A stretch of DNA of 40,542 bases, taken from Deltaproteobacteria bacterium (GTDB taxonomy: Bacteria; Desulfobacterota; BSN033; UBA1163). Made by a program: the position numbers and the translations under genes. Location: NCBI GenBank assembly GCA_037441725.1, contig JBBIRT010000004.1:9908-50449 (forward strand), read 5' to 3'. Below the pieces are notes generated by a model that did not search any database, was not told the origin of the DNA, and was given only the letters and a program-made list of their open reading frames with translations. Numbering within the stretch: the first letter of the stretch is position 1; every line of letters starts with the position of its first letter. Below are positions 1-40,542 of this stretch, piece after piece.

Positions 1-414
1 AAGGATGGGTAGAGTTCCTTTAAGCGAGTGTGGGGGGGAAACGGAACGATATTCAGCACCCCAAACGATTTTTACCAAATCATTTAGGATTAAAGAAACA
101 GCGAAAGTAAAAAGAAGGAGCATCAGGTGTTCCCTTTGGTAGAGACGACAGAATAGCCCCCGTTCAGCAATTAAACTGATCAAGGCCACAAATAGGGGGG
201 CTACGATAATAGCCATCCAAAAACCAATTGATCCACTGATGATTTTTGTAATGCTAAAGGCAACAAAAGCACCGATCATATATAGAGATCCATGAGCAAT
301 ATTAGGGACCCGAAGGACACCTAATACAAAACTTAATCCAGCACAAACGATGAATAAAATCATCGCTCTGCTAAGGCCTACAAAAAATTGACTGCTTAAG
401 GCTGAAATCTCCAT
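1..414 (-). CDS. livH: Branched-chain amino acid ABC transporter permease (LivH-like), runs off the left edge
   Basis: Not in the ORF track. Manual translation from ATG at 414 gives MEISALSSQFFVGLSRAMILFIVCAGLSFVLGVLRVPNIAHGSLYMIGAF, with the LivH-type NxAHG motif. Lies directly downstream of a LivJ/K-type binding protein. Confidence 0.85.
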   Translation of the reverse strand, partial: MEISALSSQFFVGLSRAMILFIVCAGLSFVLGVLRVPNIAHGSLYMIGAFVAFSITKIISGSIGFWMAIIVAPLFVALISLIAERGLFCRLYQREHLMLLLFTFAVSLILNDLVKIVWGAEYRSVSPPHSLKGTLPIL

Positions 415-436
415 GGATGAGGACTTTCTGTTTAGA

Positions 437-1666
437 TCACTTCTTCTCCCTGGCCTTCATAATCTCCTCGCATGTTGGCATAATCTCCTTTCCTGAAAGG
501 GTGACAATATTGCTTGAAATCAGAAAATCATATTGGGGTACCTTTTTGGTTACCCCCAGATACATGGGTAAAACTGCTTGATGATCACAGGCTCGCATCT
601 CTATTTTTCCTCCAGGGCTTTCAATCACTATCCCCTCAAGGGCATCGATAAATTTTTCTTTGTCTAATTTTCCTGCTTTATTAAAGGCATTGGCGATGAA
701 GTAGGCAGTGATATAAGCATGGAAAGCAGGAAATCCTGGAGGGGCTCCATAGGCATCTTGAAAAGCCTTCACAAAGGCCTTATTGGCAGGGGTATCAGGA
801 TAATAAAAATGGTAATCCATTGTACCCATGATCCCCTCAGGGGCTTCAAGGCCAAGAGGTTTAAGAACAGCATGGTCCGTAGCGGTGTGCATAAAAACTC
901 CCATCTTTTCATGAATCCCAGTAGTTTTGCAGGCTTTAAGGGAGTTGGTCATCGTTTGACCTCCACCACAAACAATTAGGGCATCAGGCTTAGCTGCCAT
1001 GATCGAGGTGAGATAGGGGATCAAATCAGGTTCTCCTGTTTTCCACCAGGTTTCACCCATTTTTTCAACACTCGGTTTTAATGCTTTTAAATTACGCCAA
1101 ATTCCATTGGGAATAGCATGGCCATATTCATAATCATCTCCGGCGATCCAATATTTGATATATGGCTTTTTAGAAAGGGCAACTCCTCCAGCCTTACCAC
1201 CCATGGCTGAATTTTCACCTGTAGAGAAGACATATCGATGTCCCTTCGATCCCGTAATATGTTCACTTTTAGAAATCCAAACAATAAAGGGGACTTTCTC
1301 TTCTTTCATATAATCAGAGATTGCTAAAGTAACAGCGCTGTTGATCGTCCCAACGATGAGGTCTACATTCTCTCTCATAATCAATTCCTTGGCCATGGTC
1401 AATCCAATTCCCACCTCCCACTTATCATCCCGAGTGACATACTCAATCTTTGATCCCAAAACCCCTTGCTTGTTGATTTCTTCTAAAGCAAGCTTAAACC
1501 CATTAAGGGCATCTTTGGCAAAGACCGCTGCAGGTCCGGTATAGGTGTCGATGACCCCAATTTTAATTGGACGCTGAGCACTAACATTGTTGGGGAAAAG
1601 GAAAAGACAAATGATTAAAAAGAAAACCATTAACTTGAGACAATTCTTTTGAATTAATTGTTTCAT
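437..1666 (-). CDS. Branched-chain amino acid ABC substrate-binding protein (LivJ/LivK family)
   Basis: Signal peptide; PIKIGVI...TGPAA, RDDK and DYEYGH motifs of periplasmic binding protein type 1; GGAGG RBS upstream. Confidence 0.9.
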   Translation of the reverse strand: MKQLIQKNCLKLMVFFLIICLFLFPNNVSAQRPIKIGVIDTYTGPAAVFAKDALNGFKLALEEINKQGVLGSKIEYVTRDDKWEVGIGLTMAKELIMRENVDLIVGTINSAVTLAISDYMKEEKVPFIVWISKSEHITGSKGHRYVFSTGENSAMGGKAGGVALSKKPYIKYWIAGDDYEYGHAIPNGIWRNLKALKPSVEKMGETWWKTGEPDLIPYLTSIMAAKPDALIVCGGGQTMTNSLKACKTTGIHEKMGVFMHTATDHAVLKPLGLEAPEGIMGTMDYHFYYPDTPANKAFVKAFQDAYGAPPGFPAFHAYITAYFIANAFNKAGKLDKEKFIDALEGIVIESPGGKIEMRACDHQAVLPMYLGVTKKVPQYDFLISSNIVTLSGKEIMPTCEEIMKAREKK

Positions 1667-1824
1667 TTTTATTCACCTCCCAATGAATTTTAATCTTATT
1701 GATCATCCTTTGCTTTCTTATTTGGCCTTCTCCTTTAGATGATTAAACATTATCATTTTCTTCCTAAAGGAATTATATAATCTCAAACTCCTGATCAATT
1801 GTCAACTTTCTTTTTATGATTTAG

Positions 1825-2051
1825 GTAATGCCTCCCTAAAGTGGGGACCATATTAGAATCAGGCAGGAATATCTCCGAAAATTTTATAAAGTGGAGCACT
1901 TCAAAAAGGGGTGGGTAAAAGTTATATCCTCCAACAAATCATTGTCTTTCAGTGTATAAGGAATTCTGTAGTTATGGGACAAGCTGAGGTTTCCGCTATA
2001 AAATTTTCTCCGACATCCCTACCTCATCCCCCCGAATAAATGAGGCATTAC
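1825..2051 (+). mobile_element. 227-bp MITE-like element, copy 1
   Basis: Perfect 10-bp terminal inverted repeat GTAATGCCTC...GAGGCATTAC. Perfect 8-bp direct repeat TGATTTAG at 1817-1824 and 2052-2059. Homologous to 9543-9769 and 35877-36103. Confidence 0.9.
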
Positions 2052-2091
2052 TGATTTAGGAATTAAATCAAGAGGATATTTCTGGAGGATT

Positions 2092-3069
2092 CTATGGCAG
2101 TGGGAAATGGCAGGCGACGAGATGGCCTTTTCCATGATCGAGGAGCTGAGGTTCCTCTGTTTGGCATCGGTCTTGAGAATGAGGGCAACGTGGTAAAAAG
2201 AGGCATTTTGGGTCTAAAGGGAGGGGACGAGGCTCTTCCTTCAATAATCCTTCGGCCCTTTTTTCAGAAGGATCCAGTTTAGGAACGGCTTTTAGTAAGA
2301 GTTGGGTATAGGGATGGAATGGGCGTTGAAATAGATCCTCACTCTCGGCCATTTCAACGATCTTTCCCATATACATTACGGCAATCCGATGACTGATATG
2401 CTTAACAATTCTTAGGTCATGGGAGATGAAGAGAAAGGTGAGGCCTAATTGATCCCGCAGATCCATCAGAAGGTTTAAAATCTGTGCCTGGATAGAGACG
2501 TCCAAAGCCGAAACAGGTTCATCTGCAACAATCAATTCAGGATTGAGAGAGATGGCCCTGGCAATTCCAATCCTTTGACGCTGTCCCCCACTAAACTCAT
2601 GAGCATAACGAGAGGCATCTTGAGGATGGAGGCCTACTTTCTCAAGAAGTTCTGATACCTTCCTGGTTTTTTCTTTTCCTGTTGCCAATCCATGGATCTG
2701 CAGGCCTTCTCCAACGATCTCTCCTATCTTCATTCTCGGGTTGAGAGATTCATAAGGATCCTGAAAGATAAATTGCATTTGAGGCCTTAATCTTCTCATG
2801 GCTTCTCGATTGAGTCGAAGGATATCTTGATTTTTAAAAAAGATCTGACCGGAAGTAGGTTCGATCAATCTTAGGATCGATTTACCAGCCGTGGTCTTAC
2901 CACACCCGCTTTCTCCCACCAACCCTAATGTCTCTCCTCGACGGATGGAGAATGAAATTCCGTCGACCGCACGAACGGGCTTCTTTTCAATGGAGAAAAG
3001 GCCTTCTTTAAAGAAATACTTTTTTAAATCTTTTACTTGGAGGAGATAGTCATTCTGAGGATTCATCAT
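2092..3069 (-). CDS. Oligopeptide/dipeptide ABC transporter ATP-binding subunit (OppF/DppF-like)
   Basis: Walker A GESGCGKT, signature [21 protein letters not shown] and C-terminal Cys-rich CxFxPRCP...VACH. Confidence 0.92.
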
Positions 3070-3283
3070 TCAAATTGTCTCACATTTCCATCATATCTTG
3101 CCAATCCATCCTTTATATTCTGTCCTATTGAAAGTGTCTGCTCTTTTAAAATATATTATAACTTATCCATTTCTATAATTAAATTTTTCATCTCAATCTA
3201 ACCCTGAGGAGGGAATTATTCCTAAACTATTCCTGTAGATTCCTATACTTTGCAAGACCATGCTTCCGTTATAAATTTTACCC

Positions 3284-3312
3284 TTGACAAAGGAAGTTTA
3301 CTCTTTTAACTT
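3284..3312 (+). promoter_or_regulatory. Candidate sigma70 promoter for the acyl-CoA dehydrogenase/comEC unit
   Basis: TTGACA (3284-3289), 17-bp spacer, TAACTT (3307-3312). Confidence 0.4.
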
Positions 3313-3374
3313 TTCAACTAAAATATTTTTTTTTTAAGCCCCTATAACTCATTGACCTATTTGAGAGGATAAAA

Positions 3375-4517
3375 ATGAAAGAAATAGAAAAAGAGAGACA
3401 GATGATTAGAGAGATCGCTCAGAAAACCGCCCTAAGGACGGTTCAACCCCGAGCTGCTGAGATCGATGCCAAAGGAGAATTTCCATGGGACCTTGTAGAA
3501 TCCTTTGGAAAACAAGGGCTCCTCTCCATATTCCTTCCTGAATCTTATGGAGGAATGGATGGAGATTTGACTTCATTTTGTATTGTGATTGAAGAGATTG
3601 CAAAGGTCTGCGGCTCCTCCTCCCTCATTATCCTGGCCCAAGGGATGGGTACCCTTCCCATCCTTTTGTCAGGTAACCCTTCTCAAAAAGATCTCTATCT
3701 TAGAGCCATCACCGAAAGGAATAGTCTTATAGCCCTTGCCTTTAACGAACCTGAGAGTGAGTTGGGAATTTTACCAATTAAGACCAAGGTAGAAAGGAAA
3801 GGGTCGAATTACCTCATCCATGGACGGAAACGTTTCATCACCCATGGAGGCCTAGCCAAATTTTATATTGTCATGGCTTTAACCCAAAACGAACTTGAAT
3901 CAGAAGGTTTATCTGTCTTTGTTGTAGAAGATGGGGCCGATGGTCTTTTTTTTGGAGAAAGGGAGAAGACGATTGGAATGAGAGGTATGGTCATCACAGA
4001 TGTCATTTTCAAAAACTGTAGGGTTTCCCAAGAGGCCCTCCTCGGAAATTTTGGGGAAGGTGGGAAGATTGTGGAGGAGACTCTCAATAGGACAAGGCCT
4101 GCGATTGGGGCCCAGGCGGTTGGGATTGCTCAAGGAGCTTTAGACTTTGCCATTCACTACGCTAATGAAAGAATCCAATTCGGGAAACCCATTTCTTCAT
4201 TCCAAGCCATACAATTTATGATCGCTGATATGGCCACTCTTGTCGAGGCTGCTCGCTCCCTGGTTTATAAGGCGGTTGATTATATTGATGCAAATGATGA
4301 GCATTCAGAATATCTTTCAACCATCTCGAAAACCTTTGCCTCTCAAATTGCCATGAAGGTGACCACCGATGCCGTGCAGATCCTGGGAGGCTATGGATAT
4401 ATGAAGGATTATCCTGTCGAACGAATGATGAGGGATGCCAAGGTGACCCAAATTTATGAAGGGGTCAATCAGGTTCATCGTTGGAAAATCGCTGAACTCT
4501 TATTCTCTAAGAGATGA
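3375..4517 (+). CDS. Acyl-CoA dehydrogenase
   Basis: GxKxFIT, RxQFGKPI, DAVQILGGYGYMKDYPVERMMRDAK and IYEG motifs. Confidence 0.93.
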   Translation: MKEIEKERQMIREIAQKTALRTVQPRAAEIDAKGEFPWDLVESFGKQGLLSIFLPESYGGMDGDLTSFCIVIEEIAKVCGSSSLIILAQGMGTLPILLSGNPSQKDLYLRAITERNSLIALAFNEPESELGILPIKTKVERKGSNYLIHGRKRFITHGGLAKFYIVMALTQNELESEGLSVFVVEDGADGLFFGEREKTIGMRGMVITDVIFKNCRVSQEALLGNFGEGGKIVEETLNRTRPAIGAQAVGIAQGALDFAIHYANERIQFGKPISSFQAIQFMIADMATLVEAARSLVYKAVDYIDANDEHSEYLSTISKTFASQIAMKVTTDAVQILGGYGYMKDYPVERMMRDAKVTQIYEGVNQVHRWKIAELLFSKR

Positions 4518-4552
4518 TCTCTTAATTTCCAATTGGGCAAACTGAGGCGAGG

Positions 4553-7009
4553 ATGAACCCAATCTTTCGCCTTCCTCTTGTTCCCATCTTCATCGTTTAT
4601 ACCCTTGGGATTTCTTTTGGCTATTTAGAGATTCCCCTCTTTTCTCATGGATGGGTTCTCCTTCTACTCGGTTTAGGTTTTTGGCTTCTTTTCCTTTTTC
4701 TTAAGAGGACCCGAATAGGTTCTTGGATAGCCATTTTTACCTTCTTCTTTCTTGGTATTTATTCAATCCAGCTTTACCTTAATCCACCCAAGGTCCCTTC
4801 CCATGTTTCTTCTTTTATCGGTATAGATGGAATTTCTTTGGAAGGAATTATCGATCGTCCACCTGAGTCCCTACAGGGAAAGACGCGAATATTCCTCTGT
4901 TCAAAAAGGGTCATTCTCTCAAACCATTCCATTCCTGTAAATGGATGGGTCTTGATCTATCTCAATGATCCAAACCCTTCGCTTCACATTGGAGACCGAA
5001 TCCGGTGTGTTTGTAGGCTCGCTCGTCCTCATGGATTTCATAATTTAGGAGGATTTTCCTATGAACGCCACCTTGCTTTTGAACAGGTCTATAGTATTGG
5101 ATTCTTGTCTATAGAAAAGGGCTGGGTCAAATTGGGCGAGGGGTATAAAAATCCCTTTCTTCTCCAAGTAGAAGATTGGCGGGATCACATACGCACCTTC
5201 CTTGAGAGTGAGGCCCCTCCACTTTCTGCAGGGATTTTTAAGGCCCTTGTCTTAGGGGAACAAGGGGATATCCCGGAAGAGGTGAAAGAGCAATTCATCA
5301 TTACAGGGATTGCTCATCTTCTGGCCATTTCAGGGGATCATCTGGGAATCATAGCTCTGCTCTCCTTCTCCTTGATCCTCTGGATATTGAAACGTTCCAC
5401 CTCTCTCCTCCTCAGCATAGACGTGAAAAAATGGGCTGCCGGTCTAACCTTGCCCTGCCTTTTTCTCTATACCTTCATTGCTGGAGGAGGAATCTCTGTG
5501 ATCCGAGCAACGATCATGGTGATCCTCTTCTTCCTATCCATCCTCTTTAGCCAGGGAAGGAATCTTCTTTATACACTGATTCTTGCGGCCTTTCTCATCC
5601 TCCTTTTCTCTCCTCCTTCCCTCTTCGGGGTTTCTTTTCAACTTTCATTTGTCGCTGTGTTCTGTATCCTCGTTGGGGTGCCAAGACTTTTAAATTTCCT
5701 GAGGCAGAAGGAGACTTTTTCTTTTCCAAAAATCTCCTGGAGGGAAAAGATCATAAGGTATTTCGTAATCTCTTTCCTTGTTACAGGGGTGGCCATCCTG
5801 GGAACGGCTCCTTTTGTAGTCCTCCATTTTAATCGGATTTCCCTCATTGGATTCATCACCAATCTTTTTATCATTCCTTGGGTGGGTTTTATTATCGTTC
5901 CCATTGCCCTAGTCGCCTCATTGCTCTCCTTTTTTTTCCATCCCTTGGCTGCCCTATTAATTCATCTCAATCATGGAATCACCTTGATTCTCCTTCAGGT
6001 CATCCGGTACCTCTCTTCCATCCCCTATGCCTCCCTTTTTGTTCCCACTCCAACTGTTTTTGAGATGATTCTTTTTTACCTTATCGGCTTCCTCTTCTTT
6101 TGTCTCCAGAGGGAGAAAAGGGTCCGCTATCTCTTTATAGGACTTTGTATGGTCCTTCTCTTTGATTTCTTTTTCTGGAATTGGAAGGATTCATTTCAAA
6201 GGGACCTCCGAATCACTTTTATTGACGTCGGTCACGGAGATTCTATCCTGGTCGAGTTTCCAAAGGGGAAAAAAATGCTAATCGATGGAGGAGGCCTTTA
6301 TGATGATCCGTTCGATGTGGGAAAGAATGTGATTGCCCCCTTCTTATGGAAGAAGAAGATTCGACGGATTGATATCCTGGTACTTACCCACCCAGATCCT
6401 GATCATTTTAAAGGATTGCCATTCATCGCCTCTCACTTTTCAATTGGTCAGTTCTGGGATAATGGTTTTCAAGTCCCTTCCATGAACTATCATCGTCTAA
6501 AAAAAATTCTTGAGGAGAAAAAAATTGAAGTTGCTTCTCTTAATGAGGAAACCCCTCCCAAAATCATCAATGGAGTTGAACTCTCTTTTTTAAATCCACC
6601 CAACCCAGATCGGATGAAGAGGGGAGATCGAAATTTCTGTGATCTTAACAACTCCTCTTTGGTCATGAAACTAAGATTTAAAAGGGTTTCTATCCTTCTG
6701 ACTGGAGATATTCAGGAGGAGGCAGAGAATCGGATGTTGAGAAAGGGAAATTCTCTTCTGGCCAATATCCTAAAAGTTCCCCATCATGGAAGTTCTTCCT
6801 CGAGTTCTCTCCCCTTCTTAAAAGGGGTCCATCCCCATTTTGCAGTTCTGAGTGTGGGAGAGAGGAATATTGGAAATCTTCCCCATCCAGAAATATTAAA
6901 AAGGTATCAACAATTGGGCATTAAGGTTTTTAGAACGGATAAACATGGGTCTATTACCCTGATTACCAATGGAGAAGCGATCACGGTGAAGACATTTCTT
7001 AACCCGTAA
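4553..7009 (+). CDS. comEC: DNA internalization competence protein ComEC/Rec2
   Basis: Multi-TM protein with GIAHLLAISGDH competence motif, SFQLSF, and a C-terminal metallo-beta-lactamase domain (FIDVGHGDS, THPDPDH, KVPHHGS). Confidence 0.95.
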   Translation: MNPIFRLPLVPIFIVYTLGISFGYLEIPLFSHGWVLLLLGLGFWLLFLFLKRTRIGSWIAIFTFFFLGIYSIQLYLNPPKVPSHVSSFIGIDGISLEGIIDRPPESLQGKTRIFLCSKRVILSNHSIPVNGWVLIYLNDPNPSLHIGDRIRCVCRLARPHGFHNLGGFSYERHLAFEQVYSIGFLSIEKGWVKLGEGYKNPFLLQVEDWRDHIRTFLESEAPPLSAGIFKALVLGEQGDIPEEVKEQFIITGIAHLLAISGDHLGIIALLSFSLILWILKRSTSLLLSIDVKKWAAGLTLPCLFLYTFIAGGGISVIRATIMVILFFLSILFSQGRNLLYTLILAAFLILLFSPPSLFGVSFQLSFVAVFCILVGVPRLLNFLRQKETFSFPKISWREKIIRYFVISFLVTGVAILGTAPFVVLHFNRISLIGFITNLFIIPWVGFIIVPIALVASLLSFFFHPLAALLIHLNHGITLILLQVIRYLSSIPYASLFVPTPTVFEMILFYLIGFLFFCLQREKRVRYLFIGLCMVLLFDFFFWNWKDSFQRDLRITFIDVGHGDSILVEFPKGKKMLIDGGGLYDDPFDVGKNVIAPFLWKKKIRRIDILVLTHPDPDHFKGLPFIASHFSIGQFWDNGFQVPSMNYHRLKKILEEKKIEVASLNEETPPKIINGVELSFLNPPNPDRMKRGDRNFCDLNNSSLVMKLRFKRVSILLTGDIQEEAENRMLRKGNSLLANILKVPHHGSSSSSSLPFLKGVHPHFAVLSVGERNIGNLPHPEILKRYQQLGIKVFRTDKHGSITLITNGEAITVKTFLNP

Positions 7010-7041
7010 GGCGTTACTCAAACGAAGGAAAGGATGATCGG

Positions 7042-7070
7042 TTGACAATTTGCGAAAGGCACGGTATGTT
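7042..7070 (+). promoter_or_regulatory. Candidate sigma70 promoter
   Basis: TTGACA (7042-7047), 17-bp spacer, TATGTT (7065-7070), upstream of the gene at 7136. Confidence 0.55.
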
Positions 7071-7135
7071 AAATTTTATACAGGAGTACTGCCTCGTGGA
7101 GGCATTAAAGGATATGAGAATGATGGAGGTGGAGG

Positions 7136-7621
7136 ATGGAACTAAAGGTAGAACGATTAGAAATACCAGAAGGATGCAACATCATAGTCGGTCAAACCCA
7201 TTTTATCAAGACGGTTGAGGATCTATATGAGATCATTGTTACGTCAGTTCCCCATGCCAAATTTGGGATCGGTTTCTGTGAGGCCTCTGGGGAATGCCTT
7301 ATTCGTATTGAAGGAAATGATGAGATGCTTAAGGAGGTGGCCAAGAAGAATGCCCTAAGCATTGGAGCAGGTCATACTTTTGTGGTGATCTTAAAAGAGG
7401 CCTTTCCAATCAATATCCTCAACGCAATCAAGATGTGTCAAGAGGTCTGCACGATCTTCTGTGCCACAGCCAATCCAGTTGAAGTGATCCTGGCCCAATC
7501 GGAGCAGGGAAGAGGAGTCCTCGGGGTCATTGACGGATTTCCTCCAAAAGGAGTTGAAAAGGAAGAAGGTGTGGTTTGGAGAAAAGAGCTATTAAGAAGA
7601 TTTAAGTATAAATTGGGTTAA
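7136..7621 (+). CDS. Adenosine-specific kinase family protein (DUF355 / PAE2307-like)
   Basis: NIIVGQTHFIKTVEDLYE, FCEASG, IFCATANP and GRGVLGVIDG family motifs; GGAGG RBS. Confidence 0.85.
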   Translation: MELKVERLEIPEGCNIIVGQTHFIKTVEDLYEIIVTSVPHAKFGIGFCEASGECLIRIEGNDEMLKEVAKKNALSIGAGHTFVVILKEAFPINILNAIKMCQEVCTIFCATANPVEVILAQSEQGRGVLGVIDGFPPKGVEKEEGVVWRKELLRRFKYKLG

Positions 7622-7810
7622 TCCAATTAATAATTAAGCGATTTCTCATGAAGAGGCTAACTTGAGGGATTTAGGGTCGTTTAGTAAGGGTGGAATTCCT
7701 TCTACCCCAATTGGATCCGACTCTGTTGGATTAGAATGCGATGTCATGATCAGCATCACTCCATTGAAGTGAAGAAAAAAATTTTAGGCAAAAAGATTGA
7801 GGGAGGGCTC

Positions 7811-9508
7811 ATGCAGGCCGAAAATGGAGCAGAACTATTTGTGGAATCCTTACTGGCAAATGGCATAGATCGTCTTTTTTTAAATCCAGGCATTGATACT
7901 GTACCCCTTCAAGGGGCTATTGCAAGATTTAAAGCCTTGGGAAAGAAAGCTCCCCAGGTGATCCTTTGTCCTCATGAATCCGTTGCAGTGGCGGCTGCTC
8001 ATGGATATGCTATGGTGACAGGAAAACCACAGGTGGTGGCGGTCTTCCAAGATGTTGGTACAATTCAAGGGGGAGGAGCCATCGTCAATTTGCTTTATGG
8101 GCGAATCCCCGTCATCTTATGTGCAGGGAAAAATGAGGCACCCCAACGAGTGAATTGGTTAAAGGAGCCTTTTGACCAGCGTAAAATTATACGAGATTAT
8201 GTCAAGTGGGACCATGAAGTGCACATCGATGAGGATATCTCCTCAGTCCTTCAAGAAGCTTTCCGCATTGCTTCCACAGAACCCTGTGGCCCAGTCTACC
8301 TCTCTATCCCACGTGAGGTCTTAACTGGAGGAGGGGGAAAGCAGAGGATTTCGGCCCCCTTCAAGTTTCCGACCCCCTCTAAGATGGATAAGGTAAATCT
8401 CCGCAGGGCAGTCGAAACATTAATCCAATCTGAAAATCCCCTTATTTTAACCGCTTATCTTGGAAGACACCCTCAATCCGTGGCCTCCTTAATCAATCTT
8501 GCAGAGATGATGGGTGCGCGGGTCATCACAACAGATCTCAGGATGAATTTTCCAAGTACCCATCCGCTTTGTCCTGGAATGGATGCTATCGCAGGAAATG
8601 ATTATGATCATTATATTGCAGAGGCTGATCTCCTTCTGCTGATAGACTACGATTTTCCCGGACCGATGGAAAAGCAGGTCAAACCCCGACCAGATGCAAA
8701 AATTATTCACATTGATATTGAGCCCTTGAAAAGGGGAAAACCTCTTTGGGACCGTACCCCTGACCTTCTTTTTGAAGGGAACTCGAGTGAGATCTTACCT
8801 GCTCTCAATAAAGAATTAATGTTATCTTTAAATCACCAAACACGGAAGCGGTTTCAGGATCGATTCAAACGTCTTGAAAAGGAGCACCAGCAGTTGAAAG
8901 AGGTTTGGCGAACGAAAGCACAGAGTCAGGCGAGTCAAGAACCCATCTCTGCAGAATGGTTATGTCACTGTATCAATGAAGTTCTGGATGAAGAGGCTAT
9001 CATAGTTCATATGATCCCATCCTCTGCAGAGGCCTTTGCCCATCAAATCCAAAGGACAAATCCAGGAACCTTATTCTCTTGGGGAGATCGGGCAGGATCA
9101 ATGGGATGGCCTCTCGGGGCTGCCCTGGGATCGAAACTGGCAGCCCCTGATCATCTTGTCGTCAGCTTAATAGGAGATGGTGGCTTCATTTATGGTTGCC
9201 CAATTGCTACCCTCTGGTCAGCTGATGTTTACCAAGCCCCCTTTCTCACCATCATCTTTAATAATCAATCCTATGCTTCCATTAAGGCCTTAATGAGAAT
9301 GTGGTATGGGGAGAATAGCGTCTCAGGTGAGAAGGGTTTTGAATTTGGTACAGATCTTAAAAAAACTCCAGATTTTGCATTGATCGCTAAGGCTTGTAGA
9401 GCCTATGGGCAGACGGTGGAAGACCCGTCAGAGTTAGTCCCTGTTTTAAAAGGTGCCTTAACCCAGGTTCTGAAAGGAAGGGCAGCAGTAGTTGATGTCA
9501 AGATTTAG
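7811..9508 (+). CDS. Thiamine pyrophosphate-dependent enzyme (acetolactate synthase/benzoylformate decarboxylase superfamily)
   Basis: PHExxAxxAAHGYA catalytic Glu region, GPVYLSIP, GSMGW and GDG...NN TPP motif. Start moved from 7736 to 7811, which follows a GGAGGG RBS. Confidence 0.88.
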   Translation: MQAENGAELFVESLLANGIDRLFLNPGIDTVPLQGAIARFKALGKKAPQVILCPHESVAVAAAHGYAMVTGKPQVVAVFQDVGTIQGGGAIVNLLYGRIPVILCAGKNEAPQRVNWLKEPFDQRKIIRDYVKWDHEVHIDEDISSVLQEAFRIASTEPCGPVYLSIPREVLTGGGGKQRISAPFKFPTPSKMDKVNLRRAVETLIQSENPLILTAYLGRHPQSVASLINLAEMMGARVITTDLRMNFPSTHPLCPGMDAIAGNDYDHYIAEADLLLLIDYDFPGPMEKQVKPRPDAKIIHIDIEPLKRGKPLWDRTPDLLFEGNSSEILPALNKELMLSLNHQTRKRFQDRFKRLEKEHQQLKEVWRTKAQSQASQEPISAEWLCHCINEVLDEEAIIVHMIPSSAEAFAHQIQRTNPGTLFSWGDRAGSMGWPLGAALGSKLAAPDHLVVSLIGDGGFIYGCPIATLWSADVYQAPFLTIIFNNQSYASIKALMRMWYGENSVSGEKGFEFGTDLKKTPDFALIAKACRAYGQTVEDPSELVPVLKGALTQVLKGRAAVVDVKI

Positions 9509-9542
9509 AGAGCTTAGAGATTGATGATTCCCTGATTCATAA

Positions 9543-9769
9543 GTAATGCATCACTGAAGTGGGGAACCCTATTAGAATCAGGCAGGAATATCTCCGAAAA
9601 TTTTATAAAGCGGAGCACTTCAAAAAGAGGTTGGTAAAAGTTATATCCTCCAACAAATCAGTACGACCCATGGTATAAGGAAATCTGTAGTTATGGGACA
9701 AGATGAGGTTTTGGCTATAAGATTTTCTCCGACATCCCTGCCTAATTCCCCGAATGAGTGGGGCATTAC
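9543..9769 (+). mobile_element. 227-bp MITE-like element, copy 2
   Basis: Ends GTAATGC...GCATTAC. Flanks ATTCATAA (9535-9542) and ATTCATCA (9770-9777) match 7/8. Same length as and alignable end to end with the other copies. Confidence 0.88.
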
Positions 9770-9824
9770 ATTCATCATTCGATTTTTCTTCCAGTTTTTG
9801 GTATAAATATTTTTGGGTGTAGAG

Positions 9825-11189
9825 ATGGAAAAGGCAAAGATCCTTGTGGTGGATGATGAAGCTCCCATATGCGAGATGATTAAAAGAGGTCTTTCTCATC
9901 TCGGGGAGTATGAGGTAGATATTGCTCATAATGGCTTCGAGGCGATCGAAAAGATTGAGAAAGAGGTCTTCGATTTGGTGTTGACAGATATAAAGATGCC
10001 TGAAATGGACGGACTCGAACTTTTAAAAAATATTAAAGGGACAAGGCCGGAGGTGATGGTAATCCTGATGACGGCTTACGGGTCGATTGAGATGGCTGTC
10101 GAAGCCATGAAGATCGGAGCAAACGACTTTATTACCAAACCCATTGACTTAAATGAACTTATGATCCATATTTCCAAGGCCCAAAAGGAGAGCCTTCTAA
10201 TCAGGGAGAATCGCCTTCTACGAATGGAGGTGAGAAAAAAATTTGAATTTAACAATATTATTGGGAAGAGTAAAAAGATGCAGGAAGTCTTTTCACTGAT
10301 TGAAAGGGTTGCTCCGGGAAACAGCACAGTGGTGATCTATGGTGGAAGCGGAACAGGCAAAGAGTTAGTTGCCAAGGCGATCCATTATAACAGTCCAAGG
10401 GCAGATCGGCCTTTTATCCCCTTTAATTGCGGGGCTATTCCTGAGACATTAGTTGAAAGTGAACTCTTTGGGCATACGAAAGGAGCTTTCACTGGCGCGG
10501 TCCAGGCTAAGAAAGGGCTGTTCGAAGAGGCTAATGGAGGGACTCTCTTTTTAGATGAGATCTCCACAATCCTCCCCTCAGTCCAGGTAAAACTTTTAAG
10601 GGTGCTTCAGGAAAAGGAATTGATGAAAGTGGGAAGTACGGAGAGAATAAAGATTGACGTCCGGATGATTGCCGCTACCAATGAGAATTTGGAAGAGAGT
10701 GTGAAGAATGGTAGATTTAGGGAAGATCTTTTCTATCGTCTTCATGTCTTTCCCATCTTTCTTCCTGAGCTCAAAGATCGGAAGGAGGATATCCCATTGC
10801 TTGCCTATCACTTCCTTGATCGGTATTCAAAGGAAGCACAAAAGGATATTAAAGGAATTTCAAAAAAGGCGATGAAACTCCTACTTGAATATGATTGGCC
10901 AGGATATGTCAGAGAATTTGAGTATGCCATCGAAAGGGCGGTCATCATGGCAGACCAGGACTATTTGATGCCTAATGACCTTCCGAGGGATCTGATTGAG
11001 GGGTTTTCAGGGTTGATTAAAAAAGGGGTTAGACATCGGAAGTCTCTTGAAGATATCAAATCTGAATATATTAGAGAAGTACTGAAAGAAGTTGGAGGAA
11101 ATAAGAAGGTTGCCTCAGAAATCTTAAAGGTGAACCCAAGAACCCTCTACCGTTTTGAGAAAAAGAGTCTCTCTAATGAATTATCATAA
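9825..11189 (+). CDS. Sigma54-dependent response regulator (NtrC/AtoC family)
   Basis: Receiver domain (ILVVDDE, DIKMP), AAA+ domain (GTGKE, GAFTGA, LFLDEI, FREDLFYRL) and Fis-type HTH. ATG at 9825 chosen over TTG at 9813. Confidence 0.95.
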   Translation: MEKAKILVVDDEAPICEMIKRGLSHLGEYEVDIAHNGFEAIEKIEKEVFDLVLTDIKMPEMDGLELLKNIKGTRPEVMVILMTAYGSIEMAVEAMKIGANDFITKPIDLNELMIHISKAQKESLLIRENRLLRMEVRKKFEFNNIIGKSKKMQEVFSLIERVAPGNSTVVIYGGSGTGKELVAKAIHYNSPRADRPFIPFNCGAIPETLVESELFGHTKGAFTGAVQAKKGLFEEANGGTLFLDEISTILPSVQVKLLRVLQEKELMKVGSTERIKIDVRMIAATNENLEESVKNGRFREDLFYRLHVFPIFLPELKDRKEDIPLLAYHFLDRYSKEAQKDIKGISKKAMKLLLEYDWPGYVREFEYAIERAVIMADQDYLMPNDLPRDLIEGFSGLIKKGVRHRKSLEDIKSEYIREVLKEVGGNKKVASEILKVNPRTLYRFEKKSLSNELS

Positions 11190-11231
11190 TCCTTCACCAT
11201 TCATTAACACTGCCAAAAAATAATCCCTTTA

Positions 11232-11330
11232 GACAAATTGTCATTTGTAAAATAATCTAAAATCTAATAAAAATTGTAAAATTCTAAGAAAAAATTGAAG
11301 AATCTGGAATTTGAAAAATGGCAATTTGTC
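11232..11330. promoter_or_regulatory. Candidate enhancer-binding-protein sites
   Basis: Palindrome GACAA-A-TTGTC (11232-11242) and related GGCAATTTGTC (11320-11330), upstream of a sigma54 promoter. Confidence 0.45.
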
Positions 11331-11377
11331 CCATTTGTCCCCTCTTTAAAGTTTTATTTAATTTTAAATATTAATAA

Positions 11378-11390
11378 ATTCAATAAGTTA
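11378..11390 (+). promoter_or_regulatory. IHF-like binding site
   Basis: ATTCAATAAGTTA has one mismatch to WATCAANNNNTTR, is preceded by an AT tract, and lies between the candidate enhancer and the -24 box. Confidence 0.5.
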
Positions 11391-11405
11391 TACAATTTCT
11401 CCTTA

Positions 11406-11422
11406 TTGGTATAGGGCTTGCT
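11406..11422 (+). promoter_or_regulatory. Sigma54 (-24/-12) promoter
   Basis: TTGGTATAGGGCTTGCT has exact GG-N10-GC spacing and is close to consensus TTGGCACNNNNNTTGCW; next to a sigma54 activator gene. Confidence 0.75.
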
Positions 11423-11434
11423 TTCTCATCAGAC

Positions 11435-11899
11435 ATGATGATGAAGATGGTAAAAGCCCTGGTATTTTCAATACTCATTTTCTTGGTGATTCAGGGTGTT
11501 GGTTTGGCGAGAAACTCAGCAACGGTAATGGTTTCGGCAACTGTGGTGGCAAGAGTAAGTCATTCGATTACCCATCAGGAAAAAACGATTACTATTACAA
11601 AGGGAGATATTGAAAAAGGATACGTTGAGATTCCTTCGGCCATGATCCTTCAGATCAAGACCAACCAAAGAAATGGTTATGTTTTATGGTTTGAAGGAGG
11701 AAGTGAGCTTTTTAAAGAAATTTTGGTCATTGAGAAAGGAAGGGTTATCGTCCTTCCCCCTTCAGGGGGATTCATTCATCAACCCTATTCAGGAAGTCCT
11801 GTAGAAATCAAGGAACTCTCTTTTAGATTTAAACTTAAAGAGGATACCCATCCTGGATATTACCCATTCCCCTTCGTAGTGAAAGCCTTCCCCCTCTAA
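11435..11899 (+). CDS. Secreted beta-rich hypothetical protein (possible pilin-like/Ig-like subunit)
   Basis: Signal peptide (…GVGLA) followed by SATVMVSATV and alternating beta-strand patterns. The fold assignment is inference. Confidence 0.6.
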   Translation: MMMKMVKALVFSILIFLVIQGVGLARNSATVMVSATVVARVSHSITHQEKTITITKGDIEKGYVEIPSAMILQIKTNQRNGYVLWFEGGSELFKEILVIEKGRVIVLPPSGGFIHQPYSGSPVEIKELSFRFKLKEDTHPGYYPFPFVVKAFPL

Positions 11900-11999
11900 T
11901 TGAACCAACCTAATCATACATTAACTTAATTTTACGATAAGGCGTTAGAAAAAAATTGACATCTATTGTGAAGTATGATAATGCAATAAGAGTCGAGAT

Positions 12000-12767
12000 A
12001 TGAATCCTGAAGAGATTTCAAGAAAACAACTGGATAATCAGGAATTTTTCAAGCTTCGGCAGGTGACAGAGAAGATCAGCCATGTCTTAAGTAAACGACT
12101 GGCAAATCATTTGGATATTTTAAGGCCTCTCTTTATTCCAAGAAGGCTTTTAGGAACCTATGTAAAGAGTGCAGTAATGGAAGAGGTCCCAAGGTCTGAG
12201 AAGGCCTTTGCCGATCTCCAGGATCTTTTTGGAACCGTTTGTGAAAAACCTTTTGGACTCCCGAGGAAACTCCAACCCCCCCTTCCTCCTATTTCAAATC
12301 AATTAGAGATGACCCCCTTTCAATATCCCCTCCACATCATAGGATCAGGAGACAAGACCATTCACGTGACCTCTCCTACCCGATGGATTCTTTCCTATCG
12401 AAGCGAATGTTCAATCAACCGTTTAAAAGCAATGGTCTCTGGAACTGAACCACGTCAACCCGATGAAATGAGGCAGGCCCTGATCAATCATCTGTCCCTT
12501 GTTGTTCTACTCAGACATGTCCCCACCCTCACCCAGTTGCTTGAAGATCTACGTTATCAGGTCGAGATCAGAGAGCTTAAAGAGTTAGGAAATCTTCCTG
12601 TGGTGGTATTGAAATCACCCGTTCAAACCTTTCTCCCCCCAGACGATTTTATTCTTCAGGTAACACAACTTTCAGGGGTTCCAGCATTTCAGGAGATTAT
12701 TGATCTTGAGGCAGTTGAAAATATTTCAGATTCCCTCAAAGAGACTTTGAGAAGGCTTATCGATTAA
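12000..12767 (+). CDS. Hypothetical cytoplasmic protein convergent with the sheath-like gene
   Basis: 255-aa ORF with no signal peptide and no motif I can name. Confidence 0.7.
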   Translation: MNPEEISRKQLDNQEFFKLRQVTEKISHVLSKRLANHLDILRPLFIPRRLLGTYVKSAVMEEVPRSEKAFADLQDLFGTVCEKPFGLPRKLQPPLPPISNQLEMTPFQYPLHIIGSGDKTIHVTSPTRWILSYRSECSINRLKAMVSGTEPRQPDEMRQALINHLSLVVLLRHVPTLTQLLEDLRYQVEIRELKELGNLPVVVLKSPVQTFLPPDDFILQVTQLSGVPAFQEIIDLEAVENISDSLKETLRRLID

Positions 12768-12783
12768 CCCTTCTGGTCACTCC

Positions 12784-14352
12784 TCACCAACTCAATTCAA
12801 ATTCTACCCGTTCTCCTGAATGTAAGATTTGATGGGAGGGTTCAACTGAGATTCTTATGGTGGCAGGTTGATTCGGTTTGGGTTGGGAAACCGAGATCTG
12901 GAATTCTTTCGGAGTGAGGTGACCTGACCTCTCCCAAAAGAGAGTAAAAGCCTTTCTTAAATTCGCCTCAAGGAGATCAGGGGCAAGATCTCGTTCGAGA
13001 TGATCCTTACACCAAAAAAGGAATTGAGCGATTCTGGAGAGAAAAAGTTGGTAACTCAAAGAACTGCCTGCAACATTGACTTCCAGAGGGATAAATGCTG
13101 AGTCCTTATTTGGAAAAGAAACCAATGGGATGATTCCTCCCCGGATCAATTGATCGATCCTATCATCACTCAAGAGGGTTTCTGTGGGGATATTTTCTTC
13201 CTTAATTGTATTGAGGGCTAGGTTCTCCAGTCGGATGGTTTGCCATTCGGTAAATCGAGTTGACCATCCTGTTTTATGAAAACTTTTCCCAATAAGACTT
13301 CCTATGGCCCAAACCGGACTTAGCCACAAATTTTCTGATTCCTCGAAGTAAATCCATTTAGGTTTATTGTCGGGACCATATGGATATCGGCTCAGAAATC
13401 GATTACAGGTTATAGCCATCCATCTTGCAGCAGGAGTCTTGCTCAAATGACGCCACTTAGCAAAGTTAGATTCCTCGAGAACGTGAGGGAGGTAGGCCAA
13501 TTTTTTTAGATCCTGCCAGGTATCGATATAGAAAAACTTAGGGGTGATCCAGCAAATGGATGGAACCATGAGGGTCTCTGAAAAATGGGCAATTTTCTCA
13601 AGAAGATCAAGACTTCTTGGACTATTATCAAATGGCAGGTCAATGAGGAGGAGAGAGGGAAGATTTTCAATCAAATCGACCGTGAGATGATCCAATGTCT
13701 CTTCAAGGGTGTCGAGGGAGGTAGGGACGATTTCAAGTTTTAGTTCTTCATCAGCTCCCCCTTCTTTGATGAAAAATCTCAGTCCTTGCCAGGTGGACTC
13801 CAGATTTCTAAATTCCTCATTGGAAAAGATGATTCTTAGGATTTGACGAAGGATTGAATCGATTTGAATCATAAAGGATTGGGTTTCCTCAGGAGAGGAT
13901 GAGTCTTCCTCTGGTACGGCAACCATCTTTAGGATGTCATCAATCACTCTCGAGGATGGAGAAGCTGTTTTTGGTTTGGAAGGTTCGTACATGATTTGAA
14001 ATGGGAAATCAGGCCATTCCTTGAGTCGATGATAAACCTCTTTTTCAGAAAGGCCTCCTTTTCTTGAATCTTCAACAAATCTCCTGGCCTCCAGGATGTT
14101 TTTAAGAAAAGGGGTCTCTTCCAGGAGACGATCAGGTTGAAAATCTTTCAACCGATGGAAATGAACGATTAATGAACCGGAGGGGCAAAGATGCTTGGGA
14201 ATGGAAATTTCGATCGACAATCCAAGGTCAACCATGATCTGATCGATGTTGCTTTTATCAACAGGAATGGGTGGATGGGACCAAGGGTTTGTGATTCGAG
14301 TGTTGAAAGGGGCCAAGGCTAAGACTTTGAAAGGCATAAAAGGAATCTGCAT
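12784..14352 (-). CDS. Contractile-sheath-like protein: apparent TssB(VipA)-TssC(VipB) fusion
   Basis: Residues ~1-95 resemble TssB (PFKVLALAPF, VDKSNIDQIM, FHRLKDFQPDRLLEETPFLKNILEARR). The rest resembles TssC (IDSILRQILRIIFSNEEFRNLESTWQGLRFFI, FAKWRHL, RFLSRYPYG, SFHKTGW, IPTETLLSD, GIIPLV, LSYQLFLSRIAQFL). GGAG RBS. Confidence 0.8.
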   Translation of the reverse strand: MQIPFMPFKVLALAPFNTRITNPWSHPPIPVDKSNIDQIMVDLGLSIEISIPKHLCPSGSLIVHFHRLKDFQPDRLLEETPFLKNILEARRFVEDSRKGGLSEKEVYHRLKEWPDFPFQIMYEPSKPKTASPSSRVIDDILKMVAVPEEDSSSPEETQSFMIQIDSILRQILRIIFSNEEFRNLESTWQGLRFFIKEGGADEELKLEIVPTSLDTLEETLDHLTVDLIENLPSLLLIDLPFDNSPRSLDLLEKIAHFSETLMVPSICWITPKFFYIDTWQDLKKLAYLPHVLEESNFAKWRHLSKTPAARWMAITCNRFLSRYPYGPDNKPKWIYFEESENLWLSPVWAIGSLIGKSFHKTGWSTRFTEWQTIRLENLALNTIKEENIPTETLLSDDRIDQLIRGGIIPLVSFPNKDSAFIPLEVNVAGSSLSYQLFLSRIAQFLFWCKDHLERDLAPDLLEANLRKAFTLFWERSGHLTPKEFQISVSQPKPNQPATIRISVEPSHQILHSGERVEFELSW

Positions 14353-14380
14353 CTTTAGACTCCTTTGAATTTGTATAAGG

Positions 14381-15268
14381 TTAGCGATCTATGATCTTTT
14401 TAAAAACCGACTTTAATCCCTTTGGCTCCTTCTCCTTCGAGTCCTCCTTGCGGACCTCCTTCTTGATTTCAGAGGATCTGACAAATTCTCCCATCGGAGC
14501 CTCTTGCACCTCAGCCAAACGGCCTTCGCCAAGGAAACGGAAGGTAGGCCCTCGAGGAGTTAAAGCAATTTCATCATTGGGCTTGAGGGAGGCCTGGACA
14601 ACGATTGGGACTCGATTGATCTGGACTAACCTCTGACCTGTCAGGTCTTTTATCCAGTATTGATTCTGGAAGAAAAAGATCTGCGCCTGCTGATCAAAAA
14701 GGGCAGGATGATCAATGATAAAATCGCATTTTAATCCTTTCCCAATGGTCACGGGGAGTTCTTTATAAGACCGAAGGGTAGGGCCATATTGGATCACCAG
14801 GGGAGCCTTTACCGGTTGGACTGCAACTTCTTGCGTCTCTACTCTTATGGGTTCAACCTGTAGGGGTTTTTCTACAGGGGGTCTTTTAGGCTCTCCCTTA
14901 GGGGTTTCGGGTTTTAAGGGTGTAATCACTTCCTCTTCTTTGACTTCTTTTACCTCGGTTAAGAAACTGACCTTAGGACCTCCTTCTGAAAATTCGAGAA
15001 CATCACCGTTTTTTAAGTAGATTTCCTTTACCCTCTTTCCATTGACAAAGGTGCCATTGGTGCTATGATCAATTAATTTGAATTGATTTCCCTCCCGTGT
15101 TATTTCGGCATGTTTTCGAGAAATACTGGTGAGGTTGGGAGGGAAATGGAGATGGCAGGTTGGATGGCGACCGATCGAAATGATCGGATCGGTAAATTCT
15201 TGGATTTCTCCTTTCATCGGTCCAAGAATATGAACAAGCTGAATAACAATGACAGGTGGGCGTCTCAT
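14381..15268 (-). CDS. Double-FHA-domain protein
   Basis: FHA1 has canonical IGR, ISRKHA and STNGTFVNG motifs; Pro/Lys/Glu-rich linker; degenerate second FHA (TIGKG...IKDL...QIN). Start set to ATG 15268 because the ORF-track start (15499) overlaps the divergent phosphatase. Confidence 0.85.
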   Translation of the reverse strand: MRRPPVIVIQLVHILGPMKGEIQEFTDPIISIGRHPTCHLHFPPNLTSISRKHAEITREGNQFKLIDHSTNGTFVNGKRVKEIYLKNGDVLEFSEGGPKVSFLTEVKEVKEEEVITPLKPETPKGEPKRPPVEKPLQVEPIRVETQEVAVQPVKAPLVIQYGPTLRSYKELPVTIGKGLKCDFIIDHPALFDQQAQIFFFQNQYWIKDLTGQRLVQINRVPIVVQASLKPNDEIALTPRGPTFRFLGEGRLAEVQEAPMGEFVRSSEIKKEVRKEDSKEKEPKGLKSVFKKIIDR

Positions 15269-15281
15269 TTTTCTGATCTTA

Positions 15282-15347
15282 ATTATACCTAAAAGTTCTT
15301 CTGGGTCAAGAAAATAATTGCTCAATGAGGGATGATTTTTGTATAAT
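15282..15347. promoter_or_regulatory. Back-to-back sigma70-type promoters between the FHA and PP2C genes
   Basis: Minus strand: TTGACC (15309-15304), 16-bp spacer, TATAAT (15287-15282). Plus strand: TTGCTC (15318-15323), 18-bp spacer, TATAAT (15342-15347). Confidence 0.6.
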
Positions 15348-15352
15348 AAGCC

Positions 15353-16087
15353 ATGTTCAAAATTATCTCTTATGGTAAAACTGATCCGGGTCTGAAACGA
15401 ACCAATAATGAAGATGCCTTTATTGTAAAACCCGAGATGAATCTTTTTGTTGTGGCCGATGGCATGGGCGGAGCGGCGGCAGGAGAAGTGGCCAGTCAAT
15501 TCTTTGTCGAAACGACGTTACAGATTTTCTCCAAACCCCATGGAGAATCCGAACAAGAGATCCTAAGATTGGTTCAAGAATCCTTCAGCCAGGCCAACGA
15601 AAGGATTCTTAGGCATTCCATCGAGAATCCTCATCACCAGGGAATGGGATGTACCGCAGAACTTATGGCCTTTTCTCACCAGCATTATGTTTTGGGCCAT
15701 GTGGGGGATAGTCGTAGCTATCTCTATCGAAAAGGACAATTGAGGCAGATGACGCATGATCACTCTTTGATTCAAGAACAGGTGGATCAGGGGATGATTA
15801 CACCCGATGAAGCAAAGAGGCATTCCCTTCGGAACATTATTCTCAGGGCAGTAGGTACCCAAGAAACCCTTGCTGTTGATCTGATTCGAGGGAAGGCTCA
15901 ATTAGGAGATCTCTTTCTTCTTTGTTCGGATGGTTTAACCGATATGATCGATGATCTCTTGATTCAGGAAGTCCTCTCTTTGCCATTGAATCTTATTCAA
16001 AAAGGAGAGAAGCTCATCCAGTTAGCCAAATCCAAAGGGGGTTTTGATAATATTACGGTCATCTTGTGTGAGATCATTTCTTTATGA
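15353..16087 (+). CDS. PP2C/PPM-family Ser/Thr phosphatase (Stp1/PppA-like)
   Basis: RTNNEDA, VADGMGG, GMGCT, HVGDSR, DHS, LCSDGL and GGFDNITV motifs. Confidence 0.95.
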   Translation: MFKIISYGKTDPGLKRTNNEDAFIVKPEMNLFVVADGMGGAAAGEVASQFFVETTLQIFSKPHGESEQEILRLVQESFSQANERILRHSIENPHHQGMGCTAELMAFSHQHYVLGHVGDSRSYLYRKGQLRQMTHDHSLIQEQVDQGMITPDEAKRHSLRNIILRAVGTQETLAVDLIRGKAQLGDLFLLCSDGLTDMIDDLLIQEVLSLPLNLIQKGEKLIQLAKSKGGFDNITVILCEIISL

Positions 16088-17019
16088 AAAAAGCCAATGC
16101 CTTTTCATTGCTTATCGCTTCTATTCTCCTAATCCTCTCTTCACTCTTTGCAGAAGAGGGAGGGGTTTCAAGGCTCTATCCTTTACCTATGATTGAGGTA
16201 GAATGGGTGGTGATGGATTGGTTGATTCACTCCGGATTTGAAGTTTCAAAGATCCCTATAGAAGGTGACCAGATTTTATTGTTGGGAAAGAAGGAAAGTG
16301 AAAAGTGGGAGCTCATTTTGAAACCTCATTCTCCCCTTGCTTCCATCCTGCAGATCAAATATACAGTGAGTGGAGGTCCTCATCGAGAGAAACTTCAGGA
16401 ATTATGGAGCCACCTTGAAAGATATTCTCATGGTCCCCCTATTGAACAGGAAACTTTAGCTCAAGAAATCCCATCAAAGGTTTCTTCCCAGAGTGCCTCA
16501 GTCGTCTGTATTAAAGCCAAATTGGATCAAGGAGAGATTCAGTTTTCAGGTTTCGTCATTGATCCCCAGGGATTCATCATTTCTACGGCTCATGATCTCA
16601 AGTCTCCTCAAGAGATATTGGTCACCCTCCATGATGGGCAAAGGTTTAAGGGAGAGATCGTTAAGAATGATTCCCATAGAGATTTGGTCTTAATTCACAT
16701 TCCCTCTGCTCTTCATTCCTTTATTCCGATAAAAGGAAAAAGATTCCTGAAAGATGGAGAAAAGGTATATATGATCGGTTATCCAAATGGTCACCAAGGA
16801 GTCATTCACTCAGGCCTGATTGATGGTTCCCTCCGGTGGGTCGGTCTTCTCCCTTTATGGAAGGTGAAAATGGAGACCCTACCTGGAAGCAGTGGCAGCC
16901 CTGTGTTTGACGCCAAGGGAAATCTGGTGGCCATGGTGAAGGGAAGACTCCGAGGGAGCGATACGGTAGGTTTTTTGATCCCTTTAGAGACCATCCTTGA
17001 ATTTTTAAAGGAGAAATAG
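16084..17019 (+). CDS. Secreted trypsin-like serine protease with an N-terminal unknown domain, no PDZ
   Basis: Signal peptide; catalytic triad motifs TAH, RDL and PGSSGSP; start overlaps the phosphatase stop (ATGA). Confidence 0.85.
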   Translation: MKKANAFSLLIASILLILSSLFAEEGGVSRLYPLPMIEVEWVVMDWLIHSGFEVSKIPIEGDQILLLGKKESEKWELILKPHSPLASILQIKYTVSGGPHREKLQELWSHLERYSHGPPIEQETLAQEIPSKVSSQSASVVCIKAKLDQGEIQFSGFVIDPQGFIISTAHDLKSPQEILVTLHDGQRFKGEIVKNDSHRDLVLIHIPSALHSFIPIKGKRFLKDGEKVYMIGYPNGHQGVIHSGLIDGSLRWVGLLPLWKVKMETLPGSSGSPVFDAKGNLVAMVKGRLRGSDTVGFLIPLETILEFLKEK

Positions 17020-17021
17020 TC

Positions 17022-18215
17022 ATGATGACTTATGGTCGTTATCAGATTATAGAGGAATTAGGGAAAGGGTCAATGGGGATTGTGTATAAGGCCCATGATC
17101 CTCAAATTGATCGACTGGTGGCCTTAAAAGTTCTCCGCCAAGATCGACTGACCAGTGATGATTTTATCCATCGATTCCTAAAAGAGGCTAAGGCCATTGG
17201 CAGGCTTTCCCATCCCCATATTGTGACGGTCTACGATGTAGGAGAGGATCACGGGACGATCTATATCGCCATGGAGTTCTTAGAAGGAAGACCCTTAAAT
17301 CAGGTGATGGGAGAAAGAAGGTTAGGTCTCAGGGAAATCATTGAAATAGGAATTCAGGCAGCCGAAACTCTCGATCATGCCCATCAGAAAGGGATTGTTC
17401 ATAGGGATGTCAAGCCCAGCAATATTCTCCTTCAAACCTCTGGGCAGATTAAGATCACAGATTTTGGTATTGCCCATATTGAAGATCCCTCTGCTTCTGT
17501 CCAAACCCAAGCAGGTGAGATCCTTGGTACCCCTGCCTATATGTCCCCCGAACAGGTGATGAGCCGTCCGGTGGATGGTCGTTCTGATCTATTCTCTTTG
17601 GGGATCATCTTATATGAGCTGGCGACTGGCAAGAGGCCATTTGGGGGTGAAAACCTGGCAGCCATCTTTAACTCTATTACACAGGAGATTCCATCCCCAC
17701 CTGTAAGGATTAATCCAGAAATCCCTTTAGAGTTCTCACAGATCATCCTAAAGTGTTTGAATAAAAAACAGGAAGAACGTTTTCAATCAGGGAAAACATT
17801 GGCAGAAGCTTTGAAGACCACCCTTCAGAAAATGGAGCCAGTGGCCGTTGAAACAGAGGCATCAAAGAGATCGAAAAACATGTTTTTATTCATCATCGGG
17901 ATCATTCTTCTCTTAGGGATTGGAGGGATACTCTCTTACCTTTACATCCTTCCAAAGGAGAGGGTTCCAGTGCAAAATGAAATTATCAAAACAGGAGCTC
18001 TTCATGTGGAAAGCAACCCAGCAGGAGCTCAGGTTTTTATCGATGGCACATTTAAAGGGAAGGCACCCATCAAATTGGAGCTTTCAGCAGGAAAGCATGA
18101 AGTTCGATTAACTCTTCCGAATCATTTTGACTGGGAGGCCCAGGTAGACCTCAAAGAGAATGAGGAAACCCCTTTATTGATCCATTTGTTTCCAGAGACT
18201 GATGAAAAACCTTAA
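17022..18215 (+). CDS. Hanks-type Ser/Thr protein kinase with TM helix and extracytoplasmic PEGA domain
   Basis: GKGSMG, VALK, HRDVKPSN, DFGIA, GTPAYMSPE; hydrophobic TM segment; PEGA-like LHVESNPAGAQVFIDG...G.HEVRL. Confidence 0.93.
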   Translation: MMTYGRYQIIEELGKGSMGIVYKAHDPQIDRLVALKVLRQDRLTSDDFIHRFLKEAKAIGRLSHPHIVTVYDVGEDHGTIYIAMEFLEGRPLNQVMGERRLGLREIIEIGIQAAETLDHAHQKGIVHRDVKPSNILLQTSGQIKITDFGIAHIEDPSASVQTQAGEILGTPAYMSPEQVMSRPVDGRSDLFSLGIILYELATGKRPFGGENLAAIFNSITQEIPSPPVRINPEIPLEFSQIILKCLNKKQEERFQSGKTLAEALKTTLQKMEPVAVETEASKRSKNMFLFIIGIILLLGIGGILSYLYILPKERVPVQNEIIKTGALHVESNPAGAQVFIDGTFKGKAPIKLELSAGKHEVRLTLPNHFDWEAQVDLKENEETPLLIHLFPETDEKP

Positions 18216-18234
18216 ATTAGAGGGAGGGATAAAC

Positions 18235-20190
18235 ATGGTTAAATTCATTCAACATTCTATTCTTTTAATTCTCACGGGAATTTTCTTTCTATTTGCTGGG
18301 AATAGCGTCCAAGCCCAGATCTCTTCAGGACAGATGGCTCCAATATTTTCTTTAAAAGATTTTAAGGGTCAAACCTATGATCTGTCTCAGATGAGAGAAC
18401 AACCTATGCTCATCCTCTACTTTTTTGATGTAGAATCAAGACCGAGTCAGGAGGGGCTATTGAGCCTCAATCAATTGATGAGGCAATATAAGGGGGCCAA
18501 TTTCATTGTATGGGCCATTACACTTTCTCCCAAGGAAAAAGTCACAAAATTCATTGAAGCCTCTGGTATCACTTTTCCTGTTCTTCTGGATCTGAGTAAA
18601 GTCAGCGATCTTTATCAGGCAAGGCAGATATTACCCACTGTTTGCACCCTTGGCCCCGGGCTTAAGGTTTTAGATTACTTTCAGGGGGGAGGGAAGACCA
18701 CTGAGACCATGCTGATAAGACTTGCAGAAAGGCAACTCCAGAGAAAGCAGACCCAATTGGCCAAAGCGATCAGTGAGGAGGTGTCCAAAAAGAATCCTCA
18801 AAACATCAAGGCCAAGACCATTAAAGGCTATGCGGCGTTAAAAGAGGATCGTCTGAGTGAAGCGGAGGAGGTGTTTAAAGAAGTTTCAAGGAAAGGTGGG
18901 GAGGGGGAGGTTTTGGGAAAAGAAGGGTTGGCCTCGGTCTATGCCAAGAAGGGACAAACAGATAAAGCCCTTCAGCTCGCGAAAGAGGTAGAAGAAAAAT
19001 CTCCAGATCGGGCATACATTCATGTGATTAAAGGGGATGCCCTTTATGCTCAGGATAAAAAGAAGGAGGCAGAAGAAGAGTATCAAAAGGCGGTTCAGAA
19101 AAAGATTGCTGAACCTTACCAGGAGGCTCAACGGTATAATCAGCTTGGTCGTCTTTATGCCAGTTCAGGGAAATATCAAAAGGCCCGAGAGCTTTATGAT
19201 CAAGCCTTAACGATAGATCCTTATTATATTGAGGGAACAACTAATAAAGGAATCACTTATGAGAAGGAAGGCCATTGGGATAAGGCCCTGGAGGCTTACC
19301 GACAAGCTTTGGCTCTGGATAAAGGAGATACGTTTGCTGCAATCCTGGCCAAAAAGGCAGAGGAGATGTTAGAGATTCAAAAGGATATCAAGCGCAAGGA
19401 GAGAATCGATCAATTAATTAAAGAGCTGGCTGCCCGATATCAGGGACAAAAGAAGGAAGAGGCTAAAAAGGCAGCAGATACCTGGACCTCTCCACCGATG
19501 ATCCTAACCTTTGTTGATTTTCAAGAGAAAGGGGGCCTCAACGAGAGGGATGGTTTCTCAACGGTCCTTATGTCACAATTGGCTGACCACCTTAATGCAT
19601 CTGGAAGGGTCAAGGTGGTTGAGAGGGTTTTGATTGAGAGACTTCTTGAGGAGTTGAATCTTGGTTCATCAGAGCTTGCCAATCCAGAAACTGCCCTAAA
19701 ATTAGGAAAAGTATTAGCCGCCAGATTGATTGGGACAGGCTCTCTCTATTATCTTCCCCAAGGAACACTTTTAAACCTTAGGCTCATCGATACAGAGACC
19801 TCAGCCATTCCTCAAGTGATGACCCGTCAGATTTCTCCTCAAGGCTCTCTCGAAAAGGAGCTATTTCATTTGAATCGGGAGATCCTGAGAACCATCGTTA
19901 AAAAATATCCTCTCCATGGGTATGTGGTCAAGACAATGGATGATCAGGTGATGCTCAATATCGGGTCAAAGCAAGGAGTCGTTTCCGGGACAAGGTTTGA
20001 AGTCATTGAGGACCAGGCTCCAGTCACTTATAAAGGAAAGTCCCTTCAGTCTTCTCTCAAAATCATTGCCCAATTGGAAGTGGTACAGGTGGAGCCGGAT
20101 CTCTGCTATGCAAAGGTTCTTAATAAAGAGAGATCTTTAAAAACCGATGACAAGGTACAAGAAAAGATGGAGGAGATATCCCTGAAATGA
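18235..20190 (+). CDS. Exported multidomain protein: redoxin-like (no CxxC) + TPR repeats + CsgG/TolB-N-like domain + FlgT-C-like beta domain
   Basis: Signal peptide; GQMAPIFSLKD...FPVLLD redoxin fold; TPR helices (YNQLGRLY...YDQALTIDP); VVER...EELNLG...LGKVLAAR; VMLNIGSKQGV..GTRFEV. Start 18235 follows a GGAGGG RBS. Confidence 0.75.
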   Translation: MVKFIQHSILLILTGIFFLFAGNSVQAQISSGQMAPIFSLKDFKGQTYDLSQMREQPMLILYFFDVESRPSQEGLLSLNQLMRQYKGANFIVWAITLSPKEKVTKFIEASGITFPVLLDLSKVSDLYQARQILPTVCTLGPGLKVLDYFQGGGKTTETMLIRLAERQLQRKQTQLAKAISEEVSKKNPQNIKAKTIKGYAALKEDRLSEAEEVFKEVSRKGGEGEVLGKEGLASVYAKKGQTDKALQLAKEVEEKSPDRAYIHVIKGDALYAQDKKKEAEEEYQKAVQKKIAEPYQEAQRYNQLGRLYASSGKYQKARELYDQALTIDPYYIEGTTNKGITYEKEGHWDKALEAYRQALALDKGDTFAAILAKKAEEMLEIQKDIKRKERIDQLIKELAARYQGQKKEEAKKAADTWTSPPMILTFVDFQEKGGLNERDGFSTVLMSQLADHLNASGRVKVVERVLIERLLEELNLGSSELANPETALKLGKVLAARLIGTGSLYYLPQGTLLNLRLIDTETSAIPQVMTRQISPQGSLEKELFHLNREILRTIVKKYPLHGYVVKTMDDQVMLNIGSKQGVVSGTRFEVIEDQAPVTYKGKSLQSSLKIIAQLEVVQVEPDLCYAKVLNKERSLKTDDKVQEKMEEISLK

Positions 20191-20693
20191 AACGGCAAAG
20201 GAGAAGTCCTATCTTTCTTAAAATTCTTATTCTCACTCCAATCCTTCTCTTTTGGGTTTCTTGCACCTCAACACCCGAATTGAAAGGGAGAAGCCTAACC
20301 ATTGCGGTTTGGGATTTAGATGATCTAAGCCCTTCCTCATTGGTTAGGCCCTCATTGGGGGAGATCTTATCGGGTGAGATTATTGAAACCCTGAAGAGGA
20401 AAGGAGAATATACAGTAGTTGAGAGAGAACGTCTACTCTTAGCCCTCGAGGAGCTCCGTCTTGGGACGACCAAGCTTGTCGATGAGGAGACCCGTCTCAA
20501 GCTCGGTAAAATGTTAGGGGCTCGATTCATGATATTTGGGGGTTACCAAATCATTGGAGATCAGGTGCGTGTTGACCTAAGAATGGTGGAAGTAGAAACT
20601 GGAAAGGTGAGAAAGGCTGTTGAGAAGATCACCTCTGCCACAGATTTGCAAGGATGGATCATCGCTGTTCAAAAGGCAGCAGAGGCGTTTTAA
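20187..20693 (+). CDS. CsgG/HfaB-like lipoprotein
   Basis: Basic N-terminus, hydrophobic stretch and WVSC lipobox-like site; TIAVWDL, VVERERL..ALEELRLG, LGKMLGA and LRMVEVETG motifs. Confidence 0.75.
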   Translation: MKRQRRSPIFLKILILTPILLFWVSCTSTPELKGRSLTIAVWDLDDLSPSSLVRPSLGEILSGEIIETLKRKGEYTVVERERLLLALEELRLGTTKLVDEETRLKLGKMLGARFMIFGGYQIIGDQVRVDLRMVEVETGKVRKAVEKITSATDLQGWIIAVQKAAEAF

Positions 20694-20700
20694 TCTATTT

Positions 20701-21957
20701 CTAAAATCTGCTGGTTAAAAGCAGTCCTCCAGAGAATCCTTTATAGTGGCGTTCACTGAAGTTTTGGGAACTGATGAGATAGGGGTAACTTCTTTGTCCA
20801 TCATGCATGATAAAACCTTTAAAATAGATCTCTCCGTTAAGGGAGGGGAGGATTTTTCGAGTTGCTCCAAAACCGAGGGAATATCTTTCCCTGCGGCCCT
20901 GATGATTTTGTGAGAAGGAAGGGTAATCATTGGAGGTAATGAAGAGAGTCTGAAAGATAGATTTAATGGTTGTTTTTTCGTCAAAAAGATATTTCAAAGC
21001 GAATTCACCCACCCATTCATCTCCATGACTATTCTTTCTCTCCGTGATAAGGATAGGAAGGCTGTATAATTCGACATACCATCCATATCCTGGATAATAA
21101 GACCAATCCTCTCTATAGTCATATTTGTTTTTTTCCCTAAAAATTCCTTTCAGGGAGAGATCAAAATCCCATTTTTTTCTATTGTAATTTAGTCCCAGAC
21201 CAATGAGCCAGAGTTCGCCTTCTTTTAAGGTATGTCGATACAACTCATTCGTTCCCCAAATGTCTCGATTGGATTCTTTCCATTTTGACCCTTTATAATA
21301 AGCGTAATTGCCAAAGATGCGACACCGCCAGGGAGGGAAGATATCATAATGAATCTCTGCGGTTAAACTGAAGATATCCCCTGGGGAATAATCCTTAATC
21401 TGAATGGTTGAATAATATTCTTCTGTTAAATATCCAAAATCGAATTTTCCTCGCCAGAGATAGCCTGCTCCCAGACCCAAAACCCCTCTCCTCCATTCCT
21501 TGGCCAGGGAGAGAGTGGGGTTGATATTGAAGCCCTCCCCAAAGGTGTTGATTGAAATCAAGTAAGGATCCATTATGAGAATTTGATCTTTAGCCTTCAG
21601 GTTGGTTTTTCCGGTAGGAAGATTAAGATCAAGTCCTATAAGGAAATCGATGGGAAGTTTCCCAATGATTTCATAAGCGAGATTGACTTTGGAATCGAGA
21701 ACATGACCGAGTGATCGATCCGATCCTGTATAGGGATCCTTATGAGTATAAGCATACCCAGTGAGCAAACCCAAAGAGAAATCTTTGTATTGGGCCTCCA
21801 GTGAGAGAGGGAGATAGGATTGCCTTGCCTTATTCCCTTTAGTATCTTCCCACCAGTCGAAATTTATTCCTGAATGCACTTTAAAATCGATGGCCCAAAC
21901 CCTCTCCATCGAAATCATCAGTGTAAGGGATGTTAAAATCCAAATCCATTTTTTCAT
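20701..21957 (-). CDS. Putative outer-membrane beta-barrel protein (paralog B)
   Basis: Signal peptide, aromatic-rich amphipathic strands, LNLPTGK motif, C-terminal Phe (GLLLTSRF); paralog of 22940-24169. Confidence 0.72.
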   Translation of the reverse strand: MKKWIWILTSLTLMISMERVWAIDFKVHSGINFDWWEDTKGNKARQSYLPLSLEAQYKDFSLGLLTGYAYTHKDPYTGSDRSLGHVLDSKVNLAYEIIGKLPIDFLIGLDLNLPTGKTNLKAKDQILIMDPYLISINTFGEGFNINPTLSLAKEWRRGVLGLGAGYLWRGKFDFGYLTEEYYSTIQIKDYSPGDIFSLTAEIHYDIFPPWRCRIFGNYAYYKGSKWKESNRDIWGTNELYRHTLKEGELWLIGLGLNYNRKKWDFDLSLKGIFREKNKYDYREDWSYYPGYGWYVELYSLPILITERKNSHGDEWVGEFALKYLFDEKTTIKSIFQTLFITSNDYPSFSQNHQGRRERYSLGFGATRKILPSLNGEIYFKGFIMHDGQRSYPYLISSQNFSERHYKGFSGGLLLTSRF

Positions 21958-22005
21958 AAAGATTCTTCCTCAATCATCGTTATTAATTATTTAGATTACC
22001 ATTCA

Positions 22006-22902
22006 TCATCGTTGAATTTTTGATGGTTGACGGTCTGGTGTTAGGGTCCTTTTTGTCGCATCTTCTGGAGCCAATTGGTCTGTAAGCGATGTTCTCTCCT
22101 TGATGGAGCGGAGCACCGACCGGCTTCTCCCTCTTCCTGCCAAAAGACCGAGTGTATATAATTCCTCTAAGGCCCCTCTTGCCACACAAATCCTTGGATC
22201 CTCCCTTAATGCCTTTTCATAATATTCGGCAGCTTTTTCATAGTTTCCTTGATCGCTCGCATCGATCCCCATGAATAAGGCCATTAAAGCTTTGTGATTG
22301 GTTGAACACGGCCTCCTTAATTCTTCATTTTCCATTGGGGTGGGCTCAATCTTAAAAAATTTAATCATCTCAAAGAGAAGGTCTTTTTCAATTTTAAATA
22401 AATCTTCCATCTCCCCTTTTACCATGGGTTGAGCAATCATTTTTTGTGTTCCGACATCCAGAAGGTTTGCCTGAATCAAAATTGAACCCTCTTTGATCTA
22501 TCCTCCGATTATCAAACGAGCCCCTAAAAGCCTTCCCACTCTTGGAGTGGTTTGAGAATCAACCATTCCAGAGGCCCCCAATCCCATCTCTTCAACCAGA
22601 GCTTGGATTCTAATTCTCTCCACCACTTGAAGTTCTCTGATTTTAAAAAGATCTGTCAAGAGCATTAAAGCCAAGCCTTTCTGAAGGGGAATGAATTCTG
22701 ATCTTCCTGTTTTATTTTCGAAATAGAGAACGGCAACCGTATTTCTTGCCTCCACAGGGCGAAGGGCCTTTTCTTCTTTTAGTACTTTTTGGGCCCACAT
22801 TCTAACATCGGAAGTGACCACCTCCCCAGCCCAAGTTGTGCCCATCATCAGAAAAAAGGCCAGACAGAAACTCCATGCTTTCAAGATCATCCTGTTTCTC
22901 AT
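22006..22902 (-). pseudogene. CsgG-like + TPR exported protein interrupted by one in-frame TAG (nonsense mutation, sequencing error or readthrough)
   Basis: ORFs 22498-22926 and 22006-22479 share a frame: ...LGARLIIGG-TAG-IKEGSILIQANLLD... Joined, they align along the whole intact paralog 24258-25175. Start uncertain (ATG 22902 chosen). Confidence 0.75.
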
Positions 22903-22939
22903 CCCTCTTTCCCTATAAATAGACAATATTTAACAATCT

Positions 22940-24169
22940 TTAAAACTTTCCTGTTAAAATAAGTCCTGCTGAAAAACCTCTATAATTCCGACCTTTCTTA
23001 AACTCGGGGTAATTCATCTTATCCGTATGCATCAGAAACCCTTTGGTATAAATCTCTCCTTCCAGAAATGGGAGGAGTCCTCTTGTCAATCCAACTCCCA
23101 AAGAGCCCTTCTCCTTGTGACCAATAAATTTGGATGAATTTGAAGGATACTCGTTTCTGGTAATCAAGAGGGCTTGAAGATAAGTTTTTAAAGTCGTTTT
23201 ATCATCTAAAAATAATTTTAAAAAAAGATCCCCTATCCATTCATCTCCATGACTATTTCGAGTTTCAGTTGAAATGGGTAAGCGTTTCCATTGTTCATAG
23301 AGTTGAAGGGGAGGCATATATCCGCCAGGGGATTCTCTTTTGAATTTACTTTTATCCCTAAAGATGTATCGTGCTGTTAATCCAGCCTCCCATTTTTTAT
23401 CGTTATAATTCAATCCAAAACCAGCAGAGAAAAGGGGTCCTTCCTGATAAAACGTGATATCATCCACTTCATCCTTACCATACCAGGTATAAAGACCGAA
23501 GATTCTTGCATACCAATCGGTTAAAAAATCATAACGGATCTCAGCATTCACACTCACCAACTCTCCTGGATCGTAATCCTTTGTATAAAAGGCTTGGTAC
23601 CCTGCCATGGGTCCCATGTCATGAACCCACTCGAAGACTTTGTTCTGATAATCGTATTTTCCCCTCCAGGCATACCCAGCCCCTAAACCAATTGTGAAAT
23701 CTCCAAACTCTTTAGCCAAATTTAGGGTAGGATTTATATCAAACCCTGCCCCAAAATTCGTCACGGAAACGAGATCAGGATCCATGATCAGCCGTCTCTC
23801 CCTTTGGCTGAGATCGCTTTTACCGGTGGGAAGATTAAAATCCAGACCCATGAGAATATCCATGGGTAACTTGTCCAGAATTTCATAAGAAAGATTCACT
23901 TTGGTATCGAGGAAATGGGTGAATGACAGGTTCGAGGATCTTCTCGGATCATAGCTAGTGTAGGCCTCTCCTGTAAGTATCTTCAAAAAGAAGTCGTGAT
24001 AATGGAGCTCTACACTCAAGGGGGCATAAAGTTGAATGCCTCGATCATGGGTATTATCTCTCCATCCATCATAGTGAATCCCTATCGGGGCTCTGAAATG
24101 AATTTCTGCCGCTTGACTTACTCCTAAGAAGATGATCATAAACATAATGATTAAGAAACCACGTTTCAT
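22940..24169 (-). CDS. Putative outer-membrane beta-barrel protein (paralog A)
   Basis: Signal peptide, LDFNLPTGK, NSHGDEW, C-terminal GLILTGKF; alternative start at 24190. Confidence 0.72.
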   Translation of the reverse strand: MKRGFLIIMFMIIFLGVSQAAEIHFRAPIGIHYDGWRDNTHDRGIQLYAPLSVELHYHDFFLKILTGEAYTSYDPRRSSNLSFTHFLDTKVNLSYEILDKLPMDILMGLDFNLPTGKSDLSQRERRLIMDPDLVSVTNFGAGFDINPTLNLAKEFGDFTIGLGAGYAWRGKYDYQNKVFEWVHDMGPMAGYQAFYTKDYDPGELVSVNAEIRYDFLTDWYARIFGLYTWYGKDEVDDITFYQEGPLFSAGFGLNYNDKKWEAGLTARYIFRDKSKFKRESPGGYMPPLQLYEQWKRLPISTETRNSHGDEWIGDLFLKLFLDDKTTLKTYLQALLITRNEYPSNSSKFIGHKEKGSLGVGLTRGLLPFLEGEIYTKGFLMHTDKMNYPEFKKGRNYRGFSAGLILTGKF

Positions 24170-24257
24170 CTTAAATGGACCTCTCTTCATTGGTATGAGA
24201 GAAAAAAATGATTCCCTAAATAAATCCTGTTATGCCCTCCCATCCATGAAATATGCC

Positions 24258-25175
24258 TTAGGGGTAGTAGGTTTGTATGCCTTCTGCTGGGATCGTTGAA
24301 GGTTTTCTTTCTCTTTTTGTTGAATCTTCTGGGGTAATTTGATCCGTGACTGAACTCCTGTCTCTCAAGGACCTTAATACCTCACGACTCCTCTTTCTTT
24401 CAGTAAAAAGGCGGAGATCTCTTAACTCCTGTAATGCCTCCCGAGCAACCATTATATTAGGATCCAGGGATAATGCCTTCTCATAATAATCTGCTGCCTT
24501 CTTATAATCACCGCGATCACTCGATTCTATCCCACGAGATAAGGCCATAAGGGCATTGAGATTGGTTGAAAAAGGCTTTCGGAGCTCTCTTTCTTGCTCA
24601 GGAGTCAACTCTATTTTTAAAACTCGAACAATTTGAAAAAGAAGATCCTTCTCCATTTGGAATAGATCTGAAAGATAACCTTCTGTCATTGGTTGTCCAA
24701 GAATATTTTGGGTCGTCACATCCAAAGGATAGGATTGAATCTGAATCCTTTCCTCCCTCCCTTGATTTATATTTCCTCCTATCATCCAATGGACTCCCAA
24801 AAACCTACCCACCCGTGGTGCTGTATCCTGATCTATCAATCCCGAGACACCAAGACCCAACTCCTCCATTAGAGCCTGGAACTTCACTCTTTCTAAGACC
24901 TGAAATTCCTTCAATTTGGATAGGTCGGTTGTGAGCATTAACGATATCCCTTTTTGTAAGGGGTCTAATTCTTTTTGTCCAGTTTTATTATGAAAATAGG
25001 GAACGGCTAAAGTATTTCGGGCTGGTGTGGTCTTGAGGGTCTTTTCTTCTTGGATTATTTTCTGGGCCCAAACCCTTATGTCTTTTGTTACCACTTCTCT
25101 TGCATGGACCTGAAACAGAGAGGTGGCTCCAATCAAACTGAAGCCTAATAAGCTTAAAAACCATTTCCTTTTCAT
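24258..25175 (-). CDS. Exported CsgG/TolB-N-like domain protein with C-terminal TPR
   Basis: Signal peptide; TLAVPYFHN, LQKGISLMLTTDL, VLER..FQALMEELGLG; TPR GDYKKAADYYEKALSLDP. Confidence 0.75.
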   Translation of the reverse strand: MKRKWFLSLLGFSLIGATSLFQVHAREVVTKDIRVWAQKIIQEEKTLKTTPARNTLAVPYFHNKTGQKELDPLQKGISLMLTTDLSKLKEFQVLERVKFQALMEELGLGVSGLIDQDTAPRVGRFLGVHWMIGGNINQGREERIQIQSYPLDVTTQNILGQPMTEGYLSDLFQMEKDLLFQIVRVLKIELTPEQERELRKPFSTNLNALMALSRGIESSDRGDYKKAADYYEKALSLDPNIMVAREALQELRDLRLFTERKRSREVLRSLRDRSSVTDQITPEDSTKRERKPSTIPAEGIQTYYP

Positions 25176-25214
25176 ATCGGTATCCTAATGGGATGGGTTT
25201 AAAAAATTATATGC

Positions 25215-25243
25215 AATATATGGCCATTTCGTTTTGTTGTCAA
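25215..25243 (-). promoter_or_regulatory. Candidate sigma70 promoter for the CsgG-like/barrel operon
   Basis: Minus strand TTGACA (25243-25238), 17-bp spacer, TATATT (25220-25215). Confidence 0.6.
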
Positions 25244-25365
25244 GAGATTTTTATGACGTCTTTTTTAAGATTTAAAGCTTATAACTTTCTTGACAGGGAG
25301 TTTAAAGTATGATTAGCTTTCAAAATACTAAGTCTTATCTATCTAAAAAGGAATGGGAGGCAAGA

Positions 25366-26286
25366 ATGGACATAGAAAGGGTATTGATTGTAGGAGCGGG
25401 TTTCATGGGGGCTGGGATTGCTCAAGTTTGTGCCCAAGCAGGGATTCAAATATTTCTTAATGATATTAGCCAAGAGATCCTCGATCAGGCTTTAAACAGT
25501 ATTTCTTGGTCTTTGGGGAAATTTCATGAAAAGGGGAAATTGAAAGAAGACGTTGAGGTGATTATGAATAGAATTAAGATTCACCTCGATTGGGAGAAGG
25601 CCTTACCGGTCGATCTAGCCATTGAGGCTGTCTTTGAAAAGTTAGAGTTAAAAAAGGAAATTTTTAGAAAGTTAGACGAAGTCTGTGACGCAAAAACGAT
25701 TATTGCCACCAATACTTCAGCAATTCCTATCACTGAAATCGCAGCTGTAACCAAGCGAGCGGAAAAGATCATCGGCCTCCACTTCTTCACTCCTGTCCCG
25801 ATGATGGAAGTCGTGGAGGTGATCAAGGGAATCACGACATCTGAAGAAACCATGCAGAGAGGGATCGATTTTGTAAGAAAGATAGGAAAGGAGCCTATTC
25901 GAGTCGAACGTGATATCCCCGGGTTTCTTTTAAATCGCATCAATCTCGTGGGTTATGTAGAGGCGATTCGATTATTGGAACTTGGGATAGGAACCGTCGA
26001 GGATATAGACAAAGGGGTCCGTCTTGCTTTTGGAAGAAGGATGGGGCCCTTTGAGACTGGCGACCTGGTTGGATTGGATGTATCTTTAGGAGCCCTTAAT
26101 GCCATCTATGAAGAAAGTAAGGATATGCGATTTTACCCTCCCCAACTCCTGAGACGAAAGGTCAAGGCAGGAGAGCTTGGAAGAAAGACCGGCAAAGGAT
26201 GGTATGAATATACTCAGGGTGGAAGCCAGTCGCATGAGGACCGTTCCTTCCTTTATCCTAAGGGGGAGAATCCCTCCTTAGGATAA
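25366..26286 (+). CDS. hbd: 3-hydroxyacyl-CoA (3-hydroxybutyryl-CoA) dehydrogenase
   Basis: GAGFMGAGIA, EAVFE, ATNTS, GLHFF, PGFLLNR, MGPFE and LGRKTGKGWYEY motifs; GGGAGG RBS before ATG 25366. Confidence 0.92.
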   Translation: MDIERVLIVGAGFMGAGIAQVCAQAGIQIFLNDISQEILDQALNSISWSLGKFHEKGKLKEDVEVIMNRIKIHLDWEKALPVDLAIEAVFEKLELKKEIFRKLDEVCDAKTIIATNTSAIPITEIAAVTKRAEKIIGLHFFTPVPMMEVVEVIKGITTSEETMQRGIDFVRKIGKEPIRVERDIPGFLLNRINLVGYVEAIRLLELGIGTVEDIDKGVRLAFGRRMGPFETGDLVGLDVSLGALNAIYEESKDMRFYPPQLLRRKVKAGELGRKTGKGWYEYTQGGSQSHEDRSFLYPKGENPSLG

Positions 26287-26290
26287 AGGA
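26249..26290. repeat. Long inverted repeat at the junction of convergent genes
   Basis: TCCTTTATCCTAAGG (26249-26263) is the exact reverse complement of CCTTAGGATAAAGGA (26276-26290); an inner GGGA/TCCC extends the stem. Confidence 0.7.
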
Positions 26291-26316
26291 GAAAAGAAGG
26301 GTTTAGAAGATCTAAA

Positions 26317-26799
26317 TCAGTCCAGGGGTTTTCGTTCATATTCAGGAGCAAAATAGATATCAAGATGAAAGACGGGCTGGTCCACCCTTTTGTAGTAAAG
26401 GGGACAGTGGATGAGTCCTGGTGTGAGATGAACAATCTTGGGGGAGGTGATGACGTGTTTTTCTCCCTCCTCTCCCAAGTAGAGTTCGATTTCAGCCCCC
26501 AGAAACCCAATATTCATCGGGTTACTCCCGAGAAAACAGAGGAATTGATCGAAGTCATGTTTATGGGGTTTATCCACCATGAGCATGGGTTTAACCACAG
26601 GGACAAGAAACCATCCTACATTGACTCCGTTTCGTTTACCCATTGCGGATTGGACGATGGGGACAGACCCTGGGATTTCAATCGCAATCGGAGTATCGGT
26701 GATGTGTTTCCCATATTTTGTTTTTGGCATTTCTCCAGGTTTTATAAGTCTTGGGGCATCCTTAAAAAGTTTTTCATATTTTAGTTTTGCCTTTGCCAT
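26317..26799 (-). CDS. Cupin-like hypothetical protein
   Basis: PHKHDFDQ and PGLIHCPL resemble the two cupin metal-binding motifs. Confidence 0.65.
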   Translation of the reverse strand: MAKAKLKYEKLFKDAPRLIKPGEMPKTKYGKHITDTPIAIEIPGSVPIVQSAMGKRNGVNVGWFLVPVVKPMLMVDKPHKHDFDQFLCFLGSNPMNIGFLGAEIELYLGEEGEKHVITSPKIVHLTPGLIHCPLYYKRVDQPVFHLDIYFAPEYERKPLD

Positions 26800-26866
26800 G
26801 GTTTATTTTCCTCCTTTTCCAATGATTGTTTCTTCTGAAAGCGATCTTTTTTAATTCTATTCGCGC

Positions 26867-27604
26867 TTAAGAGGCATTTAAATGGATACATTGCCCGACC
26901 ATGTAACTGCATACATCCGAAGCCAGAAAGGCCACCACAGGGGCAACATCTTCAGGTGTACACAACCGCTTGAGTACCGAGCTCTGTCGATAAGCCTCAA
27001 CAAATTGGACAGGGGCTTTCTGTACCAGGCCGGTCATGGCTAAGCCTGGGCCCACTGCATTCACAATGATCCCTGAAGCCCCAACCTCCCTGGCCAGTGC
27101 CTGGGTAAAGGCCTCAATGCCAGCCTTTGCTGCGCCATAAACAGAAATGGTAGGGATACCCTGTCCACCTGACACGTTGATGATCCTCCCATAATGCCGT
27201 GATAGCATATGGGGCAGAACCGCTTGGGCCACATTCATCTGGCCGTAAAGATTAACCTGAATATCAAAGTCCCAATCGTCCTTCGTCATCTCAAGAAAGG
27301 GTTTCAACTCACTGCTTGCCCCTGCATTATTGACCAAAATATCGATCTTGTTGAATTGATTCAGTGCTACCCTGACCATTTCCTCAACTTCTGTCCTTTT
27401 TGTGACATCTACTTTCACGGCCAAGGCCTTTTGACCTATGGCTTCGACTGCAGAGGCTGTCTTTTTAGCCCCTTCAAAATCGATATCCGCAGAGATGATG
27501 TCACATCCCTCCTTTGCTAAGGTCAAGGCGATAGCTTTCCCATAGCCGATTTGGCTGCCAGTTCCGGTCACCAGTGCCACTTTTCCTCTTAAACCCAGAT
27601 CCAT
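26867..27604 (-). CDS. Short-chain dehydrogenase/reductase
   Basis: TGxxxxIGYG, ILVNNAG and YGAAK motifs. Confidence 0.9.
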   Translation of the reverse strand: MDLGLRGKVALVTGTGSQIGYGKAIALTLAKEGCDIISADIDFEGAKKTASAVEAIGQKALAVKVDVTKRTEVEEMVRVALNQFNKIDILVNNAGASSELKPFLEMTKDDWDFDIQVNLYGQMNVAQAVLPHMLSRHYGRIINVSGGQGIPTISVYGAAKAGIEAFTQALAREVGASGIIVNAVGPGLAMTGLVQKAPVQFVEAYRQSSVLKRLCTPEDVAPVVAFLASDVCSYMVGQCIHLNAS

Positions 27605-27649
27605 CCTCTCCTCCTTTCATATTTTTAGGGATTATCTCCCATTCACAAG

Positions 27650-29509
27650 TTAAACCCAGAAGGGTTCCATGTCTTTGATCACATAGCTAAGACCAAGTTC
27701 TTGTAATTTTTCCCGAGTAGGGATTCCTTTCATTGTCCACCCTCGCAGTTGATAGTATTCATCAAGAAATTTTTCTAACGATCTCACCCTTTCTCCTTCT
27801 CCTGGGGCTTCTCGGGTGTGAAGAGGTTCGGTCTGAAATCGTTGGGGAAGGGTGTCATGTTGGCGATTAAAACCATCTCGGACATTAAAGGCGCGATCCA
27901 GGTTCCAGACCCTCTCGCCAACCTTCCTTAAATAATTCCAATCAGAAAATTCTTCAATGCCGGTAACCGCTGTGAGCATCTTCCCGAAAAGCTTTGGATA
28001 CCAATCTCCGCAGCTGAAGACAAAGGCACAGACAATTCCCACTTCTAAGCCGGCGTTGTTTTGATTATAAATCACAATATCTGCCTTTCCCTCCTCCGTA
28101 AAACGATCCACTGCCCTTGGAATGGGCATCCCCCATTCCTGGAAGGCTAAAGATCCATTGCCATGACTTCCACCAATATTTGAAGTGGCATAGCCAAAGC
28201 CTGTAGCCTTAAGCCCTCGTGGTTCATAGCCTGCCAGTTCCAATCCTTTGGATTGCATCGCATAAGCCTCTGCCCCTTTTCCAATGATCTTTGCTGCTTT
28301 CAAGGTGCCTTCAGCCAGGACATTGCCAAACCCTTCCCTCTTCCCAATTTTCTTGATCAGACTAATCATCGCAGAGTGATTACCATAGCTCAATTCTAAT
28401 CCATCTGTGTCCTCTTTGGTTAGGATACCTTTTTCATAAAGTTCAAAAGCAAATCCAATGGTCACCCCTGTACTGATCGTATCCATCCCTAAATCGTCGC
28501 AGAGTTGATCTGCCGCAATGGTTGCTTCAATATTGTTGCTATCGATTGGACCCGAAAAGGCCCAGTAGCTTTCATATTCTGGACCCTCACTCTTTGCACC
28601 CGCATAGGGTCCATCCGGAACCACATGAACCTTACCACATCGAATCGAACAGCTATAGCATCCGACATCGGCAATCCTCATCCTTTTAAAGGCCTCGGGA
28701 GACATCTTCTCATAACCGATCAATTGCCCAAAGCGATAATTCCGAACAGGATAAACCCCGAGCGAATTTCTTGTCATTGCCCCCTCCGTTGTGCCGAACT
28801 CTTTATTATAGGAGTAATCCTTACTTGCTTTCATGATTTCGAATTGTTCTCTAACAAGCACACGGAATCTTTCAGGATCGTGAACGGATAAGTTCCTCTT
28901 AGCCTGAATCGCTATGGCCTTTAATCTTTTAGATCCCATGACTGTCCCTACCCCACAACGACTGGCTGTTCTTCTTCCAGCAACAATGGAGGCATATTTT
29001 ACGAGATTTTCTGCAGCAGGACCGATGCAGGCTGTACGAAGACTATGGCCATGCTGGTTTTCAAGCCATTGCTGGGTTTGGGCCGTGTCTTTTCCCCAGA
29101 TCTCCCCTGCATCCATGAGCTTAGCTCCTTCAGGAGTGATGTAGAGATAAACAGGTTTATCAGATTTTCCTTCAATCAGAATGAAGTCATAACCAGAAAA
29201 TTTCATCCAAGCTCCAAAGTCCCCTCCACAATTGGCACGGGCATAACACCCGGTGAGGGGGCTTTTGGTACAGGCTATCCATCTGGCCACCCCTTGTGCC
29301 TGGGTTCCGGTCAGGACACCTGTTGAGAGGATCAGTTTATTTGCCTCACTCAAAGGGTCTACATGGGGAGAAAGCTCATCATAAAGATATTTAATCCCGA
29401 ACCCCCGGCCTGCAATGAAATCCATGACCACCTGAATGGGTAGAGGTTCATCCACGGTCGTTCCTTTTGAAAGGTTAACCCGTAAAAATTTCCCTGCATA
29501 TCCCTTCAT
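27650..29509 (-). CDS. aor: Aldehyde:ferredoxin oxidoreductase (tungsten AOR family)
   Basis: KSPLTG, GPAAENLV, GTVMGSKRLKAI, CxxCxxxC, EGPEYE, DDLGMDTIS and EYYQLRGW motifs. Confidence 0.93.
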   Translation of the reverse strand: MKGYAGKFLRVNLSKGTTVDEPLPIQVVMDFIAGRGFGIKYLYDELSPHVDPLSEANKLILSTGVLTGTQAQGVARWIACTKSPLTGCYARANCGGDFGAWMKFSGYDFILIEGKSDKPVYLYITPEGAKLMDAGEIWGKDTAQTQQWLENQHGHSLRTACIGPAAENLVKYASIVAGRRTASRCGVGTVMGSKRLKAIAIQAKRNLSVHDPERFRVLVREQFEIMKASKDYSYNKEFGTTEGAMTRNSLGVYPVRNYRFGQLIGYEKMSPEAFKRMRIADVGCYSCSIRCGKVHVVPDGPYAGAKSEGPEYESYWAFSGPIDSNNIEATIAADQLCDDLGMDTISTGVTIGFAFELYEKGILTKEDTDGLELSYGNHSAMISLIKKIGKREGFGNVLAEGTLKAAKIIGKGAEAYAMQSKGLELAGYEPRGLKATGFGYATSNIGGSHGNGSLAFQEWGMPIPRAVDRFTEEGKADIVIYNQNNAGLEVGIVCAFVFSCGDWYPKLFGKMLTAVTGIEEFSDWNYLRKVGERVWNLDRAFNVRDGFNRQHDTLPQRFQTEPLHTREAPGEGERVRSLEKFLDEYYQLRGWTMKGIPTREKLQELGLSYVIKDMEPFWV

Positions 29510-29570
29510 CTTTTTACCTCTTCATCCTTCTGCCCTTCTTAAAGAGGGCTAAATTTCACAGAATAGGTTT

Positions 29571-30317
29571 TTATAATTGAAGTGCTTCTCTTTCTTCGGA
29601 AGTGAGTGTGGATATAAAATTTTTAAGTTTCGCTTCACCTTTTGGTGTAACAAATGCTTTTCCACTTTTAATCTCCAAATAACCCATCAACTCCAACTCC
29701 TCACTCAATATCTGAACCATTATAGGACTTAAGGCAGGGTAAATTCCTTCGATTTGATCCCTTGAAAACTCATACAGGATCTTATCCGCTTCTATTCCTG
29801 GTTTGAGTAAAACTTTACTCAATATGCACATCTGTCTTCTAAAGTAAGGGGTTGCATCCCCCTTATCACTTAAGTCGAAGGCCTCCAGCCTCATGACCAT
29901 CGAAGTCCGAGTGTCTCCACAGATTACAGTGGGGGTCCTTCCCACCCTCCTCTCCTTCTGGGGAGGCCAGTTGAATGCCTCTTGAGGGGTTAACCTGGCC
30001 ATGTGATAGGGAGGTTCAACAATTGTTTCCAATACATTTCTGAACCCGAGGCCATCATATTTCTTAAGGCTCGGGTCCTTTCTACTTACCGGTGCATACC
30101 AGAATGGGTAATAGTATCCATGGGTGACGATTCTTGGTCCTGCAGCACAGAGAGGCATCATCCTTGGAATCAGAATGAATGCCATATGGGGACAGATCCT
30201 GCCGATATATTTTTCACCATCATAAATAAATTCATCTCCTACTTTATGTTGAAAGTGACAAGGATACTTCTCTTCATCTCCTAAAAATCCTACCACGGTT
30301 GCCTTCACCTGAAACAT
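29571..30317 (-). CDS. Hypothetical protein, TIGR04076-like N-terminus and possible C-terminal winged helix
   Basis: CHFQHKVGDEF...ICP pattern; C-terminal LELMGYLE...VTPKG resembles a wHTH wing. Confidence 0.5.
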   Translation of the reverse strand: MFQVKATVVGFLGDEEKYPCHFQHKVGDEFIYDGEKYIGRICPHMAFILIPRMMPLCAAGPRIVTHGYYYPFWYAPVSRKDPSLKKYDGLGFRNVLETIVEPPYHMARLTPQEAFNWPPQKERRVGRTPTVICGDTRTSMVMRLEAFDLSDKGDATPYFRRQMCILSKVLLKPGIEADKILYEFSRDQIEGIYPALSPIMVQILSEELELMGYLEIKSGKAFVTPKGEAKLKNFISTLTSEEREALQL

Positions 30318-30337
30318 AAGGACCTCCTTTGTTCGAT

Positions 30338-31129
30338 TTAATGGGATGGGTGATAGGGACTCAAGGGAATGCCTCCTGACACCAACAGGGTTTCACCGGT
30401 GATAAAGGCCGAGAGTTCTGAAGCTAAAAAAAGGGCACACCCTGCTATGTCTTCAGGAGTCCCAACTCTCTGTAAGGGTACTTTATTCTTGCCAATTCCT
30501 TCAAAAAAGGCCTCTTTCTCTTTTTCTGTCAGGGATCCAATCATGGAATCATAAAAAGAGGTTCGGATAGGGCCTGGCAGAATGGCGTTTACATTGATAT
30601 GATAAGGGGCCAAGGCGAAGGCAAGATCAAAGGTAAAGCCAAGAATCCCTGCTTTTGCGGTGTTGTAATGGATCACATGAGCAGGCGGATAAATTGCCCC
30701 AATTGAAGAGATATTAATGATCTTTCCATACCTTCTTTTCTTCATATGAGGAACAACAAATTTACAAAAAAGAAAATTGCTTTTTAGATTTAAGGCAAGA
30801 ACATGATCCCAATCTTCTTCGGTAACCTCCTCGATAGGTGGAGTTGGATGCATTCCACCTGCATTATTCACCAATATATCCAATTTGCCAAATTTTGCGA
30901 TCACTTTCTCCACAGTTTCACGAACCTGATCCATTTGGGTCACATCACATTTTAAGGCCATGCCTTCTCTTCCCTTCTTCAATATCTCTCCCAAGGTGTC
31001 ATGGGCTTCTTTCATGCTGATGTCGGCGAGGGCTACAGTACAACCCTCCTCTGCAAATTTAAGGGCCATCCCCCTTCCCATTCCTTTTGCTCCTCCTGTA
31101 ATCATGGCCACCTTATCTGAAAGTAACAT
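30338..31129 (-). CDS. Short-chain dehydrogenase/reductase (FabG-like)
   Basis: TGGAKGMG, ILVNNAG, YNTAK and ITGETL motifs; AGGAGGAG RBS before ATG 31129. Confidence 0.92.
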   Translation of the reverse strand: MLLSDKVAMITGGAKGMGRGMALKFAEEGCTVALADISMKEAHDTLGEILKKGREGMALKCDVTQMDQVRETVEKVIAKFGKLDILVNNAGGMHPTPPIEEVTEEDWDHVLALNLKSNFLFCKFVVPHMKKRRYGKIINISSIGAIYPPAHVIHYNTAKAGILGFTFDLAFALAPYHINVNAILPGPIRTSFYDSMIGSLTEKEKEAFFEGIGKNKVPLQRVGTPEDIAGCALFLASELSAFITGETLLVSGGIPLSPYHPSH

Positions 31130-31314
31130 TTTCTCCTCCTTTCTTCCTCTTTCCCATTCCTGATTTCTCACAGAAATTTAGGATTTCATAAAAATCATAA
31201 GCATTGGCTAAACATGGGTTAGCCTTTATCCTTTGTATTTGCCCAGCGAGGTATGGCTTCGTATAGGGAGGTAAAAAAACATGATCGAATGTCGAAAATG
31301 AACAATATACCGTT

Positions 31315-33000
31315 TTAAAAGTTATTCTCTTCTTTCCCATAAGAGGGCAAGACATAATCTCCTTCTTTGGGATAATCAGGATAGTCAGGGGGAATGTAGG
31401 CTGTCCAATCGGCAACCGTATTTGGATCCAACATCTTTTTAATCTTCCTCAACCAGACATCGTAATGGTCATAAAGATGTCCCCAGTTCTGATGGACATG
31501 GGTGACCGGTTCAATCTGGAGGCAGCCCCCTCGTGAGGGGATTCCAAATCTTTTAAATTGGCTCCTTGGATCAAATAGCTCATTAATAAATTCTCGGGCT
31601 GCTTTAAGAGAGAAGGGATCAAAGGGATCATAAATAGCTGTGGAAATCCCTTGTGCTCCTATTGAAAGATGTTCCTCTGGTCTCCAGGAGACCATCCTCT
31701 TTTCTATACTTCCAACTGGCATAAAGGCCCCACTTTTTTCATATTTTTCCTTGACTTTACCTTCCAGGAGGGCCAATCTCTTTAACATGTCAGGGGAGCC
31801 ATCCGGACTGGATGAGGATGGGAGAAAGTCTCCTGTCGCCCTGAGGTTTACTCCTGTTGACCAAATAATATCGGCAAAGGCCCTTGCCAGACTTCTTTGG
31901 TTATTATACTGAGGAAGAAAAGACCCTCCCCATTTTTCAGTGATGGCCATAATCACTTTTTCTTTATATTCAATCTCTCTTTGGGATTGACCCCCTATGA
32001 CCAAGACGACTGAGTTTTTAAATAGATCTAATCCCTCTCTCTGGTCTGGATCTGCATTCTGCATCTTTTGAATCATTGCCCAATGTTCATCATTCCCTTC
32101 TGGGATGACCTCAGCACCGATGATTCCAATTCCCAAAGCATATAATATTTCTGCACGACAAAACTCAGCCGCTGCCTCCAGGGTATCATCCAGATTACGA
32201 AAAGTTGGAATAAATACCTTATACCCATTCAGCACGTCATCCAATTGTCCGAGGGAGAGAACCTCTCCTGGTTGTTTGGTCTGTTCCCACTCAGGAGGGC
32301 CATACCATGGATAGAGCTTTACACTTGCCTTTGTAATGATACCATGGCCACCATTGGCTCCTGTTCTACCTCTCAATATGCCTCTTAGGCTAAAGCCCGG
32401 GCCATCCGCTGAGAAAAGATCTTCACCATTCTCACCTGTTCCCATTCTAAGAACCTCCCCAGTCGGAAGGACCCATTCAACGCCGAGGACATTGCGGCCA
32501 TAGCCACTGGTAAAGACCATTGTATGCTGACATCCATGGTGGCAGCATTCAGCAGCAATAACCCCGGCACTATATCCAACCCCTATTCTTCCTGTATAAA
32601 GGCCAAATTTTGCTGCCTCTAATTGGAGCCTATAAACAGAAACGTAGGGTTCCACGACTGCTCGCATATTTTTAGCATCGATTTCCAAGATTCGATTCAT
32701 CCTTCTGAGGTCGAGGAGGATTCCCTTTCCATGAAGAAGCGATAGAGAGAGATATTCAAATCCTGAAGAGAAGGCTTTAAATAGAATTTGGTATTGATTA
32801 CATACCCTAACAATTGCCTGAATTTCCTCCGTCGTGGCAGGGAGAAGAACAGCTGATGGTCGTACTGAATGTTTTTCATCGAAAAAGAATTTATTCCCCC
32901 ATACTTGATTATAGGTATCGAGGATTTCAGGCTCCTGAGTGATATATTCAGGCCCTACGATGTCTTCGAGTGCTTGATACGCTTCCTTAGGCAGTTTCAT
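31315..33000 (-). CDS. FAD-binding oxidoreductase (GlcD/PCMH-type FAD domain)
   Basis: LEDIVG, VLLP.TTEEIQAIV, DLRRMNRILEID, VLGVEWVLPTGE and IKKMLDPN motifs. Confidence 0.85.
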   Translation of the reverse strand: MKLPKEAYQALEDIVGPEYITQEPEILDTYNQVWGNKFFFDEKHSVRPSAVLLPATTEEIQAIVRVCNQYQILFKAFSSGFEYLSLSLLHGKGILLDLRRMNRILEIDAKNMRAVVEPYVSVYRLQLEAAKFGLYTGRIGVGYSAGVIAAECCHHGCQHTMVFTSGYGRNVLGVEWVLPTGEVLRMGTGENGEDLFSADGPGFSLRGILRGRTGANGGHGIITKASVKLYPWYGPPEWEQTKQPGEVLSLGQLDDVLNGYKVFIPTFRNLDDTLEAAAEFCRAEILYALGIGIIGAEVIPEGNDEHWAMIQKMQNADPDQREGLDLFKNSVVLVIGGQSQREIEYKEKVIMAITEKWGGSFLPQYNNQRSLARAFADIIWSTGVNLRATGDFLPSSSSPDGSPDMLKRLALLEGKVKEKYEKSGAFMPVGSIEKRMVSWRPEEHLSIGAQGISTAIYDPFDPFSLKAAREFINELFDPRSQFKRFGIPSRGGCLQIEPVTHVHQNWGHLYDHYDVWLRKIKKMLDPNTVADWTAYIPPDYPDYPKEGDYVLPSYGKEENNF

Positions 33001-33036
33001 AGAGAAGCCTCCTGGTCTTATTCAATTCTATTTCCC

Positions 33037-34311
33037 TCAGATGCTACTTTGGACGATCTCGATGAGGTCATAGGCTTCAATTTTATCCCCTGTCTCTTTG
33101 ATGGCGTTTAAGAAATTCCTTTTACACCAAGGGCAGGCACTCACGATGGCCTCGGCCCCAATAGATCTTGCCTCTTTGAGCCTCTCGGAGGCAGTCCAGA
33201 TAGCAAAGTCAGGATAGGCATCAATTACTCCCCCCCCAGCACCACAGCACCAGGCATATTCTTTAATACGGTACATCTCAACGAAATCAATCCCCGGAAT
33301 CCTTCTCAATATTTCCCTTGGGGGTTCATAAACACCATTGGCACCTCGTCTATATTTCTTTGGTGGATCGTGAATAATCATTGGACCCAACCCCTTTTTC
33401 TCCTTCCCCTGCCAGTGGATCCAAGGTTCTCCCAACCTTCCCAGGTGGCAGGGGTCGTGATAGGTTACTTTCAAAGGGACCTTTTTATTGAATTTGATTT
33501 TTCCTGTTTTGATTAAAAGTTCAAGGTATTGGGTGATATGGAATATCTCAATCCCCAGCTTCTTACCGATTTTATCATAGAGGACTTTGAAAGAGGCATA
33601 ACAATCAGAACAAGGAGTTACCAGAGTTTTTACCCCAGCAGTCTGAAATGCCTCTCGCTGATGCTCTGCATATTTCATCAGTTCCCCCACATATCCCAAT
33701 TCATAGGCGCGTCCTCCACAACAAACCTCTTCTGCTCCTAAAATGCCAATGTCCACATTTGCCTTCTGAAGGAGGTTTAATCCAGCCCGGGCCACTGGCC
33801 ATAATTCTTTATCGAAAGAATACCGACACCCCACATGATAAATGACATCGGCCTTCTCCTTAGTAAGGTTTTTAACGTCAAGCCCTTTCGCCCAATTTCC
33901 CCTATCCGCCTTCAAAGACTGCATCATGTTATCTTCTTTCTGAAGGCCTTCGATTACACTCATATGGGCAGGGATCAATTGTCCCTCCTCAACGCACTTC
34001 ATTCTAAGTTCTTGCATCAATTGGAGGGGTTCTAAATCTTGCTGGACCTTACAGGAGATATCACAACTGCCATCCATATGACATTTATAAAGGATATCTA
34101 AAAAGGTATCGGTTATTTCTATTCTCTCTAAGAGAAGGGAATAGGCCATGTTGAATTTTCCACTGGCTGAGAAGGCATGCCAGTGGTACCTTGAAATGGA
34201 AGGACAGCCCTCCATAAAATTTGTATTTCGAACATATCGATAGGGAATCCATTTACAATATGAACACCTCGTGCATCTCTGCATATCATGGACATAATCT
34301 TGCCAGGCCAT
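33037..34311 (-). CDS. Fe-S oxidoreductase with CCG domains (GlcF/HdrD-like)
   Basis: CxxCxxC at the N-terminus, EVCCG, YHDPCHLGR, CCGAGGG and SACPWC motifs. Confidence 0.9.
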   Translation of the reverse strand: MAWQDYVHDMQRCTRCSYCKWIPYRYVRNTNFMEGCPSISRYHWHAFSASGKFNMAYSLLLERIEITDTFLDILYKCHMDGSCDISCKVQQDLEPLQLMQELRMKCVEEGQLIPAHMSVIEGLQKEDNMMQSLKADRGNWAKGLDVKNLTKEKADVIYHVGCRYSFDKELWPVARAGLNLLQKANVDIGILGAEEVCCGGRAYELGYVGELMKYAEHQREAFQTAGVKTLVTPCSDCYASFKVLYDKIGKKLGIEIFHITQYLELLIKTGKIKFNKKVPLKVTYHDPCHLGRLGEPWIHWQGKEKKGLGPMIIHDPPKKYRRGANGVYEPPREILRRIPGIDFVEMYRIKEYAWCCGAGGGVIDAYPDFAIWTASERLKEARSIGAEAIVSACPWCKRNFLNAIKETGDKIEAYDLIEIVQSSI

Positions 34312-34375
34312 TACCTAACTCCTCTGTATATTTGCGGCAGGTTAAAGGATTTCAATGACGTTTTTATTTCTAATT

Positions 34376-35836
34376 TTAGAAACATAGTTTTCCAGGATTG
34401 AGAATTCCGTTTGGATCGAATATTTGTTTGATCTTTTTTTGCATGGCCAGAGTCCCTCTGGCCTTAGAATAGGCCACTTCCTTCCATCCCCCATATGGTC
34501 TTGAGAAGAAACCTCCGTGATTGGCGATCTCTTTGCTTGCCTCAAGGATAAATTTCTTAGTCCCTTCGATTTCATTTATCTGATTTGGGTTAAAATAGAG
34601 ATTGAATTCACAGTGACAACTGGTTCCCTGAACGATGGGTTGAATGTAAACGCCTATCTCTTCTGATGGAAAACCATAAAGGGAGGACAGATTGGATATT
34701 GTATGAATAAAACGGGGCGTCTTATCCAAAGTGGTTAAAAAGAAAAGGTCTTGAAAACCTCCCTTGAATCTCATCTTCCAGTATGGTTCGGTTGAGGGGC
34801 GGGAGAGCAGTTTTAGAAGATCATCAGCTTTTACCCCAAATATTTGATCTTGAGGGTGGAGGTGACAGGATTGAGCCATCATGCGAAAATCAGTCTCTTC
34901 AAATTCCACTTTTTCTTTAGGCAATATCCCATATCCCTCGAAACTGGTAAATAAGATCCAGGATGGGAAGAGATTTCTTAATTTATTTATTTCATCAGGT
35001 TCATGGGTCAGGAGGCAGGCAAGATTAAGACCATTCAATATGAAGAGGGCACCACTCAACCTGAATCTTGTAAAAAGGTAACCCAATTCTAGGAGGGGCT
35101 CAATGTTTTCGGAGGGAACCAGAAGGGCTCGGCTTATCTCAGATAGGTAGCTACATTTTAGTGTGGCCCATGTGACCATGCCAATCGTTCCCTGAGCCCC
35201 TGAGATCAAACGCTGAAAATCGATATGACTATGGCCAAAGGGATTCATCTGGAATCTTCCCATTTCCCATTGTTCTTCTACCGTATCAGGACCAGAGGCC
35301 TCTCCAGTCCTGAATTTATCTCCTGTCCCAAAGATGACCTCAGCACAAAGAAAAGGATCCGTACTATCCCAATGATGACTCGGTCGAATGATCGGTTCTC
35401 TCTCCAAGGTACTGCCGATCACTGATTTAGACCTGCGTGGAAGCAATGGCATATAGGCACATAATCTGTGTTTGGCTAATTCAGATTGGAGTTCTCCATA
35501 GGTGACCCCCGGTTCGATCATGGCGATCTTATTTTTAGGGTCAATTCTAATTATTCTCTTCATTCGACTTAGATCGACGATGATCGCCCCATCGATCCCT
35601 GGGACCGTATCCCCTCTAAAATGGGGGGGGCCAGAGCTTATCGGAATAAGGGGGGTCTGAGTTTTATTTGCCCATTGGATGATTCGCTGGACTTCATCTG
35701 TATTCGCAGGTCTAACGATTCCCTTCGGTTTGATGCGTGGATTAAAACTTAAGTCTTCTGCGTATTCGTCAAGAAAGGTTGGATGATCAAAGACATATTC
35801 ACTCCCGACAATTTTTTCAAGTTCTAACTCCGCCAT
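34376..35836 (-). CDS. FAD-binding oxidoreductase (GlcD/GlcE-like)
   Basis: LEKIVG, DLSRMKRI, EPGVTY, GAQGTIG and KQIFDPNGILNPGK motifs; ATG 35836 follows GGGGG. Confidence 0.87.
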   Translation of the reverse strand: MAELELEKIVGSEYVFDHPTFLDEYAEDLSFNPRIKPKGIVRPANTDEVQRIIQWANKTQTPLIPISSGPPHFRGDTVPGIDGAIIVDLSRMKRIIRIDPKNKIAMIEPGVTYGELQSELAKHRLCAYMPLLPRRSKSVIGSTLEREPIIRPSHHWDSTDPFLCAEVIFGTGDKFRTGEASGPDTVEEQWEMGRFQMNPFGHSHIDFQRLISGAQGTIGMVTWATLKCSYLSEISRALLVPSENIEPLLELGYLFTRFRLSGALFILNGLNLACLLTHEPDEINKLRNLFPSWILFTSFEGYGILPKEKVEFEETDFRMMAQSCHLHPQDQIFGVKADDLLKLLSRPSTEPYWKMRFKGGFQDLFFLTTLDKTPRFIHTISNLSSLYGFPSEEIGVYIQPIVQGTSCHCEFNLYFNPNQINEIEGTKKFILEASKEIANHGGFFSRPYGGWKEVAYSKARGTLAMQKKIKQIFDPNGILNPGKLCF

Positions 35837-35876
35837 CCGCAACCCCCGACAGGATTTTAAAAGGAGACTTAGATTC

Positions 35877-36103
35877 GTAATGCTTCACTCATTCGTGGAA
35901 TTAGGCAGGGATCTCGGAGAAAATTTTATAGCGGAAACCTCAGCTTGCCCCATAACTCCAGAATTCCTTATACATTTGAAGGCTGTCATGAGTTGGATGA
36001 AATGACTTTTACCCACCCCTTTTTGAAGTGCTCCGCTTTATAAAATTTTCGGAGATATCCCTGCCTGATCCTAACAGGGTTCCCCACTTCAGTGATGCAT
36101 TAC
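35877..36103 (-). mobile_element. 227-bp MITE-like element, copy 3 (inverted relative to copies 1 and 2)
   Basis: Ends GTAATGCTTCAC...GTGATGCATTAC. Perfect 8-bp direct repeat TTAGATTC at 35869-35876 and 36104-36111. Confidence 0.9.
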
Positions 36104-36114
36104 TTAGATTCTTA

Positions 36115-36522
36115 TCAAACGTGATTAAGTTTTACTCTCTTCAGAAGGCTTCCTTCCATTTTTCTAAAAATTCCATCCGGTGTAGTTAAAGTGATTCCGA
36201 AATCCACTACCAAATCTTTGATGATGGGAAATCCCCTTAATGGCTCAACCAGGAGGTGTTCTCCAGGGTTAAGAGGTCTTGAGCAGGTTTGGATCCCTTT
36301 TCCATCTACCATCATAAGGCAGGACATACACCACGAACAGCCACAACAATAGTCCCGAAAGGATAATGTTTCATCAAGGTTGTCTCGGACATACTTTATC
36401 GCACTTAATAATAAAAGCCCTTCTCTCCACGGGAGGTTATAATTTTGATATTTTGGTTTAAGATCTATACTGGGATCGTATCTGAATATTTTTAATGAAA
36501 TCGGTTCGATCTTCATACTCAC
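36115..36522 (-). CDS. Stand-alone 2Fe-2S domain of SdhB/FrdB type
   Basis: KIFRYDP, LSFR..CxxxxCxxC...TC and VEPL.GFPIIKDLVVD motifs; the C-terminal 4Fe-4S/3Fe-4S domain is absent. Confidence 0.82.
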   Translation of the reverse strand: MSMKIEPISLKIFRYDPSIDLKPKYQNYNLPWREGLLLLSAIKYVRDNLDETLSFRDYCCGCSWCMSCLMMVDGKGIQTCSRPLNPGEHLLVEPLRGFPIIKDLVVDFGITLTTPDGIFRKMEGSLLKRVKLNHV

Positions 36523-38237
36523 TCTCCAACATTGAGTTTCGTGATGATGACAGGAGTGGTGCTTAATTCCATGGCCCCATCTTTTTTAAGTACCTGGGTA
36601 TGTTTGAGCCAGGCTGGATCAGTCTCTGGGTAATCTTCACGATAATGGGCACCTCTGCTCTCTTTTCTAAAGAGGGCTGATCGGACGATCATTTCTGCAA
36701 CATCCAACATATATGGAACTTGAATGGACTCTACCCATCCAAGATTGAATCTCATTCCTTGAGGAGCACGTATCTTAGGAAGATCATTTTTTCTAATAGA
36801 ATCGATCTCTGATAAAGCCTTCAAAAGCCCAGTTTCTGTTCGGGCCACTCCGACATATTCCGCCATAATGGTAGCCAATCTATCCATCAATATCTTTGGA
36901 GCGATTCCTTGATTTTTGAAGAATCCCAATAGCCTTTCATGTTCCTCTTTAACGATCGTTTGTTCAGATTCAATCCAATTCGATTTCTTTGCAAATTCTC
37001 CTGCATATCTTCCGGCCCTTGCACCAAAGACGATAATTTCAACCAGAGCATTTCCACCCATTCGATTGGCTCCATGAACCCCACCTGAAACCTCCCCTGC
37101 TGCAAAAAGCCCTTCTATATTGGTCTCACCTCTTTCATTAATTCGAACCCCTCCCATAAAAAAGTGAGCTCCGCCCGGGGTAAATTCGATTCTCCATTTT
37201 TTTGGATCAGGATCCTTGACGCTCATCGCCTTGATCAATTTCCATCTTTCTTTTGCGATTTCTACAGCGAGGGAAAGTTTAAGCTGTTCCTCAATCTCCT
37301 CACTCGAAAGAGGAGACACGGTAAGATCGATGTAGACTCCTCCTCGTTCCGTTCCTCTTCCTTCTTTAATCTCTTTGTAAGCGAGCCTTTGAATCGCGTC
37401 TCTTGGAAGGGGTAATTTCATGAATTCCTGACCGAGTGCATTCACATATTTTCCTCCACACATACTGACGAGCAGGGCGGGGTTGCCCAGAAGCCAGGGA
37501 GGATAGAGTTGATTGCCAGTGAACTGAACCATCTCCATATCAATCAGCTCTGCGCCGATATGATAGGCTAAGGCATAACCCATTCCGGTTGCATGACCAT
37601 GCATCCCAAACGGGGCATTGGTAGAGTGGGGGTACAGTTCTCCCAAACCTCCTGAGGCGAGAATCGTTGATTTAGCTTCGATGACAAAGAAATCACCGGT
37701 CCTGATATTGAGAACAGTCGCTCCAATAACCTTCTTACCCGCCATGAGTAGTTTGGTGGCAATAGCATCCTCCATAGGAGTGACATTGGGGTGACGTTCA
37801 AGCTCATTTCTTAAGGCTGCCATGTAAGTGACCCCTGGGATATAGTGTCCCCTTGGGAATGAGGGCCCATCTTTAGGGGCATCAGGGGATTGCCCCCCTC
37901 CATGTGCCTTCTTGGCGAAGGTAAGCATCTTTGCTCCCCATTGGACCAACTCTTCTGCTCTTTGGGGTCCTTCCTCGACTAAAACCTCTATGAGGTTTTG
38001 ATCATTTAAATAGCATCCAATTTGAATGATATCTTTAAAAAGATAATGGGGCCTGTCTTCTGGATGGGAGACCCATTGCATTCCCCCATTGGCCATTGAG
38101 GTCAGGCCACTCTTTCCAATGGGCCCTTGATTGAGGATAACAATACTCAGTTCCGGGTAATTCCTCGCCACTTCAATGGCTGCCCGTGCTCCAGCCCCCC
38201 CTGCACCGATCACCAATACATCCGTTTTGATTTTCAT
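36519..38237 (-). CDS. SdhA/FrdA/TfrA-family flavoprotein with a non-canonical active site
   Basis: DVLVIGAGGAG, DMEMVQF, HFFMGG, GLFAAGE, HGANRMGGN and RKESRGAHYREDYP motifs. Confidence 0.88.
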   Translation of the reverse strand: MKIKTDVLVIGAGGAGARAAIEVARNYPELSIVILNQGPIGKSGLTSMANGGMQWVSHPEDRPHYLFKDIIQIGCYLNDQNLIEVLVEEGPQRAEELVQWGAKMLTFAKKAHGGGQSPDAPKDGPSFPRGHYIPGVTYMAALRNELERHPNVTPMEDAIATKLLMAGKKVIGATVLNIRTGDFFVIEAKSTILASGGLGELYPHSTNAPFGMHGHATGMGYALAYHIGAELIDMEMVQFTGNQLYPPWLLGNPALLVSMCGGKYVNALGQEFMKLPLPRDAIQRLAYKEIKEGRGTERGGVYIDLTVSPLSSEEIEEQLKLSLAVEIAKERWKLIKAMSVKDPDPKKWRIEFTPGGAHFFMGGVRINERGETNIEGLFAAGEVSGGVHGANRMGGNALVEIIVFGARAGRYAGEFAKKSNWIESEQTIVKEEHERLLGFFKNQGIAPKILMDRLATIMAEYVGVARTETGLLKALSEIDSIRKNDLPKIRAPQGMRFNLGWVESIQVPYMLDVAEMIVRSALFRKESRGAHYREDYPETDPAWLKHTQVLKKDGAMELSTTPVIITKLNVGE

Positions 38238-38313
38238 TAAAAATCACCCCTCAAATCTCTCTATGGGCTCCCTTTAGGCCTTTCTAATATTACCATAATC
38301 ATTGAGTGGAGCA

Positions 38314-38341
38314 ATTATACAAAAGTAGAATTTCTAATCAA
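38314..38341 (-). promoter_or_regulatory. Candidate sigma70 promoter of the flavoprotein operon
   Basis: Minus strand TTGATT, 16-bp spacer, TATAAT; the spacer overlaps a palindrome TAGAA-T-TTCTA (38326-38336). Confidence 0.5.
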
Positions 38342-38374
38342 GTCCTATCTTTCTTTCCCTTTTCTTTTTATTGG

Positions 38375-39271
38375 TCATAGGGTTCCTCTAAGTCTGGGAT
38401 CGAGGGCATCTCTTAATCCGTCTCCCACCATATTAAAGGCAAATACCACTAACATAATGGCTGCACCAGGTGCAAAAGAAAGTATAGGAAGCTTCATAAG
38501 GTATCGATAGCCTTCATTCACCATCGCTCCCCAGGCTGCTCCAGGGGGTTCAATTCCGATTCCCAGAAAACTGAGACTGGCCTCCGCCAGGATCAGAAAT
38601 CCCAACTGTAGGGTGATGACCACGATGATGGGTGGGAATGCATTTGGAAGGATATGTCGCACCATAATACGCAGACTTCCAGAACCCATGGCTTGTTCAG
38701 CCAGAATGTAATCATTTTCTTTAATGGTCAGGGCCATTCCACATGTCACCCTGGTATAGACCGGAACGGTAGCAATCCCCAATGCTAAAATTACATTGTG
38801 AATTCCTCCCCCTAACAGGGCTGCAATTAAAAGGGCCAGGACAATCATGGGGAAAGGCATAAAAACATCTGTAAGCCTCATAATGATCATATTGATCAAT
38901 CCCCCAAAATATCCTGCGATGATTCCAAGGGTGATCCCGATGGATGCTGAAATGGCCATGGATGAGAACCCTACGATCATCGCTGTCCTTGAACCATAGA
39001 TGAGCCGACTTAGTGTATCTCTGCCAATCGCATCTGTTCCAAGGAGATGATCCTTTGAGGGTTGAAGTAGAATATTGTTTAAGTCCTGTTGATATGGATC
39101 GTAAGGCGCCAACCAGTTAGCAAAGAATGCCGTAAAACTAAAAATCAATAATATGAATAATCCGAACATGACCATTCTGCGTTGAAAAAATACTCTACAG
39201 AAACGTCTCCATTCGCTGATATGGGGAGGGGCCTCAGAGGGACCTAACATGGTGGTTTTTTTTGCTGACAT
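38375..39271 (-). CDS. Peptide/nickel ABC permease (OppC/DppC)
   Basis: HLLGTDAIGRD, RHILPN, EASLSFLG and GDGLRDALDPR motifs. Confidence 0.93.
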   Translation of the reverse strand: MSAKKTTMLGPSEAPPHISEWRRFCRVFFQRRMVMFGLFILLIFSFTAFFANWLAPYDPYQQDLNNILLQPSKDHLLGTDAIGRDTLSRLIYGSRTAMIVGFSSMAISASIGITLGIIAGYFGGLINMIIMRLTDVFMPFPMIVLALLIAALLGGGIHNVILALGIATVPVYTRVTCGMALTIKENDYILAEQAMGSGSLRIMVRHILPNAFPPIIVVITLQLGFLILAEASLSFLGIGIEPPGAAWGAMVNEGYRYLMKLPILSFAPGAAIMLVVFAFNMVGDGLRDALDPRLRGTL

Positions 39272-39378
39272 GATTTAAATTTTACAATTCCTTTGGTACA
39301 ATGAATGGTGAATGATATATGATGAACAATAGAAATAGTAGACCTTCTCTCGTTCAATGTTCCTTTTTGGGTGAAGAG

Positions 39379-40338
39379 TTACCCATACTTTATCCTTGGA
39401 TCAAGCCAGCCATAGGAGATGTCAACAATCAGATTTGCAAATACGACCATCGCTGCAAAGATGAGAGTACAGGACTGAACCACTGCATAGTCCTGGGCAA
39501 AGATACTAGTGACCATCAAATAACCGATCCCAGGAATAGAGAACACCGTTTCGACAATCACTGAACCGCCAAAAATCCAACCAAAATGTAGTCCAAGAAC
39601 GGTAATAACCGGGATAAGACTATTTTTTAGAGCATGCCTTAATACGATTAATCTTTCTCTTAACCCTTTAGACCAGGCCGTGCGAATAAAATCTTGCCTG
39701 ATCACCTCGAGCATGCTGGATCTCATCTGGCGTGCTGTAGCAGCTAAAGCTCCAATAGAAAGGCATATCACAGGCATGATTGCCTGTTTGGTGCTCATCC
39801 AAAAATCCTTTAAAGGTGATGTATAACCGATGATGGGCAACCAATTGAGCTTAAGGCCAAAAATGTAAATCATCAATATCCCAAGCCAGAAGATAGGCAC
39901 GGTTATTCCAATATAGGTTAATGGGGTGACCACCCTATCTGCCCATTGACCCCGCCTTATTGCAGCAAGCAGTCCTGCCAGGATGCCTAAGAATGTACTT
40001 AGGAGGAAAGCCATTAGACCTAAGTGGATCGTTACAGGGTATCGTTCAAGAAGTAGCCTGCTTACAGGCTGATTGTAGAAGATTGAATCTCCGAAGTCTC
40101 CTCTAACCACTCCGTAGACCCACTTCACGTATTGCACCCATATCGGTCTATCCAATCCAAACTGGTGGCGTAACTTTTCAATCCCTTCCTCTGATAAGCT
40201 GGAGAGCTGTTGGCTTTGACCGAGATAGATCACCAGTGGATCACCCGGGAGAAGTCGCATGGCTAAGAAAATAACAAGGGTAACCATGAAAAGTACAAAT
40301 AGGGTCTGGATCAGGCGACGGATAATATAGGTGGTCAT
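39379..40338 (-). CDS. Peptide/nickel ABC permease (OppB/DppB)
   Basis: YIIRRL, PGDP, GDFGDS, RTAWSKGL, HALKNS, ETVFSIPGIG and LDPRI motifs; start set at ATG 40338. Confidence 0.93.
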   Translation of the reverse strand: MTTYIIRRLIQTLFVLFMVTLVIFLAMRLLPGDPLVIYLGQSQQLSSLSEEGIEKLRHQFGLDRPIWVQYVKWVYGVVRGDFGDSIFYNQPVSRLLLERYPVTIHLGLMAFLLSTFLGILAGLLAAIRRGQWADRVVTPLTYIGITVPIFWLGILMIYIFGLKLNWLPIIGYTSPLKDFWMSTKQAIMPVICLSIGALAATARQMRSSMLEVIRQDFIRTAWSKGLRERLIVLRHALKNSLIPVITVLGLHFGWIFGGSVIVETVFSIPGIGYLMVTSIFAQDYAVVQSCTLIFAAMVVFANLIVDISYGWLDPRIKYG

Positions 40339-40395
40339 CTTATCCTTATACCCTAATCCTAAGCCAAATAATTTTAAACAGGACTCTTTTAAATG

Positions 40396-40443
40396 CAAGG
40401 GTGACCCAGGGATTTATAAGTGTTATCCCCTGAATCACCCTTG
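40396..40443 (-). other. Intergenic RNA stem-loop upstream of the permease gene
   Basis: CAAGGGTGA/TCACCCTTG forms a perfect 9-bp outer stem. On the minus-strand RNA it extends by U-G pairs into CAGGG/CCCUG. Confidence 0.6.
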
Positions 40444-40460
40444 TTTTAATAACCAATCCC

Positions 40461-40542
40461 CTACTTCTTCTCTATCCAGTCGTTGTTGATCCACCATTAA
40501 GTCCAGTCCACTTCTTTATAATAATTGGAATGGACTTAGGTT
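40461..40542 (-). pseudogene. Possible C-terminal end of a peptide ABC substrate-binding protein with two in-frame TAA codons
   Basis: Minus frame reads T*VHSNYYKEVDWT*WWINNDWIEKK*. The position upstream of oppBC and the Trp-rich ending fit a binding protein, but only 27 codons are visible. Confidence 0.3.

Follow-up and report, generated by a model that had tools for sequence, protein, structure and literature searches.

What function is served by a block of genes in which a T6SS-like sheath gene accompanies a phosphorylation switch and a set of envelope proteins, while a profile search of the surrounding ORFs finds no tube, baseplate, spike or terminator genes beside the sheath gene? The question is raised by the genome of a Deltaproteobacteria bacterium (GCA_037441725.1), in which 40,542 nt of contig JBBIRT010000004.1 (positions 9,908-50,449) were analysed. 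This whole stretch is hereafter called the window, and the block occupies window positions 11,435-25,175. In a preliminary description the block was presented as a candidate undescribed system whose output would be either a T6SS encoded elsewhere or a repurposed sheath-only polymer. The results reported here indicate that it is probably an accessory, and most likely regulatory, locus of a canonical T6SS located on other contigs of the same genome; the term "undescribed system" was overstated, and the block is better regarded as a novel set of accessory genes belonging to a known system.

Gene content and the phosphorylation switch

The presence and coordinates of the genes first listed for the block were borne out, apart from the gene models corrected below, as were the convergent gaps of 16 bp (12768-12783) and 7 bp (20694-20700) and the start/stop overlaps at 16084/16087 and 20187/20190. 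In a gene neighbourhood comparison the whole block was found again in 8 of 47 related loci; its arrangement is not due to chance. In the source genome it is surrounded by metabolic genes, as seen in a profile search of the window ORFs, and it adjoins none of the contigs carrying T6SS genes.

The conserved core of the locus is composed of a double-FHA protein and a single-chain TssB-TssC-like protein of 522 aa (12784..14352, minus strand), hereafter the fusion, which is recognised by Pfam VipA and VipB matches on one ORF. The double-FHA gene lies immediately 5' of the fusion gene in 28/38 loci and overlaps it by 4 bp at some of them. It had been placed at 14381-15499; the gene itself stands, its 5' end does not, since that ORF is overlong and homologs begin at the Met at 15268, which leaves a protein of 295 aa (14381..15268, minus strand). 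Of its two FHA stretches the first is canonical and the second degenerate, with a Pro-rich linker between them and a basic tail. A promoter-like site (15309-15282, minus strand; TTGACC-16-TATAAT, 11/12 matches), which is a consensus match only, is located 5' of the FHA/sheath-like operon. Convergent with the sheath-like gene is an ORF of 255 aa (12000..12767, plus strand), which has no match in Pfam, NCBIfam or PHROGs and whose AF2 model is unusable (pLDDT 46); a homolog is convergent with and immediately 3' of the fusion in 12/47 loci, or in 11 of the 37 that extend 1.2 kb or more downstream. The 154-aa ORF which had opened the block (11435-11899) is not conserved, with a homolog in 0/47 loci.

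Around this core are a PP2C Ser/Thr phosphatase, whose gene diverges from that of the FHA protein (15353..16087, plus strand; 253 bits on NCBIfam Stp1/IreP, where the cut-off is 230), and a Hanks-type Ser/Thr kinase (17022..18215, plus strand; Pfam Pkinase, 193 bits) with one TM segment and a C-terminal, predicted periplasmic PEGA domain (60 bits at residues 325-389), a membrane kinase and phosphatase pair as predicted from domain matches. PP2C homologs occur in 20/47 loci (18/34 among those with at least 3 kb upstream) and kinase homologs above 400 bits in 14/47. The remaining genes are lineage-only additions, namely an exported protease, a redoxin-TPR-CsgG-like protein, CsgG-like lipoproteins and two pairs of a CsgG-like/TPR and a barrel protein. 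The protease is a trypsin-like serine protease (16084..17019, plus strand; Pfam Trypsin_2, 79 bits) with an N-terminal hydrophobic, signal-like segment read from the sequence, and has a homolog in 8/47 loci.

The T6SS threonine phosphorylation pathway PpkA/PppA/Fha is named in the abstracts of PMC5995506 and PMC6082577. The analogy drawn between this pathway and the block fits in domain content: like PpkA/PppA/Fha with TagF (Pseudomonas H1-T6SS, Agrobacterium, Serratia), the block has a Hanks kinase, a PP2C and an FHA protein, and the T6SS cluster of the source genome likewise carries TagF. It fails for a TagH-type FHA protein, as the double-FHA protein has two FHA domains, lacks the T6SS_FHA_C domain in a profile search and scores 64 bits on TIGR03354 against a TagH cut-off of 120.25, the match covering the FHA domain only. 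TagH above cut-off was found in 0/21 carrier genomes, in contrast to 5/28 T6SS-positive non-carriers. Furthermore, the outer domain of PpkA is a von Willebrand A domain, whereas that of the block kinase is PEGA; the block genes lie outside the core cluster, and it is the sheath-like protein with which the FHA gene is constantly paired. A kinase or phosphatase is absent both from the T6SS cluster of the source genome (three short contigs) and from the contiguous cluster of a related genome, G083, both of which hold TagF. The linkage of switch genes to the T6SS core is seen in a shared contig in G083 and in a further relative, G080, and in the strict co-occurrence described below, while they are apart in the source assembly.

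The envelope module

Pfam CsgG is above cut-off on four block proteins, including ORFs 20187-20693, 22498-22926 and 24258-25175, and is accompanied by weaker LpoB, FlgO and FlgT_C matches. A full-length CsgG domain (PF03783) is absent from all four, the best stretches covering profile positions 8-99 of 210 and, unlike the CsgG curli channel, these proteins have no CsgE or CsgF partners. They also differ from CsgG, LpoB and FlgO-FlgT lipoproteins in carrying fused TPR or redoxin modules and in having barrels as separate partner proteins.

On the plus strand, the exported AhpC/redoxin-TPR-CsgG-like-FlgT_C protein (18202..20190; Pfam AhpC/Redoxin, TPR, CsgG and FlgT_C) has a homolog in 8/47 loci; its gene more likely begins at 18235 than at 18202, and a near-identical strain carries a 1-nt deletion at 18217, near the gene start. 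It is followed by a small CsgG-like/LpoB-like lipoprotein (20187..20693; CsgG 51 bits, profile 8-97 of 210; LpoB 24 bits), also with a homolog in 8/47 loci. The minus-strand envelope operon is led by an exported CsgG-like/TPR protein of 305 aa (24258..25175; CsgG 41 bits plus TPR), with a homolog above 300 bits in 6/47 loci and a promoter-like site nearby (25243-25215, a consensus match), and further includes barrel-like protein 2 (22940..24190, 416 aa), the second CsgG-like/TPR gene (22006..22926) and barrel-like protein 1 (20701..21957, 418 aa). Both of the units originally described are thus present, the second CsgG-like/TPR gene being split by an in-frame TAG (22500-22498) into a 5' ORF with CsgG and a 3' ORF with TPR; this codon is GAG in near-identical strains (contigs of runs X1 and X4). 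Weak TPR_Slam matches are seen in Pfam on the TPR parts of the CsgG-like/TPR proteins.

The two outer-membrane barrel-like proteins are paralogs of about 417 aa, 48% identical and both ending in Phe. Barrel 1 has no Pfam match, and an Atlas lead connects it with a cluster from Thermodesulfobacteriota, 16% of whose members carry Phenol_MetA_deg; the MipA and Phenol_MetA_deg matches of barrel 2 are weak and below cut-off. Co-occurrence of the sheath/FHA genes with the CsgG-like/barrel genes had been set as a test, and it was found: ten of the 55 genomes in the order have barrel homologs, and all ten carry the fusion (10/14 carriers, 0/41 non-carriers). These homologs usually lie 7-8 kb from the fusion. 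The module as a whole is confined to close relatives (8/47 loci).

The envelope input of the Pseudomonas H1-T6SS, TagQRST, consists of the ABC ATPase/permease pair TagT/TagS, the lipoprotein TagQ and the periplasmic protein TagR. The block is alike by position only, its envelope proteins being encoded with the kinase; no ABC_tran or permease family match was obtained in Pfam on any ORF of 11435-25175, and CsgG-like/TPR lipoproteins, barrels, the redoxin-TPR protein and the protease are found instead.

From the gene neighbourhood only, it may be supposed that these envelope proteins feed the PEGA kinase. The genes from 15353 to 20693 overlap or nearly abut, placing the kinase and part of the envelope module in one operon, and the module is contiguous with a PEGA-type kinase in 7/8 module loci, the eighth locus ending there. 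These two observations speak against a structural rather than sensory module, one which serves the T6SS membrane complex by anchoring or opening the envelope, or which exports a surface lipoprotein. We consider that explanation doubtful, even though CsgG, LpoB, FlgO and FlgT_C are families annotated as envelope lipoproteins or ring components, the TPR_Slam matches point the same way, and barrel homologs stand apart from the fusion in two genomes: in G074 TssF lies about 20 kb away and the fusion on a different contig, and in G051 a second copy occupies another contig. PEGA-type kinases without the module occur in seven loci, so that neither a sensory nor a structural reading is compelled.

Relation to the canonical T6SS

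The reported lack of Hcp, VgrG, TssA/E/F/G/K/J/L/M and ClpV holds for the window and not for the genome, which encodes a complete canonical T6SS outside the block contig: TssC, two Hcp-like ORFs, TssE and TssF on contig C193, TssJ and TssK on C101/C150, TssL, TssM, TagF and TssA on C150, and TssG, ClpV, VgrG and PAAR/Rhs on C37. A complete T6SS elsewhere in the genome had been named as the second refuting test; its outcome is that the repurposed sheath-only polymer fails and a stand-alone sheath-only system is rejected, while the other proposed output, a T6SS encoded elsewhere, is supported, and with it the accessory-locus reading.

The fusion family is conserved beyond the source genome. The following co-occurrence counts exaggerate the support, because the genomes are related and hence not independent of one another: among the 55 genomes of the order the fusion is present in 14 and TssF in 12, with the fusion in 12/12 TssF-positive genomes and TssF in 0/41 non-carriers; in a phylum sample of 401 genomes TssF was found in 21/22 fusion carriers against 28/379 non-carriers, the latter being the 28 T6SS-positive genomes without the fusion; and TssF or TssK is present in 46/47 locus genomes. 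In the sole locus genome without both, the fusion gene is truncated and carries a stop.

Moreover, the fusion lies within T6SS clusters in some relatives. In G409 the order TssE-TssF-TssG-ClpV-fusion-VgrG runs on one strand with gaps of 5-6 bp and the FHA neighbour is absent, and in G205 the fusion is a few genes past ClpV in a cluster which also holds TssA, TssB, TssC, TssE and TssF. Block genes share a contig with the T6SS in both G083 and G080, and in the former the whole block is about 10-45 kb from a complete T6SS. VgrG is found within 10 kb of the fusion in 8/47 loci, and the canonical TssB/TssC pair is retained beside the fusion wherever the cluster was read through. Given the frequencies of the PP2C (18/34) and of the module (8/47), and the G409 fusion without an FHA gene, the switch is not obligatory for the fusion.

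It is unlikely that the pair of FHA protein and fusion, alone or together with the envelope module, is autonomous of the T6SS and shares with it only ancestry and islands. One variant of this explanation sees the pair as a possible cytoplasmic polymer or scaffold, regulated by phosphorylation and linked to processes of the cell wall or envelope; in six loci, genes for polysaccharide deacetylase and TPR/LysM proteins are indeed located upstream of the fusion, on the same strand. In one genome, G018, a single-contig chromosome of 3.18 Mb, the deacetylase-TPR/LysM-FHA-fusion operon is intact, whereas TssF, canonical TssC, Hcp, the TssM N-domain and VgrG are all absent and the T6SS remnant consists of TssJ and TssK only, so that a working T6SS is not required for the pair to be retained. 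The metabolic surroundings of the block in the source genome are likewise in favour of autonomy. Weighing against it are the T6SS core genes in nearly all carriers of the phylum sample and nearly all locus genomes, the embedding of the fusion in the clusters of G409 and G205, the decay of the fusion gene in the only genome from which all T6SS genes have been lost, and the lack, in the fusion, of the N-terminal linker used for sheath connectivity.

Fold and possible role of the single-chain protein

The fusion exceeds the Pfam gathering thresholds for VipA (PF05591, 36.1 bits vs 24) and VipB (PF05943, 139.9 bits vs 27), but remains below the NCBIfam equivalog cut-offs for TssB (TIGR03358, 34 bits vs 97.25) and TssC (TIGR03355, 127 bits vs 271.5); the canonical TssC of the source genome reaches 417 bits on PF05943. 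Its AF2 model (pLDDT 74.6, pTM 0.78) matches TssC chains (5n8n_B, 5urw, 3j9g, 9n4v) with Foldseek E of about 1e-12 and VIA Z of 19-20, e.g. 19.9 for 9n4v_A (rmsd 3.5, 284 aligned) and 19.3 for 3j9g (rmsd 3.9, 317 aligned), and model residues 6-512 align to the single-chain sheaths of AFP, PVC and pyocin with VIA Z of about 15-16.6. The fusion is thus predicted to have the sheath protomer fold, with inner and middle domains.

With TssB/TssC (VipA/VipB, HsiB/HsiC, IglA/IglB) the fusion shares Pfam domains, fold and T6SS-carrying hosts. It differs in consisting of a single 522-aa chain, where TssB and TssC are separate chains of about 160 and 495 aa, in its identity of about 20%, far under the equivalog cut-offs, in being additional to the canonical pair where checked, and in its usual pairing with a double-FHA gene. 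Phage-tail, R-pyocin, AFP and PVC sheaths have the one-chain topology which the fusion recreates, but identity to them is only 7-13%, their N-terminal arm (before residue ~20-25) has no counterpart in it, and neither the fusion nor its neighbours have a match in PHROGs. The fusion is apparently an undescribed single-chain form of the T6SS sheath.

Profile and hhalign alignments cover TssB 29-127 and TssC 68-430 only, leaving three segments without a counterpart. These are the TssB N-terminal linker (1-28), the alignments beginning at TssB 28-29, which corresponds to fusion residues 4-5, together with TssB 128-161 and TssC 1-67. Structural alignments begin at about TssC 57-63, or at about 31-38 in two untrimmed rows with rmsd of 8.6-9.1. 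At the other end there is no match to PF18945 (VipB_2, gp25-like), yet structural alignments reach model residue 512 (TssC ~477), and homologs keep the C-terminal strand with an invariant Trp at its end. In canonical sheaths, the N-terminal segment of TssC and the C-terminal helices of TssB form the surface domain recognised by ClpV. The N-terminal TssB/VipA linker connects sheath subunits, as described in a part of PMC5797969.

A second, single-chain contractile sheath round the Hcp tube, replacing TssB/TssC or mixing with it in conditions that the kinase determines, is very improbable: the full protomer fold (Z of about 16 to the AFP, PVC and pyocin sheaths and 19-20 to TssC), the conserved C-terminal strand with its terminal Trp and the position next to ClpV and VgrG in G409 would suit it, but an equivalent of TssB 1-28 is missing, with 5-6 residues before the core against ~20-25 in polymerising sheaths, the TssC N-terminus is absent, the canonical pair is retained and the equivalog cut-offs are not reached.

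For the accessory regulatory locus the following scheme is proposed, in which the course of signalling, all contacts between proteins and the cap or nucleator role are inferred. The periplasmic and outer-membrane proteins would detect an envelope cue and relay it to the PEGA kinase, which would add a phospho-threonine mark that the PP2C would take off. The canonical first FHA domain would be the reader of this mark, and its reading would control the sheath-like protein. The latter may dock on the TssB/C polymer or on the baseplate without being able to propagate the polymer, which would make it a nucleator, cap or terminator.

It is tentatively proposed that the fusion represents a new class of sheath-derived T6SS assembly factors, able to accept but not to pass on the linkage between subunits, and recruited or released by the double-FHA protein as reader of the kinase/phosphatase switch. 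If this is true, an envelope signal detected by a complex of the CsgG-like/TPR and barrel proteins would lead the fusion to initiate, cap or halt the polymerisation of the sheath.

Gene organisation of the block

The block at about 12000-25175 was mapped by ORF listing and Pfam/NCBIfam scans, which bore out the genes named in the preliminary description. It opens with a 255-aa protein of no family (12000-12767, +), followed by the 522-aa fusion, with VipA (residues 7-95) and VipB (234-420) in one chain (12784-14352, -), and a protein with two FHA domains (14381-15268, -). Next come a Stp1-type PP2C phosphatase identified in the scans (15353-16087, +; 253 bits against a cut-off of 230), an exported Trypsin_2 protease (16084-17019, +), a Hanks kinase with a TM segment and a PEGA domain (17022-18215, +), an AhpC/redoxin-TPR-CsgG-like-FlgT_C protein (18202-20190, +), a CsgG-like lipoprotein (20187-20693, +) and two units, each composed of a CsgG-like/TPR protein and a barrel-like protein of ~417 aa (20701-25175, -). 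The overlapping starts and stops and the convergent gaps of 7 and 16 bp reported earlier recur in the ORF listing. Pfam scans likewise agreed with the metabolic or regulatory character given to both flanks, which hold a TPP enzyme and a sigma-54 response regulator on the left, and a 3-hydroxyacyl-CoA dehydrogenase, an SDR and an aldehyde:ferredoxin oxidoreductase on the right.

The left boundary was revised. The block had been drawn as 11435-25175, and the genes from 12000 onwards stand; the exported 154-aa ORF at 11435-11899 has no homolog in 47 related loci and no Pfam, NCBIfam or PHROGs match, and is therefore not to be counted in the block. The only match to a sigma-54 promoter pattern falls inside this ORF, no more than expected by chance, and the block has none otherwise. 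The sigma-54-dependent response regulator immediately to the left (9813-11189) is only 47% identical to one which, together with a GAF histidine kinase, adjoins the T6SS cluster of the related genome G083, and at this identity orthology is not claimed.

Several gene models also required correction. The FHA ORF as listed is too long: alignment with 18 homologs places its start at 15268, directly downstream of a promoter-like site. In the same alignment, the first FHA domain carries the usual GR / SR.HA / NGT signature, the mark of phospho-threonine binding, and the second has GK / DQ.AQ / LTG at these positions. The second CsgG-like/TPR gene is interrupted by an in-frame TAG at 22500-22498 (-). 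Contigs from the public sequencing runs X1 and X4 have C and not A at 22500 (+ strand), giving GAG, so the break is either strain-specific or an assembly error, and the gene is intact in near-identical strains. The X1 contigs are ~99% identical to the window across the block; runs X2 and X3 match it only in short pieces, and the public runs listed as holding it include none of RNA. A 1-nt deletion at 18217 in a near-identical strain (X1) would shift the frame of a redoxin-TPR gene starting at 18202, which makes Met 18235 the likelier start and abolishes the 14-bp overlap with the kinase gene. Three ORFs of 112-136 aa, at 15563-15901 (-), 20120-20530 (-) and 24566-24934 (+), overlap the PP2C, redoxin-TPR/CsgG-lipoprotein and CsgG/TPR genes, in antisense or nested within them, and are probably not genes. 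No PHROGs match was obtained for nine proteins drawn from the block and the T6SS contigs.

The fusion family and its fold

A word-indexed search in which 8000 candidates were scored recovered 264 relatives of the fusion (E <= 0.001), nearly all of about 520 aa and with both Pfam domains. Where a source is named, they derive from Syntrophaceae, Desulfobacteraceae, Thermodesulfobacteriota and similar metagenome genomes; PF27141 is assigned to three of them. HMMER against 1.84 billion representatives gave 4470 proteins at E <= 0.001, the weaker of which will include canonical TssC, and 367 representative clusters at E <= 1e-30. A second class of proteins of 600-645 aa (P0225, P0236, P0238, P0243 and others) matches the fusion profile in two stretches, the best running from about profile position 104-159 to 424-520, and may represent a further family of fused sheath-like proteins, longer than this one.

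The AF2 model of the fusion (pLDDT 74.6, pTM 0.78; low confidence at 126-157, 276-304 and 320-341) matches TssC chains with a Foldseek E of about 1e-12 and a VIA Z of 19-20, model residues of about 153-513 being placed by VIA on TssC residues of about 61-477. The stretch 126-157 is an S/T-rich linker. The single-chain sheaths of AFP, PVC and pyocin are matched over residues 6-512 with Z of about 16. Sequence profiles align fusion residues 4-97 with TssB 28-127, and 154-469 with TssC 28/68-430. From these ranges, TssB 1-28, the TssB C-terminal helices and TssC 1-67 are unmatched in the fusion. ClpV recognises the surface domain, a part absent from the fusion. Judging from model and profiles, a fusion protomer might dock at the end of a sheath or on the baseplate, and would be unable to hand the linkage on.

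The neighbours of the fusion were counted by ORF and phmmer analysis in 47 loci obtained from a one-genome-per-species scan, every one of them in a metagenome-assembled genome. The double-FHA gene lies directly upstream on the same strand in 28 of the 38 loci with at least 1.2 kb upstream, in some sharing a 4-bp overlap with the fusion. PP2C is near the fusion in 18/34 loci with at least 3 kb upstream, and the 255-aa protein in 11/37 with at least 1.2 kb downstream. The complete envelope module, namely the protease, redoxin-TPR-CsgG-like protein, CsgG-like lipoproteins and CsgG-like/TPR-barrel pairs, was found in eight loci (L011, L013, L014, L015, L019, L025, L030 and L034), whose fusions are 50-64% identical to that of the window; other loci in this identity range are without it. 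Neighbour clustering further revealed a 258-aa protein of no family, 'cluster 3', beside the fusion or the 255-aa gene in 20/47 loci. In the window's genome (G000) it is encoded on a T6SS contig instead (C37:7752-8531, L060). No relation between the 255-aa and 'cluster 3' families was found by hhalign (probability 0.2); the 255-aa protein itself has no usable Atlas match and an AF2 pLDDT of 46.

In six loci, the same clustering placed genes for polysaccharide deacetylase and TPR/LysM proteins ahead of the FHA gene. A recurrent set of VgrG, DUF2169/pentapeptide, pentapeptide, DUF3540 and PAAR-like (PF13665) genes lies within 10 kb of the fusion (L022, L026, L027, L043, L048, L049, L052 and L057), VgrG occurring in eight loci and the others in six to seven each. 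With the 'cluster 3' protein at its end, this set converges on or flanks the FHA-fusion pair, and we take it to resemble the vgrG-tagAB-tagB-tagC-tagD genes of Burkholderia T6SS-5.

Association of the fusion with T6SS

The fusion family is conserved and tied to T6SS. Of 55 genomes in the window's order, 14 contain the fusion and 12 contain TssF; all 12 TssF-positive genomes are carriers of the fusion, and none of the 41 non-carriers has TssF. In a sample of 401 genomes evenly drawn from the phylum (requested completeness 90% or more), the fusion was found in 22 and TssF in 49, the latter in 21/22 carriers vs 28/379 non-carriers. Since related genomes are not independent, these counts describe a pattern and not a probability. 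None of the 11 genomes with TssF above 650 bits is a carrier, indicating that the fusion accompanies a single T6SS subtype. TssF was found in 38 of the 47 locus genomes, and TssK in eight of the remaining nine. Of the two carriers in the order negative for TssF, G078 (88% complete) retains canonical TssC and TssK; in G084 (98% complete), TssF, TssK, canonical TssC, Hcp, the TssM N-domain and VgrG are all missing, and the fusion gene is reduced to residues 201-522, with a stop.

Gene position points the same way. In G409, TssE, TssF, TssG, ClpV, the fusion and VgrG follow one another on one strand with gaps of 5-6 bp, and no FHA gene is present. In the cluster of G205, which also has TssA, TssB, TssC, TssE and TssF, the fusion comes a few genes after ClpV. 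Fusion and TssF are 3.6 to 62 kb apart on a shared contig in eight genomes, and ~4.9 Mb apart on one contig in a ninth (G289). The close relative G083, which has the full block, encodes on that contig, ~10-45 kb further downstream, a complete T6SS (TssJ, K, L, M, TagF, TssA, B, C, Hcp, TssE, F, ClpV, VgrG, PAAR and PG-binding proteins). In the window's genome, the intervening genes recur on C37, after the T6SS.

Against a role as T6SS accessory stands G018 (L028, L064 and L065), a single-contig chromosome of 3.18 Mb with an intact operon of deacetylase, TPR/LysM, FHA and fusion genes, then PilC/PilS. TssF, canonical TssC, Hcp, the TssM N-domain and VgrG are missing from it, and what is left of its T6SS amounts to a 744-aa protein, a 255-aa protein, TssJ and TssK. 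This genome reflects either recent loss of the T6SS or an independent function of the FHA-fusion pair. Moreover, the switch and envelope genes are absent from many fusion loci.

The alternative that the block forms a sheath-only system, proposed in the preliminary description alongside that of an accessory locus, is contradicted by the window's own genome. The assembly (234 contigs, 92.8% complete; window on C4) was examined by family searches and by Pfam scans of four other contigs, and a canonical T6SS was recovered. The end of C101 encodes a 711-aa protein, a 258-aa protein, TssJ and the N-part of TssK; C150 the C-part of TssK, TssL, TssM, TagF and TssA; C193 TssC (417 bits on PF05943), two Hcp-like ORFs, TssE and TssF; and C37 TssG, ClpV, VgrG, a TPR protein, PAAR and a Rhs-repeat protein, with the 259-aa 'cluster 3' protein, an STK-TPR kinase, a cyclase, a polysaccharide deacetylase and a TPR protein further on. 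TssB was not seen on these contigs and probably falls in the gap before C193. That description had itself held that a complete T6SS elsewhere in the genome would remove the sheath-only reading, and with this finding it is removed.

NCBIfam returned no match for 'cluster 3', nor for the two proteins (711 and 258 aa) that precede TssJ. The ~258-aa pre-TssJ protein, without confident family matches, was read in three genomes (L062:7791-10671, L065:775-3733, L059:5713-6510), in two of which a protein of 711-744 aa precedes it. The G083 copy has a sub-threshold match to T6SS_FHA_C, and the protein may be an Fha C-terminal domain protein without the FHA domain.

That the fusion is a decaying relic was rejected given a full-length match (query residues 1-8 to 522) in 36/47 loci; of the other 11, nine end at a contig end and two (L036 and L046) keep only the C-terminal part, and 66 columns are invariant across 18 aligned homologs.

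Proposed phosphorylation switch, candidate envelope input and significance

No kinase or phosphatase was found in the T6SS of the window's genome (three short contigs) or in the contiguous cluster of G083, and TagF is present in both. TagH/Fha scores above the NCBIfam cut-off in 5/49 TssF-positive genomes, all five without the fusion, and in none of the 21 carriers, where the best FHA matches include the neighbour gene of the fusion. This fits the double-FHA protein, PP2C and PEGA kinase being the Fha/PppA/PpkA equivalents of the fusion-bearing T6SS subtype, a weak indication given small numbers and related genomes. Double-FHA proteins of ~300-350 aa also occur in T6SS-positive genomes without the fusion (G482:C28, G374:C40, G440:C227 and G450:C6), in G482 and G374 on one contig with TssF; the FHA protein is thus not exclusive to the fusion.

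According to the ORF listing, the envelope module and the kinase form one operon. The preliminary description had linked the sheath and FHA genes to the CsgG-like and barrel genes, and their co-occurrence held: barrel homologs were found in 10/55 genomes of the order, all carriers, and in seven of them a barrel lies 7-8 kb from the fusion on the same contig. The CsgG matches span only the first half of the Pfam model, and the barrels give only weak MipA/Phenol_MetA_deg leads. The module may be sensory or structural; as a candidate kinase input, it is unrelated to TagQRST.

Full-text searches of the openly accessible literature yielded no account of a TssB-TssC fusion paralog or of its being paired with a double-FHA protein, nor of a T6SS PEGA kinase, either alone or with a CsgG-like/TPR/barrel module. 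The designation of the block as an undescribed system goes too far, a T6SS with a Thr-phosphorylation switch being of a known kind. What is new here is an accessory protein family and a candidate input module on such a T6SS.

Relatives of the fusion are currently named 'contractile sheath large subunit', and a genome can consequently seem to have an extra or orphan T6SS. How assembly of the T6SS sheath starts, is limited in length and stops is only partly understood, the known players being TssA-type caps, TagA and the Fha/PpkA/TagF circuit. The interest of the fusion lies in its being tied to an FHA reader and almost confined to T6SS carriers; as a conserved sheath paralog without the linker required for polymer propagation, it would make a candidate cap or nucleator derived from the sheath, and one open to direct test. 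The block, in turn, offers a candidate kinase input module in a little-studied, uncultured anaerobic lineage.

Follow-up and report, generated by a model that had tools for sequence, protein, structure and literature searches.

The fusion gene and its neighbours

[quoted passage not shown] Upstream of the frame lie a gene for an FHA protein and a divergent set of kinase, phosphatase, protease and envelope protein genes:

12784..14352, minus strand: class 1 fusion gene (our own label), a fused TssB-TssC sheath paralogue of 522 aa (ORF, Pfam VipA and VipB, AF2 model)
14360..14365, minus strand: Shine-Dalgarno sequence AAGGAG, 7 nt 5′ of the fusion start codon (read directly from the sequence)
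14381..15268, minus strand: FHA gene, 295 aa, in the same operon as the fusion; its product contains a pair of FHA domains and ends in a basic tail (Pfam FHA, two stretches)
15282..15309, minus strand: sigma-70-like promoter match, TTGACC-16 nt-TATAAT, between the FHA gene and the divergent phosphatase gene, 5′ of the former (agreement at 11 of 12 positions; a consensus match only)
15353..16087, plus strand: PP2C-type Ser/Thr phosphatase, divergent from the FHA-fusion operon (Pfam PP2C_2; NF033484 at 252.9 bits, cut-off 230)
16084..17019, plus strand: trypsin-like (HtrA-like) serine protease (Pfam Trypsin_2)
17022..18215, plus strand: Hanks-type Ser/Thr kinase with a C-terminal PEGA domain (Pfam Pkinase and PEGA)
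18202..20190, plus strand: AhpC/TSA-TPR-CsgG/LpoB-like envelope protein, 662 aa (Pfam)
20187..20693, plus strand: CsgG/LpoB-like lipoprotein, 168 aa, the last gene of the conserved module (Pfam, synteny)

An in-frame stop lies 12 codons before the fusion start, giving an open frame of 534 aa, and no indel interrupts the fusion ORF in contigs from three public runs that cover the stretch, although two of these runs (X2 and X3) may represent one data set, since each yields a contig of 32,484 bases in which 33 substitutions and no gaps were counted. The sole indel in the compared contigs is an extra T at 14380, in intergenic sequence. These contigs and the relatives described below exclude an assembly artefact, and the gene product is a genuine single-polypeptide TssB-TssC fusion.

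The true start of the FHA gene is the ATG at 15268 and not the TTG at 15499, as judged from an alignment with nine orthologues. Among the 20 sampled carriers, 12 have this gene immediately before the fusion in the same orientation, next to the PP2C/protease/Ser-Thr-kinase/TPR-lipoprotein module, and the FHA-fusion order recurs in two further loci. When the fusion and the FHA protein were submitted to complex prediction, the score was 0.00 against a mark of 0.32 in a run without controls, a result that speaks neither for nor against binding. The sigma-54 promoter pattern was matched 13 times with 12.98 matches expected, and thus lends no support to sigma-54 control. On the other side of the fusion gene, at 12000-12767, lies a conserved neighbour of 255 aa, whose AF2 model (built from six sequences) has a pLDDT of 40.5 and for which no Pfam, NCBIfam or PADLOC match and no usable Atlas match was obtained. 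The cluster was also considered as a defence system, and this idea was dropped: PADLOC returned generic kinase, protease and phosphatase domains on the cluster, and BrxC on the fusion at 19 bits.

A family of fused sheath proteins

The sequence-only reading had recognized a single-chain TssB-TssC fusion from a series of TssB and TssC motifs, and all of the motifs that it listed are found in the translation. The profiles gave the expected assignment for each half, both above the Pfam gathering cut-offs: PF05591 (T6SS_VipA) matches residues 7-95 with profile positions 27-122 of 155 (36.1 bits, cut-off 24, E 7e-9), and PF05943 (VipB) matches the remainder (139.9 bits, cut-off 27, E 1e-40), with its best stretch at 234-420. 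The corresponding NCBIfam equivalog models are far from reached, TIGR03358 scoring 34 bits with a cut-off of 97.25 and TIGR03355 scoring 127 bits with a cut-off of 271.5, and PF18945 (VipB_2), which matches canonical TssC of the phylum at ~150 bits, has no sequence match in the fusion at E<=10. A profile built from 33 homologues was aligned with solved structures and found the TssB chain 5urw_1A (E 3.7e-12, query 4-94 on TssB 28-124) and the TssC chain 5n8n_B (E 1e-35, query 154-421). The fusion is also shorter than its canonical counterparts combined, as had been noted, with 522 aa compared to 172 + 498 aa for TssB and TssC from the same phylum.

Relatives are numerous and alike. Among the best 120 of 264 matches nearly all are 509-537 aa long and contain both Pfam domains; 157 representatives of the family were found at E<=1e-30, and in the list of the best 150, the majority of the top ~110 are complete proteins of about 500-550 aa. 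The length stays uniform, at about 520 aa, across more than 100 clusters down to ~30% identity, and 48 columns are invariant in the alignment of 33 fusion sequences. In the trees, both of which were quick searches with support by SH-aLRT only, 22 of 22 sampled fusion members are set apart by a branch with an SH-aLRT of 100 and form a deep clade of their own. The fusion family is thus old and constrained. A cultured carrier is Maridesulfovibrio hydrothermalis AM13 (WP_015336766.1).

The expectation that such proteins might already be filed as TssC-like was borne out, since relatives are named "T6SS contractile sheath large subunit" in the databases. A description in print is another matter: no natural TssB-TssC fusion was found described in the openly accessible literature, including term searches within a 2023 T6SS review (PMC10433429) and a 2026 review of accessory factors (PMC13584744).

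Fold and anatomy of the fused chain

The AF2 model of the fusion is confident (pLDDT 87.7, pTM 0.87), and Foldseek aligned it with 5n8n_B at E 2e-20. The superposition on sheath structures, proposed earlier as a check, agreed with the fusion at both levels: VIA alignment with TssC chains gave a Z of about 30 and an rmsd of about 3 A over ~355 residues (model 153-513), and single-chain phage, pyocin and eCIS sheaths (8kee_C, 9gtp_3e, 3j9q_A and others) were matched over the whole length (model 1/5-512) with a Z of 20-24 and an rmsd of 3.2-3.6 A, so that the topological likeness to single-chain sheaths stands as well. Part by part, the chain is composed as follows:

14020..14352, minus strand: TssB-like part, residues 1-111, starting at about TssB residue 31 (hhalign, PDB profile, homologue alignment)
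13879..14019, minus strand: linker, predicted to be disordered, residues 112-158, with Ser/Thr-rich flanks (pLDDT <50 at 126-157; column make-up; hhalign)
13912..13944, minus strand: short conserved helix motif within the linker, residues 137-147 (L141 invariant; I140, V144 and P147 at least 90% conserved)
13078..13878, minus strand: TssC core (VipB N-terminal domain), residues 159-425 (PF05943; hhalign)
12787..13077, minus strand: compact C-terminal domain, the probable equivalent of the gp25-like VipB_2, residues 426-522 (VIA alignment, C-termini by eye, invariant columns)

The most telling feature is what is missing at the N-terminus. By hhalign with the 172-aa TssB, fusion residue 2 corresponds to TssB 31 and residue 108 to TssB 144, and upstream extensions in the 33 homologues never exceed 16 residues. 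Judged from these alignments, the N-terminal inter-ring linker of TssB (its first ~30 residues) is missing throughout the family; hhalign, the PDB profile, the Shine-Dalgarno-supported start and the homologues (33 of 33 without the arm) all point to this. At the other end, the VIA alignment reaches model residue 513 (VipB 477), despite the missing PF18945 sequence match, and the terminal strand, with E517 and W522 invariant, probably corresponds to the C-terminal linker of TssC (C-termini aligned by eye). With respect to the handshake strands, whose absence had been named beforehand as evidence against a sheath fusion, the outcome is therefore divided: the N-terminal TssB linker strand is absent family-wide, whereas the C-terminal strand is apparently retained.

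The linker between the two halves stands in for the C-terminus of TssB and residues 1-71 of TssC; the TssC core starts at fusion residue 159, and hhalign equates 159-466 with TssC 72-427. No invariant Thr is present among the linker columns of the 33-sequence alignment. The helix motif in the linker resembles, in position and pattern, a motif of canonical TssC of the phylum (SLL[DE]xI[IV] at residues ~20-30), and may be its equivalent. In canonical TssC the N-terminal helix binds the N-domain of ClpV and, as proposed in PMC5048182, can be reached only once the sheath has contracted. A second difference concerns a C-terminal helix, which in the fusions has a mean charge of +0.3 (31 of 33 matched) compared to +3.0 for the aligned canonical SR[FL]AHY[LI]K helix (matched in 36 of 45 canonical TssC). 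According to 10.1101/108233, the tube-attachment helix is one of two helices at the C-terminus; if the charge-depleted helix is this one, the tube contact would be weakened, which would count against an ordinary incorporation into the sheath.

These features allow for the fusion being a regulator or adaptor that does not polymerise, its sheath fold serving as a binding platform. Either the exposed linker helix would recruit or sequester ClpV, or the protein as a whole would connect the FHA protein with ClpV, TssA or the baseplate, so that assembly or disassembly of the T6SS is controlled from outside the lattice. Such a role is possible, if rather doubtful. It would fit the conserved helix, which in a linker predicted to be disordered would be permanently exposed and whose canonical counterpart is a ClpV ligand, the missing linker arm, the lost positive charge of a C-terminal helix, co-transcription with the FHA protein, and the position of the fusion directly after clpV in two genomes (see below). 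ClpV binding is, however, putative, being suggested by motif similarity, and the strict conservation of the core fold, the acceptor domain and the C-terminal strand with its two invariant residues is more than a scaffold for displaying a peptide would call for.

Distribution and the tie to the T6SS

None of the 33 window ORFs scanned with Pfam is a T6SS core gene, tube, baseplate and spike genes included. Other contigs of the source genome carry TssC-Hcp-Hcp-TssF, TssK and TssA, i.e., a canonical T6SS is located elsewhere. Of 401 sampled genomes from the phylum, 20 have the fusion, and canonical TssC was found in 18 of these 20 carriers and in 26 of the 381 non-carriers; the sampled genomes are mutually related, so that these counts overstate independence. 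Canonical TssC of the phylum divides into two lineages, and the 18 carriers are confined to one of them, with 18 of its 32 rows compared to 0 of 12 for the other. Within this lineage the fusion is patchy, requiring at least seven changes on the tree, four of them forced by starred branches; it is dispensable.

The neighbourhoods of other members point to the T6SS as well. The fusion directly follows TssE-TssF-TssG-ClpV in G348 and G116, and it lies beside VgrG/DUF2169/DUF3540 islands in G001, G271, G206 and G041. An idea that the fusion replaces TssA was rejected, since ImpA_N (TssA), present in 43 of the 401 genomes, was found in 17 of the 20 fusion carriers, the three without it being G156, G212 and G348.

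The earlier suggestion of a self-sufficient protomer, by which the fusion would on its own make up the contractile sheath of another machine, has its best case in G348, a genome that is 99% complete, in which the fusion comes after TssE-F-G-ClpV and no canonical TssB/TssC or TssA was found; the single-chain topology, equal to that of phage and pyocin sheaths, agrees with it too. The exception of G348 is, however, explained by an assembly gap, because its contig begins 216 nt before tssE, exactly where the syntenic G116 has tssA-tssB-tssC. The other carrier without canonical TssC, G156, holds only a shortened copy that contains a stop codon, and is the sole carrier without any T6SS match. Given the missing linker arm, the lack of tube, spike or baseplate genes in the window, the canonical T6SS elsewhere in the genome and the canonical TssC in nearly all carriers, the self-sufficient protomer is unsupported and very improbable.

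Truncated copies (G156 and G316), the patchy distribution and the scores below the NCBIfam equivalog cut-offs might also be taken to indicate a decaying tssBC duplicate without function. This is scarcely credible for a protein whose length is maintained throughout more than 100 clusters, which has dozens of invariant columns and a confident fold, and whose frame is intact across independent assemblies behind a strong Shine-Dalgarno sequence.

The strongest local linkage of the fusion is with FHA, PP2C, kinase, protease and CsgG/TPR lipoprotein genes and not with T6SS genes, and in G260 an FHA-fusion pair lies within a few kb of ftsZ/ftsA, from which other genes separate it. Both observations would suit a cytoplasmic effector of a Ser/Thr-kinase envelope-stress module that acts independently of the T6SS and re-uses a sheath protein as scaffold or polymer, for instance in envelope repair or cell division. 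It is nonetheless improbable, as 18 of the 20 fusion carriers are T6SS-positive, other members lie within T6SS clusters or by VgrG islands, and the one carrier that lacks a T6SS match has the broken copy. The module itself follows the T6SS: full-length orthologues of its 662-aa protein occur in 18 sampled genomes, and all 18 have canonical TssC (PF05943). The FHA/kinase module was also found without the fusion in five T6SS-positive genomes (G310, G390, G284, G338 and G209), which means that the module needs no fusion, and that the fusion need not be its target.

Comparison with known sheaths and regulators

The fusion shares with canonical TssB/TssC (VipA/VipB; 3J9G, 5MXN, 5URW, 5N8N) the two Pfam families, their order and the core fold, and it appears to retain a C-terminal strand and an N-terminal helix motif of TssC type. 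It differs in being one chain, about 150 residues shorter and in a separate deep clade, in lacking TssB 1-30, in having the TssB C-terminus and TssC 1-71 missing or replaced by the linker, and in its failure to match PF18945 or to reach the equivalog cut-offs. Whereas canonical TssB and TssC are two polypeptides encoded in clusters with hcp, tssE/F/G and clpV, the fusion lies away from tube and baseplate genes in the window. To our knowledge, no T6SS with a second, fused sheath protein has been described.

The sheaths of R-type pyocins, myophages and eCIS (3J9Q, 8KEE, 6RBN) are likewise single chains with a TssB-like N-terminal part followed by a TssC-like remainder. Identity to these is 8-14%, however, and the fusion derives from within the T6SS TssB/TssC lineage; it has no adjoining tube gene, and the alignment with the pyocin sheath begins at chain residue 23 (model residue 6), so that an N-terminal arm is lacking here too.

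The closest laboratory parallel is found in the VipA-N2/N3 mutants, in which the N-terminal linker falls short of the preceding ring and sheaths assemble but cannot contract, as described in PMC5797969 and PMC5813253; lengthening the VipA linker by at least two residues abolishes contraction (PMC5797969). Those are, in contrast, laboratory insertions in a complete two-chain sheath, while the fusion represents a natural absence of the linker in cells where wild-type subunits coexist.

Threonine phosphorylation of the T6SS in P. aeruginosa follows a pathway consisting of the PpkA kinase, the PppA phosphatase, Fha1/TagH and the TagQRST sensors, and the neighbours of the fusion likewise include a Hanks kinase, a PP2C phosphatase, an FHA protein and envelope lipoproteins. 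The FHA protein encoded here has two FHA domains, though, and scores 64.3 bits with TIGR03354 (TagH), below the cut-off of 120.25; a PEGA domain is part of the kinase, TPR/CsgG-like proteins take the place of the sensors, and phosphorylation is putative. We know of no pathway of this kind in which a sheath-like protein is co-transcribed with Fha.

One AFP/PVC sheath paralogue forms only the baseplate-proximal ring. Extracellular injection systems contain several sheath proteins and use handshake mimicry for initiation and capping, as described in PMC8894135, and the multiple AFP/PVC sheath proteins, the gp25/TssE initiator and the AlgoCIS cap with its adaptor provide a precedent for proteins with a partial handshake that start or end sheaths (PMC8894135 and PMC5813253). 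Unlike the fusion, those mimics belong to extracellular or phage systems or are small gp25-like proteins. The P. aeruginosa phosphorylation pathway is the subject of a remark in 10.1101/2021.02.25.432843.

A proposed accessory sheath paralogue

The reading preferred here, at a probability of roughly one half, is that the fusion is an accessory single-chain sheath paralogue that works with canonical TssB/TssC and does not replace the canonical sheath. The regulatory or capping variant that had been offered as the other option is thus the direction favoured by the evidence, as a still conditional account. The exact role of the protein is inferred, and its polymerisation, entry into a sheath and binding to T6SS parts are putative.

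The proposed mechanism starts from the anatomy, in which TssB from ~31 is joined to TssC from ~72 via a linker of ~50 residues predicted to be disordered. Such a chain could still take up linker strands from canonical subunits and give its one C-terminal linker, and could in this way take a place inside a canonical sheath or at its end. The second, N-terminal connection, needed for contraction according to the mutants, would be impossible for it. A subunit with an acceptor and only one donor arm is most likely a specialised ring or end unit, which might adjust how the T6SS sheath nucleates, how stable it is or how it fires. In this lineage the production of the fusion, and perhaps also its activity, may be coupled to the FHA protein and the envelope-sensing module of Ser/Thr kinase and PP2C phosphatase, by analogy to the PpkA-PppA-Fha pathway.

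Three fusion architectures were seen. A second class, in the other T6SS lineage, has the N-terminal linker and is missing the C-terminal acceptor domain. A bolder and unlikely extension of the accessory paralogue would combine the two classes: truncated fused sheath paralogues, each with half of the handshake, would control firing in the T6SS of Desulfobacterota. The class described here, with its acceptor domain and C-linker and no N-linker, would assemble into one ring, which either nucleates the canonical sheath or disconnects it from the trigger in the baseplate. It would thus act as a safety catch or nucleator under phospho-control, set by the neighbouring envelope sensor of FHA protein, kinase and phosphatase, while the second class would end polymerisation.

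Significance

How the T6SS sheath is nucleated, held in its extended state and triggered is partly understood, and none of the known helpers (TssA, TagA, TagB and TagJ) is related to the sheath proteins. A sheath paralogue that is widespread and conserved and naturally lacks the linker which mutagenesis showed to be needed for contraction would offer a natural handle on sheath control, and its co-transcription with the FHA protein of a T6SS-linked kinase module would offer a further one; the cultured carrier, M. hydrothermalis AM13, makes the accessory-sheath idea testable. Since fusions carry the label of an ordinary large sheath subunit in the databases, automatic T6SS counting can be misled. 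The split between TssB and TssC was reversed several times in evolution, which bears on the relation between the two-chain sheath of the T6SS and the single-chain sheath of phages. If true, the idea of half-handshake paralogues would constitute a new principle, by which the start, stop and contraction of a sheath are controlled from the sheath subunits themselves.

The fusion gene and its relatives

The single-polypeptide TssB-TssC fusion proposed from the sequence alone is a real, conserved gene, with AAGGAG 7 nt ahead of its ATG and only 12 codons between this ATG and the upstream in-frame stop.

12784-14352, minus strand: fusion gene (class 1), an uninterrupted ORF of 522 aa

All the TssB and TssC motifs listed in the sequence-only reading were found in the translation, and the fusion itself was borne out by Pfam, where residues 7-95 matched T6SS_VipA (36.1 bits, cut-off 24) and VipB was matched with 139.9 bits (cut-off 27). 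The NCBIfam equivalogs for TssB and TssC, which are stricter models, were also matched, with scores far under their cut-offs. With a profile of 33 homologues positions 1-94 matched solved TssB chains and 154-421 solved TssC chains.

Of 264 relatives from a word-indexed search, the 120 best were almost all 509-537 aa long, with both domains and 47-99% identity. In an exhaustive search of 50%-identity representatives, 157 proteins reached E<=1e-30; within the 150 best listed, most of the first ~110 were full-length (about 500-550 aa), with identity down to ~27%. Sources of the relatives are MAGs of Syntrophaceae, Desulfobacteraceae, Syntrophobacteria and other Thermodesulfobacteriota, and one relative belongs to a cultured organism, Maridesulfovibrio hydrothermalis AM13. 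Their source names ("type VI secretion system contractile sheath large subunit", ImpC or "hypothetical") show that the guess of a prior TssC-like database annotation was correct. Public-run contigs across the fusion stretch differed by substitutions only, with no indels within the ORF; two of the runs, X2 and X3, possibly represent a single data set. Beside these observations, a dead paralogue is considered a very improbable explanation.

Anatomy and fold

The AlphaFold2 model (33-row alignment) has a pLDDT of 87.7 and a pTM of 0.87 and is confident save for residues 126-157. Foldseek ranked T6SS TssC chains at the top (5n8n_B, E 2e-20; 3j9g, TM 0.70), and superposition with VIA-align matched the predicted fold to TssC chains over model residues 153-513 (Z about 30) and to single-chain phage, pyocin and eCIS sheaths over residues 1/5-512 (Z 20-24). 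On account of these matches, the fusion can be said to recreate a single-chain sheath topology.

The boundaries were set by profile-profile alignment to a canonical (two-chain) 172-aa TssB and 498-aa TssC of the same phylum: TssB residues 31 and 144 correspond to fusion residues 2 and 108, and TssC 72-427 to residues 159-466, so that TssB 1-30, the TssB tail and TssC 1-71 are missing, the latter two being substituted by a linker of ~50 residues. The homologues have, with no exception, at most 16 residues ahead of the conserved start, a start position shared by more distant members in six other genomes. Residues 137-147 of the linker form a strongly conserved short helix with an invariant L141 and Ser/Thr-rich flanks; no Thr of the linker is invariant. 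The helix is similar in pattern to SLL[DE]xI[IV], a motif that canonical TssC of the phylum carries at residues ~20-30; this TssC region is the ClpV-binding helix in studied systems (PMC5048182), to which the linker helix may, by its motif, be equivalent.

Pfam gave no match to PF18945 in the last ~100 residues, which continue the structural TssC alignment up to VipB residue 477, and the C-terminus is a conserved strand that, compared by eye, lines up with the canonical one. In the helix aligned to the canonical SR[FL]AHY[LI]K helix, hardly any net positive charge is left (+0.3 versus +3.0); of the two C-terminal helices, one is the tube-attachment helix (10.1101/108233), which may be the charge-depleted one. 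This loss points rather towards the main alternative, that of a non-polymerising adaptor or decoy, whose exposed helix would engage ClpV or which would form a bridge to the FHA protein encoded upstream, and which we regard as possible and rather doubtful.

[quoted passage not shown] A VipA linker longer by two or more residues abolishes contraction (PMC5797969); in this mutant only the VipB linker joins a subunit to the ring before it (PMC5813253). Of the handshake strands, the fusion has a putative C-terminal one and lacks the N-terminal TssB linker (TssB 1-30); with this linker missing, the fusion would probably not suffice to form a normal contractile sheath, but could serve as an acceptor of linkers and as the donor of one.

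Surroundings in the window

Of the window's 33 larger ORFs, none is a T6SS core gene. The fusion lies 28 nt behind the gene for a 295-aa protein with two FHA domains, with which it makes up a two-gene operon.

Features around the fusion gene
9813-11189, plus strand: sigma-54-dependent response regulator, 1.6 kb off the other side of the fusion
12000-12767, plus strand: conserved 255-aa protein, function unassigned, converging on the fusion with 16 nt between the stop codons
14381-15268, minus strand: FHA gene, start ATG at 15268, set by orthologue alignment
Divergent gene 1: PP2C phosphatase
Divergent gene 2: trypsin-like protease
Divergent gene 3: Hanks kinase with a PEGA domain
Divergent gene 4: 662-aa AhpC/TPR/CsgG-like protein
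Divergent gene 5: CsgG/LpoB-like lipoprotein

The mechanical FHA ORF (14381-15499, minus strand) takes a TTG at 15499 as its start codon, which makes it overlap the beginning of the PP2C gene; the true start at 15268 therefore leaves an 84-nt divergent promoter region, and a sigma-70-like match upstream of the FHA gene (15309-15282) agrees with the consensus at 11 of 12 positions. Beyond the five divergent genes lie further TPR/CsgG lipoproteins and a putative outer-membrane protein. The stretch 15353-25175 is a long conserved envelope module, from PP2C through a MipA-like 416-aa putative outer-membrane protein, that also holds several CsgG/LpoB-like and TPR lipoproteins and a 418-aa unknown protein.

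The 255-aa protein adjoins the fusion in six loci (L005, L006, L009, L024, L032, L034) and lies about 7 kb off in L022; it had no match in Pfam, NCBIfam, PADLOC or Atlas, and AF2 modelled it poorly (pLDDT 40.5). A simple scan for the sigma-54 promoter pattern gave no more matches than chance; in the genome G001 a sigma-54 activator also lies near the fusion (L016:12966-14549). Ordinary metabolism and transport occupy 4553-7009, 7136-7621, 27650-29509 and 31315-38237, including ComEC, an adenosine-specific kinase, an aldehyde:ferredoxin oxidoreductase, FAD/FeS oxidoreductases, a fumarate-reductase-like flavoprotein and parts of an Opp-type ABC transporter.

Co-occurrence with the canonical T6SS

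In its own genome, the fusion is accompanied by TssC, two Hcp genes and TssF on contig C193, by TssK on C150 and C101 and by TssA on C150. A separate TssB was not found there, which is probably an assembly gap, since the contig start cuts the TssC gene.

Among 401 sampled genomes of the phylum, 20 carry class 1, among them G233, whose copy is cut off where the contig ends, and G156, whose copy is truncated and has a stop. Canonical TssC, counted as a PF05943 score above 370 bits or as the partial copy of G006, is present in 44. The latter was present in 18 of the 20 carriers versus 26 of the 381 non-carriers, counts that describe an association and carry no statistic, since the sampled genomes are related and not independent. 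Both exceptions are explicable: G156 has the truncated copy only, with the usual neighbours absent, and the G348 contig starts 216 nt before tssE, at the place where the syntenic G116 cluster has tssA-tssB-tssC. Given this co-occurrence, the missing linker and the window's lack of core genes, the self-sufficient protomer offered by the sequence-only reading was not upheld; a stand-alone sheath built by the fusion is most improbable, and a T6SS-independent role is hardly to be expected.

A tree of canonical TssC, built from 45 sequences of 43 genomes (partial G006 excluded), has two well-separated lineages; all 18 carriers belong to one of them (18 of 32 rows, versus 0 of 12 in the other). The trait changed at least 7 times within the carrier lineage, and thus the fusion was repeatedly lost or gained. 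As a substitute for TssA it was ruled out, because TssA occurs in carriers and non-carriers alike.

Contexts of the class 1 gene in the 20 carriers
FHA gene directly upstream: 12 (plus loci L006, L007 and the G316 remnant)
Beside VgrG, DUF2169-pentapeptide, DUF3540 and PAAR-like islands: 4 (G001, G271, G206, G041)
After tssE-tssF-tssG-clpV: 2 (G348, G116)
Cut by the contig end: 1 (G233)
Truncated remnant: 1 (G156)

The G316 remnant (L084:12088-12381) is a 97-aa N-terminal fragment that follows the FHA gene and ends in a stop; the G156 remnant (L035:9341-10210) is a C-terminal fragment of 289 aa, in a genome with no T6SS match. In G260 (L022 13749-16299) only a few kb, including a radical-SAM gene, separate the FHA-fusion pair from ftsZ and ftsA, a closeness that is probably coincidental.

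Full-length orthologues of the 662-aa module protein were found in 18 sampled genomes, all 18 T6SS-positive, 7 of which lack an intact class 1 gene; the module is therefore itself linked to the T6SS, independently of the fusion. The FHA/PP2C/kinase module occurs without the fusion in G310, G390 and G284, and the FHA operon carries the fusion as an optional passenger.

Further fusion architectures

Class 2 fusions of 512-524 aa (L026:9337-10911, L028:10260-11798, L029:9392-10960) occur in G316, G220 and G338 and, by search matches, in G209 and G390. They keep the N-terminal strand and a SLLDQI-type motif, end after the VipB N-domain without the C-terminal gp25-like domain, and lie between clpV and vgrG, only in the other canonical T6SS lineage. 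Class 3 proteins (P0240-P0270; 612-645 aa), for example from Candidatus Poribacteria, have nearly complete VipA and VipB, with a weak VipB_2 match in 2 of 8 scanned. A quick tree put class 1 (22 of 22 rows) on one side of a long branch (SH-aLRT 100), class 2 nested among canonical TssC with weak support (82), and class 3 between. The TssB C-terminus and the TssC N-terminus presumably come together in the sheath's outer, recycling domain, which would make fusion topologically easy.

Interpretation

The evidence places the fusion as an accessory sheath paralogue of one T6SS lineage. In the preferred mechanism, to which a probability of about one half is given, it would co-assemble as a specialised ring or end unit and modulate nucleation, stability or firing. 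No description of a natural TssB-TssC fusion was found in the open full-text literature, nor by term searches within a 2023 T6SS review (PMC10433429) and a 2026 review of T6SS accessory factors (PMC13584744). The fusion is real, conserved and mechanistically suggestive, and it is no new type of machine.
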